Below the pieces are notes generated by a model. That model was not told where the DNA came from. It made no database searches and was given only the letters and a program-made list of their open reading frames with translations. Below, one piece after another: positions 1 to 64,000 of a DNA stretch of 64,000 bases. How positions within the stretch are numbered: position 1 is the first letter of the stretch; the number at the start of each line of letters is the position of its first letter. This DNA comes from a virus (Duplodnaviria; Caudoviricetes). Where the stretch lies: positions 1-64,000 of IMG/VR virus record IMGVR_UViG_2840619991_000006. One strand, given 5' to 3'. The translations under genes and the position numbers were made by a program.

Positions 1-183
1 TCAGGTCGCCTTCTTGGCCGGCGCCGCGGTGCAGGCGCCGGGGCGGACCCGGCGTTCCTTGCCGTCGTCGTCCTTGGTGACCAGGAAGGCGCCCTCGATG
101 GCGCTGACGGTGGCGGTCACGTTGTCCTTGGCCTTCGGGCCGGGCTTGAACGACACGCGGTCGCCCTTCTTGAAGTCGGCCAT
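1..183 (-). CDS. small basic SH3/KOW-like hypothetical protein (60 aa)
   Basis: MADFKKGDRVSFKPG... with an AGGAG RBS upstream; the longer 146-aa ORF call crosses an AT-rich intergenic region. Confidence 0.6.
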   Translation of the reverse strand: MADFKKGDRVSFKPGPKAKDNVTATVSAIEGAFLVTKDDDGKERRVRPGACTAAPAKKAT

Positions 184-420
184 GCTGCTCTCCTGTGCGC
201 TGATTGGTTCGGCGCCCAGGTGGGCGCGGATATCGCTGTCTCGTGAGCGAAGATATGAAATCGGGTGCGCAGCATCGTCAACCCGGTCATTATCTGGAAA
301 TTCAATTTCTAAAAATGAAAATCGCACGGATATTTTAAATTTTCGGGTCCTGTCCGTATAGGGCGGCAAGTTCATAGCTGTTAGACTTAGCCAGTTCAAT
401 CCACATGCTTGGCGCCGACG

Positions 421-1134
421 ATGCTGACCGACCTCGGCCAATCACCCAGCTCTGCTGGGGCACAGCCCCGCGTCTCCCCTGCCCTGTACATCGAGATCCG
501 CGACTGGCTGCTGGCCAACGATCCGGACGGGCCGGAGAACTACGAATGGGCGCAGACCATCACACCGCCGCAAACGGCGGAGCACCTTGCCGGCGACATC
601 ATCTGGATCATCCTCTGCGCGGGGCGCTCCGCCCAGGCGGCGAGGACGCTGGAAAAGCGGGTGTTCGCCGCGCTGCGCGCCGGCCAGCCGGCGGTGACGG
701 CGTTCGGATACCGTGCCAAAGCGGTCGCCATCGACCGAGCATGGCTGGAGCGGGATGCGGACTTCGCCGCGTTCCAGGCGGTCCATGCCAAGGGCGATGT
801 CGACGCGATACTGGAGTGGTGCGGCGCCATCCCTTTCGTCGGCAACATCACAAAGTTCCAGCTCGCCAAGAACGTCGGCTTTGACGTCTGCAAGCCGGAC
901 ATCTGGCTCGCCCGGCTGGCCGGACTGCCGGAGAAGACGCCTGCGGCACGGCTGTTCCCCGCCTGCCAATCCCTGTGCGCCGGGCTGGCGGCGGCAACGG
1001 GCGACCGGATCGCCACCGTGGATTCCGTCCTCTGGTTGGCCTGCAACAAGCAGCTCATGGAGATCGACGCGGCGGGCGTGCGGTTCGTGCCGCGGGCAGG
1101 TGCGCGGCGGTCGATCTTCGAGGCGGCGGAGTAG
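421..1134 (+). CDS. helix-hairpin-helix (HhH-GPD glycosylase-like) protein
   Basis: IPFVGNITKFQLAKNVGFDVCKPDIWLARL resembles an HhH motif with Lys and a downstream PD; first gene of an operon with Mom. Confidence 0.55.
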   Translation: MLTDLGQSPSSAGAQPRVSPALYIEIRDWLLANDPDGPENYEWAQTITPPQTAEHLAGDIIWIILCAGRSAQAARTLEKRVFAALRAGQPAVTAFGYRAKAVAIDRAWLERDADFAAFQAVHAKGDVDAILEWCGAIPFVGNITKFQLAKNVGFDVCKPDIWLARLAGLPEKTPAARLFPACQSLCAGLAAATGDRIATVDSVLWLACNKQLMEIDAAGVRFVPRAGARRSIFEAAE

Positions 1135-1140
1135 GTGACC

Positions 1141-2061
1141 ATGAACGTCCGCCTGCCGCACGGCGACACCCCCCTGTCCGCCATCTTCGACAAACGCTGG
1201 CAGAACCGCCATGAGCGCTGGGCGCCGCCGGAGAGCCGCGACCTGTTCCGGCCCGCCGAGTTCGGAGTGGACATCACCGAGGAACGGAATGCCCGCGATC
1301 TGGTTTGCCAGCACCACTACAGCGGCAGTTTCCCTGCGGCGCGGCTTTCGATCGGCCTCTATCGCAAGACCGGCGTCGCTCCGGCCGCACTGGTCGGGGT
1401 TGCCGTCTTCAGCGTGCCGATGCAGGGAGCCGCGATCACGCGCTACACCGGGTTGCCGCCGACGAACGGCGTCGAACTGGGCCGGTTCGTCTGCACTCCG
1501 GAGGTGGCCTTCAACGGCGAAACGTGGTTCCTGCGGCGCGCATTGCCGATCCTGCGCGCCGAGAAGGGTGTCGCCGCGGTGCTTTCCTACGCCGACCCGA
1601 TGGAGCGGACCACGGCCGGAGGCGAACTCACGAAGCCCGCCCATGTCGGCCAGATCTATCAGGCCCACAACGCCACCTTTGCCGGCCGCGCCGCCGCGCG
1701 TTGGCTCTGGATCGACCGCAATGGTCAGGTGGTGAGCCCGCGGGCGCTATCGAAGATCCGGTTGCAGGAGCGCGGGCACGCCTATGCCGAGCGCCAGATC
1801 ATGGCAGCTGGCGTAGACGCGCGGCGCCCAGGTGAAGAGCCTGCTGACTGGCTGCGGCGCGTGCTGCGCGAGCCGACATTTCGGCGCGTAAAGCACCCAG
1901 GCAACTTCGCCTATGCGTTCGGCCTCACCAGGGAAGCCAGGGCGACCATCAAGCTCGCCAACCCAACTCCCCTGCCCTTTCCGCGCCTTCGCCATGTCGC
2001 CCGTCAGCAGCCGGCGGCAAGCAGCGGCGTCACCGGTGACCTGTTCGGAGAAGCCGCATGA
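1141..2061 (+). CDS. mom: Mom-family (GNAT fold) adenine-modification protein
   Basis: Motifs HHYSG, GVAVFS, ELGRF, ETWFL, VLSYADP and GQIYQA.N typical of Mu Mom-like proteins. Confidence 0.8.
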   Translation: MNVRLPHGDTPLSAIFDKRWQNRHERWAPPESRDLFRPAEFGVDITEERNARDLVCQHHYSGSFPAARLSIGLYRKTGVAPAALVGVAVFSVPMQGAAITRYTGLPPTNGVELGRFVCTPEVAFNGETWFLRRALPILRAEKGVAAVLSYADPMERTTAGGELTKPAHVGQIYQAHNATFAGRAAARWLWIDRNGQVVSPRALSKIRLQERGHAYAERQIMAAGVDARRPGEEPADWLRRVLREPTFRRVKHPGNFAYAFGLTREARATIKLANPTPLPFPRLRHVARQQPAASSGVTGDLFGEAA

Positions 2062-2564
2062 AGATCCTCTTCCTCGACATCGACGGCCCCATGATCCCGC
2101 TCCGCGCCGTAATCACCCCAGGCCGCAGCGGCCCGCAGCGCCAGCGCTTCGACCCTTTCGCCGTCGGCATGGTGCTGCGCCTTCTCCACCTCGCCCCGGC
2201 CCGGCTGGTCATCTCCTCCACATGGCAGGAGGTCGGGCGCTCCGGGATGGAGGGCCTGCTGCTCTGGAACGGGATCGACCCAGCGTTCTTGCATGAGGAG
2301 TGGTGCACCCAACTCCATGGCGCGCTGGAGACCAGGACAGAGGAAATCCAGGCATGGCTGTCCCGCCACCCGGAGTGCACCGCCTACGCCTCGCTGGATG
2401 ACGACCCGCTCGACCTGCCGGGCGCGGTGACCGTCACCTTTGAGAACGGCTTGCTGATCGAGCATCTGAAGGCGGCAGGCGCGCTTCTGGGGATCGAATC
2501 GACCCGGCTGCTTCACGCCCGATTCACGGCTCCGATGCAGGAGGTGGCCGATGCCACAGCCTGA
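2058..2564 (+). CDS. HAD-superfamily phosphatase (HAD_SAK_2-like)
   Basis: ILFLDIDG, VISSTW and LDDD motifs; ATGA overlap with mom. Confidence 0.75.
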   Translation: MKILFLDIDGPMIPLRAVITPGRSGPQRQRFDPFAVGMVLRLLHLAPARLVISSTWQEVGRSGMEGLLLWNGIDPAFLHEEWCTQLHGALETRTEEIQAWLSRHPECTAYASLDDDPLDLPGAVTVTFENGLLIEHLKAAGALLGIESTRLLHARFTAPMQEVADATA

Positions 2565-2982
2565 TTCCTCATGCCCGGTCGCATGCGCCGAATCCGCCTT
2601 CGACGAGACGATGGCGGAAACCGGCAGCACGCGCGCCGCGGTAGTCGCGGCAATCCAGGCCTACCAGTTCGCCGAGGCCACGCTGCAGGAAGCCGACACA
2701 AGCGCAGCGGTCGAAGACATCCAGGTCCCAACCCTGGAAGACGCCGAAGCCCTGTGGTCCTGCCTTTCCGTTATCCGCACCGTGATGGCTACGGAGCACG
2801 ACATCTCCTCCGCCATGTTCGCCACGATCTGCCTGGAGGAGGCCGTCTCGGTACTTGCGGAGACCACGGCGCCCCATCTCATCGCCGCGCATCTCCGCGA
2901 CATCATCCTGCGGGTGCATGCCGGCGAATTCGACCCCTCCGACATCGCCAACATGCAGCCGCCCTCGGCTGCGAGGAACTGA
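2551..2982 (+). CDS. hypothetical protein
   Basis: Coupled ORF in operon, GGAGG RBS. Confidence 0.5.
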   Translation: MPQPDSSCPVACAESAFDETMAETGSTRAAVVAAIQAYQFAEATLQEADTSAAVEDIQVPTLEDAEALWSCLSVIRTVMATEHDISSAMFATICLEEAVSVLAETTAPHLIAAHLRDIILRVHAGEFDPSDIANMQPPSAARN

Positions 2983-2984
2983 CC

Positions 2985-3512
2985 ATGACCGAACCCAAGT
3001 TCGTGCGCCGCTACGTGAAGCGCTACGACGAGCCGGACGAGTACACCTGCGACGTGGTGTGGACCGACCGGAAAACCGGACGAGAGGTCCTGTCGTACGA
3101 CGGTGGAGACCCAGCAAGCACGAACCCCGCCTACGGCGGCAAGTCCGATGCGGACCGGTTCAAGAAGATGGGCCTGGACATCTTCGCCGAGATCCTCGTC
3201 GAGGATTCCAAGCTGCCCGTTGAGCCGGGAGAAGTTGAGCGCTGTACCGCCGCCCGTGCCGCCCGTGAACAGCGGGAACGCGAGGAAGCTGAGGCTGTCG
3301 ACCTGCTCGACTTCCTCGGCGCTGATGCCGCGACCTTCGTGTTCGAGGAATGGGAGGATGGCGAAGACCAGATCCTCCGTCCGGCGCTGGAACGGCGCGG
3401 GTTCACTGACATCAGTTTCTCGATGGGCGAGCAGGACAGCTTCGGCCCGCTGTCGCGTTGGTGCGTCACCACCGACGGCGACGGTGAGCGCCGCCGCTTC
3501 ATCTACGGCTGA
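2985..3512 (+). CDS. acidic hypothetical protein
   Basis: GAGGA RBS, GC3-biased codons. Confidence 0.6.
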   Translation: MTEPKFVRRYVKRYDEPDEYTCDVVWTDRKTGREVLSYDGGDPASTNPAYGGKSDADRFKKMGLDIFAEILVEDSKLPVEPGEVERCTAARAAREQREREEAEAVDLLDFLGADAATFVFEEWEDGEDQILRPALERRGFTDISFSMGEQDSFGPLSRWCVTTDGDGERRRFIYG

Positions 3513-3522
3513 GGAACCGGAA

Positions 3523-4353
3523 ATGCCCCGCATCGCTCCCCAACACGCCAATGATCCCTGGCGCCCTCTCCGCGCATGGCCCGACACCTGCCTGGTGCAG
3601 TGGGGCGGCAAGGGCGTCGTCCTCTCCGAATCCGGCTCCTACGGCACAGCGTTCTTCGAGGCCTTTCCCAACGACGGCAGCGGCGGTTACCTGCGCGGTG
3701 AAGGGAAGACCGTCGAGGAGGCGGAAGCCGATTGCTTCAGCCAGTGGCAGCGCCAGCACGCCTGCCACACGACCGGCGGCCACCGGTGGACGCGGGCGCG
3801 CCGGCTGAAGCCACGCGATGATCCGCGAGACGACGGCGCCGGTTCCGGCTCGCACAGTCGCCGCGGGCGACGGCTGGGCGCTCGGGTCCACACCTACACC
3901 AACGGCGGCTGTTTCTGCCTGAAGTGCGGCGCCTTCGCGACGGCGATGGCGGAGGTGGTGGAACTGGGAGCCTGGAAGGCGCCGTTCTCCGTCTCCGAGC
4001 TGGAGACGATCGCGGACGGCGGGCTACGGCAGGAGCCCTGGGAGCGCCGCGACCCGGTGCGCTGGGCGAAGTATCGTCGCCGCCTCGCGCTCCGCGCCAA
4101 ACTGCACGGGCTGAAGCTGCCCGATCCGAACCACCCCGCACACGCGCTTGCACCTGATGCCGACCCGTTCGAGGACGACGTCTATTGCATGGCCTGCCGT
4201 GAAGCAGTGGTCCGCTTCTACGCGAAGGAACACCTGCGGCTCCGTGACGAAGCCAGCGCGCAGGGCGCCAGCATAGGTGGCTTCTTCGACGGGCTCCACC
4301 TCGCCTCATTCCACCGTGACGCCGTGAGCATGGGCCTGCTGCCGGCGGAGTGA
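3523..4353 (+). CDS. hypothetical protein with Cys/His cluster
   Basis: GAGGA RBS; C..GGH..CFCLKC. Confidence 0.6.
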   Translation: MPRIAPQHANDPWRPLRAWPDTCLVQWGGKGVVLSESGSYGTAFFEAFPNDGSGGYLRGEGKTVEEAEADCFSQWQRQHACHTTGGHRWTRARRLKPRDDPRDDGAGSGSHSRRGRRLGARVHTYTNGGCFCLKCGAFATAMAEVVELGAWKAPFSVSELETIADGGLRQEPWERRDPVRWAKYRRRLALRAKLHGLKLPDPNHPAHALAPDADPFEDDVYCMACREAVVRFYAKEHLRLRDEASAQGASIGGFFDGLHLASFHRDAVSMGLLPAE

Positions 4354-4396
4354 CCGCCCTTCCAAGCCCTGGCTCATGATCAGCACAGGAAACGAC

Positions 4397-5209
4397 ATGC
4401 CCCAATTCATCACTGAAGATGCGCTTCCGGCGGCCACAGCCGCTGATGACGGCCCCGCCGCCCTTGTGAGCCCCGCGCCACTCCCCATGCTGCTGTTCTG
4501 TCCACGCTGCGGCCTTCAGCATATCGACGCGCCGGACGAGAGGGCCGGCTGGACCAACCCGCCTCATCGCTCGCACCTCTGTGCAGGTTGCGGCTGCGTC
4601 TGGCGGCCGGCCGACGTACCGACCAGCGGTGTGCTGGCCATCGCCACTTCGGGAAAGGCGGACAACTGGAAGGGCGCCGAGGCCGTCGCTGCGGCAGAGG
4701 CGAAGCTGCTCCAAGTTTTCAAGGACATCATGACGCTTGCCGGTGCTGCCCGCGAAGACGCCGCACAGCTTCCCGGAGTGACCGACATCCTGATCGGTAA
4801 AATCGCAGGCCTGTCGCGCGCTGCCTCCATCGTCGCATCAGCGATGGACGATCCCGCGGAATGCAGCATTCAGGTTGGCGCCTTCAGGGAAGCGTCAATG
4901 CATCCTGGCGCGCTTGATCCGCTCCAGGTGGTTGAGCAGGTCGGCCAAGTCGTCGGCGTCCTCTATGCTGAGCGAGGACATCTCCCGGTCCCCGACGCGG
5001 GCGACGTCGCCGGTCGTGGTGTCGATGACCATCCAGCCATTTCCGGCGGGATTGGGGGCGATGTCGTAGATCGCGTTCATGAGCCAAGATTGGTTCTCGT
5101 CGGCAGTCCACGCCATTGCGGGGAGGGGGTAAACCGGAGCGCAACCGGACAGGCCCCTTTGACGGCCGACGAGAGCGCCCTCACCGTGCCGACGGGAGAC
5201 CGGCCATGA
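4397..5209 (+). CDS. phage zinc-binding hypothetical protein (C-terminal part doubtful)
   Basis: LFCPRCGLQHID...PPHRSHLCAGCG; 3' third overlaps an antisense ORF. Confidence 0.5.
   Translation: MPQFITEDALPAATAADDGPAALVSPAPLPMLLFCPRCGLQHIDAPDERAGWTNPPHRSHLCAGCGCVWRPADVPTSGVLAIATSGKADNWKGAEAVAAAEAKLLQVFKDIMTLAGAAREDAAQLPGVTDILIGKIAGLSRAASIVASAMDDPAECSIQVGAFREASMHPGALDPLQVVEQVGQVVGVLYAERGHLPVPDAGDVAGRGVDDHPAISGGIGGDVVDRVHEPRLVLVGSPRHCGEGVNRSATGQAPLTADESALTVPTGDRP
4895..5080 (-). CDS. small conserved-type alphaproteobacterial hypothetical protein
   Basis: MNAIYDI...GWMVIDTTTG...EDADDLADLLN pattern is protein-like; embedded antisense in the upstream ORF. Confidence 0.45.
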   Translation of the reverse strand: MNAIYDIAPNPAGNGWMVIDTTTGDVARVGDREMSSLSIEDADDLADLLNHLERIKRARMH

Positions 5210-5706
5210 AGACGATCTCCCTCTGGCAGCCGCACGGCTCCCTGCTGTTCATCATCGACCCCGCCACCGGTCGCCCCTTCAAGCTGCACGAGACGCGCCA
5301 TTGGGCGCCGCCGGCCCGGCTGATCGGCCAGCGCATCGGCATCCACGCCGCGAAGAACAAGGCGGACCTGGAGGGGGTGCAGGCCTACATCCGTGACCGG
5401 GACGCCGGGGGACCTGAGTTCGCCTGTGACGAAGCGTTCCGTGTCGCGCTGCGCCGGCGGTTCGAGAAGCTGGTCGACATCCCACGCGGCTGCCTGCTCG
5501 GCACCGCCGTGCTGGTTGCCGCGCACCGCACGGAATCCCGTCCGATGGCGGAATGGGGACATTTCGGCGACTTCTCCCCGGGCCGCTGGGCTTGGGAGCT
5601 GGGAGAGGTCCGCGCCCTTCCGGAGCCGGTTCCGTGGCGCGGGGCGCAGGGCTTCTTTGACGTGCCGGACGAGGCGTTCGCCACCGCCGTCGGAATTGCA
5701 GCATGA
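5206..5706 (+). CDS. ASCH domain protein
   Basis: ISLWQP, K.HETR.W, IGIHAAK, RGCLLG and RGAQGFF are ASCH signatures. Confidence 0.8.
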   Translation: MKTISLWQPHGSLLFIIDPATGRPFKLHETRHWAPPARLIGQRIGIHAAKNKADLEGVQAYIRDRDAGGPEFACDEAFRVALRRRFEKLVDIPRGCLLGTAVLVAAHRTESRPMAEWGHFGDFSPGRWAWELGEVRALPEPVPWRGAQGFFDVPDEAFATAVGIAA

Positions 5707-5930
5707 GCCGCCCCAGCCTTCCGATCACAGAGGCCGAGGCGCGTCGCCCCGATCCCGCCGTTGAAGCCGCCGCACTGGCGCTGGTCAAGGCTATGGCCGA
5801 GGCCGGCCTTGCTGGCGAGTTCCTCGACATCACCGCCGTGTTGACCCCGCGGGAGGGCGGCGTCTGCCGCCGGGTGCGCGCCGGCATCTCGGTGGTGATC
5901 GGCGATCCGGAGGAGTTCGAGGATGCCTGA
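5703..5930 (+). CDS. hypothetical protein
   Basis: ATGA-coupled ORF. Confidence 0.45.
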   Translation: MSRPSLPITEAEARRPDPAVEAAALALVKAMAEAGLAGEFLDITAVLTPREGGVCRRVRAGISVVIGDPEEFEDA

Positions 5931-6213
5931 TCCGGTCACCACCATCACCGCGGTGCTGCGCGCCGTGCTCCCGCCGGGCGTCTCGCCCTCCTTCCGCCGC
6001 GTCGTGTCTGCCCGTTTTGACGGCGCCGGCCAACGGCGAACCGTTGTTGCTGACCTGGAGATGGTGGACGGCCTCACCGCAACGATCGAGGCGTGGCGCT
6101 ACGCGCCGGGCGGCTGGGCGCATCGGTGGCGCGACATGGTCGGCGGGCCGATCTTCTGGGATGGCCGGCGCTGGGTGCGGGAGGAGCCGCAGCCACGGCT
6201 TCCCGGGCTCTGA
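5923..6213 (+). CDS. hypothetical protein
   Basis: Coupled ORF, GAGG RBS. Confidence 0.45.
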   Translation: MPDPVTTITAVLRAVLPPGVSPSFRRVVSARFDGAGQRRTVVADLEMVDGLTATIEAWRYAPGGWAHRWRDMVGGPIFWDGRRWVREEPQPRLPGL

Positions 6214-6845
6214 TGATGCACAACACTAGCTCTCTGCTGACCTGCGGCATCTACAGCGTGCCCGAGGCGTCGCGCCTCACCGGCGTGTCCACAGGTCGCA
6301 TCCGCCGCTGGGCAACCGCAGCAGGCCAGCCGCTGTGGACGCCGGCCCTTCCGGATCAGGACGGGAAGTCCGCCATCACCTTCCACGAGATGCTGGAAGC
6401 GGCCGCGGTGGCATTGCTTCTCGACGGGGCCGGCCACACCCTTGCGGGGTTTCGGGACCTCCATGCAGCGGTTCCTTCAGCACACCGATTCCCACTGCTG
6501 AACAGCAACGTGGTTCTGTCCGACTCGCTCGGATCGCCGCTCCGCCCTCTCCTCGATCAGCTCGACTACCGCCCCGGCGCCGCCCTGCCCCACCGCTGGT
6601 GGCCCACAGGGCGGGATGCGTTCATCGTGCTCGACCCCGCCCGCTCCTTCGGTGAGCCCGTGCTGGATCGCACAGGCACGCCGACACGCGCCATTGCGGC
6701 ACCGATCCTCGCCGGGAACGAGACGGCGAAAAGCTCCGCCTCCTGCTGGGAGGCCAGCATTCAAGAGGTCGAAGCCGCAGTCTATTTCGAGCGCAGGCTG
6801 GGCTGTGGCGTCGGCTTCTTTTCCCTTCAACGAGGTTCACCATGA
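6213..6845 (+). CDS. HTH + DUF433 domain protein (antitoxin-like)
   Basis: YSVPEASRLTGVSTGRIRRW HTH; IVLDPARSFGEPVL..TGTPT DUF433 motif. Confidence 0.7.
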   Translation: MMHNTSSLLTCGIYSVPEASRLTGVSTGRIRRWATAAGQPLWTPALPDQDGKSAITFHEMLEAAAVALLLDGAGHTLAGFRDLHAAVPSAHRFPLLNSNVVLSDSLGSPLRPLLDQLDYRPGAALPHRWWPTGRDAFIVLDPARSFGEPVLDRTGTPTRAIAAPILAGNETAKSSASCWEASIQEVEAAVYFERRLGCGVGFFSLQRGSP

Positions 6846-7042
6846 CCCTGGACGACATCAGCGACGCCAGCCACGGCGAGCGCATGGCGCACTTCCTCCA
6901 CCAGACCTGCGGGAAGACCGGCAGCAGCCCGGACCTAACCCCGGCCGAGGTGGATCACGCCTGGCGCTGCGCCACCGAGGAGATGCTGAACGAGGCCCAC
7001 TGCATGCTCCGGCACCTGACCGGCGTCACGCCCAGCGTATAG
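6842..7042 (+). CDS. hypothetical protein
   Basis: Coupled ORF with GAGG RBS. Confidence 0.45.
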   Translation: MTLDDISDASHGERMAHFLHQTCGKTGSSPDLTPAEVDHAWRCATEEMLNEAHCMLRHLTGVTPSV

Positions 7043-7053
7043 GAAGGAAGCCC

Positions 7054-7911
7054 GTGAAGCTGATCCTCTCCCGCAAGGGCTTCGACTCCTCGGCAGGCGG
7101 CGTTCCCTCCCCGATCTTCCCGGACGGCTCGATGGTCTCGCTGCCGATCCCGAGCCGTGATCCGGTGACCTATTCCCAGATCCGGTGGAAGGACACCAAC
7201 CTGGGCGAGATCGCCGCGGCGCTCACCGGGCGCCCGCTGTTCCGCCGCATCCCAGCCCACCTCGATCCGGACCTCGCGCTCGACGCTCGTCCGCGCCTTT
7301 CCGGCTGGCGTCCCGCATTCGGCCAGACCGGCGCCGCGCAGACGCATCTCGCCAACCAGGGGGTCGGTATCGGCGACTTGTTCCTGTTCTTCGGCTGGTT
7401 CAGGGAGGTGGAGGAAGACGGCGCCGGGGGATGGCGCTGCCGCCGCGGCGCGCCCGATATCCACGCCCTGTTCGGCTGGCTCCAGGTCGGGGAGCTGCTA
7501 CGGCTTGGCCCCGACAGTGCCGCGCTGCGCGCCAGCCGTCCGGAGTTCGCCGAGCATCCACATTTCAATGGCCGCTGGGACGCCTCCAACACCGTCTACG
7601 TCGCGACGGAGCGGCTGGTGATCGACGGGCAGGATCTGGTCGTGCCGGGCGGCGGAACGTTCCCGCGCTTCCACCCTGGGCTCCAGCTCACCAAGCCGGG
7701 GGAGAACCGGGGAACGTGGTCCCTGCCGAGCTGGTTCCTGCCAGCGGGCGGGCCGGCGCTGTCCTACCACGCCGACCCGGCCCGGTGGACGCGGGATGGG
7801 GAGCGGTGCATGGTGAGGACGGTTGGGCGAGGGCAAGAGTTCGTGCTGTATACAGCTCCTCATCGCCAACTAACGCAGTGGCTCCTTGGAGCATTTTGTG
7901 ATATGGCTTAA
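7054..7911 (+). CDS. Nmad3 (nucleotide modification associated domain 3) family protein
   Basis: KLILSRKGFDS, SLPIP, HLDPD, FGQ and GDLFLFFGWF motifs; GTG start with AGGAAG RBS. Confidence 0.7.
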   Translation: MKLILSRKGFDSSAGGVPSPIFPDGSMVSLPIPSRDPVTYSQIRWKDTNLGEIAAALTGRPLFRRIPAHLDPDLALDARPRLSGWRPAFGQTGAAQTHLANQGVGIGDLFLFFGWFREVEEDGAGGWRCRRGAPDIHALFGWLQVGELLRLGPDSAALRASRPEFAEHPHFNGRWDASNTVYVATERLVIDGQDLVVPGGGTFPRFHPGLQLTKPGENRGTWSLPSWFLPAGGPALSYHADPARWTRDGERCMVRTVGRGQEFVLYTAPHRQLTQWLLGAFCDMA

Positions 7912-7939
7912 ACACATTATTCTGCATGTATGGAGACTG

Positions 7940-8488
7940 ATGGCGATGCTGTGGAAGATGATTGACTTATCTGACGAAGAGCGTGAGGTTTTGGACCACA
8001 TAAAATTCAACTTTGATGACCTTGACGGCTTCGATGATGTCCAGCGGAACGGCGAGGCTGTCCTTAAACTCATTGGCATGCTCGTGGAGCGAGAGGCGAT
8101 CCCTGAACATCGGGTCCGCTACTTCGTTGATCCCGATTACAATATTGGCGGGCGCGGCAGATCCAAAAAACAGGGCTTTGAACGGAACGGATGTACTGGA
8201 AATGACATATATACACACGTCCATTTTTTGAAATACCTTAAATATTTCATTTATGGTGCTGACCTTCCGCCTGCTATTATTGATAAGTTTTCGGACAAAG
8301 TTGCAAGTTGTGGAAGGGTATCTTCCGGGGACGTTGTGCCGCTGGGCGCTTTCGCAAGACAATTGGCACGCAGCAGTCGTCTTGAATTCTCTGCCGCATC
8401 CGAAGAGTTTTATAAACTTGCCTTGGACTGCGGTTTAAGTCAATCCTATGCAAGCTCAATCCGCAATTCTGTTAAGCAGGGCCGCTGA
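7940..8488 (+). CDS. low-GC hypothetical protein
   Basis: Long ORF in an abruptly AT-richer segment. Confidence 0.55.
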   Translation: MAMLWKMIDLSDEEREVLDHIKFNFDDLDGFDDVQRNGEAVLKLIGMLVEREAIPEHRVRYFVDPDYNIGGRGRSKKQGFERNGCTGNDIYTHVHFLKYLKYFIYGADLPPAIIDKFSDKVASCGRVSSGDVVPLGAFARQLARSSRLEFSAASEEFYKLALDCGLSQSYASSIRNSVKQGR

Positions 8489-8548
8489 TTGAGCTACGCT
8501 TCTATAACAATTATATGCTGGGTGTTAATCGGTATCGCTTGATAATTA

Positions 8549-9301
8549 TCAAATATTATTGTCTCCAAGGCTATCCATCAGAAACGACGCAATCTCCGCT
8601 CCCTCCTGCCATCTCGGCAGATAATGGTCTGTATTAGGAAAGATCACCAGTTTCGAAGGACAACCGCATTGACTTAGCCTCTCGTGCAAATCAACGGCTG
8701 TCTTTACACTCGCGCGGTCATCCATATCGCCGTGCAGGATGAGGGACGGCGTTTTGATTTTCTCGACGTGATACAGCGCTGAGCGTTCTATCCCGGCCTC
8801 TTCAGTCCCGCCGGATTCTTCAACGAATGCAGTGTGAATGCCCTTTATGAGAAAGGTGCTTTCATCAACCAAGTCATAGGAGCCTGCCGACAGAACAAGC
8901 GCCCGCAGGGACGGCTCGGCGGTGGCCACCATGGCCGAAACGACCGCTCCACGACTCCAGCCGCACAATGCGATCCGGCTGGAGTCCACGCCCGGCATAG
9001 TGCGAAGGTGCGCCAGCCCTGCCCGAACTGCTGCCTGAGACCGCGGCCCGCAGAAATCCAGTTGACCGTCGGTATCTCCATAGCCGGGCATTGACACAGC
9101 CGCCGCGACATAGCCCATGGCGAGAACCGAACGAAAGATGCCGGCACGGACCATCACTTCGGCGCCTGGGCGGGGTTCATCCTGATGACCATGCATGAGC
9201 ATGACGGCCGGCCGGCACCCGTCACCGGGCGGACTCTCGACGATGAGTTCCACCTTGGAGCCGCCCAGGTCGGTCGGGGTGAGGAAAATCCGTTCGTGCA
9301 T
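8549..9301 (-). CDS. alpha/beta hydrolase (S9 peptidase/esterase-like)
   Basis: GWSRG nucleophile elbow, HG..DD, DH catalytic triad. Confidence 0.85.
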   Translation of the reverse strand: MHERIFLTPTDLGGSKVELIVESPPGDGCRPAVMLMHGHQDEPRPGAEVMVRAGIFRSVLAMGYVAAAVSMPGYGDTDGQLDFCGPRSQAAVRAGLAHLRTMPGVDSSRIALCGWSRGAVVSAMVATAEPSLRALVLSAGSYDLVDESTFLIKGIHTAFVEESGGTEEAGIERSALYHVEKIKTPSLILHGDMDDRASVKTAVDLHERLSQCGCPSKLVIFPNTDHYLPRWQEGAEIASFLMDSLGDNNI

Positions 9302-9306
9302 GCCGC

Positions 9307-9657
9307 CTACTTCACCACTGATCCGGACAGGTGCGAAACCACCTCTGCCCTGACCTCGCTTTTCTGATCATCCGGCAGCAAGGCGTAGGCGCGGAGCAAC
9401 CGCGCAATCCCGATCCGGTCTCTCCCAACATCAGGTTCCGGTGCAAGCACCTCCGCCCGCTGCTCGGGCAGCAGACGCTCAAGGCACGCCACCAGGACGT
9501 CCACGACCGGGTCCACTTCCCTCCGGCCATGCCACCATGCCGCGACCGTTGAAACGTCGCTCCCATGATTCAGCGCGGCGCGGAGCGCCGTTTGGTTCAA
9601 CCCGGCAGCCTCCAGCCGCCGGGCGAAATCTGTCTCTGCGCGTGATGTTCGTCCCAT
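9307..9657 (-). CDS. XRE-like HTH regulator
   Basis: GLNQTALRAAL...STVAAWWHG.R HTH pattern; divergent from an operator-containing promoter. Confidence 0.6.
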   Translation of the reverse strand: MGRTSRAETDFARRLEAAGLNQTALRAALNHGSDVSTVAAWWHGRREVDPVVDVLVACLERLLPEQRAEVLAPEPDVGRDRIGIARLLRAYALLPDDQKSEVRAEVVSHLSGSVVK

Positions 9658-9698
9658 GGGCTGAGGGTAGGTGGGCGCCGAGCGGCGGTCAAACTTTT

Positions 9699-9753
9699 TA
9701 TAGCGTTGCGATAAGAAAAGCGCTTGTCATTTTTTATAGTGCAACGCTATATT
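9699..9753 (+). promoter_or_regulatory. sigma70-like promoter with inverted operator pair
   Basis: TTGTCA(9724)-18 nt-TATATT(9748); inverted repeat TATAGCGTTGC (9699-9709) / GCAACGCTATA (9741-9751). Confidence 0.65.
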
Positions 9754-9799
9754 CGTTTCAGGAACAACACGGCGCCCGCCGCCAACCGGAGACCGAACG

Positions 9800-9982
9800 A
9801 TGCAGCGCAACGCCTCGCCCACTGCCGCGCCGGACCTTCTGGATTTTGCTGAATGGGTGAGAAGCAACCTCACTGTCTTGAAACACAACGGCGACCGCAT
9901 CCCGGAAGCCGTCAGGGGCGAAATCCTGTCCGGGATCATCGAGCGCGCCGACGCCGCTATCGTCCAGGCGACCAACCTCTGA
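9800..9982 (+). CDS. hypothetical protein
   Basis: GGAG RBS, first ORF after the promoter. Confidence 0.55.
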   Translation: MQRNASPTAAPDLLDFAEWVRSNLTVLKHNGDRIPEAVRGEILSGIIERADAAIVQATNL

Positions 9983-10027
9983 AGGCCACCGGACGATCAA
10001 ACCGCAAATCCAAGAACAGAGGGCACG

Positions 10028-10264
10028 ATGAACAAGGCTAGGCGGAAGCGGCTCGCAGAAGCTGCTGAACTTCTTGAACAAGCTCTCACCATCATCAGCG
10101 AAGCGAAGGATGAGGAGCAGGATGCATTCGACAACCTGCCTGAATCCATTCAGCAGGGAGAGCGGGGCCAGACGATGGAAGAGGCGATTAACAGCCTCGA
10201 CGACATCCATACCGCCGTTGAGGAGGCGCGAGACACCCTCGCCGGGATAGCGGGTGGCGCCTAA
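10028..10264 (+). CDS. phage acidic coiled-coil hypothetical protein
   Basis: MNKARRKRL...EEQDAFDNLPESIQQGERG is a common phage pattern. Confidence 0.65.
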   Translation: MNKARRKRLAEAAELLEQALTIISEAKDEEQDAFDNLPESIQQGERGQTMEEAINSLDDIHTAVEEARDTLAGIAGGA

Positions 10265-10350
10265 ACGGCCTTCGGGCCGGCTTCCCGAACGCCCAGGAGT
10301 CGCCGGGCGGATTACGAGACGAACAACCCTTTCCCCTTCGGAGACCAACC

Positions 10351-10638
10351 GTGGCTGCCAACATCCGCCTCATCGTCGCCGAGAAGATCCGCAACGCGCG
10401 GAAGCCGCTGACGGTGACGAAGGTCAAGCTCGCTGTCGAGGGCGGCAAGCACACCATGACCATCGGTCGTTACAAGACCGCTGTCCCCGACCAAAACAAG
10501 CGGTACGCGATCTTCTGCTACGGGCGGAACGTCCTGCCGCACCGCCGGGAGATGTTCTTCCGCTCCGCCGCCGATGCCGCCGTGTGGCTCATCGACTTCT
10601 GCGGGGGCCAACGCCTCCGACAGGAACTCAACCTCTAA
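10351..10638 (+). CDS. hypothetical protein
   Basis: GGAG RBS before GTG. Confidence 0.5.
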   Translation: MAANIRLIVAEKIRNARKPLTVTKVKLAVEGGKHTMTIGRYKTAVPDQNKRYAIFCYGRNVLPHRREMFFRSAADAAVWLIDFCGGQRLRQELNL

Positions 10639-10661
10639 TCACCTTCCTCTGGAGCCAACCC

Positions 10662-10919
10662 ATGTCCGTTTTCGACCTCGGCCCCACCACCAAGACCTAT
10701 GAGAACGTGCACTTCATGGTGCACGTCGAGGATGACGAGGACGGTACGTTCGGGTTGCTGATCGAGCCGAAGCAGGGCGAAGTCAGCGCCGTCCGCGTCT
10801 CCAGCTTGGCGCGCAGCCGGGGCTTCCTCCACCAGTTCAATCACGAGTACCGCTCGAAGGCATCAGCCTGCCGTGCAGCTCGCAACCTCCTGAATGGCCC
10901 GCTCAGCCGGGCCGGGTGA
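10662..10919 (+). CDS. hypothetical protein
   Basis: GGAG RBS. Confidence 0.5.
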   Translation: MSVFDLGPTTKTYENVHFMVHVEDDEDGTFGLLIEPKQGEVSAVRVSSLARSRGFLHQFNHEYRSKASACRAARNLLNGPLSRAG

Positions 10920-11003
10920 CACCGGGCCAGTTCCCACGACGCCCGCCTCGCCGGACGCCTTGGAAACCGGATCGACGCGATCCCATTCATCCTGGAGCCC
11001 ACA

Positions 11004-11606
11004 ATGCCCGCCCAGATTCTCCCTCTCCCGATTACCACACTTCAGCCCCAACAGCCGGTCGAGCCGAAGCGGCAGGCCCAGCGCGGCCCGACCTACACCA
11101 CCGCCCAGGGCGATAAGTTCGAGGCCGGGCGGAACTTCGCCGAGGTCGCGAAGCTGGTCCGGGCCGACATCAAGGCCGCCATCGCCGCCGGCCACCTCCC
11201 CAAGGGGATGGTGTGCAGCGTCCGCATCGATCGTTTCAGCATGGGGCAATCGCTCCACCTGTCGGTGACGGCCTGCCCGATCATGGTGGTGAACCCCGCC
11301 TATGTCCGCTGGCAGCGCGACAACCCGCATGCCTGCATGTCCGAGGCGCTTCCGGATGCCCGCGACCGCTTCAGCCCGGAGGGACGGCACGTCATCGACA
11401 CGCTCACTGGCATCGTCGAGGCCTACAACCGCCGTGTCACCAGCGATCAGCCGGACGACTACAGCAACGTCAGTTTCTACACCAACATCGCTTTCGCGCT
11501 GGACCTGCGGGAGGAGCAGAGCATGACGGTCCTGGCCCTCCAGTCGGAGGTGAGCCTGCGGAATTCCTGGAAGCCGGCGGGCGCCAACAGCGCCGCCCAT
11601 CTCTGA
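11004..11606 (+). CDS. LPD29 (large polyvalent protein domain 29) protein
   Basis: AKLVRADIK...SVRIDRFSMGQS...YN...DDYSNVSFY matches the LPD29 pattern. Confidence 0.65.
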   Translation: MPAQILPLPITTLQPQQPVEPKRQAQRGPTYTTAQGDKFEAGRNFAEVAKLVRADIKAAIAAGHLPKGMVCSVRIDRFSMGQSLHLSVTACPIMVVNPAYVRWQRDNPHACMSEALPDARDRFSPEGRHVIDTLTGIVEAYNRRVTSDQPDDYSNVSFYTNIAFALDLREEQSMTVLALQSEVSLRNSWKPAGANSAAHL

Positions 11607-11619
11607 AGGAGACACCCCC

Positions 11620-12297
11620 ATGTCGGACACCTCCGCGCTCGACACCCTCCGCATCGAGAAACAGGCCACGCCCGCCGGCATGGCCTATCACGCTGCACGC
11701 CACCCCAAGACGGGCGACGGCCTGACGGCGGTCACCAACATCGCCACGAAGCAGACCTCCGTCATGCTGGACGGGCAGCCCATTGGCCGCGTCCACACGC
11801 TCTCCGACATGCCGCCCGGTGCCCTCCTCTGGCGGGCAGAATCCTACCGAACACCCGGCTTCTGGTGCGGTCGGTCGCTCTGGGACGGCACCGGGCCTGA
11901 CGGGTATTTCCAGGACCCGGTGGAGGCGATGGCCGCGATGGTGGCCGACAGCATCGAGTGGGAGAACGACACACCGATGCGCAATGGCTTGAACCACGCT
12001 GACGATTTCCAGATCGCCGAACGCGCCATGATCCCCGGCTTCGTCCTGACCGCCCGCATCACCTCGGAAGGGCGCGCCTGCTTCGCAGTTTGGTCCACCG
12101 CCAACTGGACCACGGGGTGCTATTCCCTCCCGCTGCTGGACCGTTACGCCGAGACCTTCGATGACGCACAGCGGCTGGCCACCTCTGCCGGCGCCGCGCT
12201 CCTGGTCACCGGGGTCACTTGGTCTATGGTGGACGCCGAGCTGACGATCACACGCTGGCTGGAGGCCCAACACCTCCCGCCCCGCCGCGTCTGGTAA
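11620..12297 (+). CDS. hypothetical protein
   Basis: AAGGAG RBS. Confidence 0.6.
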   Translation: MSDTSALDTLRIEKQATPAGMAYHAARHPKTGDGLTAVTNIATKQTSVMLDGQPIGRVHTLSDMPPGALLWRAESYRTPGFWCGRSLWDGTGPDGYFQDPVEAMAAMVADSIEWENDTPMRNGLNHADDFQIAERAMIPGFVLTARITSEGRACFAVWSTANWTTGCYSLPLLDRYAETFDDAQRLATSAGAALLVTGVTWSMVDAELTITRWLEAQHLPPRRVW

Positions 12298-12568
12298 TCG
12301 GGGAAAAGCACGCCACCCAGCTATGGCCAGATCATCGCTAACGTACAGTGCGCGCTCAGAATGGAAGCAAGCTTAGTTACCTCGTGAACTGCTTTCCATT
12401 TTAAAACGCGCGTTTTCTTTCAAACATAAATTTCCTATTCCGTTCAGCGTGTTCGTTGTCCACTCAATAGCACCACCGTAAAATCAACCATCACCGCCCG
12501 CTCTACTGTCCCGGCATCCGTTTCGCGATGCCGGGCACACCCCGTTCTTGCCCTCATGGGGAAACTGC

Positions 12569-15500
12569 ATGTCCGTCTCCGCCCAGGTGCGCGCTCCGCA
12601 GCTTGCCGACCTCACTGCCCAGATCGGCGCCGGTACGAAAATCTCCCCGCAATTCCTGATCGGCATCGCCAATCAGCACTTTGGCGGCACCATGACCGCA
12701 GGCACCTACACGACGGCAGACGCCTACGATCTCGCGGAACAGGCGCTCAACAGGCTGATCCTGGAACGCCGGGTCATGCTGGCGCCCACGGTCGGGCTGG
12801 TGTCCGCCCAGGTCAGGGTCGGCGACCTGGAGGCCATGGGCGCGTTGCTGCCGACGCGCACTCGGAGGGATGATGAGGTCGAGGCCTTCGACCAGTTCAG
12901 CACGCCGCCGGCCCTGGGCTTCGCTGCGGCGTGGCTGGCGGACCTGAAGCCCGGAGACGTGGTGCTGGAGCCGAGCGCCGGTGTCGGTGGCCTCGCTGTC
13001 CACGCCCGAAACGCCGGCGCATCGGTGGTCTGCAACGAACTGTCCGAGCGCCGCGCCGGACTGCTGGAGGGGCTGGGGTTCACCCCCATCTTCCGTGAGA
13101 ATGCCGACCACCTCCATTCCGTCTTGCCGAAGCAGGTGCTGCCCACGGCGGTGCTGATCAACCCGCCGTTCAGCGCCACTGCGGGCCGGCTGGGCGACAA
13201 GGCGGACCCGATGACCGCCGCCCGCCACGTCGACCAAGCGCTGAAGCGGCTGCTGGTGAACGGGCGGCTGGTGGCGATCCTGCCGCCGGGCATGGCCTTT
13301 GGCGCCGCCCGGTTCCGGGACTGGTGGCGGCAGATCATCCAGGTCTACTCGGTCAAGGCAAACGTGCTGCTGGACGCCCGCGCTTTCCGGAAGGCCGGGA
13401 CCGACATCGCGGTGCGCGTCGCGGTGATCGACAAGACCGGGCCGACGTCCGCAACGAACCGCCCCATCGTGGCGGAGCTGGACTCCATCACCAGCATGAT
13501 GGCGGTACTGGAAAGCGTCCGGCTGAATCGGCCGCACGTCGCTCCCGCCGCTGCTCCGAAGATGCCGGCTGCGGTCGCCCGCCCCGCAGCACCGACACCG
13601 GCACCCGCGCGCCCCGCCAATGAAGCGGCCAAGCCCAGCGCACCGGTCACCGATCTTCAACCAGCGCCGGCCCCGGCCATCGCCGTCGAGCAGGCCAAGA
13701 CGCGCGACCGCCACGAAACCCCGATCACCGACACCAAATACGAGCCCTATGAACCGCAGCGCCTGAAGGTGCCCGGTGCGCGGCCGCACCCATCCAAGCT
13801 GGTCGAGAGCGCCGCGATGGCCGCCGTGCTGCCACCAGAGCCGCGCTACAGCCCGCACTTTCCGGAGAGCGTCATCCTGGAGGGGCGGCTGTCGCTCGCC
13901 CAGCTCGAAGCCGTGATCTATGCCGGTCAGGCGCACGGCGAGTTCCTCCCCGCTTCGCCCGGCGAAACGCCCTGCCGCGCCGGTTACGCGATCGGGGACG
14001 GAACAGGCGTCGGCAAAGGGCGCGCGCAACCCCTTGATGCAATTGTGCTTACGCCTGCCGGCTGGAAGCAGATGGGAGACATTAAGTTTGGTGACCCCGT
14101 CATTGCCGGCGATGGAAGCCACACCATAGTCACCGGCGTTTATCCGCAAGGCGAATGCGACATCTACCGTATACAGTTCTCGGACGGCGCATCTACTGAA
14201 TGCACCGCCGACCACCTATGGCTCACACAGACGCGCCGCCAACGGTACTACGAAAAGAAAAAGTGGGGCATCAACTATGCAATCCCCAAAGTCCTCACCA
14301 CTGCAGAGATCCAATCGTCTCTGCATCTGATTCACTCCATACCGCTTGTTGGCCCTGTGGTATTCCCGTACCGAGAACTCTTGATCGATGCCTACGTGTT
14401 GGGTGCACTTCTGGCAGACGGTTCTCTTCGGAATTCTGCATCCCAAATCGTCAATGCCGACGAAGAGGTGTTGACGAATGTCGCCACGGCCTTGCCGGAT
14501 GGTATGATGCTGAAGAAAGTAGCGGCGCGCGAATACCACTATGACATTAAGAGCACAACCCCATACGGGAAAGGCTGTTCTCTACCAATAAATCACGTAC
14601 AGCGGGCGCTTCGCGCCTATGGTCTAACTAACAAAACTGCCGCATTTAAATTCATTCCAGATGACTACAAATTTAACAACGCTGCAACTAGGCTTGCAAT
14701 ATTGCAAGGACTAATGGACTGTGACGGCTATGTTAACAAGCACGGAGCCTGCGTCTATTACACGGTGTCGGAGCGTCTTGCATCCGATATTGAATTCATC
14801 GTTCAGTCGCTCGGCGGCACCACGACTCGCGGCTTGAAACCGACTAACCGGCTTCTTTGCCACGTAGTGTATTTACGCCTTCCAGAAGGAATAAACCCGT
14901 GCCGATTGACCCGGAAGGCCAACTTGGTACGCAAAGCTTGGGTAAAGTACCCGCCAAGACGGTACATCAAGAGCATTGAGCTCATTGGCAGGAAGCCAGC
15001 TCAGTGCATTGCTGTGGCGCACCCATCTCGGCTATACGTCACCAACAATTTTATCGTTACTCACAACACGTCCGCAGCAACAATCCTGGACAACTGGCAC
15101 CAGGGCCGCCGAAAGGCGCTCTGGATCACCAAAAACGATTCCACCCTGCTCGGCGCCGCGCGCCGCGACTGGTCCGACCTCGGCGGCGATCCCTCGGTCA
15201 TCTTCCCGCTTTCCAAGACGCCCGCGGGTGAAGCCATCAAGGCGCCGCACGGCATTCTCCTGGTCAGCACCGGCACCCTGCGCAGCAAGCCACGGGAGAA
15301 GATCACCCGTCTCCAGCAGATCCTCAACTGGCTGGGCCCGGACTTTGACGGCGTCATCATCTCCGACGAGCACCACGCCGCCGCGAACGCCGTGGAGACG
15401 GATGGTTCCCGCGGCAAGACGAAGGCCAGCCAGACCGGGTTGGCATCGGTGGATCTCCAGAAGTCCCTCCCGCTGGCGCGGATCGTCTACGTCTCGGCAA

Positions 15501-17880
15501 CCCTGGCGGACAAGGTCGAGAACTTGTCGAGCTGCGACCGCCTCGGCCTGTGGGGCTACGGCACCCCATTTACCACCAAGCTCGCCTTCATCGACCAGAT
15601 CAAGTCCGGCGGCATCGCCGCGATGGAGATCGTCACCCGCGACCTGAAGGCGCTTGGCCGCTACGGTGCCCGTTCCCTTTCCTACGAGGATATCCGGTAC
15701 CGGCGGCTGGTCCACGACCTGACGCCGGAGCAGGTCGCGCTCTACGACGAGATGGCCGAGGCGTGGCAGATCGTGCTGGCCAACGTCCACCAAGCCACCA
15801 AGCTGGTCGGCACCGCGAGCGACGGACAGGCGATGTCCAAGACGATGAGCGCCTTTTGGGGACGCACCAGCGGTTCTTCAATCAGGTGCTCACGGCCATG
15901 ATGATGCCGACGATCCTCCAGGAGATGGAGGAGGATGTTCGGGCCGGGCGGTCGCCGCTGCTCTACTTCGTCAACACCAACGAGGCTGCCCAGGAACGCG
16001 CGCTTGCCCGTGAAGGCGCCGAGGAGAACCTGGACGATCTCGACACGTCGCCGCGGGAAAGCCTGATCCAATACCTGGAACTGTGCTTCCCGGTGAAGCA
16101 GCACGAGCCCTATGCCGACGAGTTCGGGAACATCCGGACGCGGACCGCCACGGACAGCACCGGCGCCCCGATCATAAACCAGGAAGCCCTGGAGATGCGG
16201 GAGAACCTGTTGGGCTGCATCGGGTGCCTCCGCGTCCCGAATGGCCCGCTGGAGCAGCTTCTGGACCGCTTCGGCCCCGACATGGTGGCCGAGCTGACCG
16301 GACGCACCAGGCGCATCGTGAAGCGGCCGGACGCCAGCGGCGTCGTGCGACCGGTGATCGAGCCCCGCGGCAAGGCCCACATGATGGCCGACCTGCAAGC
16401 CTTCCAGGAGGACCGGAAGCCGATCGTCGCTTACAGCAACGCCGGGAACACCGGCATCGACCTGCATGCCGGGAGGAAGTTCAAGAACCGCCGGCAGCGG
16501 GTGCTCTACATCGCCCAGGCTGGATGGAGCGCGAAGGAGGCGACCCAGGCCGTGGGCCGCCCGCACCGCTCCGATCAGGAATCGGCGCCAGAGGTCGTGC
16601 TCTGCACCACCAGCCTGAAGGGGCACAAGCGGTTCATCACCTCGATCGCCCGGCGGCTGGGCCAGCTCGGCGCCCTCACCAAGGGCCAGCGCAACACCGG
16701 GGAGCAGGGGCTGTTCAGCGAGCGCGACAACCTCGAAGGGGATTACGGCTCCGCCGCCCTGTTCCAGCTCATCAAGGATCTGGATTCCGGCAAGGAGGTC
16801 AGCGGCCTTAACATCGATGAGTTCCAGCGGCAGTTGGGATTGAAGCTGCTGAACGAGGAAGGCGACCTTCTAATCGCGAAGCTGCCAACCGTGAAGCAGT
16901 TCCTGAACCGCCTGCTGTCGATGCGCGTCGATCCGATGAACCGACTCTTCGACGAGTTCGCCTCCCGCCTGGATCAGGCCGTGGAAGCGGCGGCCGAGGC
17001 AGGCCTGCTCAACGTCGGGGTGGAAACCGTCATCGCGGACAGCATCGAGGTCATGTCGCCGCCACGCGTCGTTTACACCTGCCCGCGGACCGGCGCCGAA
17101 ACCACCTACACCGAACTCAAGGTCTGGCGCCGGAACAACCCCATCACCTACGACGAGGTGATGGAGAAGCACCCCGACATCCTGCGGTTCGTGAAGAACC
17201 GGAAGACCGGGCGCGTCTACGCCCTCCGCCCAGCGCACAACCGCACCGACCTCAAGGATGGCTCCGTGGTGCCGCAGTACCGGCTCGTCGGGCCTCTGCA
17301 CACCCATTACGTCGATGCGAAGCACATCGATGATCGTTTCGCGACTTACGACTTCATCGGTCGGGAGAAAGCACGCCCCGCCTGGGCCGCGGAGGTCGGG
17401 CAGAGCGAACCATTCCAGGTCGAGGCTATGCACGTCATCTCCGGCATCCTGCTGCCGATCTGGGACAAGCTGGCAGACACCGGGGAGCCGAAGGTTTACC
17501 GGCTCCAGACCGATGACGGCACCCGTCTGCTCGGGCGTGTCGTACCGGCGGTGCAGATCCGTCAGGTGCTCGCCAAGCTGGGAGCCAGTTACGGGAAACC
17601 CTGGTCACCGAAGGAGGCCATCGAGACGGTTCTGGCCGGGCATGACCTCCAGCTCGCCAACGGCTGGCGGGTGGTGCGGGCCAAGGTCTCCGGCGAGGCC
17701 CGCATCGAACTGAAGGGGCCGTCCTGGGGGGACTATTATCAGGATTTGAAGAAGGTCGGAGTGATCCAGGAGATGATCACCGGCGCCACCCGGTTCTTCG
17801 TGCCGCACGGCGGGCCGGGGGTGATGGCGAAGGTGATCCAGTTCCGGCCCGTGGTGGATGGGGGGATGGCGCCACGGTAA
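12569..17880 (+). CDS. Strawberry-notch family MTase/SF2 helicase with an intein and a frameshift at about 15858
   Basis: N-terminal MTase motifs LEPSAGVG and NPPF; Walker A GDGTGVGKGR; DEHH, YVSAT, AELTGR and QAVGRPHRSDQ; reading continues in the 15550-17880 frame after a TTTTGGGG run. Confidence 0.85.
14024..15067 (+). mobile_element. class-3 intein with LAGLIDADG homing endonuclease (348 aa)
   Basis: Starts AQPLDA, block B TADHLW, LAGLIDADG motifs LGALLADGS and LQGLMDCDG, block F AQCIAV, ends VTHN followed by T; lower GC than the flanks. Confidence 0.9.
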
Positions 17881-17951
17881 GGGCGGCGCCGTCCCACCAT
17901 CAATCACGCGGTGACACGAGGCATGATGCGACCACATTCCACTCCGACCAC

Positions 17952-19571
17952 TCAGACACCCACGCTGAGGTCCGTTCGCATGTCAGCATACAGCACAGCC
18001 CTCCCGCGACCGGCTTTTTTCGCCGTGTAAAGTGCTTGGTCGGCATACCGACAGACCATGCCCAAATCGGAGCTGTTCACCGGCCACAGTGCGACACCGA
18101 CGCTGCACCCGATATGGACAACTTCTCCTTCGATCAGAAACGGCGCGCTTAGGCTGTTGATGATCCTGCTGGCGACGTCGAGTGCGTGCTGTGGGAGCGG
18201 GCCGCTCGGTAGCCGCATCACAACGGCGAATTCGTCGCCGCCAAGGCGGGCCGCCAAGTCACCGTGGCGCGTGCACTGAGCCAAACGAGCTCCAACTTCG
18301 ACAAGGACCGCGTCGCCGAGATGGTGTCCGTACGCATCATTGACTGGCTTGAAGCCATCGAGATCGAGGTAGAGGATAGCGACTGCGGCGGTGCTCTGAA
18401 CCGCTTCGCCTTTCAGGCGCTCCAAATGACCATCAAAAGAACGCCGGTTCGCCAACCCGGTGAGCCGGTCCTGGAAGGCATAGGTGCTCAAGGTCAGGCC
18501 CATGTCACGGACCGCGCGCGCGACCTCGCCAATTTCGGCAATGTGCGGCTTGTCAGGGGCATAAGGATGGTGCGACGTGAACTGACCCGACGACAGGCGC
18601 GCCGCCGACGCCTGGAGAGCGCGCAATCCACGGAGCACCGACACTTCCATCAGGAACCAGACACCGATCACCAGGACGAGCACCACACCGACCATGACGC
18701 CGGTGCTGACCAGCAGTTTCCGGTCAACCTCGGCAACCGCGGCCTCTCTGGCGATGCCCACGGCGATGCGCGCTCCGGTATCGCCCAACGGGGCGTATCC
18801 GATGATCCGCGTCGCGCCATCCAATCCTACCCCTTCGACCACCCCGGTCGTGTTCCGCAGGATTTCTTGGATGACCGGTTGCTCGGCCACGGATTGTCCG
18901 ACCATCCCGGTTGGATCGGGCTCGCGGGCAAGCACCGTGCCTTGGGCGTCCAAGAGCGTAACGGCTCCGCCTGTCGTCTTCGCCGCTTCGGCCGACAGGC
19001 CAGCCAACCACTTGAGGTCCACACCGGCCAGAAGAACGCGGTCAACCTTACCGACATCGTCGAGGGTCGGCAGCACGGCGACCAGAACCGGTTTGCCGCT
19101 GGCCCGGCCGATCAGATAAGCGCTGAGGGTGAACCGCTTGGTCACCAGCGCCCGTTGAAAATACTCGCGGTCAGCAATGCTCAGTGAGCGGTTGTCGCTG
19201 TCGCACAACAGACGACCATCGGGCTGGACGACGGAAAAGCCCGTGCTCCACGGGTGAAGGGTGGTGACTTGCTGTAGAAGCGATACGCATTCGTCCGGTA
19301 CCGCCATTCTCACTTCGGGCACGAGAGTGAGCATCTGGAGCGCGCCACGCGCCTGCTGCAAAACCTCGGCTTGCTGGGCGGCGCCGCGTTCGGCAAGGAG
19401 AATGGTGCTGTGCCGTGCGCGTTCGATCTCCTGACCACGCTCCTGCAAAACGAGAAGGATGATAAGTCCGGCCAGCGGCAACAGAGCGAGCACGATGAAG
19501 GTCTCAAGACGCGCATGAAGCCCCACTTTTGACCACAGCGACCATGCGCGTTTAGATAGACTGCGGACCAT
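17952..19571 (-). CDS. membrane sensor diguanylate cyclase (dCache-HAMP-GGDEF)
   Basis: Two TM helices, Cache motif DREYF, D.LTGL.NRR, DLDGFK, RHGD I-site, intact GGDEF. Confidence 0.92.
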   Translation of the reverse strand: MVRSLSKRAWSLWSKVGLHARLETFIVLALLPLAGLIILLVLQERGQEIERARHSTILLAERGAAQQAEVLQQARGALQMLTLVPEVRMAVPDECVSLLQQVTTLHPWSTGFSVVQPDGRLLCDSDNRSLSIADREYFQRALVTKRFTLSAYLIGRASGKPVLVAVLPTLDDVGKVDRVLLAGVDLKWLAGLSAEAAKTTGGAVTLLDAQGTVLAREPDPTGMVGQSVAEQPVIQEILRNTTGVVEGVGLDGATRIIGYAPLGDTGARIAVGIAREAAVAEVDRKLLVSTGVMVGVVLVLVIGVWFLMEVSVLRGLRALQASAARLSSGQFTSHHPYAPDKPHIAEIGEVARAVRDMGLTLSTYAFQDRLTGLANRRSFDGHLERLKGEAVQSTAAVAILYLDLDGFKPVNDAYGHHLGDAVLVEVGARLAQCTRHGDLAARLGGDEFAVVMRLPSGPLPQHALDVASRIINSLSAPFLIEGEVVHIGCSVGVALWPVNSSDLGMVCRYADQALYTAKKAGRGRAVLYADMRTDLSVGV

Positions 19572-19831
19572 CGTACCAGCCGTTATGAATGCGCGAGTAT
19601 GCCTATTCTTGATGTGTATGGTTTTTCAAGATTCAATTTGCAACAAAGTTGGTGGCTTGGCTCGCTATTTGCGATGCAAACAACCGTGCGCCTTGGGGGT
19701 AGCCAAAGAATTATCAGAGTATTGTCATATAATATCTGAAGCTGAAAAGCCGAATTCCTCTCAGAACATGGTGACGGGATTTATCAACGCGGCACCATAT
19801 TGACGAGGACAATGAGATCCCAGGCAAGGGA

Positions 19832-20437
19832 TCAGCCATTGACCACTTCCCGAGCTGGCAGCACATCAATGTTCGCCCTGAAGACGGTGAACGTCAGCGC
19901 CACGATCTTTGGGTTATCCTCCCAGCGCTCGCCCGGCTTGTCGTGCAAGCTGTTCCAGAGGCAGTAGAAGGCGCCGCGGGCCTCGCTTCCGGCAAGAATC
20001 GGGTTCCGGCCGAACCACCAACCGTTTGCGCACGGCTCGGCGCCCTCCGCCCGCGCGTCTTCCTCCGTGATGTCCTGGAGCCGCTGAAACCGGACGTCCT
20101 CCACAACGAGCGTGATTCGGCTGGCCCAGCGCGGCATATGGATGGAAGGGCGCCACGGATAGCCGCGGAACTCCCGGTCGGCTTTCGCCAGCGTGTCGGT
20201 CGCGGCGTACCGGACATCGCACGGCTGGTACCGTGTCACCTCGTAGTCGCCCCAGGACAGAAGTTGGAAGTTCTCCCGCACCCACAGCCGGTCGCCCGGC
20301 TGCACCTTGGCGAGCGGCGACGTGGCGAGGCGGCGCGTCTGCTTCTTCAGATCGGCCAGTTCAGCGCGCACCATGGCTTCGCTGAAGATGATCGGAATGT
20401 CCTTCGGCGGGCGCGGCGTCACGGAGTCAAGCGGCAT
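19832..20437 (-). CDS. phage ASCH-like protein
   Basis: PIIFS..MVRA..K.QTRR, GDRLWVRE, PSIHMPRWASRITL; paralog at 50963. Confidence 0.7.
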   Translation of the reverse strand: MPLDSVTPRPPKDIPIIFSEAMVRAELADLKKQTRRLATSPLAKVQPGDRLWVRENFQLLSWGDYEVTRYQPCDVRYAATDTLAKADREFRGYPWRPSIHMPRWASRITLVVEDVRFQRLQDITEEDARAEGAEPCANGWWFGRNPILAGSEARGAFYCLWNSLHDKPGERWEDNPKIVALTFTVFRANIDVLPAREVVNG

Positions 20438-20741
20438 GGGGTTCCCCCTGGTGGGCGACGGCCGGCGCTGCGGCGCGTGCTTCGCGCAGCCACCGGACGA
20501 GATTACGGGTGTGAATGGCGAGCATCAGGACCTCGACGTGGATCATCCCCCACATGCCGTCGTGGATGACGAGCGTGGTCCACAGCAGCGTCGAGACCAG
20601 CCCGATCACCGGGCCGGCCAGCACCTTGGAGCCCATGAGCCAATGGGTGGCCATGGAGAACGTCGATGCGAGGAACTGAAGGACGTAGGAGACCGTCAGC
20701 GTCACGATGAAGACGTGCCCGGCGATGATGATCTCGATCAT
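20427..20741 (-). CDS. small membrane protein
   Basis: About 3 hydrophobic segments, coupled ORF. Confidence 0.55.
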   Translation of the reverse strand: MIEIIIAGHVFIVTLTVSYVLQFLASTFSMATHWLMGSKVLAGPVIGLVSTLLWTTLVIHDGMWGMIHVEVLMLAIHTRNLVRWLREARAAAPAVAHQGEPHAA

Positions 20742-22066
20742 GGGGCCACCCCCGGCGGCAGCGGCTTCATGCTAAAGCCCGTCAGATTATCGAAGCGGAA
20801 GGCGGAGCCTTGGACGGAGCGCAGCATGACTTCGGACGAGATCCAGTGCCGCCCCAGCTCCTGAGCCACCGCGCCGGTGACGTTGCTCCCGGCCATGGGG
20901 TCGTAGACGGTCTCGCCCGGCGACGTGCAGGTCAGGATGATCGAACGCGGCACCTCCGCCGGGAAGCGGGCGCTGTGCCGCGGCAGGCCGGCGGCCCGGC
21001 AGCGGCGGCTGTAGGCGTCCGATCCCGGCGCGCCAGCGGCGACAATCAGGTTGCCCGGCAGCGCGCCGTCGCCCTTCGGTTCGAACGCCTCCTCTCGGAT
21101 GTCGTAGCCGGAGGGGCGGTGGATCTTCATCCCCCTCTTCTTCCGCTCCCACCAACGCAGCGTGCCCGGGCTGAACGGCACCGGCGGGAGCCGGGTGATA
21201 TCCCACGACGGGTTCGCCGCCTTGGACAGCAGGACGACATGTTCGACTTGGTTCTTTGGCCGGACCTTCCTTGTGCTGGTCCACTGGATGTTGCCGATCC
21301 TGGTCGGGCTGAACCATGGCATCCGCCCGGCCAGATGGAGACCACATTCATCGATGGCGCTCAGCACGTAGCGCTCAACGTAGGGCGACAGCGCCGGGGA
21401 GCCCGGCACATGGACATCGCCCAGGTTCAGGGCCAGCGTCCCGGTGTCGGTCAGCAGGTCGCGCCAAAGCGCCGTCAGCCGTCGCATCCAGTCCAACCAC
21501 TGCGGGACATCCATGCGACCGTAATCGCGCGTCACCACCGGGTACGGCGGGCTGGTCAGGATCAGGTCCACCGATTCCGGCTCGATCACGGATGCCGCAT
21601 CTTCTGCATGCGCCCACAACGCGACGCCGAGGTCCGTCGAATAGATCAGCATCGTGACGCCGCGCCGGGCGCGCAGCAGCTTCGCGTGGCCGGGGTCGGC
21701 CAGTTCCCAGACACCGCGGGTGCCGTCGGCGATCAGCCCTTCCATCACGGCGGTCTGCCGGGCCCAGCGGACCTGCTGGTCGAACACCCGGTAGCTCTGA
21801 CCATCGCCGCAGGTCCGGCGCTCCTGGCGGAGACCGTCCGGAACACCAAGGCGCGTGGCGAGCTGCTGGTAGAGGTCGCGGGGCCGCGCCTTGCCGCCGG
21901 CTTCCTCCAGCGCCTCCAGGAGCGGGAGTTGCAGGATGCCCTGGAGCGATGCCTTGCTGGTCCGCTTCCGGGCCTCGGCTTCGGTGGCCTCTCCGCGATG
22001 GACCCGGCGGGCGCGGGCCTTCAGCGCGGCAGCGCTTGGGGTGGTGGCCTTCAGATCCTCGCTCAT
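20738..22066 (-). CDS. Mrr_N winged-helix fused to N4-C/N6-A DNA methyltransferase (beta class)
   Basis: PLLEAL..GG.A...QQVRWAR..GL...RGVWEL (Mrr_N); TSPPY, H.ARFP, YDPMAGS. Confidence 0.85.
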   Translation of the reverse strand: MSEDLKATTPSAAALKARARRVHRGEATEAEARKRTSKASLQGILQLPLLEALEEAGGKARPRDLYQQLATRLGVPDGLRQERRTCGDGQSYRVFDQQVRWARQTAVMEGLIADGTRGVWELADPGHAKLLRARRGVTMLIYSTDLGVALWAHAEDAASVIEPESVDLILTSPPYPVVTRDYGRMDVPQWLDWMRRLTALWRDLLTDTGTLALNLGDVHVPGSPALSPYVERYVLSAIDECGLHLAGRMPWFSPTRIGNIQWTSTRKVRPKNQVEHVVLLSKAANPSWDITRLPPVPFSPGTLRWWERKKRGMKIHRPSGYDIREEAFEPKGDGALPGNLIVAAGAPGSDAYSRRCRAAGLPRHSARFPAEVPRSIILTCTSPGETVYDPMAGSNVTGAVAQELGRHWISSEVMLRSVQGSAFRFDNLTGFSMKPLPPGVAP

Positions 22067-22281
22067 CGGCCCTTCCTCCCGCTCCCGGCTGTCGCCCCGT
22101 ATTCCCGATCCGCGATCCGGTTCACGAATTCCCGTTCCAGATCGTCCTTGAGCATGTCGGGAAAAATGACGATGACGCCGGTTTCCGCCCTGCCCCGCTT
22201 GGCCGCCTCACGGGCGCCGACGCGGGTGGTGTGCAGCCTGCCCAGCGGACACGATGGGGGCTTCGGCGCGCCTCTGGTCAT
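22063..22281 (-). CDS. hypothetical protein
   Basis: ATGA-coupled at both ends. Confidence 0.5.
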   Translation of the reverse strand: MTRGAPKPPSCPLGRLHTTRVGAREAAKRGRAETGVIVIFPDMLKDDLEREFVNRIADREYGATAGSGRKGR

Positions 22282-23486
22282 GCGGCCTCCACAGCGCCAA
22301 GGATTTCGTCCACCAGGGCCTTCGGCGCCGTACAGCCGGGCTTCCCGGGCTGAGGCCCCCATCGGTCATCCCAGGTGCGGGAGTCCCGATAGCGGGTGAG
22401 CCGCTGGCGCCAACGGGCGACCTCTGCGTCCGCCGCAACCGCAGGGCCAACGGAGGCGCCCTGCCGGGGCCGGGAATCAGGCGGTGGACCAGCCTGCACC
22501 TTGCGGAACTTCGCGATCTCAGTGTCCAAGCTGAGGTTGAAGGCGCTCAGGCTTTTCGGCGGCGGCTTCCCGTACTGCCGGGCGTCTTCAGCGGCGCCAG
22601 CCATGCCGCGCTCGATGGTTTCCAGGAGGAGCGCGACGGGCGCGCCCTTGGCCACGTACTGGACGGCCTGGGTTTCGAGGGTCATCCGGTTGGCGGGAAG
22701 ACGGCTGTCACCAGGGAAATGTTTCTCCCGGCTCGCCAGAAATCCATCCACCACCGCCACCACCTCTGGCGAGACGGTCCTTGCGGGTTTGGCGGCGGGG
22801 GTAGGGGGTGGTTGTTTTCCGTTTAAGTTTCCATTTCTATTTGTCTCCGTTGCGGACCCCTGACGGACTCCGTTTCCAACCGCAACGGACTCCGTGACGG
22901 ACGCAGATGAATTCCGTTGGTCATCCGTTACGGATGCCTGACGGATTCCGTTACCACCCTGCCCCTCATCCGTGACGATATCCGTCACGGCACCGTTTCG
23001 GTCGGAAGTGGCTTCCTTAACGCCGTCCGTCTGCGTTCCGTTCGCCTCCGCAGTTTTCGCCTCGCGCTTGGTCCGTCGGGCTTCCGCTGCGGCTTCCGTT
23101 GCGGACTTCGTCTGCGTCTTGGTTTTGCGGGACTTCTCCCACACCTCGATCACTACCTCGGCGACAACCGGGTGGTACCAGCGTCCATCGTTGCAGAGAA
23201 TCCAACCTGTGCCGGACATGATGTCGGCCTTGATAGCCTCCCATTCATCCGGGGGGCACATCGCGGCGTCAGCAAGAAGGTCATCATCATCCGGCAGGCT
23301 GCCGGCTTGCTCATGGCTCGTGAACGCCTCGGTCCACATATTCATGAGGTAGAAGCCGTGCGCAGGCCGCCGCTTACAGCGCACCCAGGTCCGCGACTTG
23401 CGGAGCCGGGTGACATAGAGCGGCATGTAGTCGTATCCGGACAGGTCGATACCAGCGGGAACGAGGGGTTCGGGAAGTTCGTTCAT
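22278..23486 (-). CDS. phage replication initiator (DUF1376-like)
   Basis: YMPLYV.RL..S, AGSLPDDD, DGRWYHPVV; adjacent to dnaB; internal DNA repeats. Confidence 0.7.
   Translation of the reverse strand: MNELPEPLVPAGIDLSGYDYMPLYVTRLRKSRTWVRCKRRPAHGFYLMNMWTEAFTSHEQAGSLPDDDDLLADAAMCPPDEWEAIKADIMSGTGWILCNDGRWYHPVVAEVVIEVWEKSRKTKTQTKSATEAAAEARRTKREAKTAEANGTQTDGVKEATSDRNGAVTDIVTDEGQGGNGIRQASVTDDQRNSSASVTESVAVGNGVRQGSATETNRNGNLNGKQPPPTPAAKPARTVSPEVVAVVDGFLASREKHFPGDSRLPANRMTLETQAVQYVAKGAPVALLLETIERGMAGAAEDARQYGKPPPKSLSAFNLSLDTEIAKFRKVQAGPPPDSRPRQGASVGPAVAADAEVARWRQRLTRYRDSRTWDDRWGPQPGKPGCTAPKALVDEILGAVEAA
22811..23105. repeat. putative phage origin: TCCGTNRCGGA-type repeats plus AT-rich tract inside the initiator gene
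   Basis: Copies at 22846, 22891, 22924, 22969, 22981 and 23095; T-rich tract 22811-22844. Confidence 0.6.
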
Positions 23487-23492
23487 GATGGG

Positions 23493-24929
23493 CTACTCGC
23501 CGCGGTCGAGATTTGAGAACAGGGTGCGGGGGCCGTCGAAGAAGACCTTCACGGTGCCGATGGGGCCGTCCCGGTTCTTCTCGATGATGATCTCGGCAAC
23601 GTTCCGAGCCTCCTCACTGCGCTTGCACCAGCGTTCGTATCGCTCGTTGTACTTCTCCTCCGTCTCATCGGCCCGTTTCGCCGGCTCCTCCCGCGCCAAG
23701 TAGTATTCGTCGCGGTACAGGAACATGATGACGTCGCCGTCCTGCTCGATGGAGCCGGATTGCCGGAGATCCGCCATGTTTGGCCGCTTATCCTCCCGCC
23801 GTTCCAGGTCGCGGTTGAGCTGGCAGAGCAGCAGGACCGGGACGCCGAACTCCTTCCAGATCGAGCAGAGGGCGGAGGTGATCTCCGTGATCTTCGCCGT
23901 CTCGCCTTGGTCCTCCGCTCGCTTGCTGGCGCGCATGCGGTGAAGGTGGTCAACGATGATCAGGCCAAGCCCATGGCGTCGCTTGTGGCGGCGGGCTACC
24001 CGGCGGATGTGCGGGACGGTGACGCCGGGTGTGTCGTCGATATGCAGAGGCAGGGTGCCCAAAGCCTGCTGGGCGTCCATCAATGCAAGCCATTCACCTT
24101 CAGAAAAATCCCCCTGCGTCTGGCGGTCGGACGAGATCCCGGTTTCTGCAGCAAGGTGGCGACGAGACACCTTCTCGGTCGCCATCTCCGTGGAGAAGGC
24201 CAGCACAGAGTGCCCAGCCTTGGCGGCGGCCAGCATGATGGTGTTCAATCCGAGACCGGACTTGCCCATCGAGGGACGGGCACCGAGAACGTAAAGACCG
24301 GGGAGGAGGCCTCCGAGCTTGCGGTCGAGGTCGACGAGCCCTGTCGTCACGCCCAGCACCTGCCCCTTGTTCTTCCAGGCCCGCTCGTTGGCCTCCATAG
24401 CCGCCGCAACGCCATCGGCGGACGACATGACGGGGCGCAGCGCGGAACCGTGGTCGCCAAGGGCGAAGAGTTGCGATTCCGCCTCCTCGATCAGCTTGCC
24501 TGCGCGCATGTCGGGGTCGGGCTGGTAGCCCGTGTTCACCAAATCGAAGCCGACCTCGATCAGTTGCCGACGAAGGAAAGTGTCCCGAATGATCTCGCCG
24601 TAGTCCCGGGCGTTGACCACCGTGACGACATTGGCCACCAAGCGGACGAGATAGGCGGCTCCACCCCCATCCCCGGCCAGATCGGCATCGCTGGCGAAAC
24701 GATCACGGAGGGTCACCGGATCGGCCTTCCGGCCGGCCTCGACCTCTTCGGAGATCGCCGCGAAAATCCTTTGGTGCGCCGGATCGTAGAAATGCTCAGG
24801 CCGAAGGAACTCGCTGACCTTCTCATAGGCCTTGTTGTTGATCAGGATGGCGCCGAGCAGCGCCTGTTCCGCCTCCTCGTTGTGGGGCGGGGTCCGCTCG
24901 ATGTGACCGGGGTTGCCGATGTGGTTCAT
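23493..24929 (-). CDS. dnaB: replicative DNA helicase
   Basis: PPHNEEAEQALLGA, GARPSMGKS, IIVDHL, QLNR, DLRQSGSIEQD, KNRDGP. Confidence 0.95.
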   Translation of the reverse strand: MNHIGNPGHIERTPPHNEEAEQALLGAILINNKAYEKVSEFLRPEHFYDPAHQRIFAAISEEVEAGRKADPVTLRDRFASDADLAGDGGGAAYLVRLVANVVTVVNARDYGEIIRDTFLRRQLIEVGFDLVNTGYQPDPDMRAGKLIEEAESQLFALGDHGSALRPVMSSADGVAAAMEANERAWKNKGQVLGVTTGLVDLDRKLGGLLPGLYVLGARPSMGKSGLGLNTIMLAAAKAGHSVLAFSTEMATEKVSRRHLAAETGISSDRQTQGDFSEGEWLALMDAQQALGTLPLHIDDTPGVTVPHIRRVARRHKRRHGLGLIIVDHLHRMRASKRAEDQGETAKITEITSALCSIWKEFGVPVLLLCQLNRDLERREDKRPNMADLRQSGSIEQDGDVIMFLYRDEYYLAREEPAKRADETEEKYNERYERWCKRSEEARNVAEIIIEKNRDGPIGTVKVFFDGPRTLFSNLDRGE

Positions 24930-25177
24930 TTCAGTGGTTCCCCGAAAAACGTGTTCAGACGGTCGTTGATGACGCGCTGCGCATCGGTGATCTGTTCCGC
25001 CGCCCACCCCAGGGCGGCGCGGTAGGCGCGCTCCGCCTCCAGAAGATCGTCGCGCGTCTTGCGGCAGGGGCTGGCGTCATGCGCCCGCACCGCGGCGGAG
25101 CGCATCTCCAGGAGGCATTCCGCTTCGGTCATGCCCTCCGTGACGACGATCAGGTGCTGTGCGGCCATGATGCTCAT
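24926..25177 (-). CDS. hypothetical protein
   Basis: Coupled ORF. Confidence 0.5.
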   Translation of the reverse strand: MSIMAAQHLIVVTEGMTEAECLLEMRSAAVRAHDASPCRKTRDDLLEAERAYRAALGWAAEQITDAQRVINDRLNTFFGEPLK

Positions 25178-25383
25178 CGCGTTCCTGCCTTTTCCGCCAG
25201 ACGGGCACCGGCAGCCACCGCCACGGCGTCGTGCTCCAGGCTCTGCGCAAGCTGCCGGGTAAGCAGAACGGTACGCACCGAGTAGGCGCGATCTTTCCCA
25301 CGTCGCTCGGCTTGGACTTCCATGGCATGGGCTTCCGCCCGAAGGGCGTTTTCCCGCCCTGGGATGGCTGCGGCAGTGGTCAT
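25174..25383 (-). CDS. hypothetical protein
   Basis: Coupled ORF. Confidence 0.45.
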   Translation of the reverse strand: MTTAAAIPGRENALRAEAHAMEVQAERRGKDRAYSVRTVLLTRQLAQSLEHDAVAVAAGARLAEKAGTR

Positions 25384-25769
25384 TCGATCAGGCCCCGGCT
25401 GGAAGCCGCCGCGCTTGCCCGCTGATAGGACCGCAGCAGGTGATGGCGGCAGTAGGGATGCCGCGCCCCAGGCACCTCCTTTTCCTGGCAGTAGCTCCAA
25501 TCGCTGGACCGGACATCGCCGTCGATCCAGCGGCACCCCCTCGGCTCCTTCGGGCCGCGGTCGCCCGGCTCCGGGCCGGAATCGACAGGTTCCGGCCCGG
25601 CTTCGCGGATGATGCCGAAGTTGCGGCACGCCTCGGCGATAGCGGCCTCGGGGAGTTCAAGAAGTTCGGCAATGGCGGTGACCGACATGCCGAGTTCGAC
25701 ATGCAGTTCCAGGAAGAGGTCTTCTGGGTCGGTGGGCCAGTTGACGAGGGGAGCCGGGGCGCCCATCAC
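25380..25769 (-). CDS. GcrA-like regulator (HTH + CRW..GD...C...PYC..H)
   Basis: GMSVTAIAELL HTH and CRWIDGD...YC...PYCRHH. Confidence 0.65.
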   Translation of the reverse strand: MMGAPAPLVNWPTDPEDLFLELHVELGMSVTAIAELLELPEAAIAEACRNFGIIREAGPEPVDSGPEPGDRGPKEPRGCRWIDGDVRSSDWSYCQEKEVPGARHPYCRHHLLRSYQRASAAASSRGLIE

Positions 25770-27235
25770 CGCCCTCCGGAAATCTGGCGCACCCGTGCGG
25801 CCTTCGCGGTGATCTCCGCCGCCGTCGCGGGCCGGTCATTGAGCCGGAAGGGATGGGCCTTGTTGCTGGGGACGCGGAACACAGGGACCTTCTTGTCGCG
25901 CAGGTATTCGAAATCCGCATCGACATCGGTTGCAGCAGCGACGGGCTTCCGCGCGCCCACCACCTCCTGGAGTTCCAGTTCGGCTTCGGAGAGCTGCCGC
26001 CCCTTGCTCGGCGTCAACGGGACGCGGCGCGGGGAAGCAGCCGGAGCGACGGTTTTCGGCGGCGGGGCTGCGGGGGATTCAGCGGGAGGCGCGTTGCTCT
26101 CGACGGCCGCTTCGACCGCGTTCACCGGCTGCGGGGCCGCCGTGGTCGCCTTGTCAGCCACCATCGTGAAGACGCGCTGCCAGCCTCGAACGACCTCGTT
26201 GCGCCGCTCTCCTTCGGCGCTGACGTAGCAGACGGAAACCCGTCCACGCGACTTCATCATGGAGAGGGTGGCGGAGACCGAGTTCGGGTTCGAATTGATG
26301 TGCGTCGCCAGCGCCTGATTGTCGGGGCACGCTTTCCCTTCACGGGCGAGCTGTAGAAGGTGATCGTAAAGCCGATCCTCCAGCGAGGGGGGAACGTAGA
26401 CCTTTTCCGAAGCCGGAGGCGGAGGCGTGATGCAGCGCTCCACCCCCTGCAAGCCCGCGTCATCAACGGAGCTGTGCGCGGCCGCCGGGCCTTCCGGTTC
26501 CACCGATTCATCGTGAACCTGGGTGGCAACCTCCGGGTTTTGGTCACCATCGGCTTCGACCGGCTGCGGCTGGTCGGGTTGAATTATCGTGTCATCCGGG
26601 GTCGGCGACGTCGCCTCAACTACGGTCTGGGCAGGAGCCTGAACAACGCCCCCGTCCTGCGGATGGCTGAAAATGCTGGGGATATGCGCCGGCTCAACGA
26701 GCATGGGCTCAATGCCCGAGGGTGAGACAAGAGGTGGATTCCATTCCCGCTGATTGACGGCTGCCGCCACTTCCATGCTGGTCAGGTATTCCGGGCGGAT
26801 GAACGAGTCCGGCAACTCGATGATCAGGACGCCGTTCTCAACCTCGATCTGCTTCGGGCCTTGCGTCGGGCACTTCTCGGTCACGCAGACCGGTGGAAGG
26901 GAGGACGCGAAATGCAGGGCCGCATTCTCGGCCTTATCGTTCTTCACACCGACCTGATATTCCTTCGTCGCGGCTCCGAAGAGTTTCCGCCCGGCATCCG
27001 GATCGCACAGCGCGATGAACTGGCCGTCGACGTAGATCGCGGCTTTCTGACCGGAAGCCGTGATTCCGATTTGCTTTCCAAGCTCGCGGGAAAAGGTGAT
27101 GTCGAGACGCGCCGCCGAGACATGGCGGCCGGCACGGGCCGGCTGGATGGCGACGCGGACCAGCGGGAGGGTGGACGGCTTGTTGATGACGAGCGGCTTC
27201 AGATTGAGTCGAGAAAGCAGGCTCATGGGGATCAT
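25766..27235 (-). CDS. hypothetical protein with internal winged HTH
   Basis: CPDNQALATHINSNPNSVSATLS..K.RG; Pro/acidic linkers. Confidence 0.55.
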   Translation of the reverse strand: MIPMSLLSRLNLKPLVINKPSTLPLVRVAIQPARAGRHVSAARLDITFSRELGKQIGITASGQKAAIYVDGQFIALCDPDAGRKLFGAATKEYQVGVKNDKAENAALHFASSLPPVCVTEKCPTQGPKQIEVENGVLIIELPDSFIRPEYLTSMEVAAAVNQREWNPPLVSPSGIEPMLVEPAHIPSIFSHPQDGGVVQAPAQTVVEATSPTPDDTIIQPDQPQPVEADGDQNPEVATQVHDESVEPEGPAAAHSSVDDAGLQGVERCITPPPPASEKVYVPPSLEDRLYDHLLQLAREGKACPDNQALATHINSNPNSVSATLSMMKSRGRVSVCYVSAEGERRNEVVRGWQRVFTMVADKATTAAPQPVNAVEAAVESNAPPAESPAAPPPKTVAPAASPRRVPLTPSKGRQLSEAELELQEVVGARKPVAAATDVDADFEYLRDKKVPVFRVPSNKAHPFRLNDRPATAAEITAKAARVRQISGGR

Positions 27236-27240
27236 CCCTT

Positions 27241-28128
27241 CTACGGGGTTTCGTTCAGCCGGCGCCGGGTGATCGGCAGGCTCGGCAAGGTGGGTTGGGC
27301 ATCGCGCAGGGCTTGGGCGCGCTCACGCTTGGCTGTGGCGACGGCACGCGCCTCATCGTGCTCCCACGCATCGGCGGCAGCTTCCAAGACGAGTGCTGGG
27401 CCGTGGTTGGTCGTCTCGTCTCGGCGGGCCTGCCGGGCGCGGGCTCGGAGCCACACAGCGGGGTTGCAGTGCAGGGTGGCGCTCATGCGGCGGCACCCCC
27501 CTGCTTTCACCGGGACCTGGATCTCGCCGATGCCGGCTGCGGCGAGTTGGTCGATCTCCTGGAAAGCGGTTGTCAGATCGGGCGCCGTCGTGAACAGGCC
27601 AACGGCCCGGAGACGGCGGTCGAACGCGCTGGCCAGGGGCTTTGCCTGCTCCAGGATCTCGGCATCCTCCGGCGCTTCCGGGTCTGCGGCGCAGCGCTCC
27701 ACATCCTCCATGATGGAGAGGACAGCGCCGTGAAAGGCGGAGCCGGCGCGCAGCGTCAGGAAGTCGGTCAGCAGCAGAGCGTCGGTCCAGCGGACCGCTG
27801 CCCGGTAGATCAGCGTCGCAGGCGCGGCCGGCGGCGCGGCCTCGAAGGCCATCCCCACCGCCCATGCGGTGACGCCGGACGCGATGCGCTGCACGTTCAC
27901 GGGCAGCGAGGCGAACGGCTCCGCGACGGCGGCCTCCAGCTTCGGCAGCAGTCCAGCGAAGAAGCTCCTACGGGCCTTGGGCGCGCGGGGGTCCGCCGCG
28001 ATGGTCCTGGTAGCGGCAAACAGCATCACCGCCGGCACCGCCATCTCGATGACGGGCCGATGCGCTGCGTTGCGCGCGATCCATGTCCGGTTCGCCGTGG
28101 CGACCCTGATCGGGGAGCTGGTCGTCAT
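27241..28128 (-). CDS. hypothetical protein (possibly two genes fused by a homopolymer indel at about 27496-27501)
   Basis: ATGA coupling to the MT-A70 gene; internal ATG at 27486. Confidence 0.5.
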   Translation of the reverse strand: MTTSSPIRVATANRTWIARNAAHRPVIEMAVPAVMLFAATRTIAADPRAPKARRSFFAGLLPKLEAAVAEPFASLPVNVQRIASGVTAWAVGMAFEAAPPAAPATLIYRAAVRWTDALLLTDFLTLRAGSAFHGAVLSIMEDVERCAADPEAPEDAEILEQAKPLASAFDRRLRAVGLFTTAPDLTTAFQEIDQLAAAGIGEIQVPVKAGGCRRMSATLHCNPAVWLRARARQARRDETTNHGPALVLEAAADAWEHDEARAVATAKRERAQALRDAQPTLPSLPITRRRLNETP

Positions 28129-28835
28129 GCTGCTTCTCCCTGGAAGAAATCGACCTGATCTCCCCAGGCCGCCCAGCCGGGCCGGCGCTGCCGCGCAAAA
28201 ATCTCGACCTTCGGAACGCCGGGGAACATGCGCTCCAGAGCCTCGTGCATCTCCGGCGGTTTGCGGGAATGCTCCCTCAGCAGCCCGATAAGCGCGTCCA
28301 GCTCCAGTTCGGCGCCTGTCTCGACCTCGGTGAGGATGCCGTTGCGCTCCCGATGGCTGCGGACCTTCGGCGCGCCGATCGAGCCGGTCAGGAACGGCTC
28401 GCAGCAGCCGCGGAAGCCGTACCCGGTGCCCATGGCTGTCTTGCCGGTCTTGGTCACCTTGAACCAAGCACCGCCGCTCTTCGGTTCGAATCCCCAGGCC
28501 CGCAGCGTGTCGCTCGCCCAGCCTGGCGCGACGAAGTTCCAGAGGGTCCACATCACGACGAAGCAGTTCGGCGCAGCCAGCTGCCCGACCGGCAGCGCCT
28601 GGATGTCCTCAAGCGGCATGCAGTCGTACTTGCCCTGCGGCGCCTTCTTGGTCCCGGTTTCCTCCGAATACATCTGCTGCAACCAAGGTGGGTCGATCAG
28701 GATGAGGCCATAGCCACACGGCTTCAGCTCCTCCCCCCAGAACCAGCCGGGCACCGACGCCAGCGGTTCACGAGCCGCCGGGGCCGAGATCGGCGGCAAG
28801 TCGAGCAGCAGGGAGGGGCCGGTGAAGAGGCTCAC
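28125..28835 (-). CDS. MT-A70 family adenine methyltransferase
   Basis: LIDPPW, Y..M, AWGF, W.K, G.GY..R, HSRKP, EIFAR, GW.AWGDQ. Confidence 0.9.
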   Translation of the reverse strand: MSLFTGPSLLLDLPPISAPAAREPLASVPGWFWGEELKPCGYGLILIDPPWLQQMYSEETGTKKAPQGKYDCMPLEDIQALPVGQLAAPNCFVVMWTLWNFVAPGWASDTLRAWGFEPKSGGAWFKVTKTGKTAMGTGYGFRGCCEPFLTGSIGAPKVRSHRERNGILTEVETGAELELDALIGLLREHSRKPPEMHEALERMFPGVPKVEIFARQRRPGWAAWGDQVDFFQGEAA

Positions 28836-29044
28836 AGTCCCAGCCCCCGTCGATGCTTGCGCTGCTCCTTGACCACCACGTCGATGGCGTCCAGCCGGGC
28901 GTCCAGCGCGGCCTCGCAGTTCACGCGGGCACGGCGGAGGGCTTCAGCATCGCCGCCCAGCGCCGCGGCGCGGTACAACTCGATATGCGCGTTGAGAGAT
29001 GCGGTCGTCGCCAGTTCGGCATCGATGGCGGTTCCCAGGCTCAT
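28832..29044 (-). CDS. hypothetical protein
   Basis: GGAGG RBS, coupled. Confidence 0.5.
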   Translation of the reverse strand: MSLGTAIDAELATTASLNAHIELYRAAALGGDAEALRRARVNCEAALDARLDAIDVVVKEQRKHRRGLGL

Positions 29045-29046
29045 GG

Positions 29047-29268
29047 TCAGTGCCTCCGCTCAGTGGTGAGGAAGAAGTCCGCCCACACTTGGCCGGCGGC
29101 CAGCCACCACGCGGCCAAGCCGGGATCTGGCGTGAAGGCGGCGACCGTTGCGAAGGTGCGGCGCGTGGCATCGGCCAGCCGCACGGCGGGATCTGCGGAG
29201 GCGACAAGGCGCCGGTAGCAGACCGGGCGTTCCAGGCGGTGTCCATTGACGGCAACGAGCTGCAGCAT
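29047..29268 (-). CDS. hypothetical protein
   Basis: GGAGG RBS before ATG at 29268. Confidence 0.45.
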   Translation of the reverse strand: MLQLVAVNGHRLERPVCYRRLVASADPAVRLADATRRTFATVAAFTPDPGLAAWWLAAGQVWADFFLTTERRH

Positions 29269-29513
29269 GGTCGTCCTCCCTCGAATCGTTGTCGGTGGTG
29301 TCGGTGTCGAGACCGGACAGCGCTCCCTGGCGCGGGTCGGTCGGGTTTTTCGGAACTTGCATGCGGGCAAGCTTCGCCTTCACGGCGCCTGCGCTCCGCC
29401 CGACGGCGTGCGCAGTGACGGCTTCGAGCTTGCCGGCGCGGCGGTCCTTCTCGGCCCGGCGTTTCTCGCCGGGTGTCCACCGGGGTCTGGGGGTGTAGCG
29501 GCGGCAGGGCATT

Positions 29514-30572
29514 TCATGCGGCCTTCTCGGTTCGAGTGGCGCATGCGTCCTTCAGCAGACCGGCGGCCATGGCCGCGCCGAGGAAGTACCGGACCGTCGT
29601 CTCACGGTTGGCGACCGCCTTGGCAATCACCGGCACCTGATCGGCCATGCTGCCCAGATCGGCGTCGGCGGGCTCCGCCGGCAGCGCGGCGCCACGCTCC
29701 AGGTCCAGGAGCGCGCGGCAGTGGGCAGGGGAATCGGCGATGAGTTGCTGTTGCAGGGAAAGGTAGGCGCCGGGCGTGAGACCACCCTGCCCCGAAACCG
29801 CCACCTTCGGCTCCCAGCCGGGCCGGACGCGCGGCCCCCACTTAGGGGCGTCGGCCAGCACCTTGGCGAAGACATCGGGATGCTGCTTCCGGAAGTCCGG
29901 CAGCGCATAGCCGGCGGCGAACGCCGGCATGCCGATGGCGTCTGTCTCCGATCCGGCGACCGGCTTCAGCCAGTGCGCGCCCCAGACGATCCAGCGCCTG
30001 ATATCGAGATTCAGCGCTTTGAAATCGGCGCGGGTGACGTAGCCGGTCAGTTCCAGAAGCGCGGCGACCTTCAGCGCCTTGATCTTCCAATCGGTGAGCT
30101 GGATCGGAGCCGGGGCGCCCGCCGTCACGTCCGGGACGTATTCCGGAAGGGGGCAACGCTTCAGAGGACCCGCTTCGAACCAGTGCTCACCCCACCAGAT
30201 CCGCCCAGTCTTCGACGGCAGTTCAGGTGAGAACCTCTCCCTGACGTAATAGTGGGTCTTGGGGGAGATCGTGATGACGGTGATGCCGCAGAACTCCGCG
30301 ACCGTGGCCAGCGCACCGTCCGCACCAGCCGGAACCAGCACCGCGCGGCAATCGGGGCCGCACCGGTCGTGATATTGCTCGACGGCTTGCGCCAGCACAT
30401 GCCCGTTCAATCGGAGCTTCGCCTGGATGCCGACCTGAAAGCCGTCGGCATTCCGAACCAGCAGGATGTCCCATCCCGCGGTCTCGGCATAGGAAGTCCA
30501 ATCTGGCCCGACCAGCGCGAGGAAGGCGGCACACATTTCGGCTTCGGTGGCGAAGGGTTTCTCCGCCGCCAT
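29514..30572 (-). CDS. hypothetical protein, possible PD-(D/E)XK fold
   Basis: YAETAGWDILLV...GIQAK...AQA. Confidence 0.5.
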   Translation of the reverse strand: MAAEKPFATEAEMCAAFLALVGPDWTSYAETAGWDILLVRNADGFQVGIQAKLRLNGHVLAQAVEQYHDRCGPDCRAVLVPAGADGALATVAEFCGITVITISPKTHYYVRERFSPELPSKTGRIWWGEHWFEAGPLKRCPLPEYVPDVTAGAPAPIQLTDWKIKALKVAALLELTGYVTRADFKALNLDIRRWIVWGAHWLKPVAGSETDAIGMPAFAAGYALPDFRKQHPDVFAKVLADAPKWGPRVRPGWEPKVAVSGQGGLTPGAYLSLQQQLIADSPAHCRALLDLERGAALPAEPADADLGSMADQVPVIAKAVANRETTVRYFLGAAMAAGLLKDACATRTEKAA

Positions 30573-31102
30573 CACAGCGTCTCCCCATGCTTGAGGACGC
30601 GGACGCCGCATTCGAGGATCGCGCAGCCATCAGCAGCGTTGTGGTCCGGCGGGTTCCAGCCGCGATCGTGGCACGCGGCGATCATGGCCGGCTTCTCGGC
30701 TCGGCCATTGCCGGTGAATGCCTTCTTCACGGTGTTGTTCGCCACCTCTCGGACAGCCTTCACGCCCCTCCGGTGACAGAGCAGATCGACGACGGCTATC
30801 TTCCCAAAAGCCCGCCGTGCCGCCTCCTGCCCGCCGTGGTGAGGAATCGCGGCCTCGAACACCACGGCGTCTGGTCCATGAACGGTCAGCATGTCGTCCA
30901 GCCACTTGGCGAACCGGTTGTAATACTCGCCGTGCGGCAGCCCCGTCGGGCCGATGGTGAAGGTGCCGCACAGGATGGTGGGGCGCTGCGGCGTGCGCCC
31001 CAGAAGGAAGCGACCGGCGGGCCACGCCGATATGGCCGAGCGGTTGGCGACCGCCCAGCCCGTCATGCGCCCGAGATCCAACGAGAGGATGCCGCCGGCC
31101 AT
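30572..31102 (-). CDS. RuvC-like Holliday junction resolvase
   Basis: ILSLDLG..TGWA, VFE, VKKAFTGNGRAEK, DHNAAD. Confidence 0.8.
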   Translation of the reverse strand: MAGGILSLDLGRMTGWAVANRSAISAWPAGRFLLGRTPQRPTILCGTFTIGPTGLPHGEYYNRFAKWLDDMLTVHGPDAVVFEAAIPHHGGQEAARRAFGKIAVVDLLCHRRGVKAVREVANNTVKKAFTGNGRAEKPAMIAACHDRGWNPPDHNAADGCAILECGVRVLKHGETL

Positions 31103-31108
31103 TTCCCG

Positions 31109-32272
31109 TTACTCCGCCGGGGCCATGAAAGCGTCGGCGGCGCCATTGCTGGCCATCGCCGGCATCAGCACGTCCGCGTCATCGTCTTCCGGCAGGTCCG
31201 GCAGTTCGTCGCCGTCGTCCGCATCGGCGAAAACCACCTCCCCGCTCTCTCCCGGCGCCTCGGCGGCGGCCGGACCGGCTTCGTCGAACAGGGCGTTGTC
31301 CTGCCCCTCCCAGCCGGCCAGCCACGCATCGGCCTTGGCGCTGCCGGCGGGATGCGGGCAGGCGGACTGCGGCTCGCCGGCTTCGCAGGCGGTGGCCCCT
31401 TCCGCCTCCAGCGCCTGGACTTCCTCGGCGCTCAGGGCCTGCTCGGACGGTTGACCACCGCCCTCGCCGGCTTGCTCCGCGGCGCGCTCGGCGGCACGGG
31501 CCGCGTTCTGGGCGTCCTGTTCGGTCGCCCAGCCCTTCATGACGATGCCGGCCTTCACCGGATCGTCGCCGTAGGCGTGCGCGCCCGGCGCCTTGCCTTC
31601 GCGGAACAGCTTGATGCCCTCCGCGAGGAGAGCCGTGTGCTCGTCCTGCGACATGCCCTCGGGAAGTTCGGAGCCGGCCACCGCGCCGGCGCCGGATGCC
31701 GGCTGACCACCCTCCGCCGCCGCCTTGATTGCGGCGTCCATGGCGTCCCACGCCTGTTCGAAGATCGCGACGGACTCCACTCCGGTAAGCAGGCAGTCGG
31801 AGCGCTTCTCGCCGTTGCGGCGGGCTTCGCAGCCCTTGGCCCAGGCGCCGAGCTTGCGCTTCTTGCCCTCGAAATCAGCCGGCGGGTTGGGGTTCGGAAT
31901 GGCGGAGAGGTCCGGCCCGATGACCGCTTCCATCGCGCCCGCGACAGCTTCGGCGTCCGGCATCTCATCGAACAGCGCTTGCTGCCGGGCCACGTTGAGC
32001 TGAAGCGCCGGGATCAGGTGAAGAAGCTGCTGCGCCTCGATGGTCGCTTCGGGATCGTCGTTCCGCTTCCTCGCAAACAGCCGCGCCAGCGCCTTGAACA
32101 CGGGCTTGCGAACACCGGTCTTCGCAGCGTCGCGAATCACCTCCGCCTTCTTGGAATTGGCGGCGGCGGCTTGGGATTCCCGCTCAAGCAGCTGGTCCAT
32201 CGCCCGCTCAAGGTCGGACGGGGAAATGCTCGACGGGTCGATGGCAGGTTTCTCGTTCAGCTTGCGGGCCAT
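31109..32272 (-). CDS. GapR-like N-terminus + three Rmf-like repeats + acidic tail
   Basis: KAEVIRDAAKTGVRKPVFKAL; repeats such as EGATACEAGEPQSACPH...AWLAGW. Confidence 0.5.
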   Translation of the reverse strand: MARKLNEKPAIDPSSISPSDLERAMDQLLERESQAAAANSKKAEVIRDAAKTGVRKPVFKALARLFARKRNDDPEATIEAQQLLHLIPALQLNVARQQALFDEMPDAEAVAGAMEAVIGPDLSAIPNPNPPADFEGKKRKLGAWAKGCEARRNGEKRSDCLLTGVESVAIFEQAWDAMDAAIKAAAEGGQPASGAGAVAGSELPEGMSQDEHTALLAEGIKLFREGKAPGAHAYGDDPVKAGIVMKGWATEQDAQNAARAAERAAEQAGEGGGQPSEQALSAEEVQALEAEGATACEAGEPQSACPHPAGSAKADAWLAGWEGQDNALFDEAGPAAAEAPGESGEVVFADADDGDELPDLPEDDDADVLMPAMASNGAADAFMAPAE

Positions 32273-32332
32273 GTGGCCACCTCCTTTCGGTCTTCAGAAG
32301 TGCTTGGGTGCGGCGCGTCGGCGCCGGGAGGA

Positions 32333-32833
32333 TCAGGCCGACGCCTCGGCCCGGGGCTGGGTGACGTTTCCGGACACGTGCGGCGGTTCGGCCGCGTCCC
32401 GAATTTCCCGGGCATGGTCCATGACGTTCTGCGCGGCACGGGCGATGCGGCGGCGTTCCTGCTGGTCGACGTGATCGTCGGCCAGGGCATTGTCGATTTC
32501 CTTGGCGAGAGTCCCGGACTCGATGTCGAGGCGGACGAGCTGACGGGCAAAGTCCGTTTCCGGACGCTCGTCGCCCTGCAACTCGGCCAGCTTCGCCGCG
32601 GTGATTTCCCGCATCACCTCGATGAAGACCGGCGACCTCCCTCTGGCGATCAACGCGGCGTCCAGCGCAGCGGCGTCGGCAAGTTCCAGGTCGGTGCCAT
32701 CAAGCGGGTTGCTGGTCTTGCGGAACTTCGCCGCCGTGAGGCCGGTGGCCTGCCTGATCTCCTGTGGACTCAGTTCCTGGACGGCCTGACGCAGCGCATC
32801 CTCAATGGAGCCGGGCTTTCGATAAACGGTCAT
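32333..32833 (-). CDS. CII-like phage regulatory protein
   Basis: Downstream of cro; ALADDHVDQQERRRI C-terminal pattern. Confidence 0.5.
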   Translation of the reverse strand: MTVYRKPGSIEDALRQAVQELSPQEIRQATGLTAAKFRKTSNPLDGTDLELADAAALDAALIARGRSPVFIEVMREITAAKLAELQGDERPETDFARQLVRLDIESGTLAKEIDNALADDHVDQQERRRIARAAQNVMDHAREIRDAAEPPHVSGNVTQPRAEASA

Positions 32834-33319
32834 CCAAAATAGCCCTTTCGATTGGACGTGACGCCCCGGCGTTGCTTCCGCACATTGGGGACATGACTGT
32901 TCAGCTTCCGCTTCCCATTGCCGACGACACCGGCATCGCCACGCCCGTTCAGGGCAGCGCATCGCTCAGCACCGTGACGCTCGTTGACCGGGCCGCAGCG
33001 GAGGCGATCCGCGCGCTTGCTCGGCTGGCCGTGGTGGTGCCGCGAGATGAGGAGCGGGAGGTTTGGGCGATCAGCAGCAGCGTCGGCGCCCTTGCGCAGC
33101 GCATTGCCGATCGAGAAGACCGAGTGCCGGTGAACGGTGCTGTCGCCGCTGGCCGGCTGGAGGTGTGAAGTGGTGACGATGACCGGCATGCGCTCAGCCT
33201 CCCCAGCACTTGCGGACGCCCAGCACGGCCAGACCGAACGCGACAACGGCGTAATATGGCCAGAGCGCGGTGGCGAGCTGTGTGGTCCAGGGCGGGTCGT
33301 AGAGCGGCATCAACATGGT

Positions 33320-33550
33320 TCAGGCCCCCGCCGCGAGGGTCAGCAGAAACGCAAGCCAGAGAGCGAGGAGACCGGCGAGCAGCGGCAGGATGGGTCCGGC
33401 GCTACCACGCGAGGAGTACCGCCCCACCCCGCATGCGCGCGTGACATGCCTCCCGCCTTCGAGGCACTCTTGACATGGTTCCAAATACTTGAAATCCGTC
33501 TTCAAGTTGTGCGCTGCCAGGATCTTGCTTGTGATGAAGCCCATGGTCAT
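33320..33550 (-). CDS. small protein with C-terminal TM helix
   Basis: CxxC motif and hydrophobic C-terminus. Confidence 0.35.
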   Translation of the reverse strand: MTMGFITSKILAAHNLKTDFKYLEPCQECLEGGRHVTRACGVGRYSSRGSAGPILPLLAGLLALWLAFLLTLAAGA

Positions 33551-33608
33551 GGGTCACCTACTGCAATCAGATCAGCCGCGATACGGCACACCTCTTCTGT
33601 TTCGGTGA

Positions 33609-33884
33609 TCACTCGCCCCCTCCCTCTTGCTCAGGGGCGGACGGCAAAGAAAGCTTGGATGAGACTTCCTGTTCATCCAGGGCTTTGCTTTCCTGGAGCA
33701 GTTCGAAAAAGTCGTTTGGGGTCACCTCTCCTTTGGACGCGCAAAAGATGCGCGTCATCGCCGTCCAGCCCGGCTTGACCAGACCTCGGCGATACCGGCT
33801 GATCGCGGACTTATGGAGTCCTGCTTCTTGACCGAACTGCTCGTCAGTCAGGCCCCGGTTTTTTATGTGAGAAGAGAGATTCAT
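33609..33884 (-). CDS. cro: Cro-like HTH regulator
   Basis: GLTDEQFG..AGLHKSAISRY..G..KP...GEVTPNDFF; divergent from the repressor. Confidence 0.75.
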   Translation of the reverse strand: MNLSSHIKNRGLTDEQFGQEAGLHKSAISRYRRGLVKPGWTAMTRIFCASKGEVTPNDFFELLQESKALDEQEVSSKLSLPSAPEQEGGGE

Positions 33885-33893
33885 GTCCGTCAC

Positions 33894-33970
33894 GTTGCCA
33901 TCATTGCAACATGAGTTCAAGCCCGAAGTTGCCAAAGCTTCAACTGACGCGAAGTTGCAGCCATGGCAAC
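33894..33970. promoter_or_regulatory. three 17-bp operators (OR-like)
   Basis: GTTGCCATCATTGCAAC 33894-33910, GTTGCCAAAGCTTCAAC 33928-33944, GTTGCAGCCATGGCAAC 33954-33970. Confidence 0.85.
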
Positions 33971-33978
33971 TTGTTGCA

Positions 33979-34356
33979 ATGAGTGACGAACAGCAAATAG
34001 CAGGCGCACGTCTCAAGGCGCTGCGCGAGGCCAAGGGATGGTCTCAAGAAAAGCTCGCCCAGGAAAGTGGGTTGGGCGACAAGACCCTTATGAGCAAAAT
34101 GGAACGTGGGCTAATTCGCCTCAACGATATAAAGCTGAGGCGTCTATCACAGGCTCTTGGATGTACCCCTGGAGATCTTCTCGCAGACGAGTCATACGAA
34201 CCAGCGCCACCGCATAAGGATGAAGACGAGGCTCTTTTCAACGAAGCTCGTCAGGTAATGTCAGACACTGAGTTAGATGACGTTCGCAGATACCTTCGAA
34301 TGCGAATTGAAATTGCCCGCGCACGACAATCATCACCGCCATCAAGAAAGTCCTGA
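33979..34356 (+). CDS. cI: CI-like XRE repressor lacking an S24 peptidase domain
   Basis: RLKALREAKGWSQEKLA...SKMERG; 125 aa with a short helical C-terminus. Confidence 0.8.
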   Translation: MSDEQQIAGARLKALREAKGWSQEKLAQESGLGDKTLMSKMERGLIRLNDIKLRRLSQALGCTPGDLLADESYEPAPPHKDEDEALFNEARQVMSDTELDDVRRYLRMRIEIARARQSSPPSRKS

Positions 34357-34466
34357 ATATAATCAAGCACCAAGATTCGATCTTCACCCGATAGCGCTCG
34401 AAACATATCTAGCATTTCATCTTGATTTGCGCAGGCGATCTCCTCGTTCTTAAGCTCGCTCACCAT
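34251..34466 (-). CDS. small ORF resembling an XRE C-terminal helix pair, overlapping cI antisense
   Basis: AAGGAG RBS just upstream of the ATG; EMLDMFRALSGEDRILVLDYI. Confidence 0.55.
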   Translation of the reverse strand: MVSELKNEEIACANQDEMLDMFRALSGEDRILVLDYIQDFLDGGDDCRARAISIRIRRYLRTSSNSVSDIT

Positions 34467-34614
34467 GCGGTCTCCTTATGACGCGGTCCCCGTGCGTGTC
34501 ATGGTTGGCCACCCTCAGGATAAAATGGCGAACGTGGGGATCATAACCAAGTAGAGGGACACAAACGCTTCTCAGGCAGTCGCCCCAGCCGCCGAAGCGA
34601 CCGGGGCGCGGCGA

Positions 34615-35064
34615 TCAGGCTGCCAGCGGCTGGATGACCAACCAGCAACCGTCATTCGCTGCAAGCAGACCTTCTGCGATGGCTTCTTCGTAGGACGGAA
34701 GGTGGCGGCCAGCGTTGGCAAAGGCCGAGCGGGTGTTCTCCCACGCCTCCACGGCCTCTGGGCCGCTGGTGGCTGGGAACGGGTCGTGGACGATCACATT
34801 GCCAGCGCCGTAGAGTTCGGCACCGATCTTCAGCGCGCTGCGGGTGTCGAGGAGCACGGTGTGCAGCGCCACGTCAGCTAGATTCGGGACCGCGTACCTG
34901 CGGCCATGCTCATGGGCTTGGGCGTCGCCCAAGATAACCTTGACCTGTTGGAACGCCTCGTCGCGCTCCGCCTCGGTGTGGCCGAAGCGGCTCACCATCG
35001 CATGCTCATAACGGCTGAAATCAATCTCTGTGACGTTCGCGTAACCCATTCTGTCGATCCTCAT
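34615..35064 (-). CDS. GRDP/DUF1399-like protein (degenerate P..D..H..LDT motif)
   Basis: AVPNLADVALHTVLLDTR...IVHDP; likely start 35049 with GAGGA RBS; hairpin at 34578-34614 downstream. Confidence 0.45.
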   Translation of the reverse strand: MRIDRMGYANVTEIDFSRYEHAMVSRFGHTEAERDEAFQQVKVILGDAQAHEHGRRYAVPNLADVALHTVLLDTRSALKIGAELYGAGNVIVHDPFPATSGPEAVEAWENTRSAFANAGRHLPSYEEAIAEGLLAANDGCWLVIQPLAA

Positions 35065-36286
35065 GATTTGCGCGTGATTGCGCGGGACATCGCTGCGATT
35101 TTTCCTACCAGCTTAGAAATTGCCGAGAGATCGTCAGCAGCGAAATCTTTCTGGCGCAGGCGGGCTTTCATCCCATCCTTCCCGTTGATTTGGTTGTAGA
35201 CGGTCCGTGGCGAGCTTCCCCGGATCTCACCGATGACCTCCGGAGACAAGCCGGCCCCAATCAGCGCAGCAACGTGGGCCTGCGCATCCGGCAAACCGAA
35301 AGCGGTCCGCAGGCTTGCAGCGACCGATTCAACGTCATCACCAAATCGGGCAACGACAAGGATCACCGTTCGCTCAAGCTCACCAGGAGCTATGGCCATC
35401 AGCAAGGGTTCGCCGCGAAGGCGTCGCAGGAAGACCGTTTGCGGCGCCCGGCTCCTTGCGACCGCGGCGATCGCCATCCGTAGTTCCTGCTCACCTTCGC
35501 TCATGATGGCTGTGACGTGTCCGGTCTCGTCCAGGCACACCCCGTCCCCCCGATCAGCGCATCACCGAAGCTGGAGTTGCCGTGGATCAGGACGCCGTCA
35601 TCGCGGCACAATGCGACAGCGAGGTCCAACGCATCGAGAGCTGAGCTGAGCCCGACCAACGCGCGGCGGAGCTTCGCAATCTCGAACAGATCCTCGCGAG
35701 TATCGACCGGTGGAAGGTATTGCTCGACAGCCAGGGATGGCAGGCCGACGCGGACCTGGACGCACGTTCCATCCGAGAGGCATAGATTCGATACCGCCAT
35801 GCGGCCGTGCTGGTAATCGCCGACCCACTGCAAACGCTCTCTTGCCCGCCGCTCTATCGTCTTACGCGCAAGATACGATACCGGGTCCCGATTGATTTCA
35901 GCGCTGGCCATCGCACCAGAATTCAGCACGCTCCAGAAAAGTGACGCATAAGTTTCCTTCAGATAATCTGAACATGGAAACATCCGAACCTGCGCTGTAT
36001 TCGCCCATGCTACTGCATCCTCTGGGGAATATACGAGAACAGCACCGCCAAATTCCTCAGCAGTGCTTATCATCACTGTCGCGGATGGCGGGAGACCGAT
36101 GGGGAACGCGTCTGGCATGTCGTAACAATCATGCTGACTGGAGGCACAAAAGGAACGGTACGGCAGAGCATCGATATCGGCATGGTCAATTTTACACATG
36201 CCAGAGGGGTCAGAGCTTTTTCTGTAAAGATTGGATCGCCCGATGCACATACTGGAATATGATAAGGCCGCCGAACGCAGATGCAT
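35061..36286 (-). CDS. PAS-PAS-LuxR HTH regulator split by a frameshift in a C6 run (35546-35551)
   Basis: N part is PAS_7-like; C part has LRTAFGLPDAQAHVAALIGAGLSPEVIG.IRG.S.RTV LuxR HTH; one extra G restores ...LIGGDGVCLD... Confidence 0.7.
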
Positions 36287-36328
36287 TCGACGGCCTACAG
36301 CGAATTAAGATTAGAAATATCGACTATA

Positions 36329-37273
36329 TCAAGCAGTAGCGGTTTCCCGGTGCGAAGCCCTTCCCTTCGCTGCTGAACCTGACTTCTCTGCAAAAGAGAG
36401 ATAGGTCGCGCTTGCAACGATCAATGCTGCACCAATCAGGTCTGCGCCGGTCATTTCCTTCCCGAACACTAACCATCCAACGATGGCTGTTGCCGGAAGG
36501 GTAAGATAATCAAAGCAAGACACGTAAGGCAGTGGTGCAGCAGCCAGCGCCTTCGCCGTTGCGATCTGCGATCCTGCGGCAAGAATTCCGACTGCAATCA
36601 GTCCAGCCAGGACCCAGCCCCCGATTTCGAACGGCACCCAAGCTCCGTAAGCAAGCGGCGCCATGCCGAGCGCCGAGGCGGCCATAAATACAAGAACGAT
36701 CAGGTGGGCTGGATTTGTCGACGTGAGCCGGCGTACGGCTGCCAGCGACACGGCGGAGAGCATAGCCCCTGCCAAGGCAGCGATGATGCCCAGGTCGAGC
36801 CCAACAGACAACGCCGGATAAACCGTTACGATGACGCCGATCAGCCCAGCCACCACGGCGGACCAGACCCGCCAAGACGCCCTCTCACCCAACAGCATCA
36901 TAGCGGCGCCCTGCATAAACAGGACTCGGCTCATCACGATCAGGTTGATAAGCGCAAGGTGTTGTCCGCTGGTCCAGGCGTAGAGGATGCAATAGCCCGC
37001 CAGCAGCCCGGTTCCGCACCGGATCGAAAACCACATCAGATTATTGATCTGACGCAGCTCAGCCAGGATGCTTCGACCGGAGAAAATGATGCCCACCGCA
37101 AGGGCGCCAAGCGCTCCGACCGAGCGGAAGAAGCCCAGTTGCTCAGCGGTAAGCCCATGGCTTGAAAGATACTTGGCGACCGCTCCACCAAAGGTGAACA
37201 GGAAGGCGGAATAGATCGCCCAAGCTGCTGCGTTTGGACGTTTAAAAAATGAAGGAAGCATGCTGCGCCTCAA
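36329..37273 (-). CDS. DMT/EamA family transporter
   Basis: About 10 TM helices, QLGFFR, LLGER, GWLVFG.E. Confidence 0.88.
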   Translation of the reverse strand: MRRSMLPSFFKRPNAAAWAIYSAFLFTFGGAVAKYLSSHGLTAEQLGFFRSVGALGALAVGIIFSGRSILAELRQINNLMWFSIRCGTGLLAGYCILYAWTSGQHLALINLIVMSRVLFMQGAAMMLLGERASWRVWSAVVAGLIGVIVTVYPALSVGLDLGIIAALAGAMLSAVSLAAVRRLTSTNPAHLIVLVFMAASALGMAPLAYGAWVPFEIGGWVLAGLIAVGILAAGSQIATAKALAAAPLPYVSCFDYLTLPATAIVGWLVFGKEMTGADLIGAALIVASATYLSFAEKSGSAAKGRASHRETATA

Positions 37274-37294
37274 ATGATTTTGTCTAGGCGAACA

Positions 37295-38005
37295 CTAAAG
37301 ATGATCGAGAATTTTTCTCCTCCTATCTTCGTATTCTTCTTTTGTTATAACCTTTCGTTCAAACATATCTTTCAGAGTTGATAAACGTGTTGCAGTGTTG
37401 GTAGGCGCGCTGGTCGTAGGCTTCGTTTGCGGATTTGGCTTTGGTGATTGCAGCTCTCCCACACGCGGGTCGTAGATTGAGTTTATGAACGGCACCAAAA
37501 CACTATTATCGCCTGGCCTCGCCATCGCCTGAAACAACTGAAGGCATTTATTTTCCATGTACATTTTTCCTAAGACATTGAATTTTCCGAACGCACTATC
37601 GGAGCGGCCACCATATTCAAGAATTTTTCGATTATTATCTGCATAGAAGTTATGACTTGTCATTACCCACTCGTCACCCCTATTAGATTGTTTCATAATC
37701 TCTAAAGCGATACTCTCTGTTGCCTTACCTAAGTCAAAGTTGTTTCCACAGAAGCAAGCTATCGCTCTTTGCTCATCAGCCGAAACTTGCTTAACCGCAT
37801 ATGCATTAATGCCTGAACTTGATACGCGGCCAGGGTCATTGATAATGTCTACAGGCCCATTTATCTGCGCACGCATCCGGCAATCTGCGGGAAACTTCTC
37901 CATTGCTTCAGATGCATCGATGTGCGACTTAGTAGTTTGACATGCCCCCAAGAGCACCAAAACCATAGAAGCCGCAAGCCGCGTGATTAGGATTAATTTT
38001 CTCAT
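37295..38005 (-). CDS. lipoprotein with C-terminal SHOCT domain
   Basis: Signal peptide + LGAC lipobox; RLSTLKDMFERKVITKEEYEDRRRKIL; low GC. Confidence 0.75.
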   Translation of the reverse strand: MRKLILITRLAASMVLVLLGACQTTKSHIDASEAMEKFPADCRMRAQINGPVDIINDPGRVSSSGINAYAVKQVSADEQRAIACFCGNNFDLGKATESIALEIMKQSNRGDEWVMTSHNFYADNNRKILEYGGRSDSAFGKFNVLGKMYMENKCLQLFQAMARPGDNSVLVPFINSIYDPRVGELQSPKPNPQTKPTTSAPTNTATRLSTLKDMFERKVITKEEYEDRRRKILDHL

Positions 38006-38778
38006 TACAAATCCTCCAAAATTTTCCGACGCCTATCTTCATATTCTTTTTGAGAAACCAGATTGCGTTCTCGAAGATCCTTCAGCGTGGCTAAGCGCGC
38101 CTCAACTGAACTCCCCATTGTTACCAATGGCGCGCCTGCTGATTGCGGCCTCGAAACGGATAAGGCGGTAAGTTTTGGGTCGTCCAAGGCTTGGTCAATG
38201 GCGGCTTGCATACTATCGTTTATGATTTTCCTCAAGCCATCGACTTGCGAAACAAAGCTACCATCTTCCACACGATTATCCTCATAGACCTGAGAATACA
38301 ATTGCTGCCCTGTTGATTTATCGATTGCTTTTACATTAAACCTTGTATGCCCCTCACGGCGCATGAGTTGGTTTGAGTCCAATCGTTCAATGCTTACAAC
38401 AAGACCAATATACGCAACGTCAGTTTTTGCCAGCAATCCACGAGATTTTAATCCCTCGATGAATGCTTGTCGCACCATGTCATTTACCGGAGTTTTCGTT
38501 TCAAGTATCCAAAACGGGTTTCCATATCCCCCGCGAACAGTCCCAATTTTATTGGATGGATTCTTTCGAGCGTCGGTTACCGTTGATATTTCGACCATTG
38601 GAATAGCGCCGGTGGCGGCAATGGTTTGAGCAGCGGGCCGATACGTCAGGTCAGTCGGCGTCGTCCCGCATCCTGGTAAGCAAATAGCTACCGCACTTAA
38701 TACAAGCGCGCCGATTCCACTTTGCACTGAGAGCCCGCTTCGCACCGGCCTTCCATTCGACGAAAGTAGATGCCTCAT
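38005..38778 (-). CDS. YajG-like lipoprotein with C-terminal SHOCT domain
   Basis: LPGC lipobox, VTDAR..IG.VRGGYG, RLATLKDLRERNLVSQKEYEDRRRKIL; start uncertain. Confidence 0.7.
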   Translation of the reverse strand: MRHLLSSNGRPVRSGLSVQSGIGALVLSAVAICLPGCGTTPTDLTYRPAAQTIAATGAIPMVEISTVTDARKNPSNKIGTVRGGYGNPFWILETKTPVNDMVRQAFIEGLKSRGLLAKTDVAYIGLVVSIERLDSNQLMRREGHTRFNVKAIDKSTGQQLYSQVYEDNRVEDGSFVSQVDGLRKIINDSMQAAIDQALDDPKLTALSVSRPQSAGAPLVTMGSSVEARLATLKDLRERNLVSQKEYEDRRRKILEDL

Positions 38779-38919
38779 CTTAAACAGCAAGAAGGGCCTA
38801 AGCCGCTGATGGCCGGCATCTCCAAAAACGGGCATTCTTCCTCCAGCGCATACAATAATATGCATTCATGATATCCAACACCACCATGGCGACTGTGACA
38901 CACACCCGCCGAGGCATCA

Positions 38920-38971
38920 GTTGCCAATTTTGCAACTTTCCACTTGACGCGCTGGTTGCCATCATGGCAAC
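38920..38971. promoter_or_regulatory. two 17-bp operators (OL-like) around a TTGACG -35 box
   Basis: GTTGCCAATTTTGCAAC 38920-38936, GTTGCCATCATGGCAAC 38955-38971, TTGACG at 38944. Confidence 0.85.
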
Positions 38972-39140
38972 GTCCGTTATGTACCCCGCACGGTAGCGGT
39001 TCACACCACCACCCAAGGGGTACGCGCTTCCACGCTCCTTCGAGCGTTGGGCGTTTCCTCCTCAGACTGTGCCCGCCGGTCGAGCCGGTCGGCGGGCACC
39101 TTCTCAGGGCGGAGCGCAGAATCCGGAAGAGGACACCGCC

Positions 39141-39335
39141 ATGGGCCAGCCTGCCCGCCGCACTGCTGACGTTGACCAAGAGTTTCTTACCGCCTGCCGC
39201 TCGGTCGTTGCGCCGGTGCTGGAGCGAGCGGCACAGGACATGGGCGTGGTGGACGAGGCCCGGCATCTCTGGGCGATCAGTTCGCCGATCCCGCCCAGCC
39301 AGAAGGGCAGGGCGGGGCATCCCGCAACGACCTGA
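39141..39335 (+). CDS. hypothetical early protein
   Basis: GAGGA RBS. Confidence 0.45.
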   Translation: MGQPARRTADVDQEFLTACRSVVAPVLERAAQDMGVVDEARHLWAISSPIPPSQKGRAGHPATT

Positions 39336-39454
39336 CCGCTCCCCTCCCCTTCCCGATCCCCAGCCCCTTACCCGCGTCGATCCCGCGGGTGGGGCATGAG
39401 GCGTTGAAGACGGCCCCATCCGGCCCGGCCAACCACCAACATCAAGGATCACCG

Positions 39455-39868
39455 ATGCTCGACGTTTCCATCACCGAGGTTTTCGGCGGCTGCGCCTGCG
39501 AGGGATGCCGCCAGACCCGCTCGATCAAGCTGGAGGGCGTCGCCATCGACGCCGCGCGTCGGCTCGACGCCAACCATGACGCCATCGCCCAGCAGATCAA
39601 GGCGCTCTTCGATCAGGTGAAGGACCTGATCGGGCAGGGCAAGGCGGACGCCGATGTGCTGTGGGAGATCATCAAGCACGAAACCGGCACCGAGGGCATG
39701 AAGGGGCTGCGGCTCGACACCGATTACCTGACGGACCACGGCATCGCCTTCCTGCATGTGCCGATCACCGACGCCAGCGCCGACACCACCGAACAGGACG
39801 CCGAACCCGCCTCGCAAGACGTGGGCGCCGTCGAGACCGCCGAGACGCCCGCCGCGGCGGCGGACTGA
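39455..39868 (+). CDS. acidic hypothetical protein
   Basis: AAGGA RBS, CxCxxC motif. Confidence 0.6.
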   Translation: MLDVSITEVFGGCACEGCRQTRSIKLEGVAIDAARRLDANHDAIAQQIKALFDQVKDLIGQGKADADVLWEIIKHETGTEGMKGLRLDTDYLTDHGIAFLHVPITDASADTTEQDAEPASQDVGAVETAETPAAAAD

Positions 39869-39955
39869 CCTCCCCTCCCCGCCTGCCGCCGGGGTGCGCT
39901 GAACCTGCAAGCACCCCGGCGCACTTCCTCCACGCACTGAACGCCAGAGGGACCC

Positions 39956-40339
39956 ATGGCTTCCCCTGCCCCACTCAACAACCCTGCCCCGCACGGTGCC
40001 TGGACGTTCTATCCGTTCCTGATCGCCATGAACCATGGCGCCCCGGCGAGGGTGGATTTTGGCAAGGCCCGTGGCGCCTTCGGCGTCCACGGCGAGGACG
40101 ACGGTTGGCACCTGACCCACCTGCCGACCGGCGCGCTGATCGGCATCGCGCCGAGTGCCGAGGCGGCGATGCACGCCGCCGAGGGGATCGAGAGGGTCTG
40201 GGATTGGACCAGCGCGGATGAACCCGACGATTCAGCCGCCCCGGTGATCCGAGAGGTTCTGCGCATCAACGGCGTGAAGCGGTCAGAAAGCCGGCCCGTC
40301 CGGGTGGCCCCCGTACAGACTCCCGTGATGGCAGCCTGA
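39956..40339 (+). CDS. hypothetical protein
   Basis: GAGGG RBS; W.LTHLPTG motif common in phage proteins. Confidence 0.6.
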   Translation: MASPAPLNNPAPHGAWTFYPFLIAMNHGAPARVDFGKARGAFGVHGEDDGWHLTHLPTGALIGIAPSAEAAMHAAEGIERVWDWTSADEPDDSAAPVIREVLRINGVKRSESRPVRVAPVQTPVMAA

Positions 40340-41132
40340 CCGCCCGCTCCTTAACCGCGCACAGGTGCGCTCCAGCCCCTAACGGTCCGGCCGCAGGGGT
40401 TCGGGCCGTGAAAGCGGGCTTCGGCCTGGCCCGACACCAGCACGGCCCGATGCTGGCACCAACAGGAGGCGAAGAGTGGATTGGATTCGCGACTGGACCC
40501 GATGGCTGCGCTGTCCGGGCGATTGGGGGAACTGGCCGCGTCCGCTGGATGACGCCGACCAGCCCCAGGTCGGACGCGATCCGCCCGACCGCCCCGGCAC
40601 CAAACGCGGGGCCGAACGCCAGGGCTCGCCGGTGCACAGGCCCAGCCTTGGTCAGTAGGTCCCAGCTTCGGCTCCCGCAATGCGCCGGGAATTGGCGGAG
40701 TAAGGGCGCGCCATCTCCTCAGCCGGAGGAGTCAAAACGGCCCCTCGCCCCCTTACCCGGCCTGACCGCTGGGTGGGGGTCGAGGCAGTAGAAGGGAATG
40801 GCGTCCCTTCCGCTGCACCAGGAAGAGGAGGACCGCACGCTTGAACTGATCCTGCTGGCGCTGCTTTGGGCGATGGGTGGGTTTCCCCCAGTCGCATCGG
40901 TCGGGGAGCCAAGGCAATACCCCGCGCAGCGAGCCAAGCCAGCACCACCGCCCAGCAGAAGGACGGCGGCAACCGCACCGAAACGGCCGGTGTATGGAGC
41001 CCGATCCTCTCCGGGCAGAACTCGACGATCTGACGAACAGAAAGCGCCAGCCGTTGCGGCTGGCCCCCGATCCCCCACCAAACAGACCAGCCGCAAGCCG
41101 CGGCACATCGCAAACCGAAAAGGAGAACGGGC

Positions 41133-41285
41133 ATGCCCGACGAAGACAGCGTGGTCACCAAGCCGACCCAGCTCGCCAGCGCCGAACCGACCGACGCCGA
41201 GATCGAATCCCTGGATCTCAACGACGGTGACGACGAGGACGGCGACGAGGACCAGGGCGGCAGCGAGCCGGACGAGGACGAGTAA
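41133..41285 (+). CDS. 50-aa hyper-acidic peptide
   Basis: AAGGAG RBS; MPDEDSVV...DGDDEDGDEDQGGSEPDEDE; absent from the ORF track. Confidence 0.6.
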   Translation: MPDEDSVVTKPTQLASAEPTDAEIESLDLNDGDDEDGDEDQGGSEPDEDE

Positions 41286-41415
41286 CGGCGGCCCCCGCCG
41301 GCCTGAATCGAGCCACCGGGCGCCATCCCGCCCGGCGGCTTCCCAGGACGCCCGGAGACGATCCGGACCTCCCGGCAAGCCGAACAGCAGCACCATCAAC
41401 AGGGGCGACATCGCC

Positions 41416-42120
41416 ATGGATCAGAACCAGACGCAGCCCACGGGGCAACCGAGATACGTCATCCACACGGACGCTGCGAACGCGGCCATGCACCTGATGT
41501 GCGGCTTCCGTTCGCTCGGCGTGGCGGGGGACGAAGAGGTGTGCACGCCCCACTCCCCCGAACTGCGCGCCCACCTTCAGGCGGTCCTCGGCCAGCTGCC
41601 GACCTGGGGACAGCGCGGGACCGAGCCGGTCCAGAACTACGCCGACTATCTCCGCGCTCTGGCCGATGTCCTGGCGCCCCCGGTCGCCGCCGAGGCGCAG
41701 GGGGCCGTTGAAGTTGAGACTTCCCAGCCGGACGTTACCCCGGTCGCGCCGGCGCCGACACTCTCCCCGGTCGAAGTGGCAAACCATCTCCTTGACCTCG
41801 CCACCGGGCGCTACATCCGACCCGAGCGTTGGGTGCTTGGCTCGGGACAGATTCCTGGTGAGCCGCGCCTTGCCGCATCGGTCACGGTCGAAATCTCGTC
41901 GCGCTCCGACACGACGAACTCCATCGGTGCATTCGTCACCGTGAAGGCCTTCAGCGCCGACTTCCACGGCACCCAGATTGCGTGCGGCTTCGATTTCGAC
42001 GCGGTGATCGCCGAGGCCAAGGAGAAGCTGGGCGCCCTGCCGACCACGGCGGACGTCGAGGAGCCCGCGGTGGAAGCGCCGTCGGCGCCCGAGGCCCCTG
42101 TGCCGAGTGAGGTGGCATGA
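41416..42120 (+). CDS. hypothetical protein
   Basis: 3' part of ORF 40798-42120 with protein-like composition. Confidence 0.55.
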   Translation: MDQNQTQPTGQPRYVIHTDAANAAMHLMCGFRSLGVAGDEEVCTPHSPELRAHLQAVLGQLPTWGQRGTEPVQNYADYLRALADVLAPPVAAEAQGAVEVETSQPDVTPVAPAPTLSPVEVANHLLDLATGRYIRPERWVLGSGQIPGEPRLAASVTVEISSRSDTTNSIGAFVTVKAFSADFHGTQIACGFDFDAVIAEAKEKLGALPTTADVEEPAVEAPSAPEAPVPSEVA

Positions 42121-43856
42121 TGGCCGACTTCCGCCCGAACCGCGACCGCACCGACCTCCCCGCCGACGCCGAACGCTGCGCCACCATCTGCGCGCGCTTC
42201 CACCGCGGCATCGCCGCGAACTGCTTCGCGCGTGGCCTGACGCATGTCGGTCGCCGTCACGAACAGATCGCTGACCGGCTGGTCGCCCTCCGGAAGCCCA
42301 CCTCGATCACCATCCTCACCGCGCCGACGGCCGAGACCAAGAAGCGGAGGGCCGCATGATCGCCCTGCCTTTCTGCTCCGGCTTCAAGATCGGCGACCGC
42401 GTCAAACACGCCAGCGAGCTCGTCACGCTGCCGGCGGCGCAGATCGACCGGCTCAGCCCCTGCAGCAACGGCGTCGTCTTCGCCGAGACGTCGAGCTGGA
42501 GCGCTCCGGTGGATCGCATCCGCTTGGCCGGGCCGGGCTTCGCCGGGATGGTCAACGGTGGCGCCGCCGCCCTTCCGGTCGGAGGTGCCGCGTGACCAAG
42601 AAGCTGAACGAGCCGGAAATCTACTTCGTCGGCCAGAACGAGGTCGGCCCCCGGCACCCGACCGCCGGGTTCTACGTCGCGCCGCTCACCGCGGCGGGGC
42701 GTGCCGAAGGACCTTTCGCCAGCCGTGACCGGGCGGAAGAGTTCGCGCGAGGCCGGTCCATGGATCTGAGGGTGGCGTGATGGTTTCCCAGGACGCCATC
42801 GCCACCACGACCGCCATCGGCGCCGCTCTGCGCCAGCATGCGGACCGGGACGGCTACGTGCCGGTCGCCGCGCTGCGAGAACGGTTCCCGGTCGAGGTGC
42901 TGGCCGCTCATCTGCTGCCGGCTCTGGCACAGGTGAACCGGCACCGCGAAGCGGTGGGAGGCTGAACACTATGGCCGCGCGCTTCCGCTTCTACGCCGAC
43001 TTCACCGACAAGTGGGGCGAACTCCAGACCATCAACGTGCTGGCGGATTCGGCTGAAGATGCGGTGCGCCGCCTGCGCTGGGATGCCGGCAATTTCGCCA
43101 AGAATTTCAAGTTCCGCCCGGATTGGGACCTGATCGTCTTTGACGACGGGACGCTGATGCTCCGGACGGAGTGGGAACAGTTCAGGCGCCGGCAGGAAAT
43201 GCCGGCTGCCGCTGCGGAGTGAACCAGATGCCCAAACCTCCCTCCCCGGCGCAACTCGCCGCCCAGGTCGAGACCTGGAACAGCCAGAACCCTGTCGGCA
43301 CCAAGGTGGTCGTCCGCTGTGACGACGGCACCAGCCACATCACCGTCACGACCAGCGAGGCGTGGGTGCTGAGCGGCCACAGCGCCGTCATCCTGCTCAA
43401 GGGCATCTCCGGTTGTTACCTGCTGAATCGGGTGACCGCGATCAGCGCCGACCACACGGTGGAGCCCTGACCGCAATGGCCGCCACCTCCCAACACCACC
43501 ACGCCACGGTCTTCGAAAACCGCATCAACGGCAACGTCGTCGCCTCCGCCCAGGTGGTGATCTCCTTCAGCTACGCCGCCCTGCCCTCCCCTGCCGGAGC
43601 ACCCCTCGGCGGTACCGTGACGTTCCTCGGCGCGGACATCGTCTGCGGCCCCGGCACGTCGATCCGGAAGACCCGTCCGGCCCCACCTCACATCGATATG
43701 TGGGCCAAGCGCTACACCGCGGCGAACGCCGCCATCCTCATCGCCGAAGCGACGGCTGACCACGTGCCGCAGCAGTGCGGCGCCGGCCCTCAGAAGCTGC
43801 CGGTCGCTTCTCCCCACACCATCCCCTCCCCTGCCCTTCTCCAACACGGAGCCTGA
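42117..43856 (+). other. run of about 7 small coupled hypothetical phage genes (42117, 42356, 42592, 42777, 42971, 43228, 43476)
   Basis: ATGA/GTGA overlaps and GGAG RBSs. Confidence 0.55.
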
Positions 43857-43861
43857 ATCCC

Positions 43862-44389
43862 ATGAACGCCATCTCCCGCCGCCTTTCCGCCGTATCGCCC
43901 CCCTGCACCAGCATGAGCGTGCCCAAGCGCGGCCGCCGCGCCACCGGGCGCCCGCTGCACAGCGAGGCCCCGAACCCCGTCGATATCCATGTCGGCGCCC
44001 GCGTCCGGCTGCGTCGCACCCTGCTCGGCATGTCGCAGGAGAAGTTGGGCGACGCCCTCCGCCTGACCTTCCAGCAGGTACAGAAGTACGAGCGCGGCGC
44101 CAACCGCATCAGCGCCAGCCGGCTGTTCGACCTTAGCCGCGTCCTGGACGTGCCGATCTCCTTCTTCTTCGACGACATGTCGGAGGCGACCATGGCGGCG
44201 GCGCCGGCGGAGGAGGTGTGCGCCTCCGGCATCGAAGCCGCCGAGCCGGACCCGATGGCCAAGCGGGAAACGCTGGAGCTGGTGCGCGCCTATTACCGCA
44301 TCCCCGATGCCGCGGTGCGCAAGCGCCTCTTCGAAATGACCAAGGTGCTGGGCAAGACCGGCGGCGACCAGTCCGGCGCCGAGGCCTGA
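43862..44389 (+). CDS. XRE-family regulator (alphaproteobacterial PNPVDIHVG type)
   Basis: DIHVGARVRLRR..LGMSQEKLG...QQVQKYERGANRISASRL. Confidence 0.9.
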   Translation: MNAISRRLSAVSPPCTSMSVPKRGRRATGRPLHSEAPNPVDIHVGARVRLRRTLLGMSQEKLGDALRLTFQQVQKYERGANRISASRLFDLSRVLDVPISFFFDDMSEATMAAAPAEEVCASGIEAAEPDPMAKRETLELVRAYYRIPDAAVRKRLFEMTKVLGKTGGDQSGAEA

Positions 44390-44419
44390 CGGGACCACCT
44401 CGACAGAAGGCAGCGCGCC

Positions 44420-45229
44420 ATGAACATGATCACCCGCCCGGCGCCTGAACCGGGCATCCACCGCATGCCTGAGGACGACTATCACGCCAGCCCGGGACTC
44501 TCGGTGTCCAAGCTGAAGGTCTTCGCCGATGCGCCGGCGAAAGCTCAGTTCGGTGAGCGGTCGGAAACCTCCTCGCAACGCTTCGGGAGCCTCATCCACT
44601 GCGCGGTGCTGGAGTCCGCCGACCTGGAAAACCGCTACTTCGTCTGCGACCTGGAGCGCCTGAACCCGCGTGACGGCGCCTATAAGGAAGCGCAGGCGAA
44701 AGCCGGTCACCGGACGCTGGTGAAGCGTCCCGATTGGGACGAGGCCCTTCGCATCCGTGATGCCGTCCACCAGCACCCCATCGCGCGGGAGCTGCTGGGG
44801 AAGAACCTCTTGGTCGAGCAGTCCTTCTACTGGAAGGACGAGATGACCGGTCTGCTGCGCCGTGGCCGCGCCGATGGCTTGCGTCCGGACATGCGGGTGA
44901 TCGTGGACCTGAAGTCCACCACCGACGCCAGCCGGTACGGCTTCGCCCGGTCGGTCGCGGAGTATCGGTACCACTGGCAGGACGCCTACTACCGTGACGG
45001 CATCAAGGCAATCGCCTGGGAGCCGGAAGCCTTCATCTTCCTCGCCGTCGAGAAAGAGCCCCCGTTTCTGGTCGGCGCCTATGAGGTGCCGGAGGAAGAC
45101 CTTCAGCGGGGCCGCGAGCGCGTCCGCGAAGAACTGACCCGCTATGCCGAGTGCGTCCGGACCAACAACTGGCCCGGCTACTCCGACACGCTCGAAACCC
45201 TTCATCTGCCCGAATGGGCGCACCGTTAA
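44420..45229 (+). CDS. RecE-like PD-(D/E)XK exonuclease (DUF3799)
   Basis: YHA..GLS.S.LK, GSLIH..VLE, EQSFYW, RGRAD, DLKST, YHWQ.AYY. Confidence 0.85.
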   Translation: MNMITRPAPEPGIHRMPEDDYHASPGLSVSKLKVFADAPAKAQFGERSETSSQRFGSLIHCAVLESADLENRYFVCDLERLNPRDGAYKEAQAKAGHRTLVKRPDWDEALRIRDAVHQHPIARELLGKNLLVEQSFYWKDEMTGLLRRGRADGLRPDMRVIVDLKSTTDASRYGFARSVAEYRYHWQDAYYRDGIKAIAWEPEAFIFLAVEKEPPFLVGAYEVPEEDLQRGRERVREELTRYAECVRTNNWPGYSDTLETLHLPEWAHR

Positions 45230-45243
45230 GAGAGGCATTCTCC

Positions 45244-46377
45244 ATGGCTCATTCCGCCATCGGCATGACTCCGCCCACCAAATCCGTAGCCGAGCTTCGC
45301 GCTGCCGGCAAGCAGACCGCGAAGCAGGCCGGCGGCAGCACCGTCGCCGCGTTCTTCGAGCTGAACAAGGACGCCATCAAGGCCGTTCTGCCCCAGCACA
45401 TGACGCCCGACCGGATGCTGAAGATCGCGCTCCGGGCGATGCGCACGACGCCGAAGCTGATGAACTGCACCCTCGACTCTTTGTTCGGTGCCGTCATCAC
45501 CTGCGCGCAGCTCGGCTTGGAGCCGAACACCCCGCAGGGCCACATCTACCTGATCCCCTTCGAGAACAGGCGAAAGGGCGTCACCGAGGTCCAGGTCGTC
45601 ATCGGCTACAAGGGTCTGCTGGATCTCGCCCGCCGCTCCGGCGAAATCGAGACCATCGCCGCTCGCGTCGCCTACAAGGGCGACGACTTCAGCATCGAGT
45701 ACGGCACGACCGACAGCATCACCCATAAGCCGAAGATGGAGGGGGATGTCGGCAAGCCTCTGGGCGTCTACGCGGTCGCCAAGCTGAAAGGCGGCGGCTA
45801 CCAGTTCGAGTGGATGTCCGTCGCGCAGGTCAACGAAATCCGCGACGGCTCCCAGGGCTACAAGACTGCCGTCCGGTACAACAAGACCGACACCCCCTGG
45901 GTCTCCAATTGGGAGGAGATGGCCCGGAAGACAGTCATCCGACGCCTCTGCAAATACCTCCCGATGTCGATCGAACTCGCGACGGCCGCCGCCCTCGATG
46001 GTCGTGCTGAAAAGGGCATGGACCAAGGGCTGGAGCATGTTCTGGACGGCGATTTCATGGTGCTCCCGGAAGACGCCACGGACGAAGCCTCTGGTGATCA
46101 GGCTGCTGAGAACGGCGAGCAGGACGCCGACGCTTCTTCGCCGCAGATCGAGAGCAAGCCGGAGCAGGCCATGCCGATGCCCACGGTGGACGAGCGCCAA
46201 GCCGAACGCGTCGAAACGGACAGCTCGGCAACCGCTCCCAAAAGCGCTGCTCAACCGAAGGCCGCCCGGCCCGCCAGCACCACCGCCTCGGCGCCGCCGC
46301 CATCGCCCACCGAAGACGCCATACCCGACCTCCCGGCGGATGACGACACCGACACCGGCAGCCTCTTCTCGGAGTAA
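45244..46377 (+). CDS. recT: RecT recombinase
   Basis: LPQHMTPDR, AQLGLEP, YLIPF, IGYKGL, W...WEEMARKTVIRRL.KYLP. Confidence 0.93.
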   Translation: MAHSAIGMTPPTKSVAELRAAGKQTAKQAGGSTVAAFFELNKDAIKAVLPQHMTPDRMLKIALRAMRTTPKLMNCTLDSLFGAVITCAQLGLEPNTPQGHIYLIPFENRRKGVTEVQVVIGYKGLLDLARRSGEIETIAARVAYKGDDFSIEYGTTDSITHKPKMEGDVGKPLGVYAVAKLKGGGYQFEWMSVAQVNEIRDGSQGYKTAVRYNKTDTPWVSNWEEMARKTVIRRLCKYLPMSIELATAAALDGRAEKGMDQGLEHVLDGDFMVLPEDATDEASGDQAAENGEQDADASSPQIESKPEQAMPMPTVDERQAERVETDSSATAPKSAAQPKAARPASTTASAPPPSPTEDAIPDLPADDDTDTGSLFSE

Positions 46378-46383
46378 CCGACC

Positions 46384-48297
46384 ATGATGATGACTGCCAA
46401 CGTCCGCGCGTTCCAGATCCTGGAACGCGCCGACATCACCTTCGGCGAAGGCGTCACCCTGATCGCCGCCGAGAACAGCAACGGCAAGTCCTCCGTCGCC
46501 AAGGCCATCGCCGGCGCCATGGCCGGTGACCCGCTCCACGGCTATCTGAAGAAGGACGTCAAGGCGCTGGTGAAGGACGGCGCCAAGTCCGGCTCCGTCA
46601 TGGTCACTGGGCCGGGCGGCTCCATCTCGGTCTCCTATCCCAAGGCCGAGGTGAGCAGCACCGGCACCCCGCCCACGCTGGGGCGCATTGCCGCCGGCCT
46701 CGACTCCTTGGTGGACATCGACCAGAAGAAGCGTGGCTTGGTGCTGGGTGAACTGCTGAAGACGGCGCCGACCCGCGAGGATCTGGCCGCCGCCCTGGCG
46801 GATGCCGGCTTCAAGGATGAACCCGCCGCGGCGTCCATCAACAAGGCCCTGGAGGAGGCCGGGAAGACCGCCGATCCGGCCCTCTCCCTCATGGATTATG
46901 CCAAGCTCCTGAAGGCGGCCGGCGTCGGTCTGAACATCGTCCACTGGCTCTGGTGGCAGATCGAGACGCGCGGCTGGGACGGCGCCCTGAAGAAGCTTGA
47001 GGGCGAGCGCACCGAACTGAAGGGCCGTTGGGCCGAGGTATCCGGCGAGGCCTTCGGCGACCAGAAAATCCAGGACTGGAAGCCGGAAAGCTGGACGCCG
47101 GATCTCGCCGAGGTGTCCGCCGACGGCTTGCAGGCCGTTCTCACGGCGGCGAACGCGGCGCTGGAGACGGTTGTCGCCGAACAGGCGGTGGACCAGTCCG
47201 AATTCGACCGTCTCCGTGCCGATGCGGGCAAGCTCGACGCGCTGAAGGAGGCCGAGCAGGCCGCGAGCAAGAAGAAGCTCGACGCCGAGGTGGCGGTGGT
47301 CGATGCCGAGAAGGTGATGAGGGACACCGATCTCGCGGTGGCGAATCTGCTTCCGACGGAACTGGACAGCGGCCTGACCTGCCCCCACTGCCAGGGCAAG
47401 GTCCACTACCACCGTGGGGTCGGCGGTGAACGCCTCGACAAGGCGGAGCACGTCACCGACGACGAGCTGAAGAAACGTCGCTTGGAACAGGCGAGCGCCG
47501 AAGGGAAGCAGTCCAAGGCGCGCGGCGAACTCAATCAGGCGCGCAAGGCTCTCACGGATGCGCAGCGCGTTCTTGACGACGCCCAGCGCGCCGTGGCCGG
47601 AGCAGAGTCGGCGAAGCGGAAGCTTAACGACCTGGAGGCGCAGAGCGCCGGGAAATCCGGTTCTGCGGAAGCGGTGCAGAAGGCCCGTGACGCCGCGGCG
47701 ACCGCACAGCTCCGCCTCAGCCTCTTCCAGACCAAGGCCCGCGCCGATGCTCTGGCCCGCCAGATCACCTCGATGTCCACCATCATCGGCATCCTCGCGC
47801 CGACCGGGCTGCGGCAGGCCAACACGCAGAGGGTGCTCGACACCTTCAACGACGGCATGCTCCGCCCGCTGTGCGATGCCGCCGGTTGGAAGGCCGTCCG
47901 GATCGAACCGGACATGAGCATCAGCTACGGCGGCCGGCCCTACAGCCAGCTTTCCGGTCTGGGCCCGCAGCTTTCCTCTGACCAGTACCGGGTGCGCGCG
48001 ATCCTGCAGGTCGCCCTCGCCGAGCGGGCCGGCGATCGGCTGGTGATCCTCGACGCCGCCGACGTCCTGGACCAGAAGGGCCGCAACGGGCTGTTCGGCA
48101 TGCTGAAGCGCGCCGGCATGGCCGCTGTGGTCTGCATGACGTTCAGCGCTGCGGCGTTGAAGGGACGGAAGGTCCCGGACCTGGAGAAGGCCAAGCTCGG
48201 CCGGACCTTCTGGATCTGCGGCGGCGTCGCCCAGCCGCTGGCGGCGGTGACGGCTGCCCCCCCGCAGGCTGGCAGCCAGGCCGCCGAGGCGGCGTGA
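46384..48297 (+). CDS. SMC/Rad50-like coiled-coil ATPase
   Basis: AENSNGKSS Walker A, CPHC zinc hook, LS signature, ILDAAD.LD. Confidence 0.75.
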   Translation: MMMTANVRAFQILERADITFGEGVTLIAAENSNGKSSVAKAIAGAMAGDPLHGYLKKDVKALVKDGAKSGSVMVTGPGGSISVSYPKAEVSSTGTPPTLGRIAAGLDSLVDIDQKKRGLVLGELLKTAPTREDLAAALADAGFKDEPAAASINKALEEAGKTADPALSLMDYAKLLKAAGVGLNIVHWLWWQIETRGWDGALKKLEGERTELKGRWAEVSGEAFGDQKIQDWKPESWTPDLAEVSADGLQAVLTAANAALETVVAEQAVDQSEFDRLRADAGKLDALKEAEQAASKKKLDAEVAVVDAEKVMRDTDLAVANLLPTELDSGLTCPHCQGKVHYHRGVGGERLDKAEHVTDDELKKRRLEQASAEGKQSKARGELNQARKALTDAQRVLDDAQRAVAGAESAKRKLNDLEAQSAGKSGSAEAVQKARDAAATAQLRLSLFQTKARADALARQITSMSTIIGILAPTGLRQANTQRVLDTFNDGMLRPLCDAAGWKAVRIEPDMSISYGGRPYSQLSGLGPQLSSDQYRVRAILQVALAERAGDRLVILDAADVLDQKGRNGLFGMLKRAGMAAVVCMTFSAAALKGRKVPDLEKAKLGRTFWICGGVAQPLAAVTAAPPQAGSQAAEAA

Positions 48298-48546
48298 GGG
48301 CGCCCGACATGCTCGCCACCCTCTCCCCTGCCCTTCCCACCGGCGAGGTGCCCTCAGCACCTCACCGCGCCACCCAGCTCACGGCCTCCTTCGCACACCA
48401 CCTCATCGATGCCGGCATGGCCGAAACCTACGACGCGGCCCTCTTCAGCCTCATCCATGTGCGGCGCTGGGGGATCGGTCGGTGGGGCTGGTCAAGCATT
48501 GGGAGCGGGTGCTGGGACTACCGCTGGACCCGAAGGACTGACCACT

Positions 48547-49206
48547 ATGGGCCGCTCCATTCACACCGCCTGCACCTTGTGCCGGAAGACCTTCAAGAAC
48601 CCGACACGCCTGCTGAGGCACCTCAGGGATGTCCACGGCGTCGTGACGGCGGCGGAGGTACCGGCATCGCCGCGCTCCGCCGGTACCCCGCCCGCGGCAC
48701 CGACCGGGATCGTCCACGTCTACACCGACGGCGGCTGCAATCCGAATCCCGGTCCCGGCGGCTGGGGTGTGGTCCTGATCTGGGGAAACACCGAAAAGGA
48801 ACTCTGCGGCGGTGACCTGACGACCACCAACAACCGGATGGAGATGACCGCCGCCATCGAGGCGCTGAAGGCGCTCACCCGTCCGGTCCATGTGCAGATC
48901 CACACCGACAGCCAGTACCTGCGCAACGGAATCATGAAGTGGATTGCTGGCTGGAAGCGGAACGGATGGAGAACAAAAGATAAGCAGCCGGTCAAGAACG
49001 CTGACCTCTGGATGGAACTGGACCGGCTCGTCGCCCTGCACACCGTCACCTGGACGTGGGTGAAGGGGCATGCCGGAAACGTCGGGAACGAGCGCGCCGA
49101 CAAGCTGGCTACCCGTCGCCGGAAGGAAGCCCTAAACCGACATCGCGCCGTCGCTGCGCCTACGCGCCGACCGGCTGCCCAGGAACTGGAGACCATCCAT
49201 GCTTGA
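48547..49206 (+). CDS. rnhA: ribonuclease HI with N-terminal C2H2 zinc finger
   Basis: [43 protein letters not shown]. Confidence 0.93.
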
Positions 49207-50047
49207 TACCGCCCCCGTGAAGTGGCTCCCCTGGAAGATGCTGGTGGGTCGCTCCTCCGCCCCCTTTCCGACCGCGCGCGTCATCGTCGAGAGCGGCGCC
49301 CGGCACATCGAGGTGGTGGAGGATCTGTTCGCACCGGACGTCACCGACAGTCAGCGGGACCGGGCCTTTGTCCTCATGGCCATCGCCTCCGCGCTCACCT
49401 TCCGGGTGGTGACCAGATACCCGGCAGCGGCACGCCTCTACCTGTCGAAAGGAACGGTGGCCGTGTCGGAAGCAATCCGCCATGCGGCCCCACATCTCGG
49501 ACCAGCGGTGTCGGTTGGCCTGGATATCCCGTGGGTGTGGCTCCTCCTCCGCGCCTCCGCCCAGGCAGACCTCGACCAGGGCGTGCCCGAACTGCTGGAG
49601 ACGCCCGCCGCGCTGCGCGGGGTGCTGCTGGACGGGCCGGTGGAGAAGGTGGACCTGACGACACTTCCGTCGCGCTTTCGTGGCGATGATCGCCCTCTGT
49701 ATCGAATCGACGCCTTACGCGGGCAACATCGGTGCGGTCCGAGCGTCGTGTACGCGGGGACAAAGCTGGACTGGATCGTCCTCCGCGGCGCCACCGGCCC
49801 CAACGCCAAGCCGCTCCACCCTGACATCGCCCGGTCTGTCCGGGACCAGTGCCAGGATGCGAAAGTTCCGTTCTGCTTCGAAAGCTGGGGCGAGTGGTCG
49901 CCCGCGCCTCAAGGGGGAAATGCCGCGACCCTCGTTCATGACTGGCCGAACGGCGAGCGCTTTTTCAGGGTGGGCCAGCGGGCCGCCGTCCGCCTCCTCG
50001 ATGGCAAGGTCTGGGACGACATGCCGGAGGTGGCCCATGCAGGATAA
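49199..50047 (+). CDS. degenerate DUF5131 (Gp37Gp68-like) protein
   Basis: DLF, LDWIV..G.TGP.A.P.HPD..R..RDQC..A.VPF.F..WGEW; lacks the N-terminal Cys motif. Confidence 0.65.
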
Positions 50048-50267
50048 CGCCGCCGGGGAAACGACGAGCCTGACCATCCGCATTCCTGTCGTGCTCAAGG
50101 ATCGCCTCGAACGTGCGACCAAGGCAGGCCCCTACGAGATGACCATGACGAGCATTGTCCTGCGCGGCGTGGACCTTGCGCTCCAGGAGCTTGCCGCCAT
50201 GGAAGCGGCCCGAATTGCTCACGCTGCTGCCAACGGCTTCCAAGACATTGAGGTTTCCAATGCATAA
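50037..50267 (+). CDS. ribbon-helix-helix (Arc-like) protein
   Basis: SLTIRIPVVLKDRLERA. Confidence 0.55.
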   Translation: MQDNAAGETTSLTIRIPVVLKDRLERATKAGPYEMTMTSIVLRGVDLALQELAAMEAARIAHAAANGFQDIEVSNA

Positions 50268-50973
50268 CCTCTCCCGCCGCACCGTTCTGCGCGCCCTCGT
50301 CGCTGCTCCTGTGGCCGCCGCCTGCACCCCGACCATCGTCTCCGTTACGGAGAGCCGCGTCGCCGGTGTCATCGCCTTGAAGCCGGAGTTCGGCTATGTC
50401 CTGGCAGGTGGCGACTACTGGACCACCGGCTTCACCTCGCGCGCCGAGGCCATTGCTGCGGCCATGGCCGAAGCTGGCGGCAAACCCTTCCAGACGGCTG
50501 AAGTCGCGAACATCCCGATCACCTATCCGGACTTCGCCGAAGCGGCCGACGACTGGCTCCAGAACGAGGGCCATCTCGGTAACTGGCTGATGGACGCGCT
50601 GACCGGGCACAACGCCGATGCCGATTTCGAGGGCGAATTCACCGACGCCTGCGGCCGCGTCAGCCGGGAACCCATCGGCGCGGCTGGCCGGAAGGCGCTG
50701 GGCGAGGCGCTTCGCCGGCACGGCGCCCCTGAGCTGGCGGAGAAGGTCGAAGCCGGGCAGACACCGGACGAGGATTGGGGACTCCCCGACCAGATCCACG
50801 ACGCCATCCGCGCCGACCGCGCGCTGCATTCCGAGATCGAGGCCGCCGTCCGCGCCTGGGTCGATGAGCATGATCTGGACCTGGAAGCGCGCAGCCTGAC
50901 CGTCGAGGCGGTGGAGGACCATCCCGCCACCGCCGGCGCGCAGCACCAGGCGGAGGCTTCCAATGCCCCGTGA
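50260..50973 (+). CDS. acidic protein with Tat-like N-terminus
   Basis: LSRRTVL...VAAAC. Confidence 0.55.
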   Translation: MHNLSRRTVLRALVAAPVAAACTPTIVSVTESRVAGVIALKPEFGYVLAGGDYWTTGFTSRAEAIAAAMAEAGGKPFQTAEVANIPITYPDFAEAADDWLQNEGHLGNWLMDALTGHNADADFEGEFTDACGRVSREPIGAAGRKALGEALRRHGAPELAEKVEAGQTPDEDWGLPDQIHDAIRADRALHSEIEAAVRAWVDEHDLDLEARSLTVEAVEDHPATAGAQHQAEASNAP

Positions 50974-51715
50974 CCTCCCCGTCATCCTCCAGGACCATGA
51001 GGTCCGCGCCCTGCTGGATGGTCGGAAAACGCAGCATCGATTCCCCATCACCAGCATGCGGGTGGCACGAACTCCCGAGACGCGCCCCTACACCCTGCGC
51101 GGCGAGCATCTGGTGAAGGCGCTCGACCAAGCCGACGGCTTCCGCTGCGTCCACGAAGACATCTGGACCTGGACGGCATCGGCGTTCGAACACCAGCAGC
51201 CGGCCGCCCGCACGATGTGGCTCGCGCATCTGGGATACAGCGCCGGACAGCGGCTGTGGGTGCGGGAATGCTGGTCCGATCAGGACTGCTGCAAGGGCGA
51301 AGCCATGTACCGGGCAACAGCGTGCCGGGACGGCCTGCTGCTGGACGAGAAAGCTGAAACCCACTGGCGGTCCTCCACCCACATGCCACGCTGGGCCAAC
51401 CGGATCACGCTGGTGGTGGAGGGGGTGAAGGTCGAGCGGCTCCAGGCCATCAGCGACGAAGACGTTGAGGCCGAAGGTGCCTGCAATGGGTTGCACGATT
51501 GGGATTGTCGACATCCCTACTTCCCAGACCCCGCCGGCTACTGCGTCTCCGGATGCGGAAGCTGGTCATATCAGGAGGTGTTCCAACGCCTCTGGGGGTG
51601 TCGGCACGGCGCCAAGCCCGGCCAGCGATGGGAGGACAACCCGCACGTCATCGCCCTGACCTTCCGCGTCCACCGGGCGAACATCGACAAGCTGGAGGTG
51701 GCCCATGCCTCGTGA
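50963..51715 (+). CDS. phage ASCH-like protein
   Basis: VRALLDGRKTQ.R, GQRLWVRE, HMPRWA.RITL; paralog of 19832-20437. Confidence 0.7.
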   Translation: MPRDLPVILQDHEVRALLDGRKTQHRFPITSMRVARTPETRPYTLRGEHLVKALDQADGFRCVHEDIWTWTASAFEHQQPAARTMWLAHLGYSAGQRLWVRECWSDQDCCKGEAMYRATACRDGLLLDEKAETHWRSSTHMPRWANRITLVVEGVKVERLQAISDEDVEAEGACNGLHDWDCRHPYFPDPAGYCVSGCGSWSYQEVFQRLWGCRHGAKPGQRWEDNPHVIALTFRVHRANIDKLEVAHAS

Positions 51716-53021
51716 CGGCTATTCCCACGATCACTGGAAGAGGGAGCTGGTCCGCCCCTTCTCCCGGCATGAGCAGGGGGTGCTTGCCGACGTCGTGTGC
51801 CGGGAAGAGGCGGATCGGCCGAGCATCGGCGGACACGACGCCGACACCGGGCACCTCCTGACCGAGCGCAAGATGATCGTGCCCAAGGAAATCGACGCCT
51901 ACTTCAGCGTGACCGCGCGGCCGACCGCCTTCGGAAAGCTGGTGGCTCACGCCTATGAGGCGGTGACGCTCTGCCACGCCTACCCGCTCGACCATGAACC
52001 GCCGACCCTGTTCAAGATGGACTGCCCGGAGTGCAACGGCACCGGCGCAGAGAAGCCGGATTGCTGGCTGTGCAAGGGCGACCGCCGGATCAAGGCGACT
52101 GTCGCTTACCGGCATGGCTACAAGAAAGCCGACCTGGAGGATTTGGAGGACGACGGCTGGTGCGACTGCCCGGCCTGCCACGGCGAATCCTGCCGGACCT
52201 GTGAAGGCAACGGAACCGTCTACGCCGACTATCTCAGGCGGGAAGCGCTACGCGTCCTGCTGAGTGAGAACGCCAGCCACACCGGGCCGTTCCCGGAGAT
52301 GCGCTGGTCCGGCGAGCGATGGTGCCCAGGCTTTATCAACGAGGACGCCCTGCTCAGCCAAGCCGCCTTGGACTGGCTGCGCCTCATGAACTGGAGCAGC
52401 GGTCTCTACAGCGACATGTTCTCCCAATGGTTCTATCTGGACGCCGAGGCAAAGGACGTCGCTGCCGCGGTGCTGAAGCCGACCGAAACCGCCGATCTCG
52501 TCCGCATGTGGCTGGCCGGCGAGCCTTGGAAACCTGCAAAGCGGTCCGGCCAGTTCTACGAGCACGAGCGGGAGAAGTTCGAGGAGGCCGCCGCCTTCCA
52601 CCGGTGCCGGTTCCGGGGCTGGATCGCACACGACTATCGCAGCGGGAACTACTTCTGGACCGAGGACGGCAGGGAAGCTATCGCGGGGTGGGACGGTGCC
52701 GAAATCCGCCTCTCACGTCCTCGGATTGAGGAGCCGACACGGGACCTTCGGGCCATGGAACGGATGTCCCGCGCCCGCCGGGGTGTGTGGAAGGCCGAAG
52801 CAGCGGTGATCCGGAGCGCTGACCGGATTGAGGCAGCGCAAGCCCGGCTCGATGCCGCCATGGACCGCGGCGACAACGACGAGGCGGCTCGGTGGCGCCG
52901 GCGGGTGGACGCCGAGGTGGGCAGCCTCTTCAGCGGCTACGCCGTAGAATCTCGGTGGCTCGACCGGCAGCGGCAGGAACTCGCTTGGGCGCTTGCCGCG
53001 GCGGAGGGACGTCATGGCTGA
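51705..53021 (+). CDS. hypothetical protein with DnaJ-type zinc-finger repeats
   Basis: CPECNGTG, CWLCKG, CPACHG, CRTCEGNG. Confidence 0.65.
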   Translation: MPRDGYSHDHWKRELVRPFSRHEQGVLADVVCREEADRPSIGGHDADTGHLLTERKMIVPKEIDAYFSVTARPTAFGKLVAHAYEAVTLCHAYPLDHEPPTLFKMDCPECNGTGAEKPDCWLCKGDRRIKATVAYRHGYKKADLEDLEDDGWCDCPACHGESCRTCEGNGTVYADYLRREALRVLLSENASHTGPFPEMRWSGERWCPGFINEDALLSQAALDWLRLMNWSSGLYSDMFSQWFYLDAEAKDVAAAVLKPTETADLVRMWLAGEPWKPAKRSGQFYEHEREKFEEAAAFHRCRFRGWIAHDYRSGNYFWTEDGREAIAGWDGAEIRLSRPRIEEPTRDLRAMERMSRARRGVWKAEAAVIRSADRIEAAQARLDAAMDRGDNDEAARWRRRVDAEVGSLFSGYAVESRWLDRQRQELAWALAAAEGRHG

Positions 53022-56000
53022 GCCAGCAACCCCCACCCACGTCATCCTGCCAGCGGCATCGCTCTGGACAATCCTTCACCACGCCGAAAAGGAGCATGAA
53101 CGGCTCTCGACTTGGCTGGAGCTGGGCGCCCATCCGTCGTTCGGTCAGGATGCCACGGATCTGGCCACCGCGATCACGCTGGCCGTCCGGACGCTCACCC
53201 ATGGGCCGGGCGGTTCCTCCATCGCCCTGCCCGTCCTGACCGCCGCCACGCTGCGCTACTACGCGACGCGCGAAATCGCCCGGCTCGTCGGCATGGGGGC
53301 TTGGTTCGCCGACGCCGACCTCGACCGACAGGCTGCCGAACTGAAGGAGGCCCTGGGCAAGATCCCCTACACGCTTCGGAAGGAGGAGGCCCCGGTGGTC
53401 CCCCCCTCTGCGGCCATACACACCGCTGCATCGCGAGGGGAGGCCGCCCATGGGTGAGATCGCCGACATGATGCTGGACGGCACCCTGTGCGAAGGATGC
53501 GGCGAGTTGATCGACGACGGCGACGGTGACGGCTTCCCGCGCCGCTGCGCCGACTGCGGTGGTGGTGCCGATCGTCCCCACCGGCGCCGGTCGGAACGGG
53601 CTTCCCCGGGTGATGGCCGCGACGTCCTCGACCGCGCCGCCCGTGCCTATCTCTCCACCATCGCCGCCACCAGCGACGGCCTGAAGGTCCGGTCCTCTGC
53701 CTGGAACGACCCCCGGTTCCAGGCCTGCCAGGAGGCCGGATACGTCAGCTACCAGAAGATCAGCAACCGCTCCCGCGTGATCCGCGTGACGCCCGAAGGC
53801 GTCGCCTATCTGGCCGCAACGCGGCGCACCCGCTCCAGGAGTCTGGCCCATGCCTGAACCGGTTCTCGCCCTGCCCTACTGCGGCCCCTCTCACCACCTG
53901 GACGTTCTGGAACGCCTCGTGACGCGGCAGACCTGCCTCATGGGCTGGTCCTGGCCGGACCTGCCGAACGATCACCGCAACGCGCTCCTCGAGGAAGCCA
54001 ATCATCTCCTGACCCACGCTCTCCGGGAGCTTAACCGCGACCTGCTGGTCGCCGAACTGAAGATATTCGGCTTCGACAACGTTGCCTCGATCCCCGAGTT
54101 GAACAGCGTTGAACACTGGATCGGCACTCTCCTGGAAATGGCCCGCGAACAGGCGTTCAAGCTGTCCAGCTACCAACGCAAAATCGAGGGGAGATAGCGC
54201 CGGTGACCGACGCTGCCGCCCTGCCCCGCCGCGCGATCTCCGCCATTCCCACCATGCCGAACCGGGCGGCTCGCGCCTCCGTGGCTATGGAGTGCCGGCT
54301 CGCGCCTGAAGGCATCCGCCAGAACGGCGACGGCGGTTTCCGCGTGGCGCTCGACTTCCACCCGCTCGACCGGCCCGACCTGTTCTTGAACGCTTCCGCT
54401 GGCGCCTCGTTCATGCTGGTCGCCGTTGAGCTGGATGACGACGGCGAACCCAAGCCGCCGGTCTTCATCGGGCGGCCCGGCCAGAACTGGGACGAGATGA
54501 AGCCCGCGGCGCAGGCCGCTATGCGGTGCCGCGACGCTGAATTTCGCCGCTTTCTCACCCGCTGGGCCGGTGAGCCCATCGAGACGGTCGAGGATGCCTC
54601 CGATGCCGTCTGCCTGCACTGCGGTGTCAATCGCAAGCGCCAGATCACACCCCGCTCACAGGCCGCCAGCCTGTGGGCCGAACTCGATTCCACCTTCCGA
54701 TATTGGCAACTCCGAGGAGACCTGCCGTGATTGTTTCGAATGTACCGAACTGCGCGAAGAACCCCGAACTGACGGCGCTCAAGAAAGCCTTGGTCGAGGT
54801 GCGCAGCGCCCATTTCACGGGGCTGAAACTGTCCAGGATCGTCGCCTATGCCTTGGGCGACGGAGATGCCACCAGCCGCAGCACCTTTGAAAGCTATGGG
54901 CCCAGCATGACCAAGCCCGGCGAGAGGAAGCCGGTGTCGGGATGGCTTCCCAGCGCACAGTATGCGGAGCGAGTCGACGATGCGTCCGCGGCCCTGCCGA
55001 AGCCGAAGACCAAGGAGGCCCCCGCTTCCGAGCGCTGGGCCATCATGAGCGGTGTCCGGCCCGATGGCCGGGCGTTCGCCAAGGCCTGGAAGGAAGGCGC
55101 CGACGCCGTGACGATCAACGTCACCAAGGCCCACAACGAGGTGCACGCCCGGCTGGACGCCGCGCTCCAGGCGCAGATTTGGGAGCTGGAGCGGCGCGCC
55201 GCGGCACAGGAGGCGACATGCGCCGCATAGCCGAGGCCGGCGAGCCGGGCAGGGCGGCGATGGGGCAGGCGCCCTGCCCACCCGTTTCGGCCGCAGTGCA
55301 TAACCCCGCCCTGATCCCGCGCCGCCTCACCCTCTTCGAGCGCCTCTACGCTCACCGGGACATCCCCGGCCAAACCGAAATCATCCCGCCCTTCCTGGAG
55401 CACTGAAATGCGCTTCCCGATCCTTTCGGCCCGCCCGGTGACGGCGGGCAACACCCGAGCTTTGCCCTTGATGGCCGACATGCTGCGCCAGCAGGCGGAC
55501 CTTCTCGACCAGGATGGCGACAGCCGGACCGCCAATGCCGCCCGTGCCCGCGCCGGTCGACTCACGCTTGAGGCGGCGGAGGCCAGCATCCGCTCCGGCG
55601 CCGCCGTCATCGGGAGCGCCGGCCATGCGTGACGCCCTCGCTTGCCTGCCTCGCCTCCTGATCGGCTGGCCCCTGTTCGCCATTGGGTATGTCGCCTGCT
55701 GGCTCTCCCACCCCGTCAAGGCGGGCTATCGCTCCGCCGAATCCCACATCGCCGGCGCCGACGCTGACCGCGCGAACCGGCTGGTCACCATCTCCGGAGA
55801 AATCGTCCCATGAGCCACCCGGCCCGCACCCTTCCGCCGCTTGCCTCCCCCGGCATCACGGCGCCGCCGCCGGTCCACATCGAGATCGCGCCGGAAGAAA
55901 TCGCCAGCGTGACCGTCTCGGATGCGCTGTCCGCCCTCGACCTCGTCATCCATGAGGCCCGCGTCGTCGTCAGCAACCCGACCCGCTACGAGGGAAGTGC

Positions 56001-56091
56001 CGAGCGGCAGCAGCGCCTTCACCAGCAGGATCGCCGCCATCTGGTTCGGCTTCTGGCCGTGCGCGACCTCATAGCCGGGCAGGGGGCGTGA
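53014..56091 (+). other. run of coupled hypothetical phage genes (53014, 53450, 53850, 54203, 54727, 55218, 55408, 55625, 55810)
   Basis: Overlapping starts/stops and RBSs; MGEIADMMLDGTLCEGCG is a common phage N-terminus. Confidence 0.55.
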
Positions 56092-56094
56092 ACG

Positions 56095-58311
56095 ATGCTG
56101 ACCGAATATAGGGAAGTCCGCCATTTCCACGTCTGCGGCGGCATCGGCGGGGGCGTGAAGGGCTTCAACCGAGGCACCGCCCGCGTCGGCAACATGGAGG
56201 CTGTCTTCCGCTGCGTTGGCTCGGTGGACGTCGATCCCGTCGCCACGGCCTCGCTGGAAAGGGTGACCGGCGTGAAGGGCACCGTGCTGGACCTGTTCGA
56301 CCGGCGTCAGTACATCGCCTTCCATGGGAAGGAGCCGCCGGCGGATTGGCGCCCGGCAACGGCGGAGGATTTCCGCCGCGCCGCCGGCAACGAGCGCCCG
56401 CACATCGTCTTCATGTCCACCCCCTGCAAGGGGAACAGCGGTCTCATCTCCACCAAGACGGCGCAGGCGCCGAAGTACATCGCGCTCAACGAGCTGGCGC
56501 TGCGGGCTGTCTTCCTGACGTTGGAAGCTTGGGGCGACGATCCGAACGAACTGATCCTGTTCGAGAACGTGCCCCGCATCGCCCAACGCAGCCGCGGGCT
56601 GCTCGACAAGATCATCAAGATGCTGCACCGCTACGGCTATGCCGTCGCCGAGACCGCCCACGACTGCGGCGAAATCGGCGGGCTGGCGCAGAGCCGCAAG
56701 CGGTTCCTCATGGTGGCCCGCCACATGGCGAAGGTGCCGCCGTTCCTCTACGAACCGCCGAAGCGCCGCCTGCGCGGGGTCGGCGAGGTGCTGGAGCGCC
56801 TGCCCCTGCCCGGCGATCCGCTGGCCGGGCCGATGCATCGGGTGCCGTCCCTGCATTGGAAGACGTGGGTGCGGCTGGCCTTCGTGGAAGCCGGTTCGGA
56901 CTGGCGGTCGCTGAACCGGCTGCGCGTCGAGGACGGCGTGCTGGCCGACTATGGGATCGTGCCCGCGGGCCGGTGGCGGGACGACATCCTCGGCGTGCTG
57001 CCGTGGCATGGGACTGCACCGACCATCACCGGGAATGCCGGCCCGACCACCGGGCGGTTCAGCGTGGCCGATCCGCGCGCCACCAGCACCCGCGAAGGCA
57101 CCGGCTATCTCGGGGTGCAGGATTGGGCGCGCCCGTCCGGCACTGTCACCGGCAATGCACGCCCCGGGGCGGGAGCCTTCAGCGTGGCGGACCCACGGCA
57201 TCCCGAAGGCGCCGACCAGTACGGCCAATACGGCGTTCGCACCTGGGACCAGCCGACCGGCGCCATCATCAACGTGAAGTCACCTGGGCAGGGGCCGCAT
57301 TCCGTCGCCGATCCGCGCTACGACGAGCGGGGGCGGTTCAACAACGTCTACCGCGTCGTCCGGTTCGACGAACCCTGCGCAACGATCACCGCCGGGCAGG
57401 GGCCGACCTCCGGCGGCATGGCGGTTGCCGACCCCCGCGCGCCCGTTGGGAGCCACACCAGCAAGTATCGGGTGACCGGCTTCGATGAACACGCCGGGAC
57501 TGTGATCGCGGCCAGCACCACCGGCCAGGGAGCCTTTTCTGTTGCCGACCCACGGTGCCAGTGGAACCCGAACGCCCACACCAGCAAGCTCCGGGTGATC
57601 CCCTACGGCGACCCGTCCTCAACCATCACCGGGAGCGCGTCATCCTCCCACGGCTTCACGTCGGGCGCCCTGTCGGTGGCGGACCCACGTTGCTCGACCG
57701 ACCGCCGGAACGGAGCGCTGGGGGTGCGGACCTGGGACGAGGCCGCCGGTGCCGTGGCGGGCGAGTCCCTGCCACCCAACGGGGCCTTCTCGGTCGCCGA
57801 TCCCCGGCCGGACTGCTTCCGGGATGGGAAGGAGGCCTACACGACGGGCGGGCATTACGGCGTGCTGGGATGGGATGAAACCAGCGGAGCCGTGACAGGC
57901 CACCCGAAGAACAACAACGGCCGTTGGTCCGTTGCGGACCCGCGGGAAGCCGCTGGGGAGCCGGTCATCGGTCTGCCTGCCCCGGACCAGAAGATGGTGG
58001 CGGTCATCCAGGCCACCGACGGGACGTGGCATCGCCCGTTCACGACGCTGGAACTGGCAGCGCTCCAGAGCCTCGTGGATCTCGACAACCCCTGCCTGAC
58101 GCTCGCCGGCAGCAGCGATGCGGCTTGGCGCGAGCACATCGGGAACATGGTCCCGCCCGATGCCGCCGCGGCCATGGCGTCGGTGATGGGGCGCACGCTT
58201 CTGCTCGCCTGGTCTGGTGAGAGCTTCATGCTCAGTAGCGACCCGATCTGGGTCCAGCCGCTGACCATCGCGCTTGCCGTCGACACCAGCAGCCAGATCG
58301 CGGCGGAGTGA
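56095..58311 (+). CDS. DNA cytosine-5 methyltransferase with 8 internal VADPR repeats
   Basis: GGIGGG (I), TPCKG (IV), FENVP (VI), QSRKR (VIII), TTLELAALQ (IX), IGNMVPP (X). Confidence 0.88.
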   Translation: MLTEYREVRHFHVCGGIGGGVKGFNRGTARVGNMEAVFRCVGSVDVDPVATASLERVTGVKGTVLDLFDRRQYIAFHGKEPPADWRPATAEDFRRAAGNERPHIVFMSTPCKGNSGLISTKTAQAPKYIALNELALRAVFLTLEAWGDDPNELILFENVPRIAQRSRGLLDKIIKMLHRYGYAVAETAHDCGEIGGLAQSRKRFLMVARHMAKVPPFLYEPPKRRLRGVGEVLERLPLPGDPLAGPMHRVPSLHWKTWVRLAFVEAGSDWRSLNRLRVEDGVLADYGIVPAGRWRDDILGVLPWHGTAPTITGNAGPTTGRFSVADPRATSTREGTGYLGVQDWARPSGTVTGNARPGAGAFSVADPRHPEGADQYGQYGVRTWDQPTGAIINVKSPGQGPHSVADPRYDERGRFNNVYRVVRFDEPCATITAGQGPTSGGMAVADPRAPVGSHTSKYRVTGFDEHAGTVIAASTTGQGAFSVADPRCQWNPNAHTSKLRVIPYGDPSSTITGSASSSHGFTSGALSVADPRCSTDRRNGALGVRTWDEAAGAVAGESLPPNGAFSVADPRPDCFRDGKEAYTTGGHYGVLGWDETSGAVTGHPKNNNGRWSVADPREAAGEPVIGLPAPDQKMVAVIQATDGTWHRPFTTLELAALQSLVDLDNPCLTLAGSSDAAWREHIGNMVPPDAAAAMASVMGRTLLLAWSGESFMLSSDPIWVQPLTIALAVDTSSQIAAE

Positions 58312-58317
58312 CCGGCC

Positions 58318-58677
58318 ATGCATTCGACCGATCCCTTCATCCTCTCTGACGGCACTGAGCTTCCCGCTCCCACATCAACACGCCATGGCCGGAGCTGGGC
58401 ATGGGCTGGTGGCGGCTACGGCTCGTGCTCGATCACCGAACACCGGCATGGCCAGGCCCTGCTGCGGCTGGTCGCCAGCCTGCGCGATCCGCCCGACCAC
58501 CCGGCCGAGCCGGGTTCCTACGACGAAGATGCTCGGCGGGGGAGGGCGGCCGACTTCCTCGGCCGTCTCATTGCCCATCGCATGGCCGAGGGCTGGCGGC
58601 TCATCTCCGCCGATGCGCTATCTGCCACGCTGGTGGCGAGCATGGCACGGCCTTCAGGCCAGGGGAGGGCAGAGTGA
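58318..58677 (+). CDS. hypothetical protein
   Basis: Operon continuation. Confidence 0.45.
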   Translation: MHSTDPFILSDGTELPAPTSTRHGRSWAWAGGGYGSCSITEHRHGQALLRLVASLRDPPDHPAEPGSYDEDARRGRAADFLGRLIAHRMAEGWRLISADALSATLVASMARPSGQGRAE

Positions 58678-58991
58678 GCCGGTCCGTGACAGTCACCAAC
58701 ATCGGCGCCGCTCCCAGCGGCGCTACCATCCCGCCGCCGTATCACTACCAGCGGCTCGACGCCTACCAGAGCCGTTTTGCCGAGATCGAAGAGGATTTCC
58801 GGGCCGGACGCATCACCCCACAGGAGAGGCGGACCAGGATGGAGCAGGCCCGCGATCAATCCGGCATCACCAACGCGGCGCCACCAACCGAATACCGGGT
58901 GCCGAAGGCGGCCCACATGACGGAGCTGGAATACTGCAACAAGCGGCGAAACGTCGATCTGCGATCCCGCTCCCGCCGGCAGGCTGCATGA
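58674..58991 (+). CDS. hypothetical protein
   Basis: GTGA overlap, GGAGG RBS. Confidence 0.45.
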   Translation: MSRSVTVTNIGAAPSGATIPPPYHYQRLDAYQSRFAEIEEDFRAGRITPQERRTRMEQARDQSGITNAAPPTEYRVPKAAHMTELEYCNKRRNVDLRSRSRRQAA

Positions 58992-59023
58992 GCCCACCAC
59001 CCAACTCGAAGGAATCGGCCGAC

Positions 59024-59671
59024 ATGACCATCAGCAGCCTGCGCACCCCAGAGTTCATCACCTTCACCGGCCTGGACGCCAGAACGGACCTTGCTCGCGC
59101 GCTCCACATCGCCACGGTTTACCCCGTGGAGTTCGGCGTGCTGTTCAGTGGGACCCGGCAGGGCAGGGAGCCTCGGTATCCTGATCGGAAGACGATCACG
59201 CACATCGCATGCGCAGGACTCCCTCGGCTCGCTGCGCACGTCTGTGGTGGGTATGCTTGGCGGATCAACACCAACACTCCGACCGGACTCAATCTGACCC
59301 CGTTCCGGCGGGTGCAGGTCAACCACCCGTCACCAGACGCTGGGGCGATTGCCCGCGAGATGGAAGAGTGGGGTAGGCCGCGAGGCGTCGCCCAGACTCG
59401 TGACCTGGAGTTCCCAGCCAGCACGATGGTCGACTGGCTGTTCGACCGCTCGGCCGGGGAGGGGAAGGCGCCGGAAGAATGGCCGCAGCACCCCGGCGGC
59501 GACCGGCTGGTCGGCTATGCCGGCGGGATCGGCCCCGGCAACGTGGGCGATGTGCTGAGGAAGATCGCCGCCACGGGGCCGTACTGGATTGACATGGAAA
59601 GCGGGGTCCGCACCGACGACTGGCTGGACCTGGACAAAGTCGAGGCGGTGTGTCGGGCGTTTTACCGGTAG
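59024..59671 (+). CDS. TrpF/PRAI-like TIM-barrel protein
   Basis: RVQVN, LFD.S.G.G, GYAGGIGP.NV, WIDMESGVR. Confidence 0.65.
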   Translation: MTISSLRTPEFITFTGLDARTDLARALHIATVYPVEFGVLFSGTRQGREPRYPDRKTITHIACAGLPRLAAHVCGGYAWRINTNTPTGLNLTPFRRVQVNHPSPDAGAIAREMEEWGRPRGVAQTRDLEFPASTMVDWLFDRSAGEGKAPEEWPQHPGGDRLVGYAGGIGPGNVGDVLRKIAATGPYWIDMESGVRTDDWLDLDKVEAVCRAFYR

Positions 59672-59689
59672 GGCAGGGCGGAAAGGGGA

Positions 59690-59727
59690 GGGGCTGGAGC
59701 ATCACCGGTTGGATGCGCTCCAGCCCC
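59690..59727. terminator. hairpin between convergent genes
   Basis: GGGGCTGGAGC...GCTCCAGCCCC, 11-bp stem. Confidence 0.6.
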
Positions 59728-59736
59728 ACGGCTCCG

Positions 59737-59778
59737 GTTTAATCGATTAAACTCCGGCCCGGTTTAATTGATTAAACC
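59737..59778. repeat. tandem palindromes, candidate centromere (parS-like)
   Basis: GTTTAATCGATTAAAC 59737-59752 and GGTTTAATTGATTAAACC 59761-59778 at the end of the par operon. Confidence 0.55.
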
Positions 59779-60447
59779 AGCAAGCTCATCGTCGATTTTC
59801 TGGATCTCCAGAAGCAGCTTCGCGCGTCGCGCTTCCAGTTCCGCACGGCGCGTGGCATTCGACGGCGCTGGACCGCGCAAGGCCTTCCAGAACTGCCGAA
59901 CCTCGGACTGCCGAACGTCCGGGCGCAGCAGACCGCGCTCGGCCGCCTGCCGGCGTTCTTCATCTGATAGCCGGGCCAGCATGTAGACCGTGCCGTAACC
60001 TGCCGCAGCCACCTCCACCGGCACCACGTTGTCGCGGATCGCGCGATAGGCGCTCATGAGCTGGGAACGGGCCGACTTCCCGAAGCGACGGTTCAGTCCA
60101 TCGTACAGCGCCGCCCGGTCCTCCTCGCTCAGTCGGGTTTCTGCGATGGACAGCAGCTCTCCGATCCGAAGGAACCGCTGCTGAGCGTCTTCCCACAGTT
60201 CCGAGATCCGGTTGATGAACTCGTCAACGGTCTGCGGAATCCGTCCCTCCGGAAGGGGAGGGAACACGTCGCCGTCCAACGCTTCGACCATCGGCGGGGG
60301 AGGGGGCTCGACCGGCGCGGCGACGGTGTTCATCACCGTTGTCAGGTAGGCCGATTGAGCCAGGGAGGGCGGGGCCTCCTTCGGCTTCCGAGCCCGTGGC
60401 TTCCGCACCACCTCGAAGTCCTTGCCGGCGACCTTCTCTTTAGCCAC
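59764..60447 (-). CDS. ParA-partner protein (non-canonical)
   Basis: Overlaps the parA stop; basic N-terminus, helical core, coiled-coil end. Confidence 0.55.
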   Translation of the reverse strand: MAKEKVAGKDFEVVRKPRARKPKEAPPSLAQSAYLTTVMNTVAAPVEPPPPPMVEALDGDVFPPLPEGRIPQTVDEFINRISELWEDAQQRFLRIGELLSIAETRLSEEDRAALYDGLNRRFGKSARSQLMSAYRAIRDNVVPVEVAAAGYGTVYMLARLSDEERRQAAERGLLRPDVRQSEVRQFWKALRGPAPSNATRRAELEARRAKLLLEIQKIDDELAGLIN

Positions 60448-61084
60448 GGAAGGTCTCCAGCAGGGCGAGGGCCTCGGCGCCGATGGCTTCGATGTCGTCG
60501 GCCATGGCGGAGTAGGGCGCCGGCTTCTGCGCGAAGCTGGCGTGGTTGATCGAAGCCTTCAGCCCGAGATCCGCCTTCAATGTCGGGATCGACAAGCCTT
60601 CGAGTTGCTTCCGGGCGATCTGGTCCACCGAGGCCCGGCGATCAACCTGCGACAGGACGGCGGCCGCGGGGATATGCGCCTTCGGGGAGAACCGCCGTGC
60701 CTTCGTGATCGCGTTCACGACGTGCTGATAGGTGCGGAACGCCTCCACGACATCCTTCGCGTCGGCCTTGGTCGGGATCAGCACCAGCGACGAGATGTCG
60801 ATCGCATTGACCAGCGCCGTGCTGTTGGCGCCGGGGACATCGACCAACACGAAGTCGTGGCTGGCGGAGACCTCATTCGCGACCTGAACCAGATCATCGG
60901 CCTGGACGATCCGGAACTCGACCATCCCGGTTGCGGCGAGCCACCCGCTCAGGTTCTTGTTCGGGTCGGCATCGATGCAGAAGACAGACGCCCCCCGGCG
61001 CTTGAGAAATTCGGCAAGCGCGTTGACAAGCGTGGTCTTGCCGACGCCGCCCTTGCTGCTGCCAACAGTGATGATTCGGCCCAT
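60440..61084 (-). CDS. parA: ParA partition ATPase
   Basis: KGGVGKTT, IDADPN, VDVPG, LVLIP. Confidence 0.92.
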   Translation of the reverse strand: MGRIITVGSSKGGVGKTTLVNALAEFLKRRGASVFCIDADPNKNLSGWLAATGMVEFRIVQADDLVQVANEVSASHDFVLVDVPGANSTALVNAIDISSLVLIPTKADAKDVVEAFRTYQHVVNAITKARRFSPKAHIPAAAVLSQVDRRASVDQIARKQLEGLSIPTLKADLGLKASINHASFAQKPAPYSAMADDIEAIGAEALALLETFRG

Positions 61085-61191
61085 TCCAACCTCTGCCGGT
61101 TTGGCCGGACGTCGCGTGAAAGGTCGCGATCGGTACCGGTGAAATTCGGCTGAGGGTGCGCGATAGGGGAGGGCGGCGTCAAGAAGCGATG

Positions 61192-61229
61192 GGTGTGGGG
61201 TTAGGCGACCGGTCGCTTTACCCCACACC
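61192..61229. repeat. head-to-head iteron pair between repA and parA
   Basis: GGTGTGGGGTTAGGCGACC/GGTCGCTTTACCCCACACC. Confidence 0.75.
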
Positions 61230-61230
61230 G

Positions 61231-62157
61231 TCACGCGGTCAAGCGGGCAATCGGAGGCCGGCTCGGATGGAGGATGAACCCTTCGTCAGCCCCCTCGACC
61301 TTGGCGCCGGGGTAAGCGGCAAGGGCGTACTGCATGGCCTGGACGAAGCGCGGCTTGAAGTGCTTCATCTGGTCATAACCGGCGCCGAACTGGCCGTAGA
61401 GGGACGCCCAGGTGATCGGCTGCGGCTTCTGGAGCGAGTGCAGGCGGTAGGCGAGCCAGACATAGAGGTCCAAGCTCAGGCTGCGATCCTTGAGCTGGCG
61501 AATAGCTTCCTCCAGCAAGGGGACTGGATGATCCTGGAGAGCCTGGAAGAACGTCTCGTCAAGCTGGACCAGATCTTCCCAAAGAGAGCCTTGCCGTTCA
61601 TCGGTGGCGTTGTCATGGAAGATCAGGCCGCGCTTGACGATGCCGCCTTTCTCGAACGCATCGGCTTCGGCACCATCCCAGAAGAATTTCAGGCCACATG
61701 CAGAGATGCGAAGGGACTGTTCCCGGAAGCCTTTGAAGGTTTCCCCGCCGACGCTTATCCCCATGCGGGTCAGCCAGTCTCGCATCGAGCGCCCGAGCTC
61801 GACTTCGCGGCGCCCGGTTCGAATCGCTTGTGTCTGGAGGTAGATCAAAATCATGCGGGCTCGGGCGCCGTAGGGGACGCCGAACAGCTTCATCTTGCCG
61901 TTGACCTTTAACCGGCCTGGCTCGACAAGCAGCGTCACCTGATGGCCGCGCTTTTCCCAAGGGGCATCGTCGGCGAGCTTCTTGTGTGGCAGACTGGTGA
62001 GGCAGAAGCCGGAGTAGGTGATGCCCAGGTTCTGGCGGTCATCGGCGAGGATTTCGGCGGCGATGTCGACCAGTGGTCGATCTTCCGGACGCACCATGGC
62101 CCGAGCGACTTCGCGCCCGTGCTTGATGACCAGTTCGTGTATATCGCCCATGACCAT
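61231..62157 (-). CDS. repA: plasmid replication initiator RepA (RepA_C family)
   Basis: CLTSLPH, GVPYGARARMIL, HPVPL, LDLYVWLAYRL, L..QFG. Confidence 0.88.
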   Translation of the reverse strand: MVMGDIHELVIKHGREVARAMVRPEDRPLVDIAAEILADDRQNLGITYSGFCLTSLPHKKLADDAPWEKRGHQVTLLVEPGRLKVNGKMKLFGVPYGARARMILIYLQTQAIRTGRREVELGRSMRDWLTRMGISVGGETFKGFREQSLRISACGLKFFWDGAEADAFEKGGIVKRGLIFHDNATDERQGSLWEDLVQLDETFFQALQDHPVPLLEEAIRQLKDRSLSLDLYVWLAYRLHSLQKPQPITWASLYGQFGAGYDQMKHFKPRFVQAMQYALAAYPGAKVEGADEGFILHPSRPPIARLTA

Positions 62158-62205
62158 CCCTCAACATCTCGCAGCATGCTGCTGGGTGACTGTCCGAGAG
62201 TCAAT

Positions 62206-62451
62206 GTGGGGATAAGCGACCAAGCTATTTGTTGGTATTAGGATTCATAACTAGTTGATTCGTCGCTTTACCCCACGGGAAAAACCGAGTCGTGCCGCTT
62301 CTCCCCACGGTGCGGTCGCTTTACCCCATGGGACAAGAGCGTATTGTCGTTCTGATGGTCGCCTTACCCCACGGGAAAACGGAGCTGGTCGCTTCTCCCC
62401 ACGGGATGGAATCTGCGAATCGGGAGGCGAGCTTTGGTCGCTTCTCCCCAC
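62206..62451. repeat. iteron array / plasmid oriV
   Basis: GTCGCTTYWCCCCAC-type copies at 62262, 62294, 62315, 62358, 62388 and 62437, an inverted copy at 62206-62221, AT-rich 62222-62260. Confidence 0.88.
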
Positions 62452-62557
62452 ACCTCGGAGTCTATATCGTCAGGCAGCCGGGATCGCACGGATTCCGGAA
62501 GGTCAGAGTGCTGATCGATTTCTTCGCGGAGCAGTTTTCGTCGAATTCCGGAACTGG

Positions 62558-62902
62558 TCAGCGAGATGTGGACTGGCCTTTAGTGGCCAAGCGCTGCTCC
62601 TGAAATGCAATGCCCCAGTCCCGCATAGCCATCAATACGGGTGTGAGCGTTTGCCCGAACGGAGTGAGCGAATACTCCACGCGCGGAGGGACCTCGGCGA
62701 ACACTTCCCGGGCGACGATCCCGTCGGCTTCAAGGTCGCGGAGTTGCATCGTGAGAGACCGCTGGCTCGGGTCCCCGACCAGGCGGCGCAACTCGCCGAA
62801 ACGACGTGGACCGTCCAGAAGGCGGTAGATGATCATCGGCTTCCACTTGCCTCCGATGACGTCGACGGTGGATTCGACAGCGCATTTCTGGCCACCTGTC
62901 AT
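62558..62902 (-). CDS. HxlR-family winged-helix regulator
   Basis: C.VE....IGGKWK, RRFGEL, LT.QLR.LE.DG, PPRVEYSLT. Confidence 0.9.
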   Translation of the reverse strand: MTGGQKCAVESTVDVIGGKWKPMIIYRLLDGPRRFGELRRLVGDPSQRSLTMQLRDLEADGIVAREVFAEVPPRVEYSLTPFGQTLTPVLMAMRDWGIAFQEQRLATKGQSTSR

Positions 62903-63013
62903 TGATCGCTCCAATCGTGTACTTTCTATCCCTATAGGCGAAACTGTTGCCTACTTGCAAGTTCGCCTGCGTCGCGCCTAGTTGGAAGCAGACAATTCGA
63001 GAGGTGCATCATC

Positions 63014-64000
63014 ATGCGAGCTGCTTTCTACGACAGACAGGGAACTGCGACGGAAGTGCTGGCGATTGGGGACCTGCCCGATCCGCAGCCGGGAGCCGGG
63101 GAGGTCCGGGTGAGGGTAGTCGCCTCCGGCATCAATCCTTCCGACATCAAGACGAGGACCGGTTTTGGAGGCAAGGCTATGCCGTTCCCGCGGATTGTGC
63201 CGCATCAGGACGGAGCGGGGGTCATTGATGATGTCGGCCCCGGCGTGCCTGAAGAGCGCATCGGCGAGCGGGTCTGGGTCTACATGGCGCAGACGGGGAG
63301 GGCGTTCGGTACCGCGGCCGAATTCGTTGTCGTGCCTTCCGTGCAGGCCGTCAAGCTTGCGGGCAACGTGTCGTTCGAGATCGGCGCGTCCCTCGGCGTC
63401 CCGGCGATGACTGCTCACCGGTGCTTGTTTGCGGACGGTGACCTGCGCGGCAAGCGGGTTCTCGTCCAGGGAGGAGCGGGCGCCGTGGGTAATGCGGCGA
63501 TCCTCCTTGCGAAATGGGCGGGGGCGTGGGTGGCGGCGACGGTGAGCCGCGACGAACAGGCCGATGTCGCGCGAGCGGCCGGTGCCGATCTCGTCGTCAA
63601 CAGGCATGAGGAAAACGTCTCCCAGGCAGTAAGATTTGCGACCGTCGGCCACGGCGTCGACCGCATCGTTGACGTGGACATCGCCGCCAACATTGACTTA
63701 GCGATCGCCTGTCTCGCATGCGACGGCGTCATCTCAGCCTATTCGACGAAATCGCCGGATGCCTCTCTCACAATCCCGTTCTTCCCGGCACTGCTAGGCG
63801 GCTTCTCGTTCCGTTTCGTCTACGTCTACACCATGCCGGAAGCAGCGATGCGGCAGGCGGTCGAGGAGGTCTCCGCCTGTGCCGCGTCCGGGGCATATGC
63901 CCCTCGGATCGCCAAGACATATGATCTCGACGCAGTGGCCGAAGCACACGAGTTCCAGGATAGCGGCAAGGCGGTCGGGAAAATCCTCGTCCAATTGCAG
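63014..64000 (+). CDS. NADPH:quinone oxidoreductase (MDR family), runs off the window end
   Basis: MRAAFY.., GINPSD, PHQDGAG, GGAGAVG, ..GKILV; divergent from hxlR. Confidence 0.88.
   Translation, partial: MRAAFYDRQGTATEVLAIGDLPDPQPGAGEVRVRVVASGINPSDIKTRTGFGGKAMPFPRIVPHQDGAGVIDDVGPGVPEERIGERVWVYMAQTGRAFGTAAEFVVVPSVQAVKLAGNVSFEIGASLGVPAMTAHRCLFADGDLRGKRVLVQGGAGAVGNAAILLAKWAGAWVAATVSRDEQADVARAAGADLVVNRHEENVSQAVRFATVGHGVDRIVDVDIAANIDLAIACLACDGVISAYSTKSPDASLTIPFFPALLGGFSFRFVYVYTMPEAAMRQAVEEVSACAASGAYAPRIAKTYDLDAVAEAHEFQDSGKAVGKILVQLQ

What the first reader, a model, noticed from the sequence alone, without database searches (positions are those of the whole stretch)
34251..34466. Small ORF mimicking the repressor C-terminal domain, antisense to cI
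Seen: strong AAGGAG RBS. Its EMLDMFRALSGEDRILVLDYI parallels the cI tail EALFNEARQVMSDTELDDVRRYL but has no HTH, and it overlaps the cI 3' end by about 106 nt on the opposite strand. Known: Bacillus SinI inactivates SinR by mimicking its oligomerisation domain. Inference: a dominant-negative antirepressor, possibly with added antisense interference.
Basis: partly seen in the sequence, partly recalled or inferred. Interest (0 to 1): 0.7.

Follow-up and report, generated by a model that had tools for sequence, protein, structure and literature searches.

The report
Small convergent gene beside phage repressor
A 71-codon gene that runs head-on into the end of a prophage repressor gene looks like a real small-protein gene and sits where Bacillus phages keep a small antirepressor, but it does not resemble the repressor's tail in sequence and its function is untested.

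Summary
The ORF (34251-34466, minus), its AAGGAG ribosome site and the 106-nt antisense overlap with the repressor gene (cI, 33979-34356) are all real. It is probably a true coding gene. Its non-overlapping core uses codons like the neighbouring genes (only 3 of 735 control windows score as high). Site, ATG and an ORF of 60 or more codons together are expected 0.03 times per random island. The only relative found keeps the same 71-codon frame beside an 84%-identical cI, and its upstream 88 nt are better conserved than either gene.

The claimed likeness to the cI tail is at chance level: 77% of shuffles score as well. The only detectable match (IRRYLR/VRRYLR) is one stretch of DNA read on both strands. 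The overlap length is also unremarkable (48% of synonymous recodings of cI give 71 codons or more).

The layout matches the published AimX-AimC-AimL module of Bacillus arbitrium phages, but with no AimR/AimP and no sequence homology. It comprises a short non-cleavable HTH repressor, a divergent cro-like gene, and a small, fast-diverging helical ORF converging on the repressor's 3' end. A LuxR/GerE-like regulator gene lies upstream.

Relatives are almost absent.

The parts
34251..34466 (-). Small ORF of 71 codons plus TGA. Residues 1-46 are acidic (net charge -10) and residues 47-71 basic (net +5). Predicted helices are 2-13, 17-24, 27-42 and 47-67.
   Evidence: AF2 mean pLDDT 69.7
34357..34466 (-). 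Non-overlapping core of the small ORF (codons 1-36 and part of 37). Its codon usage is typical of the island's genes.
   Evidence: +10.6 bits in frame, the other five frames -9.8 to -1.3. 3 of 735 non-coding-frame control windows reach it.
34251..34356 (.). 106-nt stretch coding on both strands: cI residues 91-125 plus stop on the plus strand, small-ORF residues 37-71 plus stop on the minus strand. Third codon positions coincide.
   Evidence: 25 of 26 residues (46-71) are identical in the relative
34472..34477 (-). AAGGAG ribosome-binding site, 5 nt before the ATG
34467..34543 (-). Upstream region conserved in the relative. Over 34456-34543 there are 5 differences and 1 gap in 88 nt. Presumed promoter or leader. 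It contains an ATGAC-N15-GTCAT inverted repeat just before the ribosome site.
   Evidence: table 8. No consensus promoter was called.
33979..34356 (+). cI-like repressor of 125 aa. It has an XRE-type HTH (about residues 3-68), a low-confidence linker (70-80) and a two-helix tail (80-93, 96-118). There is no autocleavage domain.
33894..33970 (.). Three 17-bp operators GTTGC-N7-GCAAC at 33894-33910, 33928-33944 (1 mismatch) and 33954-33970, between cI and the cro-like gene
33609..33884 (-). Cro-like small HTH gene, divergent from cI. It heads the leftward early operon, which includes a DnaB-type helicase at 23493-25007.
38920..38971 (.). Second pair of perfect operators (38920-38936, 38955-38971) at the far end of the low-GC island, before the rightward genes
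34581..34608 (-). GC-rich 12-13-bp hairpin with a TTCG loop, just after the 149-aa gene. It separates that gene from the small ORF's upstream region.
   Evidence: I2; -32.7 kcal/mol, z -1.97, 9 of 200 shuffles fold as well
34615..35064 (-). 149-aa gene of unknown family, start overlapping the previous gene's stop
35061..35504 (-). 147-aa gene with a probable LuxR/GerE-type HTH, a candidate regulator
   Evidence: 24 of 30 Atlas hits fall in the GerE set, best 0.95 with 206 shared features. Pfam itself gives no hit. Start at residue 13 of the listed ORF.
35501..36286 (-). 261-aa gene of unknown family, its stop overlapping the start of the 147-aa gene

Best explanation
The ORF is a real gene for a small, mostly helical protein that belongs to the cro-cI immunity cassette of this prophage. 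It most likely acts as a non-proteolytic antirepressor. When made, its acidic helical core (about residues 15-45) would bind the repressor, most plausibly the two-helix C-terminal tail that should hold the repressor dimer or oligomer together. That would take cI off its GTTGC-N7-GCAAC operators and open the cro-side early operon and the second operator-controlled promoter. The repressor has no autocleavage domain, so some such outside input is needed for induction. Expression would come from the conserved ~80 nt upstream of the ORF, possibly under the LuxR/GerE-like regulator encoded two genes upstream. Because the two genes converge and overlap, transcription of one may also hinder the other in cis. 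What is shown: the ORF, its ribosome site, its coding-like codon usage, its linkage with cI in a relative, and the layout. What is inferred: translation, binding, the target surface, the regulator and the antisense effect.
For: Real gene: the SD, ATG and an ORF of 60 or more codons together are expected 0.034 times per random island. The codon-usage score of the non-overlapping core is +10.6 bits, against -9.8 to -1.3 in the other five frames. It is exceeded by 3 of 735 non-coding-frame windows and is typical of in-frame windows (mean 7.1). The single relative, P0001, is also 71 aa with the same start, and sits on the same 8228-nt contig as an 84%-identical cI. In run X2 the stretch 34343-34456 is 'same length, diverged' with no indel. 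The start, SD and upstream 34456-34543 show 5 differences plus 1 gap in 88 nt, against 81 in 593 nt for cro/cI and 107 in 777 nt for the next genes. Tie to cI: the ORF's GC (GC3 0.43) is like cI's (0.48) and unlike the 149-aa gene's (0.76). Need for an antirepressor: cI has an HTH only. The whole 116-kb record has no Peptidase_M78 and no ANT domain, and its one S24 protein is a UmuD-like gene next to a Y-family polymerase. Precedent: in Kabel et al. 2025 (bioRxiv 10.1101/2025.11.23.689978; abstract, passages and sections 5, 9, 10 read), AimC repressors are 80-140 aa with one HTH and no autocleavage domain. aimL is a divergent cro-like gene before replication genes. AimX ORFs are 29-80 aa, helical, convergent on aimC and sometimes overlapping it, and diverge faster than AimC. 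They bind its C-terminal oligomerisation domain. Here cI is 125 aa with an HTH, a linker and a two-helix tail. The ORF is 72% identical to its relative against 84% for cI. The cro-side operon holds a DnaB helicase. A GerE-like regulator gene lies upstream in the same direction, as AimR does for aimX and as the TFs do in the TF-smORF modules of Silpe et al. 2023 (PMC10432266, passages).
Against: There is no direct evidence of translation, binding or derepression. The ORF core shows no sequence likeness to the cI tail, and neither protein has homology to any known antirepressor or SinI-type family. Amino-acid divergence of the core from the relative (20 of 38 identical in residues 4-41, needing at least 27 nucleotide changes in 114) is about what neutral drift at 25% nucleotide divergence gives. 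An open frame would survive such drift in 33-44% of simulations. Conservation in one relative is therefore only weak proof of selection on the protein. The cI tail is 100% identical over 39 residues between the two phages while the ORF core changed at 19 of 45 positions, which is odd for a tight partner pair. No promoter, terminator, cI operator or GTTC-N7-GTTC SOS box was found at the ORF. The regulator candidate is co-directional and two genes away, with a hairpin between, not adjacent and divergent. Only one related locus exists, so there is no comparative statistics.
Confidence: 0.4

Rival explanations
1. It is a real small protein with a role unrelated to cI, for example an accessory or moron product, an anti-defence or exclusion factor, or a small regulator of something else. 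It would simply be the last gene of the minus-strand low-GC island, and its run into the cI gene would be an accident of where the first stop falls.
For: It lies at the end of a 4.6-kb minus-strand island that carries accessory-looking genes: an EamA-type transporter and two lipoprotein-like genes. The overlap length is chance-compatible, with 47.8% of synonymous redraws giving 71 or more codons. There is no likeness to the cI tail. There is no operator or SOS box. The protein is an orphan with no family.
Against: Its base composition groups it with cI/cro and not with the neighbouring island genes. It has its own strong ribosome site and a conserved upstream stretch set off by a hairpin from the gene before. 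The layout equals a proven antirepressor layout. The repressor otherwise has no visible induction route in the record.
Confidence: 0.33
2. The frame is not translated, or its product does not matter. What functions is the transcript or the act of transcription. This could be an antisense RNA against the 3' end of the cI message, in the manner of lambda OOP RNA against cII (recalled), or convergent-transcription interference. It could also be that nothing functions and the ORF is a leftover.
For: There are 106 nt of perfect antisense overlap. The core's amino-acid divergence is close to the neutral expectation, and frame survival by chance is 33-44%. The best conserved part is the upstream and start region rather than the coding core. 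The inverted repeat before the ribosome site pairs better on the plus (cI-sense) strand, with 9 pairs using a G-U. This hints that the conserved stretch could serve the cI 3' end.
Against: Codon usage in the ORF frame is strongly coding-like, and only in that frame. There is a consensus AAGGAG at ideal spacing. There is no indel over 112 diverged nt. No promoter or terminator bounds a short RNA, and the folds of the leader are not better than shuffles (z -0.13 and +0.34). In the Bacillus precedent the protein carried the effect, not the antisense RNA: recoded and stop alleles were tested.
Confidence: 0.15
3. One reading: the ORF is a SinI-type mimic that copies the repressor's own oligomerisation hairpin, through shared descent or convergent sequence likeness, and so forms dead heterodimers.
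For: Both are predicted as short helix, serine cap, long helix. The best, non-significant Foldseek row for the cI model is SinR from the SinR-SinI complex: 1b0n_A, E 0.059, 106 columns, TM 0.26-0.30.
Against: Alignment scores are at or below shuffled means. hhalign probability is 3%. No SinI-type Pfam family hits either protein at E up to 1. The ORF model finds no SinI or AimX chain.
Confidence: 0.05

Closest known systems
AimX-AimC-AimL ('extended arbitrium') module of Bacillus phages (Kabel et al. 2025, bioRxiv 10.1101/2025.11.23.689978; PDB 9sf2 'Phage Phi106 repressor in complex with AimX' seen as a listing)
   Same: A short single-HTH repressor without an autocleavage domain (80-140 aa there, 125 aa here), built as HTH, linker and helical C-terminal domain. 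A divergent cro-like gene before replication genes. A small ORF (29-80 aa there, 71 here) in the opposite direction, converging on and overlapping the repressor's 3' end (30 bp in phi106, 106 nt here). The small ORF is mostly helical and diverges faster than the repressor. A regulator gene lies upstream in the same direction as the small ORF.
   Different: There is no AimR receptor or AimP peptide gene. Upstream are a GerE/LuxR-like gene and two genes of unknown family. No LexA box was found. There is no sequence homology to AimC or AimX: 9sf2_A is only rank 30, E 0.56. The element is a high-GC provirus whose umuD-like gene carries a GTTC-N7-GTTC box, a type I recall from Alphaproteobacteria, not a Bacillus phage. 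Function here is untested.
TF-smORF induction modules of linear plasmid-like vibriophages and Aeromonas phages, including VqmA-Qtip of VP882 (Silpe et al. 2023, PMC10432266, passages read)
   Same: An orphan small protein (51-79 aa) without homologues or domains inactivates cI without proteolysis. Its expression is set by a neighbouring transcription factor, in some cases a LuxR-type one. This gives an SOS-independent route to induction.
   Different: There the TF and smORF are adjacent and divergent and lie away from cI (repA-telN or par loci), and the cI studied is autoproteolytic. Here the candidate TF is co-directional and two genes upstream, the ORF abuts and overlaps cI, and cI is not cleavable.
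SinI-SinR of Bacillus subtilis (as described in the discussion passage of Kabel et al.; PDB 1b0n listing)
   Same: A small helical antagonist is proposed to engage the helical oligomerisation tail of an XRE-type HTH repressor.
   Different: SinI and the SinR tail are recognisably similar to each other. Here the ORF and the cI tail are not. No SinI-type Pfam domain is present. The genes converge and overlap, an arrangement I do not recall for sinI-sinR.
Lambda OOP antisense RNA against the 3' end of cII; P22 sar against ant (both recalled, no call)
   Same: A transcript antisense to the 3' part of a lysis-lysogeny regulator gene.
   Different: Those are short non-coding RNAs with their own promoter and terminator. 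Here there is a coding-like ORF with a strong ribosome site, and no RNA ends are defined.

Membership tests
AimX-AimC-AimL extended arbitrium module | Short (80-140 aa) single-HTH repressor without an autocleavage domain | tested here: met
   125 aa, HTH_3/HTH_31 only. The only S24 match in the record lies elsewhere, at 66 kb.
AimX-AimC-AimL extended arbitrium module | Divergent small HTH (cro-like) gene next to the repressor, followed by replication genes | tested here: met
   33609-33884(-) matches HTH_3 at E 1.6e-4, 22.1 bits against a cut-off of 23. A DnaB helicase lies downstream. Operators lie between the two genes.
AimX-AimC-AimL extended arbitrium module | Small ORF (29-80 aa) convergent on the repressor, sometimes overlapping it, diverging faster than the repressor | tested here: met
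   71 aa with a 106-nt overlap. 72% identity to its relative against 84% for cI.
AimX-AimC-AimL extended arbitrium module | AimR receptor and AimP peptide genes directly upstream of the small ORF | tested here: not met
   The upstream genes of 149, 147 and 261 aa give no Pfam, PHROG or NCBIfam family. The 147-aa protein looks GerE-like. No secreted-peptide gene was seen.
AimX-AimC-AimL extended arbitrium module | Sequence or fold homology to AimC or AimX | tested here: inconclusive
   The cI model against 9sf2_A gives E 0.56 at rank 30. The ORF model gives no such row. Both models have modest confidence.
AimX-AimC-AimL extended arbitrium module | The small protein binds the repressor's C-terminal domain and blocks oligomerisation and DNA binding | not testable with these tools
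SinI-SinR type mimicry | The antagonist resembles the repressor's own oligomerisation domain in sequence | tested here: not met
   Score 19 against a shuffled mean of 21.7, with 77% of 5000 shuffles at least as high. hhalign probability 3%.
SinI-SinR type mimicry | SinI-type domain detectable in the antagonist and the repressor tail | tested here: not met
   The Pfam-A scan at E up to 1 lists no such family for either protein.
TF-smORF induction module (Silpe et al. 2023) | Orphan small ORF without homologues or predictable domains | tested here: met
   1 relative among 1.84 billion representatives. No family hit.
TF-smORF induction module (Silpe et al. 2023) | Adjacent, divergently transcribed transcription-factor gene that activates the smORF | tested here: not met
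   The candidate GerE-like gene is co-directional and two genes upstream, with a hairpin between. Activation is untestable.
cis-antisense RNA of the lambda OOP type | Short non-coding transcript with its own promoter and terminator, antisense to the regulator's 3' end | tested here: inconclusive
   The antisense overlap is present. No promoter was called and no terminator lies at the ORF. The frame is coding-like. No RNA run was available.

The most novel reading that the evidence does not exclude
The convergent, overlapping 'small antirepressor against a non-cleavable HTH repressor' design, known from Bacillus arbitrium phages, also exists outside the Firmicutes in a high-GC, probably alphaproteobacterial, prophage. 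There it would be built from unrelated sequences and wired to a LuxR/GerE-type regulator operon instead of AimR/AimP. If so, the design is a recurrent solution for SOS-independent induction. The 106 nt coding on both strands would physically lock the repressor's oligomerisation tail and the antirepressor's basic C-terminal helix into one co-inherited unit.
Probability: 0.25. Interest if true: 0.65.

Novelty: new variant of a known kind. Interest (0 to 1): 0.45.

Why it matters
How prophages with short, non-cleavable repressors are induced is unknown for most of them. Small orphan antirepressors have only recently been shown to do this in Vibrio and Aeromonas phages (TF-smORF) and Bacillus phages (AimX). 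If this locus works the same way, the convergent small-ORF layout would be a searchable signature across phyla for a class of genes that annotation pipelines miss. The neighbouring LuxR/GerE-like operon would then be a candidate sensory input for induction. If it does not, the locus is an ordinary orphan small gene at the edge of an accessory island.

Tried and rejected
Relatives:
- Viral-contig scans found nothing with the ORF, cI, a degenerate cI-tail pattern, the 149-aa protein or the 147-aa protein.
- Metagenome contigs found nothing with the ORF alignment or the cI-tail pattern.
- Genome contigs with cI gave only an unrelated XRE-cupin gene of Rhodovibrio sodomensis, 39% identical over the HTH.
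- tblastn against phages and plasmids gave no match.
- Relatives of a virus record cannot be drawn (error).
- The DNA of the one relative could not be fetched, so no dN/dS was computed. Only the laid-contig summary and the two proteins were available.

Expression: no RNA holder was listed.

Fold: Foldseek on the ORF model gave 14 rows, all at E of 5 or more. VIA wide gave a best Z of 6.2, generic helical matches only. The PDB sequence search gave 0 hits at E up to 10. The Atlas best score was 0.82, to unnamed small proteins, a lead only.

Regulation:
- No sigma-70-like promoter was called in 33400-35200, and none of the 4 terminator-like sites lies at the ORF.
- The operator pattern with up to 2 mismatches has 34 matches against 36.9 expected. 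Only the five perfect or near-perfect sites at 33.9 and 38.9 kb stand out, and none lies at the ORF.
- GTTC-N7-GTTC with up to 1 mismatch has 45 matches against 45.3 expected, none in 34467-34620.
- A possible terminator-like hairpin just past the ORF stop (34225-34252, I1) folds no better than shuffles (z -1.17).

I considered and rejected the idea that the ORF is the 3' remnant of a longer gene. An in-frame stop lies 4 codons (12 nt) before the ATG, and no HTH-like frame is seen upstream.

Full report
WHAT IS THERE

The window is part of a 116-kb record classed as a provirus. At 33.6-34.5 kb lies a lambda-like switch.
- A cro-like HTH gene lies at 33609-33884 on the minus strand. It heads a leftward operon that includes a DnaB-type helicase and a DNA methylase.
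- Three 17-bp palindromic operators GTTGC-N7-GCAAC lie at 33894, 33928 (1 mismatch) and 33954.
- A rightward XRE-type repressor gene follows. The ORF list starts it at 33883, but the relative's protein starts at the ATG at 33979, and the operators would otherwise be inside the gene. I therefore take cI as 33979-34356, 125 aa.
- Two more perfect operators lie at 38920 and 38955. They sit at the far side of a low-GC island (about 33.4-38.9 kb) that carries minus-strand genes.

The finding's ORF is exactly as described. It is 71 codons, 34251-34466 on the minus strand, with AAGGAG 5 nt before the ATG, and it overlaps the last 106 nt of cI including its stop.

IS IT A GENE?

Four lines of evidence say probably yes.
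- Ribosome site. AAGGAG-N4-9-ATG occurs 4 times in 64 kb (expected 1.93, and 14 of 100 shuffles reach 4). Two of these head clear genes of 225 and 387 codons, one is this ORF, and one is internal to a gene. A random island of this size and composition holds 0.279 such sites, and 0.034 followed by 60 or more open codons (2000 simulations).
- Codon usage. The model was trained on 1581 codons of the island's other genes, with the overlap left out. The 36 non-overlapping codons score +10.6 bits in the ORF frame and -9.8 to -1.3 in the other five frames. In-frame windows of real genes average 7.1 (113 of 147 are at or below 10.6). Only 3 of 735 out-of-frame or antisense windows reach 10.6.
- A relative. 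The only relative anywhere was 1 protein in the word-indexed search, and the same 1 protein at E up to 0.001 among 1.84 billion representatives read by HMMER. It is also 71 aa with the same start. It comes from the same 8228-nt contig as a cI that is 84% identical.
- Conserved upstream. A contig of run X2 encodes that cI variant. Its listed differences reproduce the substitutions in P0003. On this contig the stretch 34343-34456 is 'same length, diverged', with no indel. The stretch 34456-34543 (first codons, ATG, AAGGAG and 66 nt further) has 5 differences and 1 gap in 88 nt. That compares with 81 in 593 nt over cro/cI and 107 in 777 nt over the next two genes.

There are caveats. Over residues 4-41, 18 of 38 residues are replaced, needing at least 27 nucleotide changes in 114. 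Under neutral drift at 20-35% divergence the frame would stay open in 29-44% of simulations. Neutral drift at 25% gives 54% amino-acid identity, close to the 53% seen. One relative therefore cannot prove selection on the protein, and its DNA could not be obtained. No RNA run was listed (recorded under tried and rejected only).

THE OVERLAP

The third codon positions of the two frames coincide. With the cI protein fixed and its codons redrawn from local usage, the ORF frame runs 71 or more codons in 47.8% of 20000 redraws, and never fewer than 46. The overlap follows from where the ORF starts and needs no special explanation.

Residues 46-71 of the ORF are 25 of 26 identical in the relative. 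This mirrors the cI tail, which is identical over 39 consecutive residues (80-118). The one change, N65S, needs only a single base change. By my reading of the codons, that change leaves cI Leu99 unaltered.

THE CLAIMED MIMICRY

It is not supported by sequence.
- ORF 1-45 against cI 78-125 scores 19, against a shuffled mean of 21.7 (sd 4.3). 77% of 5000 shuffles do at least as well.
- hhalign gives 3% probability.
- BLASTP finds only IRRYLR against VRRYLR. These are encoded by the same nucleotides (34282-34301) on opposite strands, a curiosity of a near-palindromic stretch and not a sign of homology.

At the level of predicted architecture there is a loose likeness. The ORF model (mean pLDDT 69.7) has helices 2-13, 17-24, 27-42 and 47-67. 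The cI model (mean pLDDT 62) has the HTH, a low-confidence linker (70-80) and tail helices 80-93 and 96-118. Neither model finds a significant structural neighbour. The ORF gives nothing better than E 5 or Z 6.2. For cI the best row is SinR of the SinR-SinI complex at E 0.059 and TM 0.26-0.30, and the phi106 repressor-AimX entry 9sf2 is at rank 30, E 0.56. The ORF is bipartite in charge, with residues 1-46 at net -10 and residues 47-71 at net +5.

CONTEXT

cI has only an HTH. Weak, below-cut-off matches that extend into the tail are to CapH (PADLOC, E 4.3e-9, residues 4-107) and RstR (NCBIfam, E 1.1e-5, 25.7 bits against a cut-off of 80).

The whole record has no Peptidase_M78 (ImmA/IrrE-type) and no ANT domain. 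Its only S24 protein is a 146-aa UmuD-like gene next to a Y-family polymerase gene. That gene is preceded by GTTC-N7-GTTC, a box type I recall as the alphaproteobacterial SOS box. No such box lies before the small ORF, and no cI operator does either.

Upstream of the ORF on the same strand lies a run of three genes whose starts and stops overlap.
- 261 aa: no family.
- 147 aa: no Pfam hit, but 24 of 30 Atlas feature hits fall in the GerE/LuxR set, best 0.95.
- 149 aa: no family.

A 12-13-bp GC-rich hairpin with a TTCG loop follows (34581-34608, z -1.97), and then the conserved upstream stretch. The ORF's GC3 (0.43) matches cI (0.48) and not the 149-aa gene (0.76). Compositionally it belongs to the immunity cassette.

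COMPARISON WITH WHAT IS KNOWN

The closest documented system is the extended arbitrium module (Kabel et al. 2025, bioRxiv; abstract, passages and sections 5, 9, 10 read).
- AimC is a short (80-140 aa) HTH repressor without an autocleavage domain, with a linker and a helical C-terminal oligomerisation domain.
- aimL is a divergent cro-like gene before replication genes.
- AimX is a 29-80-aa, mostly helical protein encoded downstream of aimR-aimP, in the opposite direction to aimC. It sometimes overlaps aimC (30 bp in phi106) and is more divergent than AimC.
- In that work stop-codon and recoded alleles showed that the protein carries the effect, not the antisense RNA.

The present locus has the same geometry and the same relative rates (72% against 84% identity). 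It lacks AimR/AimP, shows no sequence homology, and comes from a different kind of host.

The TF-smORF modules of Silpe et al. 2023 (PMC10432266, passages) share the logic: an orphan small protein inactivates cI without proteolysis, under a neighbouring TF that is sometimes LuxR-type. They do not share the geometry. One literature search for antisense or convergent antirepressor arrangements (listing only) showed no equivalent case outside these.

VERDICT

The ORF, the ribosome site and the overlap are real, and the ORF is probably a gene. The likeness to the cI tail and the overlap length are chance-level.

I put about 0.8 on a real protein-coding gene and about 0.4 on an antirepressor of the adjacent cI. 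I put about 0.33 on an unrelated small protein, about 0.15 on an RNA-level role or none, and about 0.05 on true SinI-style sequence mimicry.

If the antirepressor reading holds, it would be a new variant of a known kind. It is of moderate interest as a possible non-Firmicute, non-arbitrium instance of the AimX design.

Noticed in passing
window 38920-38971: Two further perfect copies of the 17-bp operator GTTGC-N7-GCAAC lie 5 kb from the cI-cro set, just before the rightward genes that start near 39069. The repressor probably controls two promoter regions that flank a low-GC accessory island, as lambda OL and OR flank the cI-rex region.
   Followed up: partly
window 34282-34301: The same 20 nt encode VRRYLR in cI on the plus strand and IRRYLR in the small ORF on the minus strand. 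The DNA is a near-palindrome, which produced the only 'similarity' that BLASTP and hhalign report between the two proteins.
   Followed up: yes
window 34581-34608: A GC-rich hairpin of 12-13 bp with a TTCG tetraloop lies directly after the 149-aa gene, without a following T run (z -1.97). It may be a terminator or an RNA-stabilising element between that gene and the small ORF's upstream region.
   Followed up: partly
window 34478-34502: An inverted repeat ATGAC-N15-GTCAT lies immediately upstream of the AAGGAG. It pairs better on the plus strand (9 pairs with a G-U) than on the minus strand, so it might belong to the 3' end of the cI message rather than to the small ORF's leader.
   Followed up: partly
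window 35061-36286: The 261-aa and 147-aa genes overlap by ATGA, and the 147-aa product looks like a GerE/LuxR-type HTH by language-model features only. By eye, the end of the 261-aa product and the start of the 147-aa product look like parts of a sensor domain. A split or two-part regulator is possible.
   Followed up: partly
G000 66167-66508 (L003 1471-1911, minus) and L003 191-1465: A UmuD-like S24 protein (146 aa) and a Y-family polymerase gene (424 aa) are carried on the provirus record. A GTTC-N7-GTTC box, which I recall as the alphaproteobacterial SOS type, precedes them.
   Followed up: partly
window 37295-38865: Two adjacent lipoprotein-like genes (236 and 286 aa) end in nearly the same C-terminal motif (...KEEYEDRRRKIL...), by eye a SHOCT-like tail. 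Together with an EamA-type transporter gene (36329-37273), they lie in the low-GC island between the two operator regions.
   Followed up: no
window 31109-32272: A 387-aa early-operon protein has a stretch (residues 286-322) that matches the ribosome modulation factor family exactly at the Pfam cut-off (27.9 bits, E 2.5e-6).
   Followed up: no
window 43775-44389 and G000 90135-90278: Two more HTH_3 proteins are encoded in the record, a 204-aa one among the rightward genes and one at 90 kb. The 116-kb record may hold more than one regulatory module or more than one element.
   Followed up: no

Follow-up and report, generated by a model that had tools for sequence, protein, structure and literature searches.

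The segment between positions 33,347 and 39,870 of the window, that is, of the 64,000 nucleotides of viral DNA analyzed here, is probably an exchangeable immunity segment in which a switch core is combined with mosaic cargo, including a sensor/exporter module. The window belongs to a temperate prophage of Azospirillum, a soil bacterium (provirus rated 95% complete), with a lambda-like layout: leftward are cro, a cII-like gene and RuvC, rightward an early or recombination operon. The initial annotation had described, between cI and the OL-like operators, a minus-strand cassette with two SHOCT lipoproteins, an EamA transporter, a PAS-PAS-LuxR regulator, a GRDP-like protein and a 71-aa open reading frame, and had proposed it as a candidate signal-sensing module; all the genes named are present at that place and in that orientation, and EamA, regulator and GRDP-like protein do form a conserved module of a small-molecule type, but the six genes do not all belong to one system.

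The boundaries follow from a sibling prophage on the Azospirillum argentinense plasmid p7, which matches the window with 90–98% amino acid identity up to about 33,346 and again from about 39,871 (tblastx); within 33.35–39.87 kb the two elements lack homology except for weak matches at 39,060–39,275. Because the flanks are near-identical while the span is wholly different, the latter is a swapped immunity segment with variable cargo, and the location of the cassette inside the immunity region, as initially proposed, is thus borne out. In the same span the p7 sibling encodes an unrelated cro, a cI consisting of a helix-turn-helix (HTH) only, a 75-aa reading frame convergent on cI, a Crp/Fnr regulator, three unknown genes and one weak lipoprotein-like gene. 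A second sibling is represented by soil contigs of up to 23.5 kb, in which EamA (86% identity) as well as the regulator and the GRDP-like protein p144 (88%) are found in the order of the window; there, 1,648 other letters replace 33,559–34,615, the region of cro, cI and the 71-aa frame, and 2,520 other letters replace 37,274–38,981, the region of both lipoprotein genes, before homology resumes at 38,981 with phage backbone (97% identical at 38,981–39,500). In this sibling the lipoprotein genes and the cro/cI/orf71 region were each swapped independently of the three-gene unit, which argues against a six-gene system. The base composition is also patchy: 44–48% GC in the SHOCT genes, 58–63% in the three-gene unit and 44–56% in cI/cro/orf71, compared to 68% in the backbone, so that the cassette as a whole (44–63%) stands out from flanks of 68%.

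The switch core begins with a cro-like HTH gene (33,609–33,884, minus strand; HTH_3, E 3.4e-4), which heads the leftward early operon and is followed by the cII-like gene (phrog_101 match) and RuvC (phrog_159 match). The cI-like XRE repressor of 125 aa (33,979–34,356, plus strand) matches HTH_31 and HTH_3 at about 1e-10 and, below cut-off, DicA/RstR-like NCBIfam models; in Pfam only HTH families are matched, and no Peptidase_S24 is found, also on a longer frame of 157 aa, which confirms that an autocleavage domain is missing. As the S24 domain is absent from both repressors examined, that of this phage and that of the p7 sibling, another route of induction must exist. An OR-like operator cluster (33,894–33,970) contains three GTTGC-N7-GCAAC dyads, at 33,894, 33,928 (one mismatch) and 33,954, and an OL-like pair (38,920–38,936 and 38,955–38,971) precedes the rightward early operon, which begins near 39,141. 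With up to one mismatch the dyad occurs at six sites in the 64 kb, where 2.76 are expected, and five of the six lie in the OR and OL clusters; of exact copies there are four, with none elsewhere in the 116-kb record.

The small frame orf71 (34,251–34,466, minus strand) has an AAGGAG five nucleotides before its ATG and converges on cI, with whose 3′ end it shares 106 nt. It probably belongs to the immunity core together with cI and not to the cargo. Its one homolog (P0155, also 71 aa) is 72% identical; the C-terminal 28 residues, mostly the part overlapping cI, are nearly identical, and divergence affects the N-terminal part, without disrupting the frame. Neither 130 Azospirillaceae genomes nor the phage collection contain a relative, and the 75-aa frame at the same position of the p7 sibling is unrelated. 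Upstream of orf71, directly after the stop codon of the GRDP-like gene, lies a GC-rich hairpin of about 12 bp with a UUCG loop (34,582–34,607, minus strand), possibly a terminator without a U tract; its minimum free energy is −31.8 kcal/mol, but since the z score against shuffled sequences is only −1.45, it argues weakly for such a function.

The cargo in the middle of the segment, to judge from gene order among relatives, is one conserved unit comprising EamA, the PAS-PAS-LuxR regulator and the GRDP-like protein. EamA, a transporter of the EamA/DMT family (314 aa; 36,329–37,273, minus strand), matches Pfam EamA in two stretches (E 2.5e-11). In each of the 20 best regulator loci a GRDP-like gene of the A2 family comes immediately downstream of the regulator on its strand; with L037 and L040–L042 added, this holds for 23 of 24 distinct loci of Azospirillaceae. 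In all 12 pairs with called genes the two are separated by at most 12 nt or overlap. EamA homologs (24–40% identity) lie within 1.5 kb of the regulator in 14 of the 20 loci, divergently in six and co-directionally in eight. An island of A. tabaci has exactly 36,118–34,619 in common with the window, at 79.7% nucleotide identity. Most regulator loci are chromosomal or adjacent to an integrase, and 23 of the 24 regulator/GRDP-like pairs are found outside phage immunity regions. Among 112 neighboring proteins from 16 loci, Phage_integrase is the commonest family (six), followed by DDE transposase (three); the others of the 25 families listed are largely of housekeeping types, and none of the 25 is a phage structural family. 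Related integrases, 63–86% identical, adjoin the module in four loci. The idea of a phage-specific module is not supported, given this mostly chromosomal or island-borne occurrence, an observation of the kind which the initial annotation itself had named as speaking against its reading; the present copy of the regulator is also frameshifted. The three genes appear to constitute an uncharacterized sensor/exporter module, in which a small-molecule sensor and an exporter accompany a protein of metal type; it is common in the chromosomes of the hosts and borrowed as cargo of the immunity region. About seven of the 19 contexts in which a module of the close type occurs are nevertheless mobile elements, so that the module may plausibly serve the life cycle of the element carrying it.

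The regulator (35,061–36,118, minus strand) is broken into two frames, 35,501–36,118 and 35,061–35,540. Compared to A. tabaci and the soil contigs, one base is missing at about 35,547–35,551, beside a run of six G; it is a single lesion without further stops in either half, the frame is intact in the soil contigs, and the gap may stem from misassembly or amount to a genuine loss of function. The closest homologs fall into two clusters, and the intact 337-aa proteins are 85% and 84% identical. The regulator itself has no Pfam match even at E 10; its relatives do (60 proteins: GerE in 31, PAS_4 in 19 and PAS_8 in 17), the family profile matches LuxR-type HTH structures at 1e-9, and the AF2 model (pLDDT 92.6) matches tandem-PAS proteins at E 5e-9. 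Only in the HTH does it resemble the VqmA structures (6ide, 6kju and 6ugl; E about 3e-4). Upstream of the gene, 61–84 nt before its start, is the dyad GGCATG-N12-CATGCC (36,179–36,202, minus strand), a candidate operator or promoter element, of which neither the window nor the entire 116-kb record contains a second copy, even with three mismatches allowed. A 20-nt core of it is common to the otherwise unalignable upstream region in A. tabaci; a repeat with 6-bp arms is by itself not above chance by estimate, the dyad of the window is not significant alone, and the palindrome score stood out against shuffles in only six of 21 upstream regions (equaled by no more than 11 of 300 shuffles), in one of them at −150 and in the others at −63 to −84. 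The dyad is therefore a weak candidate for a site of the regulator.

The GRDP-like protein p144 (144–149 aa; 34,615–35,064, minus strand) has a start codon that overlaps the stop codon of the regulator (ATGA). A direct Pfam search gave no match, and the assignment comes from hhalign, with a probability of 97.4% and an E value of 1e-11 for the alignment of p144 to a sister group of which six of six members match PF07173. With GRDP-like/DUF1399 proteins (PF07173) it has the core motifs D-x-A-(W/L)-H and H-D-P in common; it differs from them in lying below Pfam detection, in lacking the second His of WHxH and in an added Cys-bearing tail. Invariant in the family (alignment A2) are D59, H63, H88 and C135, the invariant Cys lying in the C-terminal tail, and the tail unit is repeated in two members, with six GAGCF units in L032 and 6.5 copies of a 45-bp repeat in L031. 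The AF2 model (pLDDT 92.9) has no fold match in the PDB, and homologs form three clusters in 5.8 billion proteins. The papers found that mention DUF1399 (14) or PF07173 (one) deal, by title and abstract, with plants, fungi or surveys, and none of them with a bacterial member.

The two SHOCT lipoproteins are, by sequence comparison, cargo separate from the three-gene unit. Lipoprotein 1 (37,295–38,005, minus strand; lipobox LLGAC, 44% GC) has a SHOCT tail (28.4 bits), and lipoprotein 2 (38,005–38,778, minus strand; lipobox LPGC, 48% GC) is YajG-like (Lipoprotein_16, 34.2 bits) with a SHOCT tail (E 4.7e-4); its reading frame could start at 38,865, but its signal peptide begins at 38,778, and at the other end its stop codon runs into the start of the lipoprotein 1 gene. 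The two share the tail alone (41% identity over 58 aa, E 9e-14). Of 130 Azospirillaceae genomes, 13 encode homologs of lipoprotein 2 (40–48% identity), which in most cases lack the SHOCT tail and never adjoin lipoprotein 1, and none was found in phages; lipoprotein 1 is missing from the soil sibling, which has other DNA instead. As PADLOC gave no matches on the cassette proteins, a role of the lipoproteins in defense is unsupported, too.

In the favored scenario the switch core would consist of cro, three OR operators, the HTH-only cI, the small convergent orf71 and two OL operators, and accessory cargo would occupy the slot equivalent to lambda rexAB: a module of a type found in the host family (EamA exporter, PAS-PAS-LuxR sensor, translationally coupled GRDP-like protein) and, independent of it, the two SHOCT-tailed lipoproteins. 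The PAS domains would bind a small ligand; the regulator would then control its own operon, that is, itself and the GRDP-like gene, probably via the A/T-centered dyad about 60–85 nt upstream, and also the adjacent EamA gene. The GRDP-like protein, with its Asp/His set and a Cys tail docked on the domain, would make, modify or be the precursor of a compound exported by EamA. In a lysogen the module would serve as lysogenic-conversion cargo adding to or perturbing a signaling or efflux circuit of the host, the regulator of the present copy being inactivated by the 1-nt deletion unless this is an assembly error.

The initial annotation had instead linked the cassette to prophage induction. In the model that follows from it, the regulator would sense a small molecule, of which the GRDP-like protein is perhaps the source and EamA the transporter, and would switch on either orf71 as a small antirepressor or antisense transcription into cI, thereby inducing a prophage whose repressor RecA cannot cleave. 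Phage-encoded modules of a transcription factor and a small ORF that bring about induction are established (10.1101/2022.09.16.508337). Vibriophage VP882 has such a module, in which VqmA_Phage, a receptor with PAS and LuxR-type HTH, is paired with the small ORF Qtip, and here, too, a receptor of this kind lies near the repressor gene, with a small orphan ORF in the vicinity. Also in keeping with a link are the HTH-only repressors of this phage and its p7 sibling, for which RecA cleavage is no route, the strong Shine-Dalgarno sequence, cI overlap and conservation (in one sequence) of orf71, the small convergent ORF of the p7 sibling and the frequent association of the module with mobile elements. 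Further, a ligand-sensing transcription factor fills the same slot in three of three related phages, twice a PAS-PAS-LuxR regulator and once Crp/Fnr, and this recurrence is more in line with a functional link to the switch than with cargo picked up at random. However, the regulator and orf71 are not divergent neighbors like their VP882 counterparts, the GRDP-like gene and the hairpin of strongly negative free energy lying between them; the regulator has two PAS domains, its pairing with a GRDP-like gene is obligate, EamA is usually present as well, and it sits in an integrated lambda-like prophage, whereas VP882 is a linear plasmid phage. With both A. tabaci and the soil contigs, homology extends no further than the stop codon of the GRDP-like gene, so the promoter region of orf71 was not inherited with the regulator; the soil sibling keeps the three genes but has different DNA in place of the whole cro/cI/orf71 core, and the only candidate regulator site, unique in 116 kb, precedes the regulator's own gene. 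With nearly all regulator/GRDP-like pairs located outside immunity regions, the regulator frameshifted in a provirus otherwise rated nearly complete, and no tie of the regulator to cI, cro or orf71 among the results obtained, this model, and with it any link of the cassette to induction, is unlikely.

Still less probable is an envelope-directed function, lysogenic conversion or superinfection exclusion, in which the two periplasmic lipoproteins, with EamA in the inner membrane, would keep incoming phages out by altering the surface or uptake, the regulator only tuning their expression. Envelope proteins account for three of the six products, the lipoprotein genes are lowest in GC and stand close to EamA (they overlap each other by 1 nt and end 21 nt from it), and the weak lipoprotein-like gene of the p7 sibling (LptM_cons, E 5e-4) is OL-proximal; prophage lipoproteins that exclude other phages, such as Llp and Cor, are known. 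Against this stand the PADLOC result, the lack of phage homologs of lipoprotein 2, whose relatives are ordinary chromosomal YajG-like genes, and the fact that EamA accompanies the regulator pair and not the lipoproteins. There is a similarly slim chance that the cassette is decaying passenger DNA devoid of function, with a regulator pseudogene and cargo being lost: the missing base is evident against two independent relatives, and the closest homologs of p144 and the regulator are few (three and two clusters), but the one lesion next to the G run may be an assembly error, all other reading frames are intact, and the same three genes are intact in the sibling phage at 86–88% identity.

Exchangeable cargo as favored here has a parallel in lambda rexAB, accessory (moron) genes between cI and OL/PL in the lambdoid immunity region. 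The cassette, too, lies between a repressor gene and OL-type operators in a segment that differs between heteroimmune siblings, with foreign GC and variable content; unlike rexAB it runs towards cI instead of being co-transcribed with it, and is, to judge from its genes, a regulator/exporter module with lipoproteins and not an exclusion system. PAS-LuxR “solo” regulators of proteobacteria, of the Photorhabdus PluR/PauR type, resemble the regulator in the PAS sensing domain, the GerE-type HTH and multiple paralogs per genome (up to four matches per Azospirillaceae genome); in contrast to them, the family is not solo, with its GRDP-like gene coupled in nearly every locus and an exporter in many. 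Analogies may also be drawn to luxR-luxI autoinducer circuits and to RiPP-like precursors with fused enzyme and core or with multiple cores, although the module has no homology to a known synthase or RiPP enzyme: a receptor gene would share its transcript with a small gene for a putative enzyme or precursor, next to an exporter, and the repeated Cys-bearing tails of L032 and L031 are reminiscent of multi-core precursors.

The most interesting product of the analysis is a conserved trio of genes which, judged by gene order and occurrence, forms a previously undescribed unit: an EamA transporter, a regulator with tandem PAS folds and a LuxR-type output domain, and a GRDP-like protein, p144 (34615–35064, minus strand). 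Homologs of the regulator (E 1e-10 or better) are encoded in 26 of 130 Azospirillaceae genomes, frequently as more than one but no more than four matches per genome, and at each of the 20 loci examined (the best 20 of 40 matches) the next gene downstream, on the same strand, belongs to the p144 family. An EamA homolog is found within the 1.5-kb flank at 14 of these loci, divergent in six cases and co-directional, as in the window, in eight. With four further loci added, 23 of 24 have the regulator/p144 pair, the one without it (L037) carrying two tandem regulators; the junction of the two genes, determined for 12 gene-called pairs, is either an overlap of 4–17 nt or a gap of at most 12 nt. Homology with Azospirillum tabaci covers exactly 36118–34619, that is, from the start codon of the regulator to the stop codon of p144, with 79.7% nucleotide identity and nothing beyond.

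A third sibling phage, represented by soil-metagenome contigs of 12.8–23.5 kb from one study, shares the backbone (38981–39500) at 97%, EamA at 86%, and the regulator, p144 and the preceding 100 nt or so at 88%, a single additional base being present where the window has the frameshift described below; 1648 other letters replace 33559–34615 (cro, cI and orf71, an ORF of 71 codons), and 2520 others replace 37274–38981 (both lipoprotein genes). Because this phage keeps the trio and swaps both of its flanks, the trio travels as one, independently of the lipoproteins and the immunity core. The GC mosaic (lipoprotein genes 44–48%, trio 58–63%, cI/cro/orf71 44–56%, backbone 68%) agrees with such independence. 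The initial annotation had taken the six genes between cI and the OL-like operators as one candidate module serving the lysis-lysogeny decision; neither that unity nor that role is borne out, the former because the trio is kept in the soil sibling while its neighbors are replaced, whereas the sensing/export module, its site in the immunity segment, and the non-cleavable repressor stand.

The provirus record (IMG/VR) comprises 116,159 bases, has a completeness rating of 95%, and contributes its first 64 kb to the window; its GC content of about 67% falls to 47–59% over 34–39 kb. A cro-like HTH gene (33609–33884, minus) and the cI gene (33979–34356, plus) are flanked on the left by a cII-like (phrog_101) and a RuvC-like gene (phrog_159), both on the minus strand, and an early operon reaching SbcC-like genes runs on the plus strand from about 39.1 kb, a lambda-like divergent layout. 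The gene content first described is confirmed: from cI to the second cluster of operators there are, all on the minus strand, genes for a YajG-like SHOCT lipoprotein, a second SHOCT lipoprotein, EamA, the split regulator, p144 (144–149 aa), and orf71. The placement of this cassette inside the immunity region was correct, since the related prophage on plasmid p7 of Azospirillum argentinense (NZ_CP032328.1) parts from the window phage across this segment: protein identity is 90–98% on the left as far as window position 33346 and on the right from about 39871, and in between the two phages are unrelated. The p7 sibling has a different, P22_Cro-like cro, a different cI (178 aa, HTH-only), and a small ORF (75 aa) unrelated to orf71, which also converges on cI and overlaps its end. 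Its slot between cI and the OL side (L079, 3220–9860) carries a Crp/Fnr regulator (cNMP_binding and HTH_Crp_2), three unknown genes and, toward the OL side, a weak lipoprotein-like gene, with a GC content of 57% vs. 67–68% in the flanks. From these comparisons, the slot resembles in its behavior the one that holds varying accessory genes in lambdoid phages. The DNA of the 6-kb region had no match in the phage collection and only a backbone match in the plasmid collection. Scans of promoter and terminator consensus sequences gave counts at chance level (4 vs. 3.3 and 7 vs. 6.9), and one site matching the alphaproteobacterial SOS-box consensus was found where 1.92 were expected.

The repressor is predicted to be non-cleavable, as had been claimed: cI matched only HTH families, and the Pfam family Peptidase_S24 was absent from both its 125-aa and its 157-aa frame, and likewise from cI of the p7 sibling. 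The putative operators are GTTGC-N7-GCAAC dyads, three of them between cro and cI (33894, 33954 and, with one mismatch, 33928) and two more at 38920 and 38955; allowing one mismatch, six were found vs. 2.76 expected, and the four exact dyads have no others beside them in the whole 116-kb record. A further operator-like site, mismatched at one position (GTTGCAGAGAATCCAAC), is found at 23190–23206, far from the immunity region, and is compatible with chance. Searches with cI returned only HTH matches of 38% among viral contigs and, among metagenomes, only distant HTH matches that are short and no more than about 60% identical; the cII-like protein had no match among viral contigs, and protein P0004 none among metagenomes. 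The minus-strand orf71 (34251–34466; 71 aa) is preceded by an AAGGAG ribosome-binding site and shares 106 nt with the 3′ end of cI. Its one homolog, also of 71 aa, is 72% identical; the nearly identical part is mostly the stretch overlapping cI, and the remainder has diverged with the frame retained, a pattern suggesting that orf71 is part of the cI core. The ORF was found neither in the phage collection nor in the 130 Azospirillaceae genomes, where only chance-level matches inside long ORFs occurred, and its score in the ESM Atlas was at most 0.82.

Lipoprotein 1 matches SHOCT with 28.4 bits (cut-off 27); lipoprotein 2, with 20.2 bits, stays under the cut-off but resembles lipoprotein 1 in its tail (41% identity, E 9e-14). 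Both are predicted to carry a C-terminal SHOCT motif. The transporter belongs to the EamA/DMT group, matching Pfam EamA in two stretches with 44.4 bits (cut-off 28.2). None of the PADLOC defence models matched p144, orf71, EamA or either lipoprotein, and the sole match to the regulator was at chance level (0.026).

The regulator has no direct match in Pfam or NCBIfam, and its ORF in the window is split over two frames by one base missing at about 35547–35551, beside a G6 run, as compared with A. tabaci and the soil contigs; intact homologs of 337 aa are encoded by Azospirillum aestuarii (85% identity) and A. tabaci (84%). A full HMMER search yielded at least 150 representatives at E 1e-3 or better, and 60 aligned relatives match GerE in 31 cases, PAS_4 in 19 and PAS_8 in 17. 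A separate scan of viral contigs with the regulator found no match. The family profile matches LuxR-type HTH structures of NarL, VraR, GerE and FixJ, down to 1.4e-9, and the AF2 model (pLDDT 92.6) matches the tandem-PAS structures of DosP, FixL, HIF-2a/ARNT and PpsR over 260–300 columns (E 5e-9 to 1e-5). The protein thus has, by profile, a C-terminal GerE-type HTH and, in its predicted structure, PAS folds N-terminal to this output domain; the names first given to it (PAS-PAS-LuxR) and to p144 (GRDP-like) both hold under these deeper tests. It was also considered as a member of the VqmA family, the receptors known from phage VP882, and was rejected at full length: VqmA receptors consist of one PAS and a LuxR-type HTH in about 240 aa, whereas this family has two PAS in 337–352 aa, and its profile matches VqmA chains over the HTH alone (positions 275–337, E ~3e-4).

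Like the regulator, p144 itself has no direct match in Pfam or NCBIfam. Its family alignment (A4) is linked by hhalign to that of a sister group (A5) with 97.4% probability (E 1.1e-11, 143 columns), and all six members of the latter match PF07173 (best E 1.6e-6); p144 is accordingly a member of the GRDP-like family by a demonstrable profile relationship. The literature on DUF1399/PF07173, as far as its accessible part goes, consists of plant, fungal or survey work, and no bacterial member was found in it. Close homologs of p144 form only three clusters among 5.8 billion proteins; outside Azospirillaceae the family is rare (12 of 401 sampled Alphaproteobacteria; three of 401 sampled Pseudomonadota, one of which is A. 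tabaci), and its distant members do not adjoin a regulator. The residues D59, H63, H88 and C135 are invariant in the family alignment A2, with D89 and P90 nearly so, and the core motifs are AD-x-AL-H and H-D-P. In all 20 members adjoining a regulator, a Cys followed by a hydrophobic residue is located 10–20 aa before the C-terminus; 16 of the 20 end in Ala-Ala. In one relative (L032; the same gene as L048 10582–11262) the Cys-bearing tail is repeated as six diverged GAGCF units, and in another (L031, 2792–3084) it is expanded to 6.5 tandem copies of a 45-bp unit, which match at 95%. Because the tail unit is repeated, the Cys unit may be a substrate or product rather than a metal ligand only; p144, we infer, could be a small metal-dependent enzyme or a self-processing precursor. 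The confident AF2 model (pLDDT 92.9) places the tail as a strand, whose predicted partner is likely the strand element 84–89 beside the H-D-P motif. Comparison with solved structures gave a best Foldseek E of 0.54 and a best VIA-align Z of 3.7, which does not by itself prove a new fold; nearest in the ESM Atlas are “UCP032817-like” clusters (score 0.92), to be taken as a lead only.

Among the 25 families listed, of 114 matched by 112 proteins located 2–6.5 kb from the module at 16 loci, Phage_integrase is commonest (six), followed by DDE transposase (three); ParB_N, SRAP and DnaB have two members each, the remaining ones are largely housekeeping families such as hydrogenase maturation and MlaE, and phage structural families are absent from these 25. 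The regulator/GRDP-like pair closest to that of the window resides in A. tabaci on an island at a tRNA-Asp gene (L002, 4652–9704), which also has genes for a tyrosine integrase, an XRE protein and a DUF3560-methyltransferase protein of 668 aa. Integrases 63–86% identical to this one adjoin the module at four loci, and a more distant one at a fifth; three genomes besides A. tabaci have such related integrases next to it. The same genome has a chromosomal copy of the trio (G001:C14:104034–106722), co-directional and in the order of the window, and a third pair, reversed, on contig 15. Several chromosomal copies are followed, after the GRDP-like gene, by a short second regulator of GerE type (about 212 aa, GerE E 2.4e-16; L038 8309–8947, L040 8337–8978, L043 8361–8996, L047 11043–11681 and others), often accompanied by a gene of about 147 aa; neither gene occurs in the window.

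Could the module take part in the lysis-lysogeny decision? According to the accessible part of the pertinent report (10.1101/2022.09.16.508337), a transcription factor in the published modules activates a divergent small ORF, the product of which inactivates cI. In common with modules of the VqmA_Phage-Qtip type, on which the initial annotation had modeled its proposal, the window has a phage-encoded sensory transcription factor, located in the immunity segment and present as a frameshifted copy. Also in favor of such a role, a ligand-sensing regulator occupies the slot in all three related phages, the cI proteins of the window phage and the p7 sibling are both HTH-only, each of these two phages has a small ORF convergent on cI, and mobile elements often carry the module. 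The geometry, however, is not that of the model. In those modules, as far as the available text describes them, the small ORF is adjacent to the regulator and divergent from it, whereas orf71 is co-oriented and about 600 nt downstream, separated from the regulator by the p144 gene and a 12-bp GC hairpin, itself weak (z = −1.45); the upstream neighbor of the regulator is EamA in the window, and EamA or other genes elsewhere. Because homology with both A. tabaci and the soil sibling stops at the p144 stop codon (34615/34619), the 148 nt before orf71 were not inherited with the regulator. The uniqueness of the candidate regulator dyad in the record (described below) points, indirectly, the same way. 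No evidence that the module is wired to the switch was found, and from sequence a role in the decision appears unlikely.

A bolder proposal, which we regard as unlikely, is that the trio constitutes a self-contained, previously undescribed chemical signaling system, carried by mobile elements for timing or eavesdropping. The GRDP-like protein would act as a metal-dependent, self-processing synthase or precursor; the signal would derive from the Cys unit in its C-terminal tail, of which two relatives have about six copies; EamA would export this signal; and the regulator, on sensing it through the tandem PAS domains, would autoinduce the operon. Mobile elements, that is, the phage lineage of the window and the integrase islands at tRNA genes, would maintain copies of their own, used for timing induction or excision or for eavesdropping on paralogous circuits of the host. 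Such use would account for a sensor regulator being kept in the immunity segment of prophages with non-cleavable repressors.

If the likeliest reading holds, in which the trio is cargo, the slot is one more case of immunity-region cargo and exposes a tightly conserved, so far unstudied gene trio of Azospirillaceae. The trio is a concrete target in the search for a new ligand and its receptor in a genus associated with plants, as p144 has a confident predicted structure yet matches no solved structure, and the accessible literature on its family mentions no bacterial member. Phages whose repressors escape RecA-dependent cleavage require some other trigger. With two sibling phages retaining the trio and a third having a Crp/Fnr sensor in its place, the question of whether sensor and switch are connected is directly testable in a laboratory host that is harmless.

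Elsewhere in the window, a 387-aa acidic early protein (31109–32272, minus) is about 98% identical to a protein of the p7 sibling annotated as “Rmf/CrpP family protein”; in the window analysis it gave only a 30-residue PHROG match. More low-GC patches are found in the 67% GC record at 8001–9000 (50%), 14001–15000 (52.5%) and 19001–20000 (57%), possibly other cargo insertions.

Many regulator genes are preceded, 60–95 nt upstream, by an A/T-centered palindrome with paralog-specific arms, for example, GTGCAAAATTTTGCAC and ATATGGAAATTTCCATAT. When 21 upstream regions were tested for even palindromes, six stood out (no more than 11 of 300 shuffles did as well), five of them between −63 and −84 and the sixth at −150, and the rest did not. 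The candidate counterpart in the window is the dyad GGCATG-N12-CATGCC at 36179–36202, the core of which is common to the upstream region of A. tabaci and which has no second occurrence in the 116 kb of the record, even when three mismatches are allowed. Another word, CCGAGTCG, often doubled (CGTCCGAGTCGCG), is located 230–340 nt upstream of regulator starts (L026–L034) and recurs behind co-directional EamA genes in eight of the 21 upstream regions.
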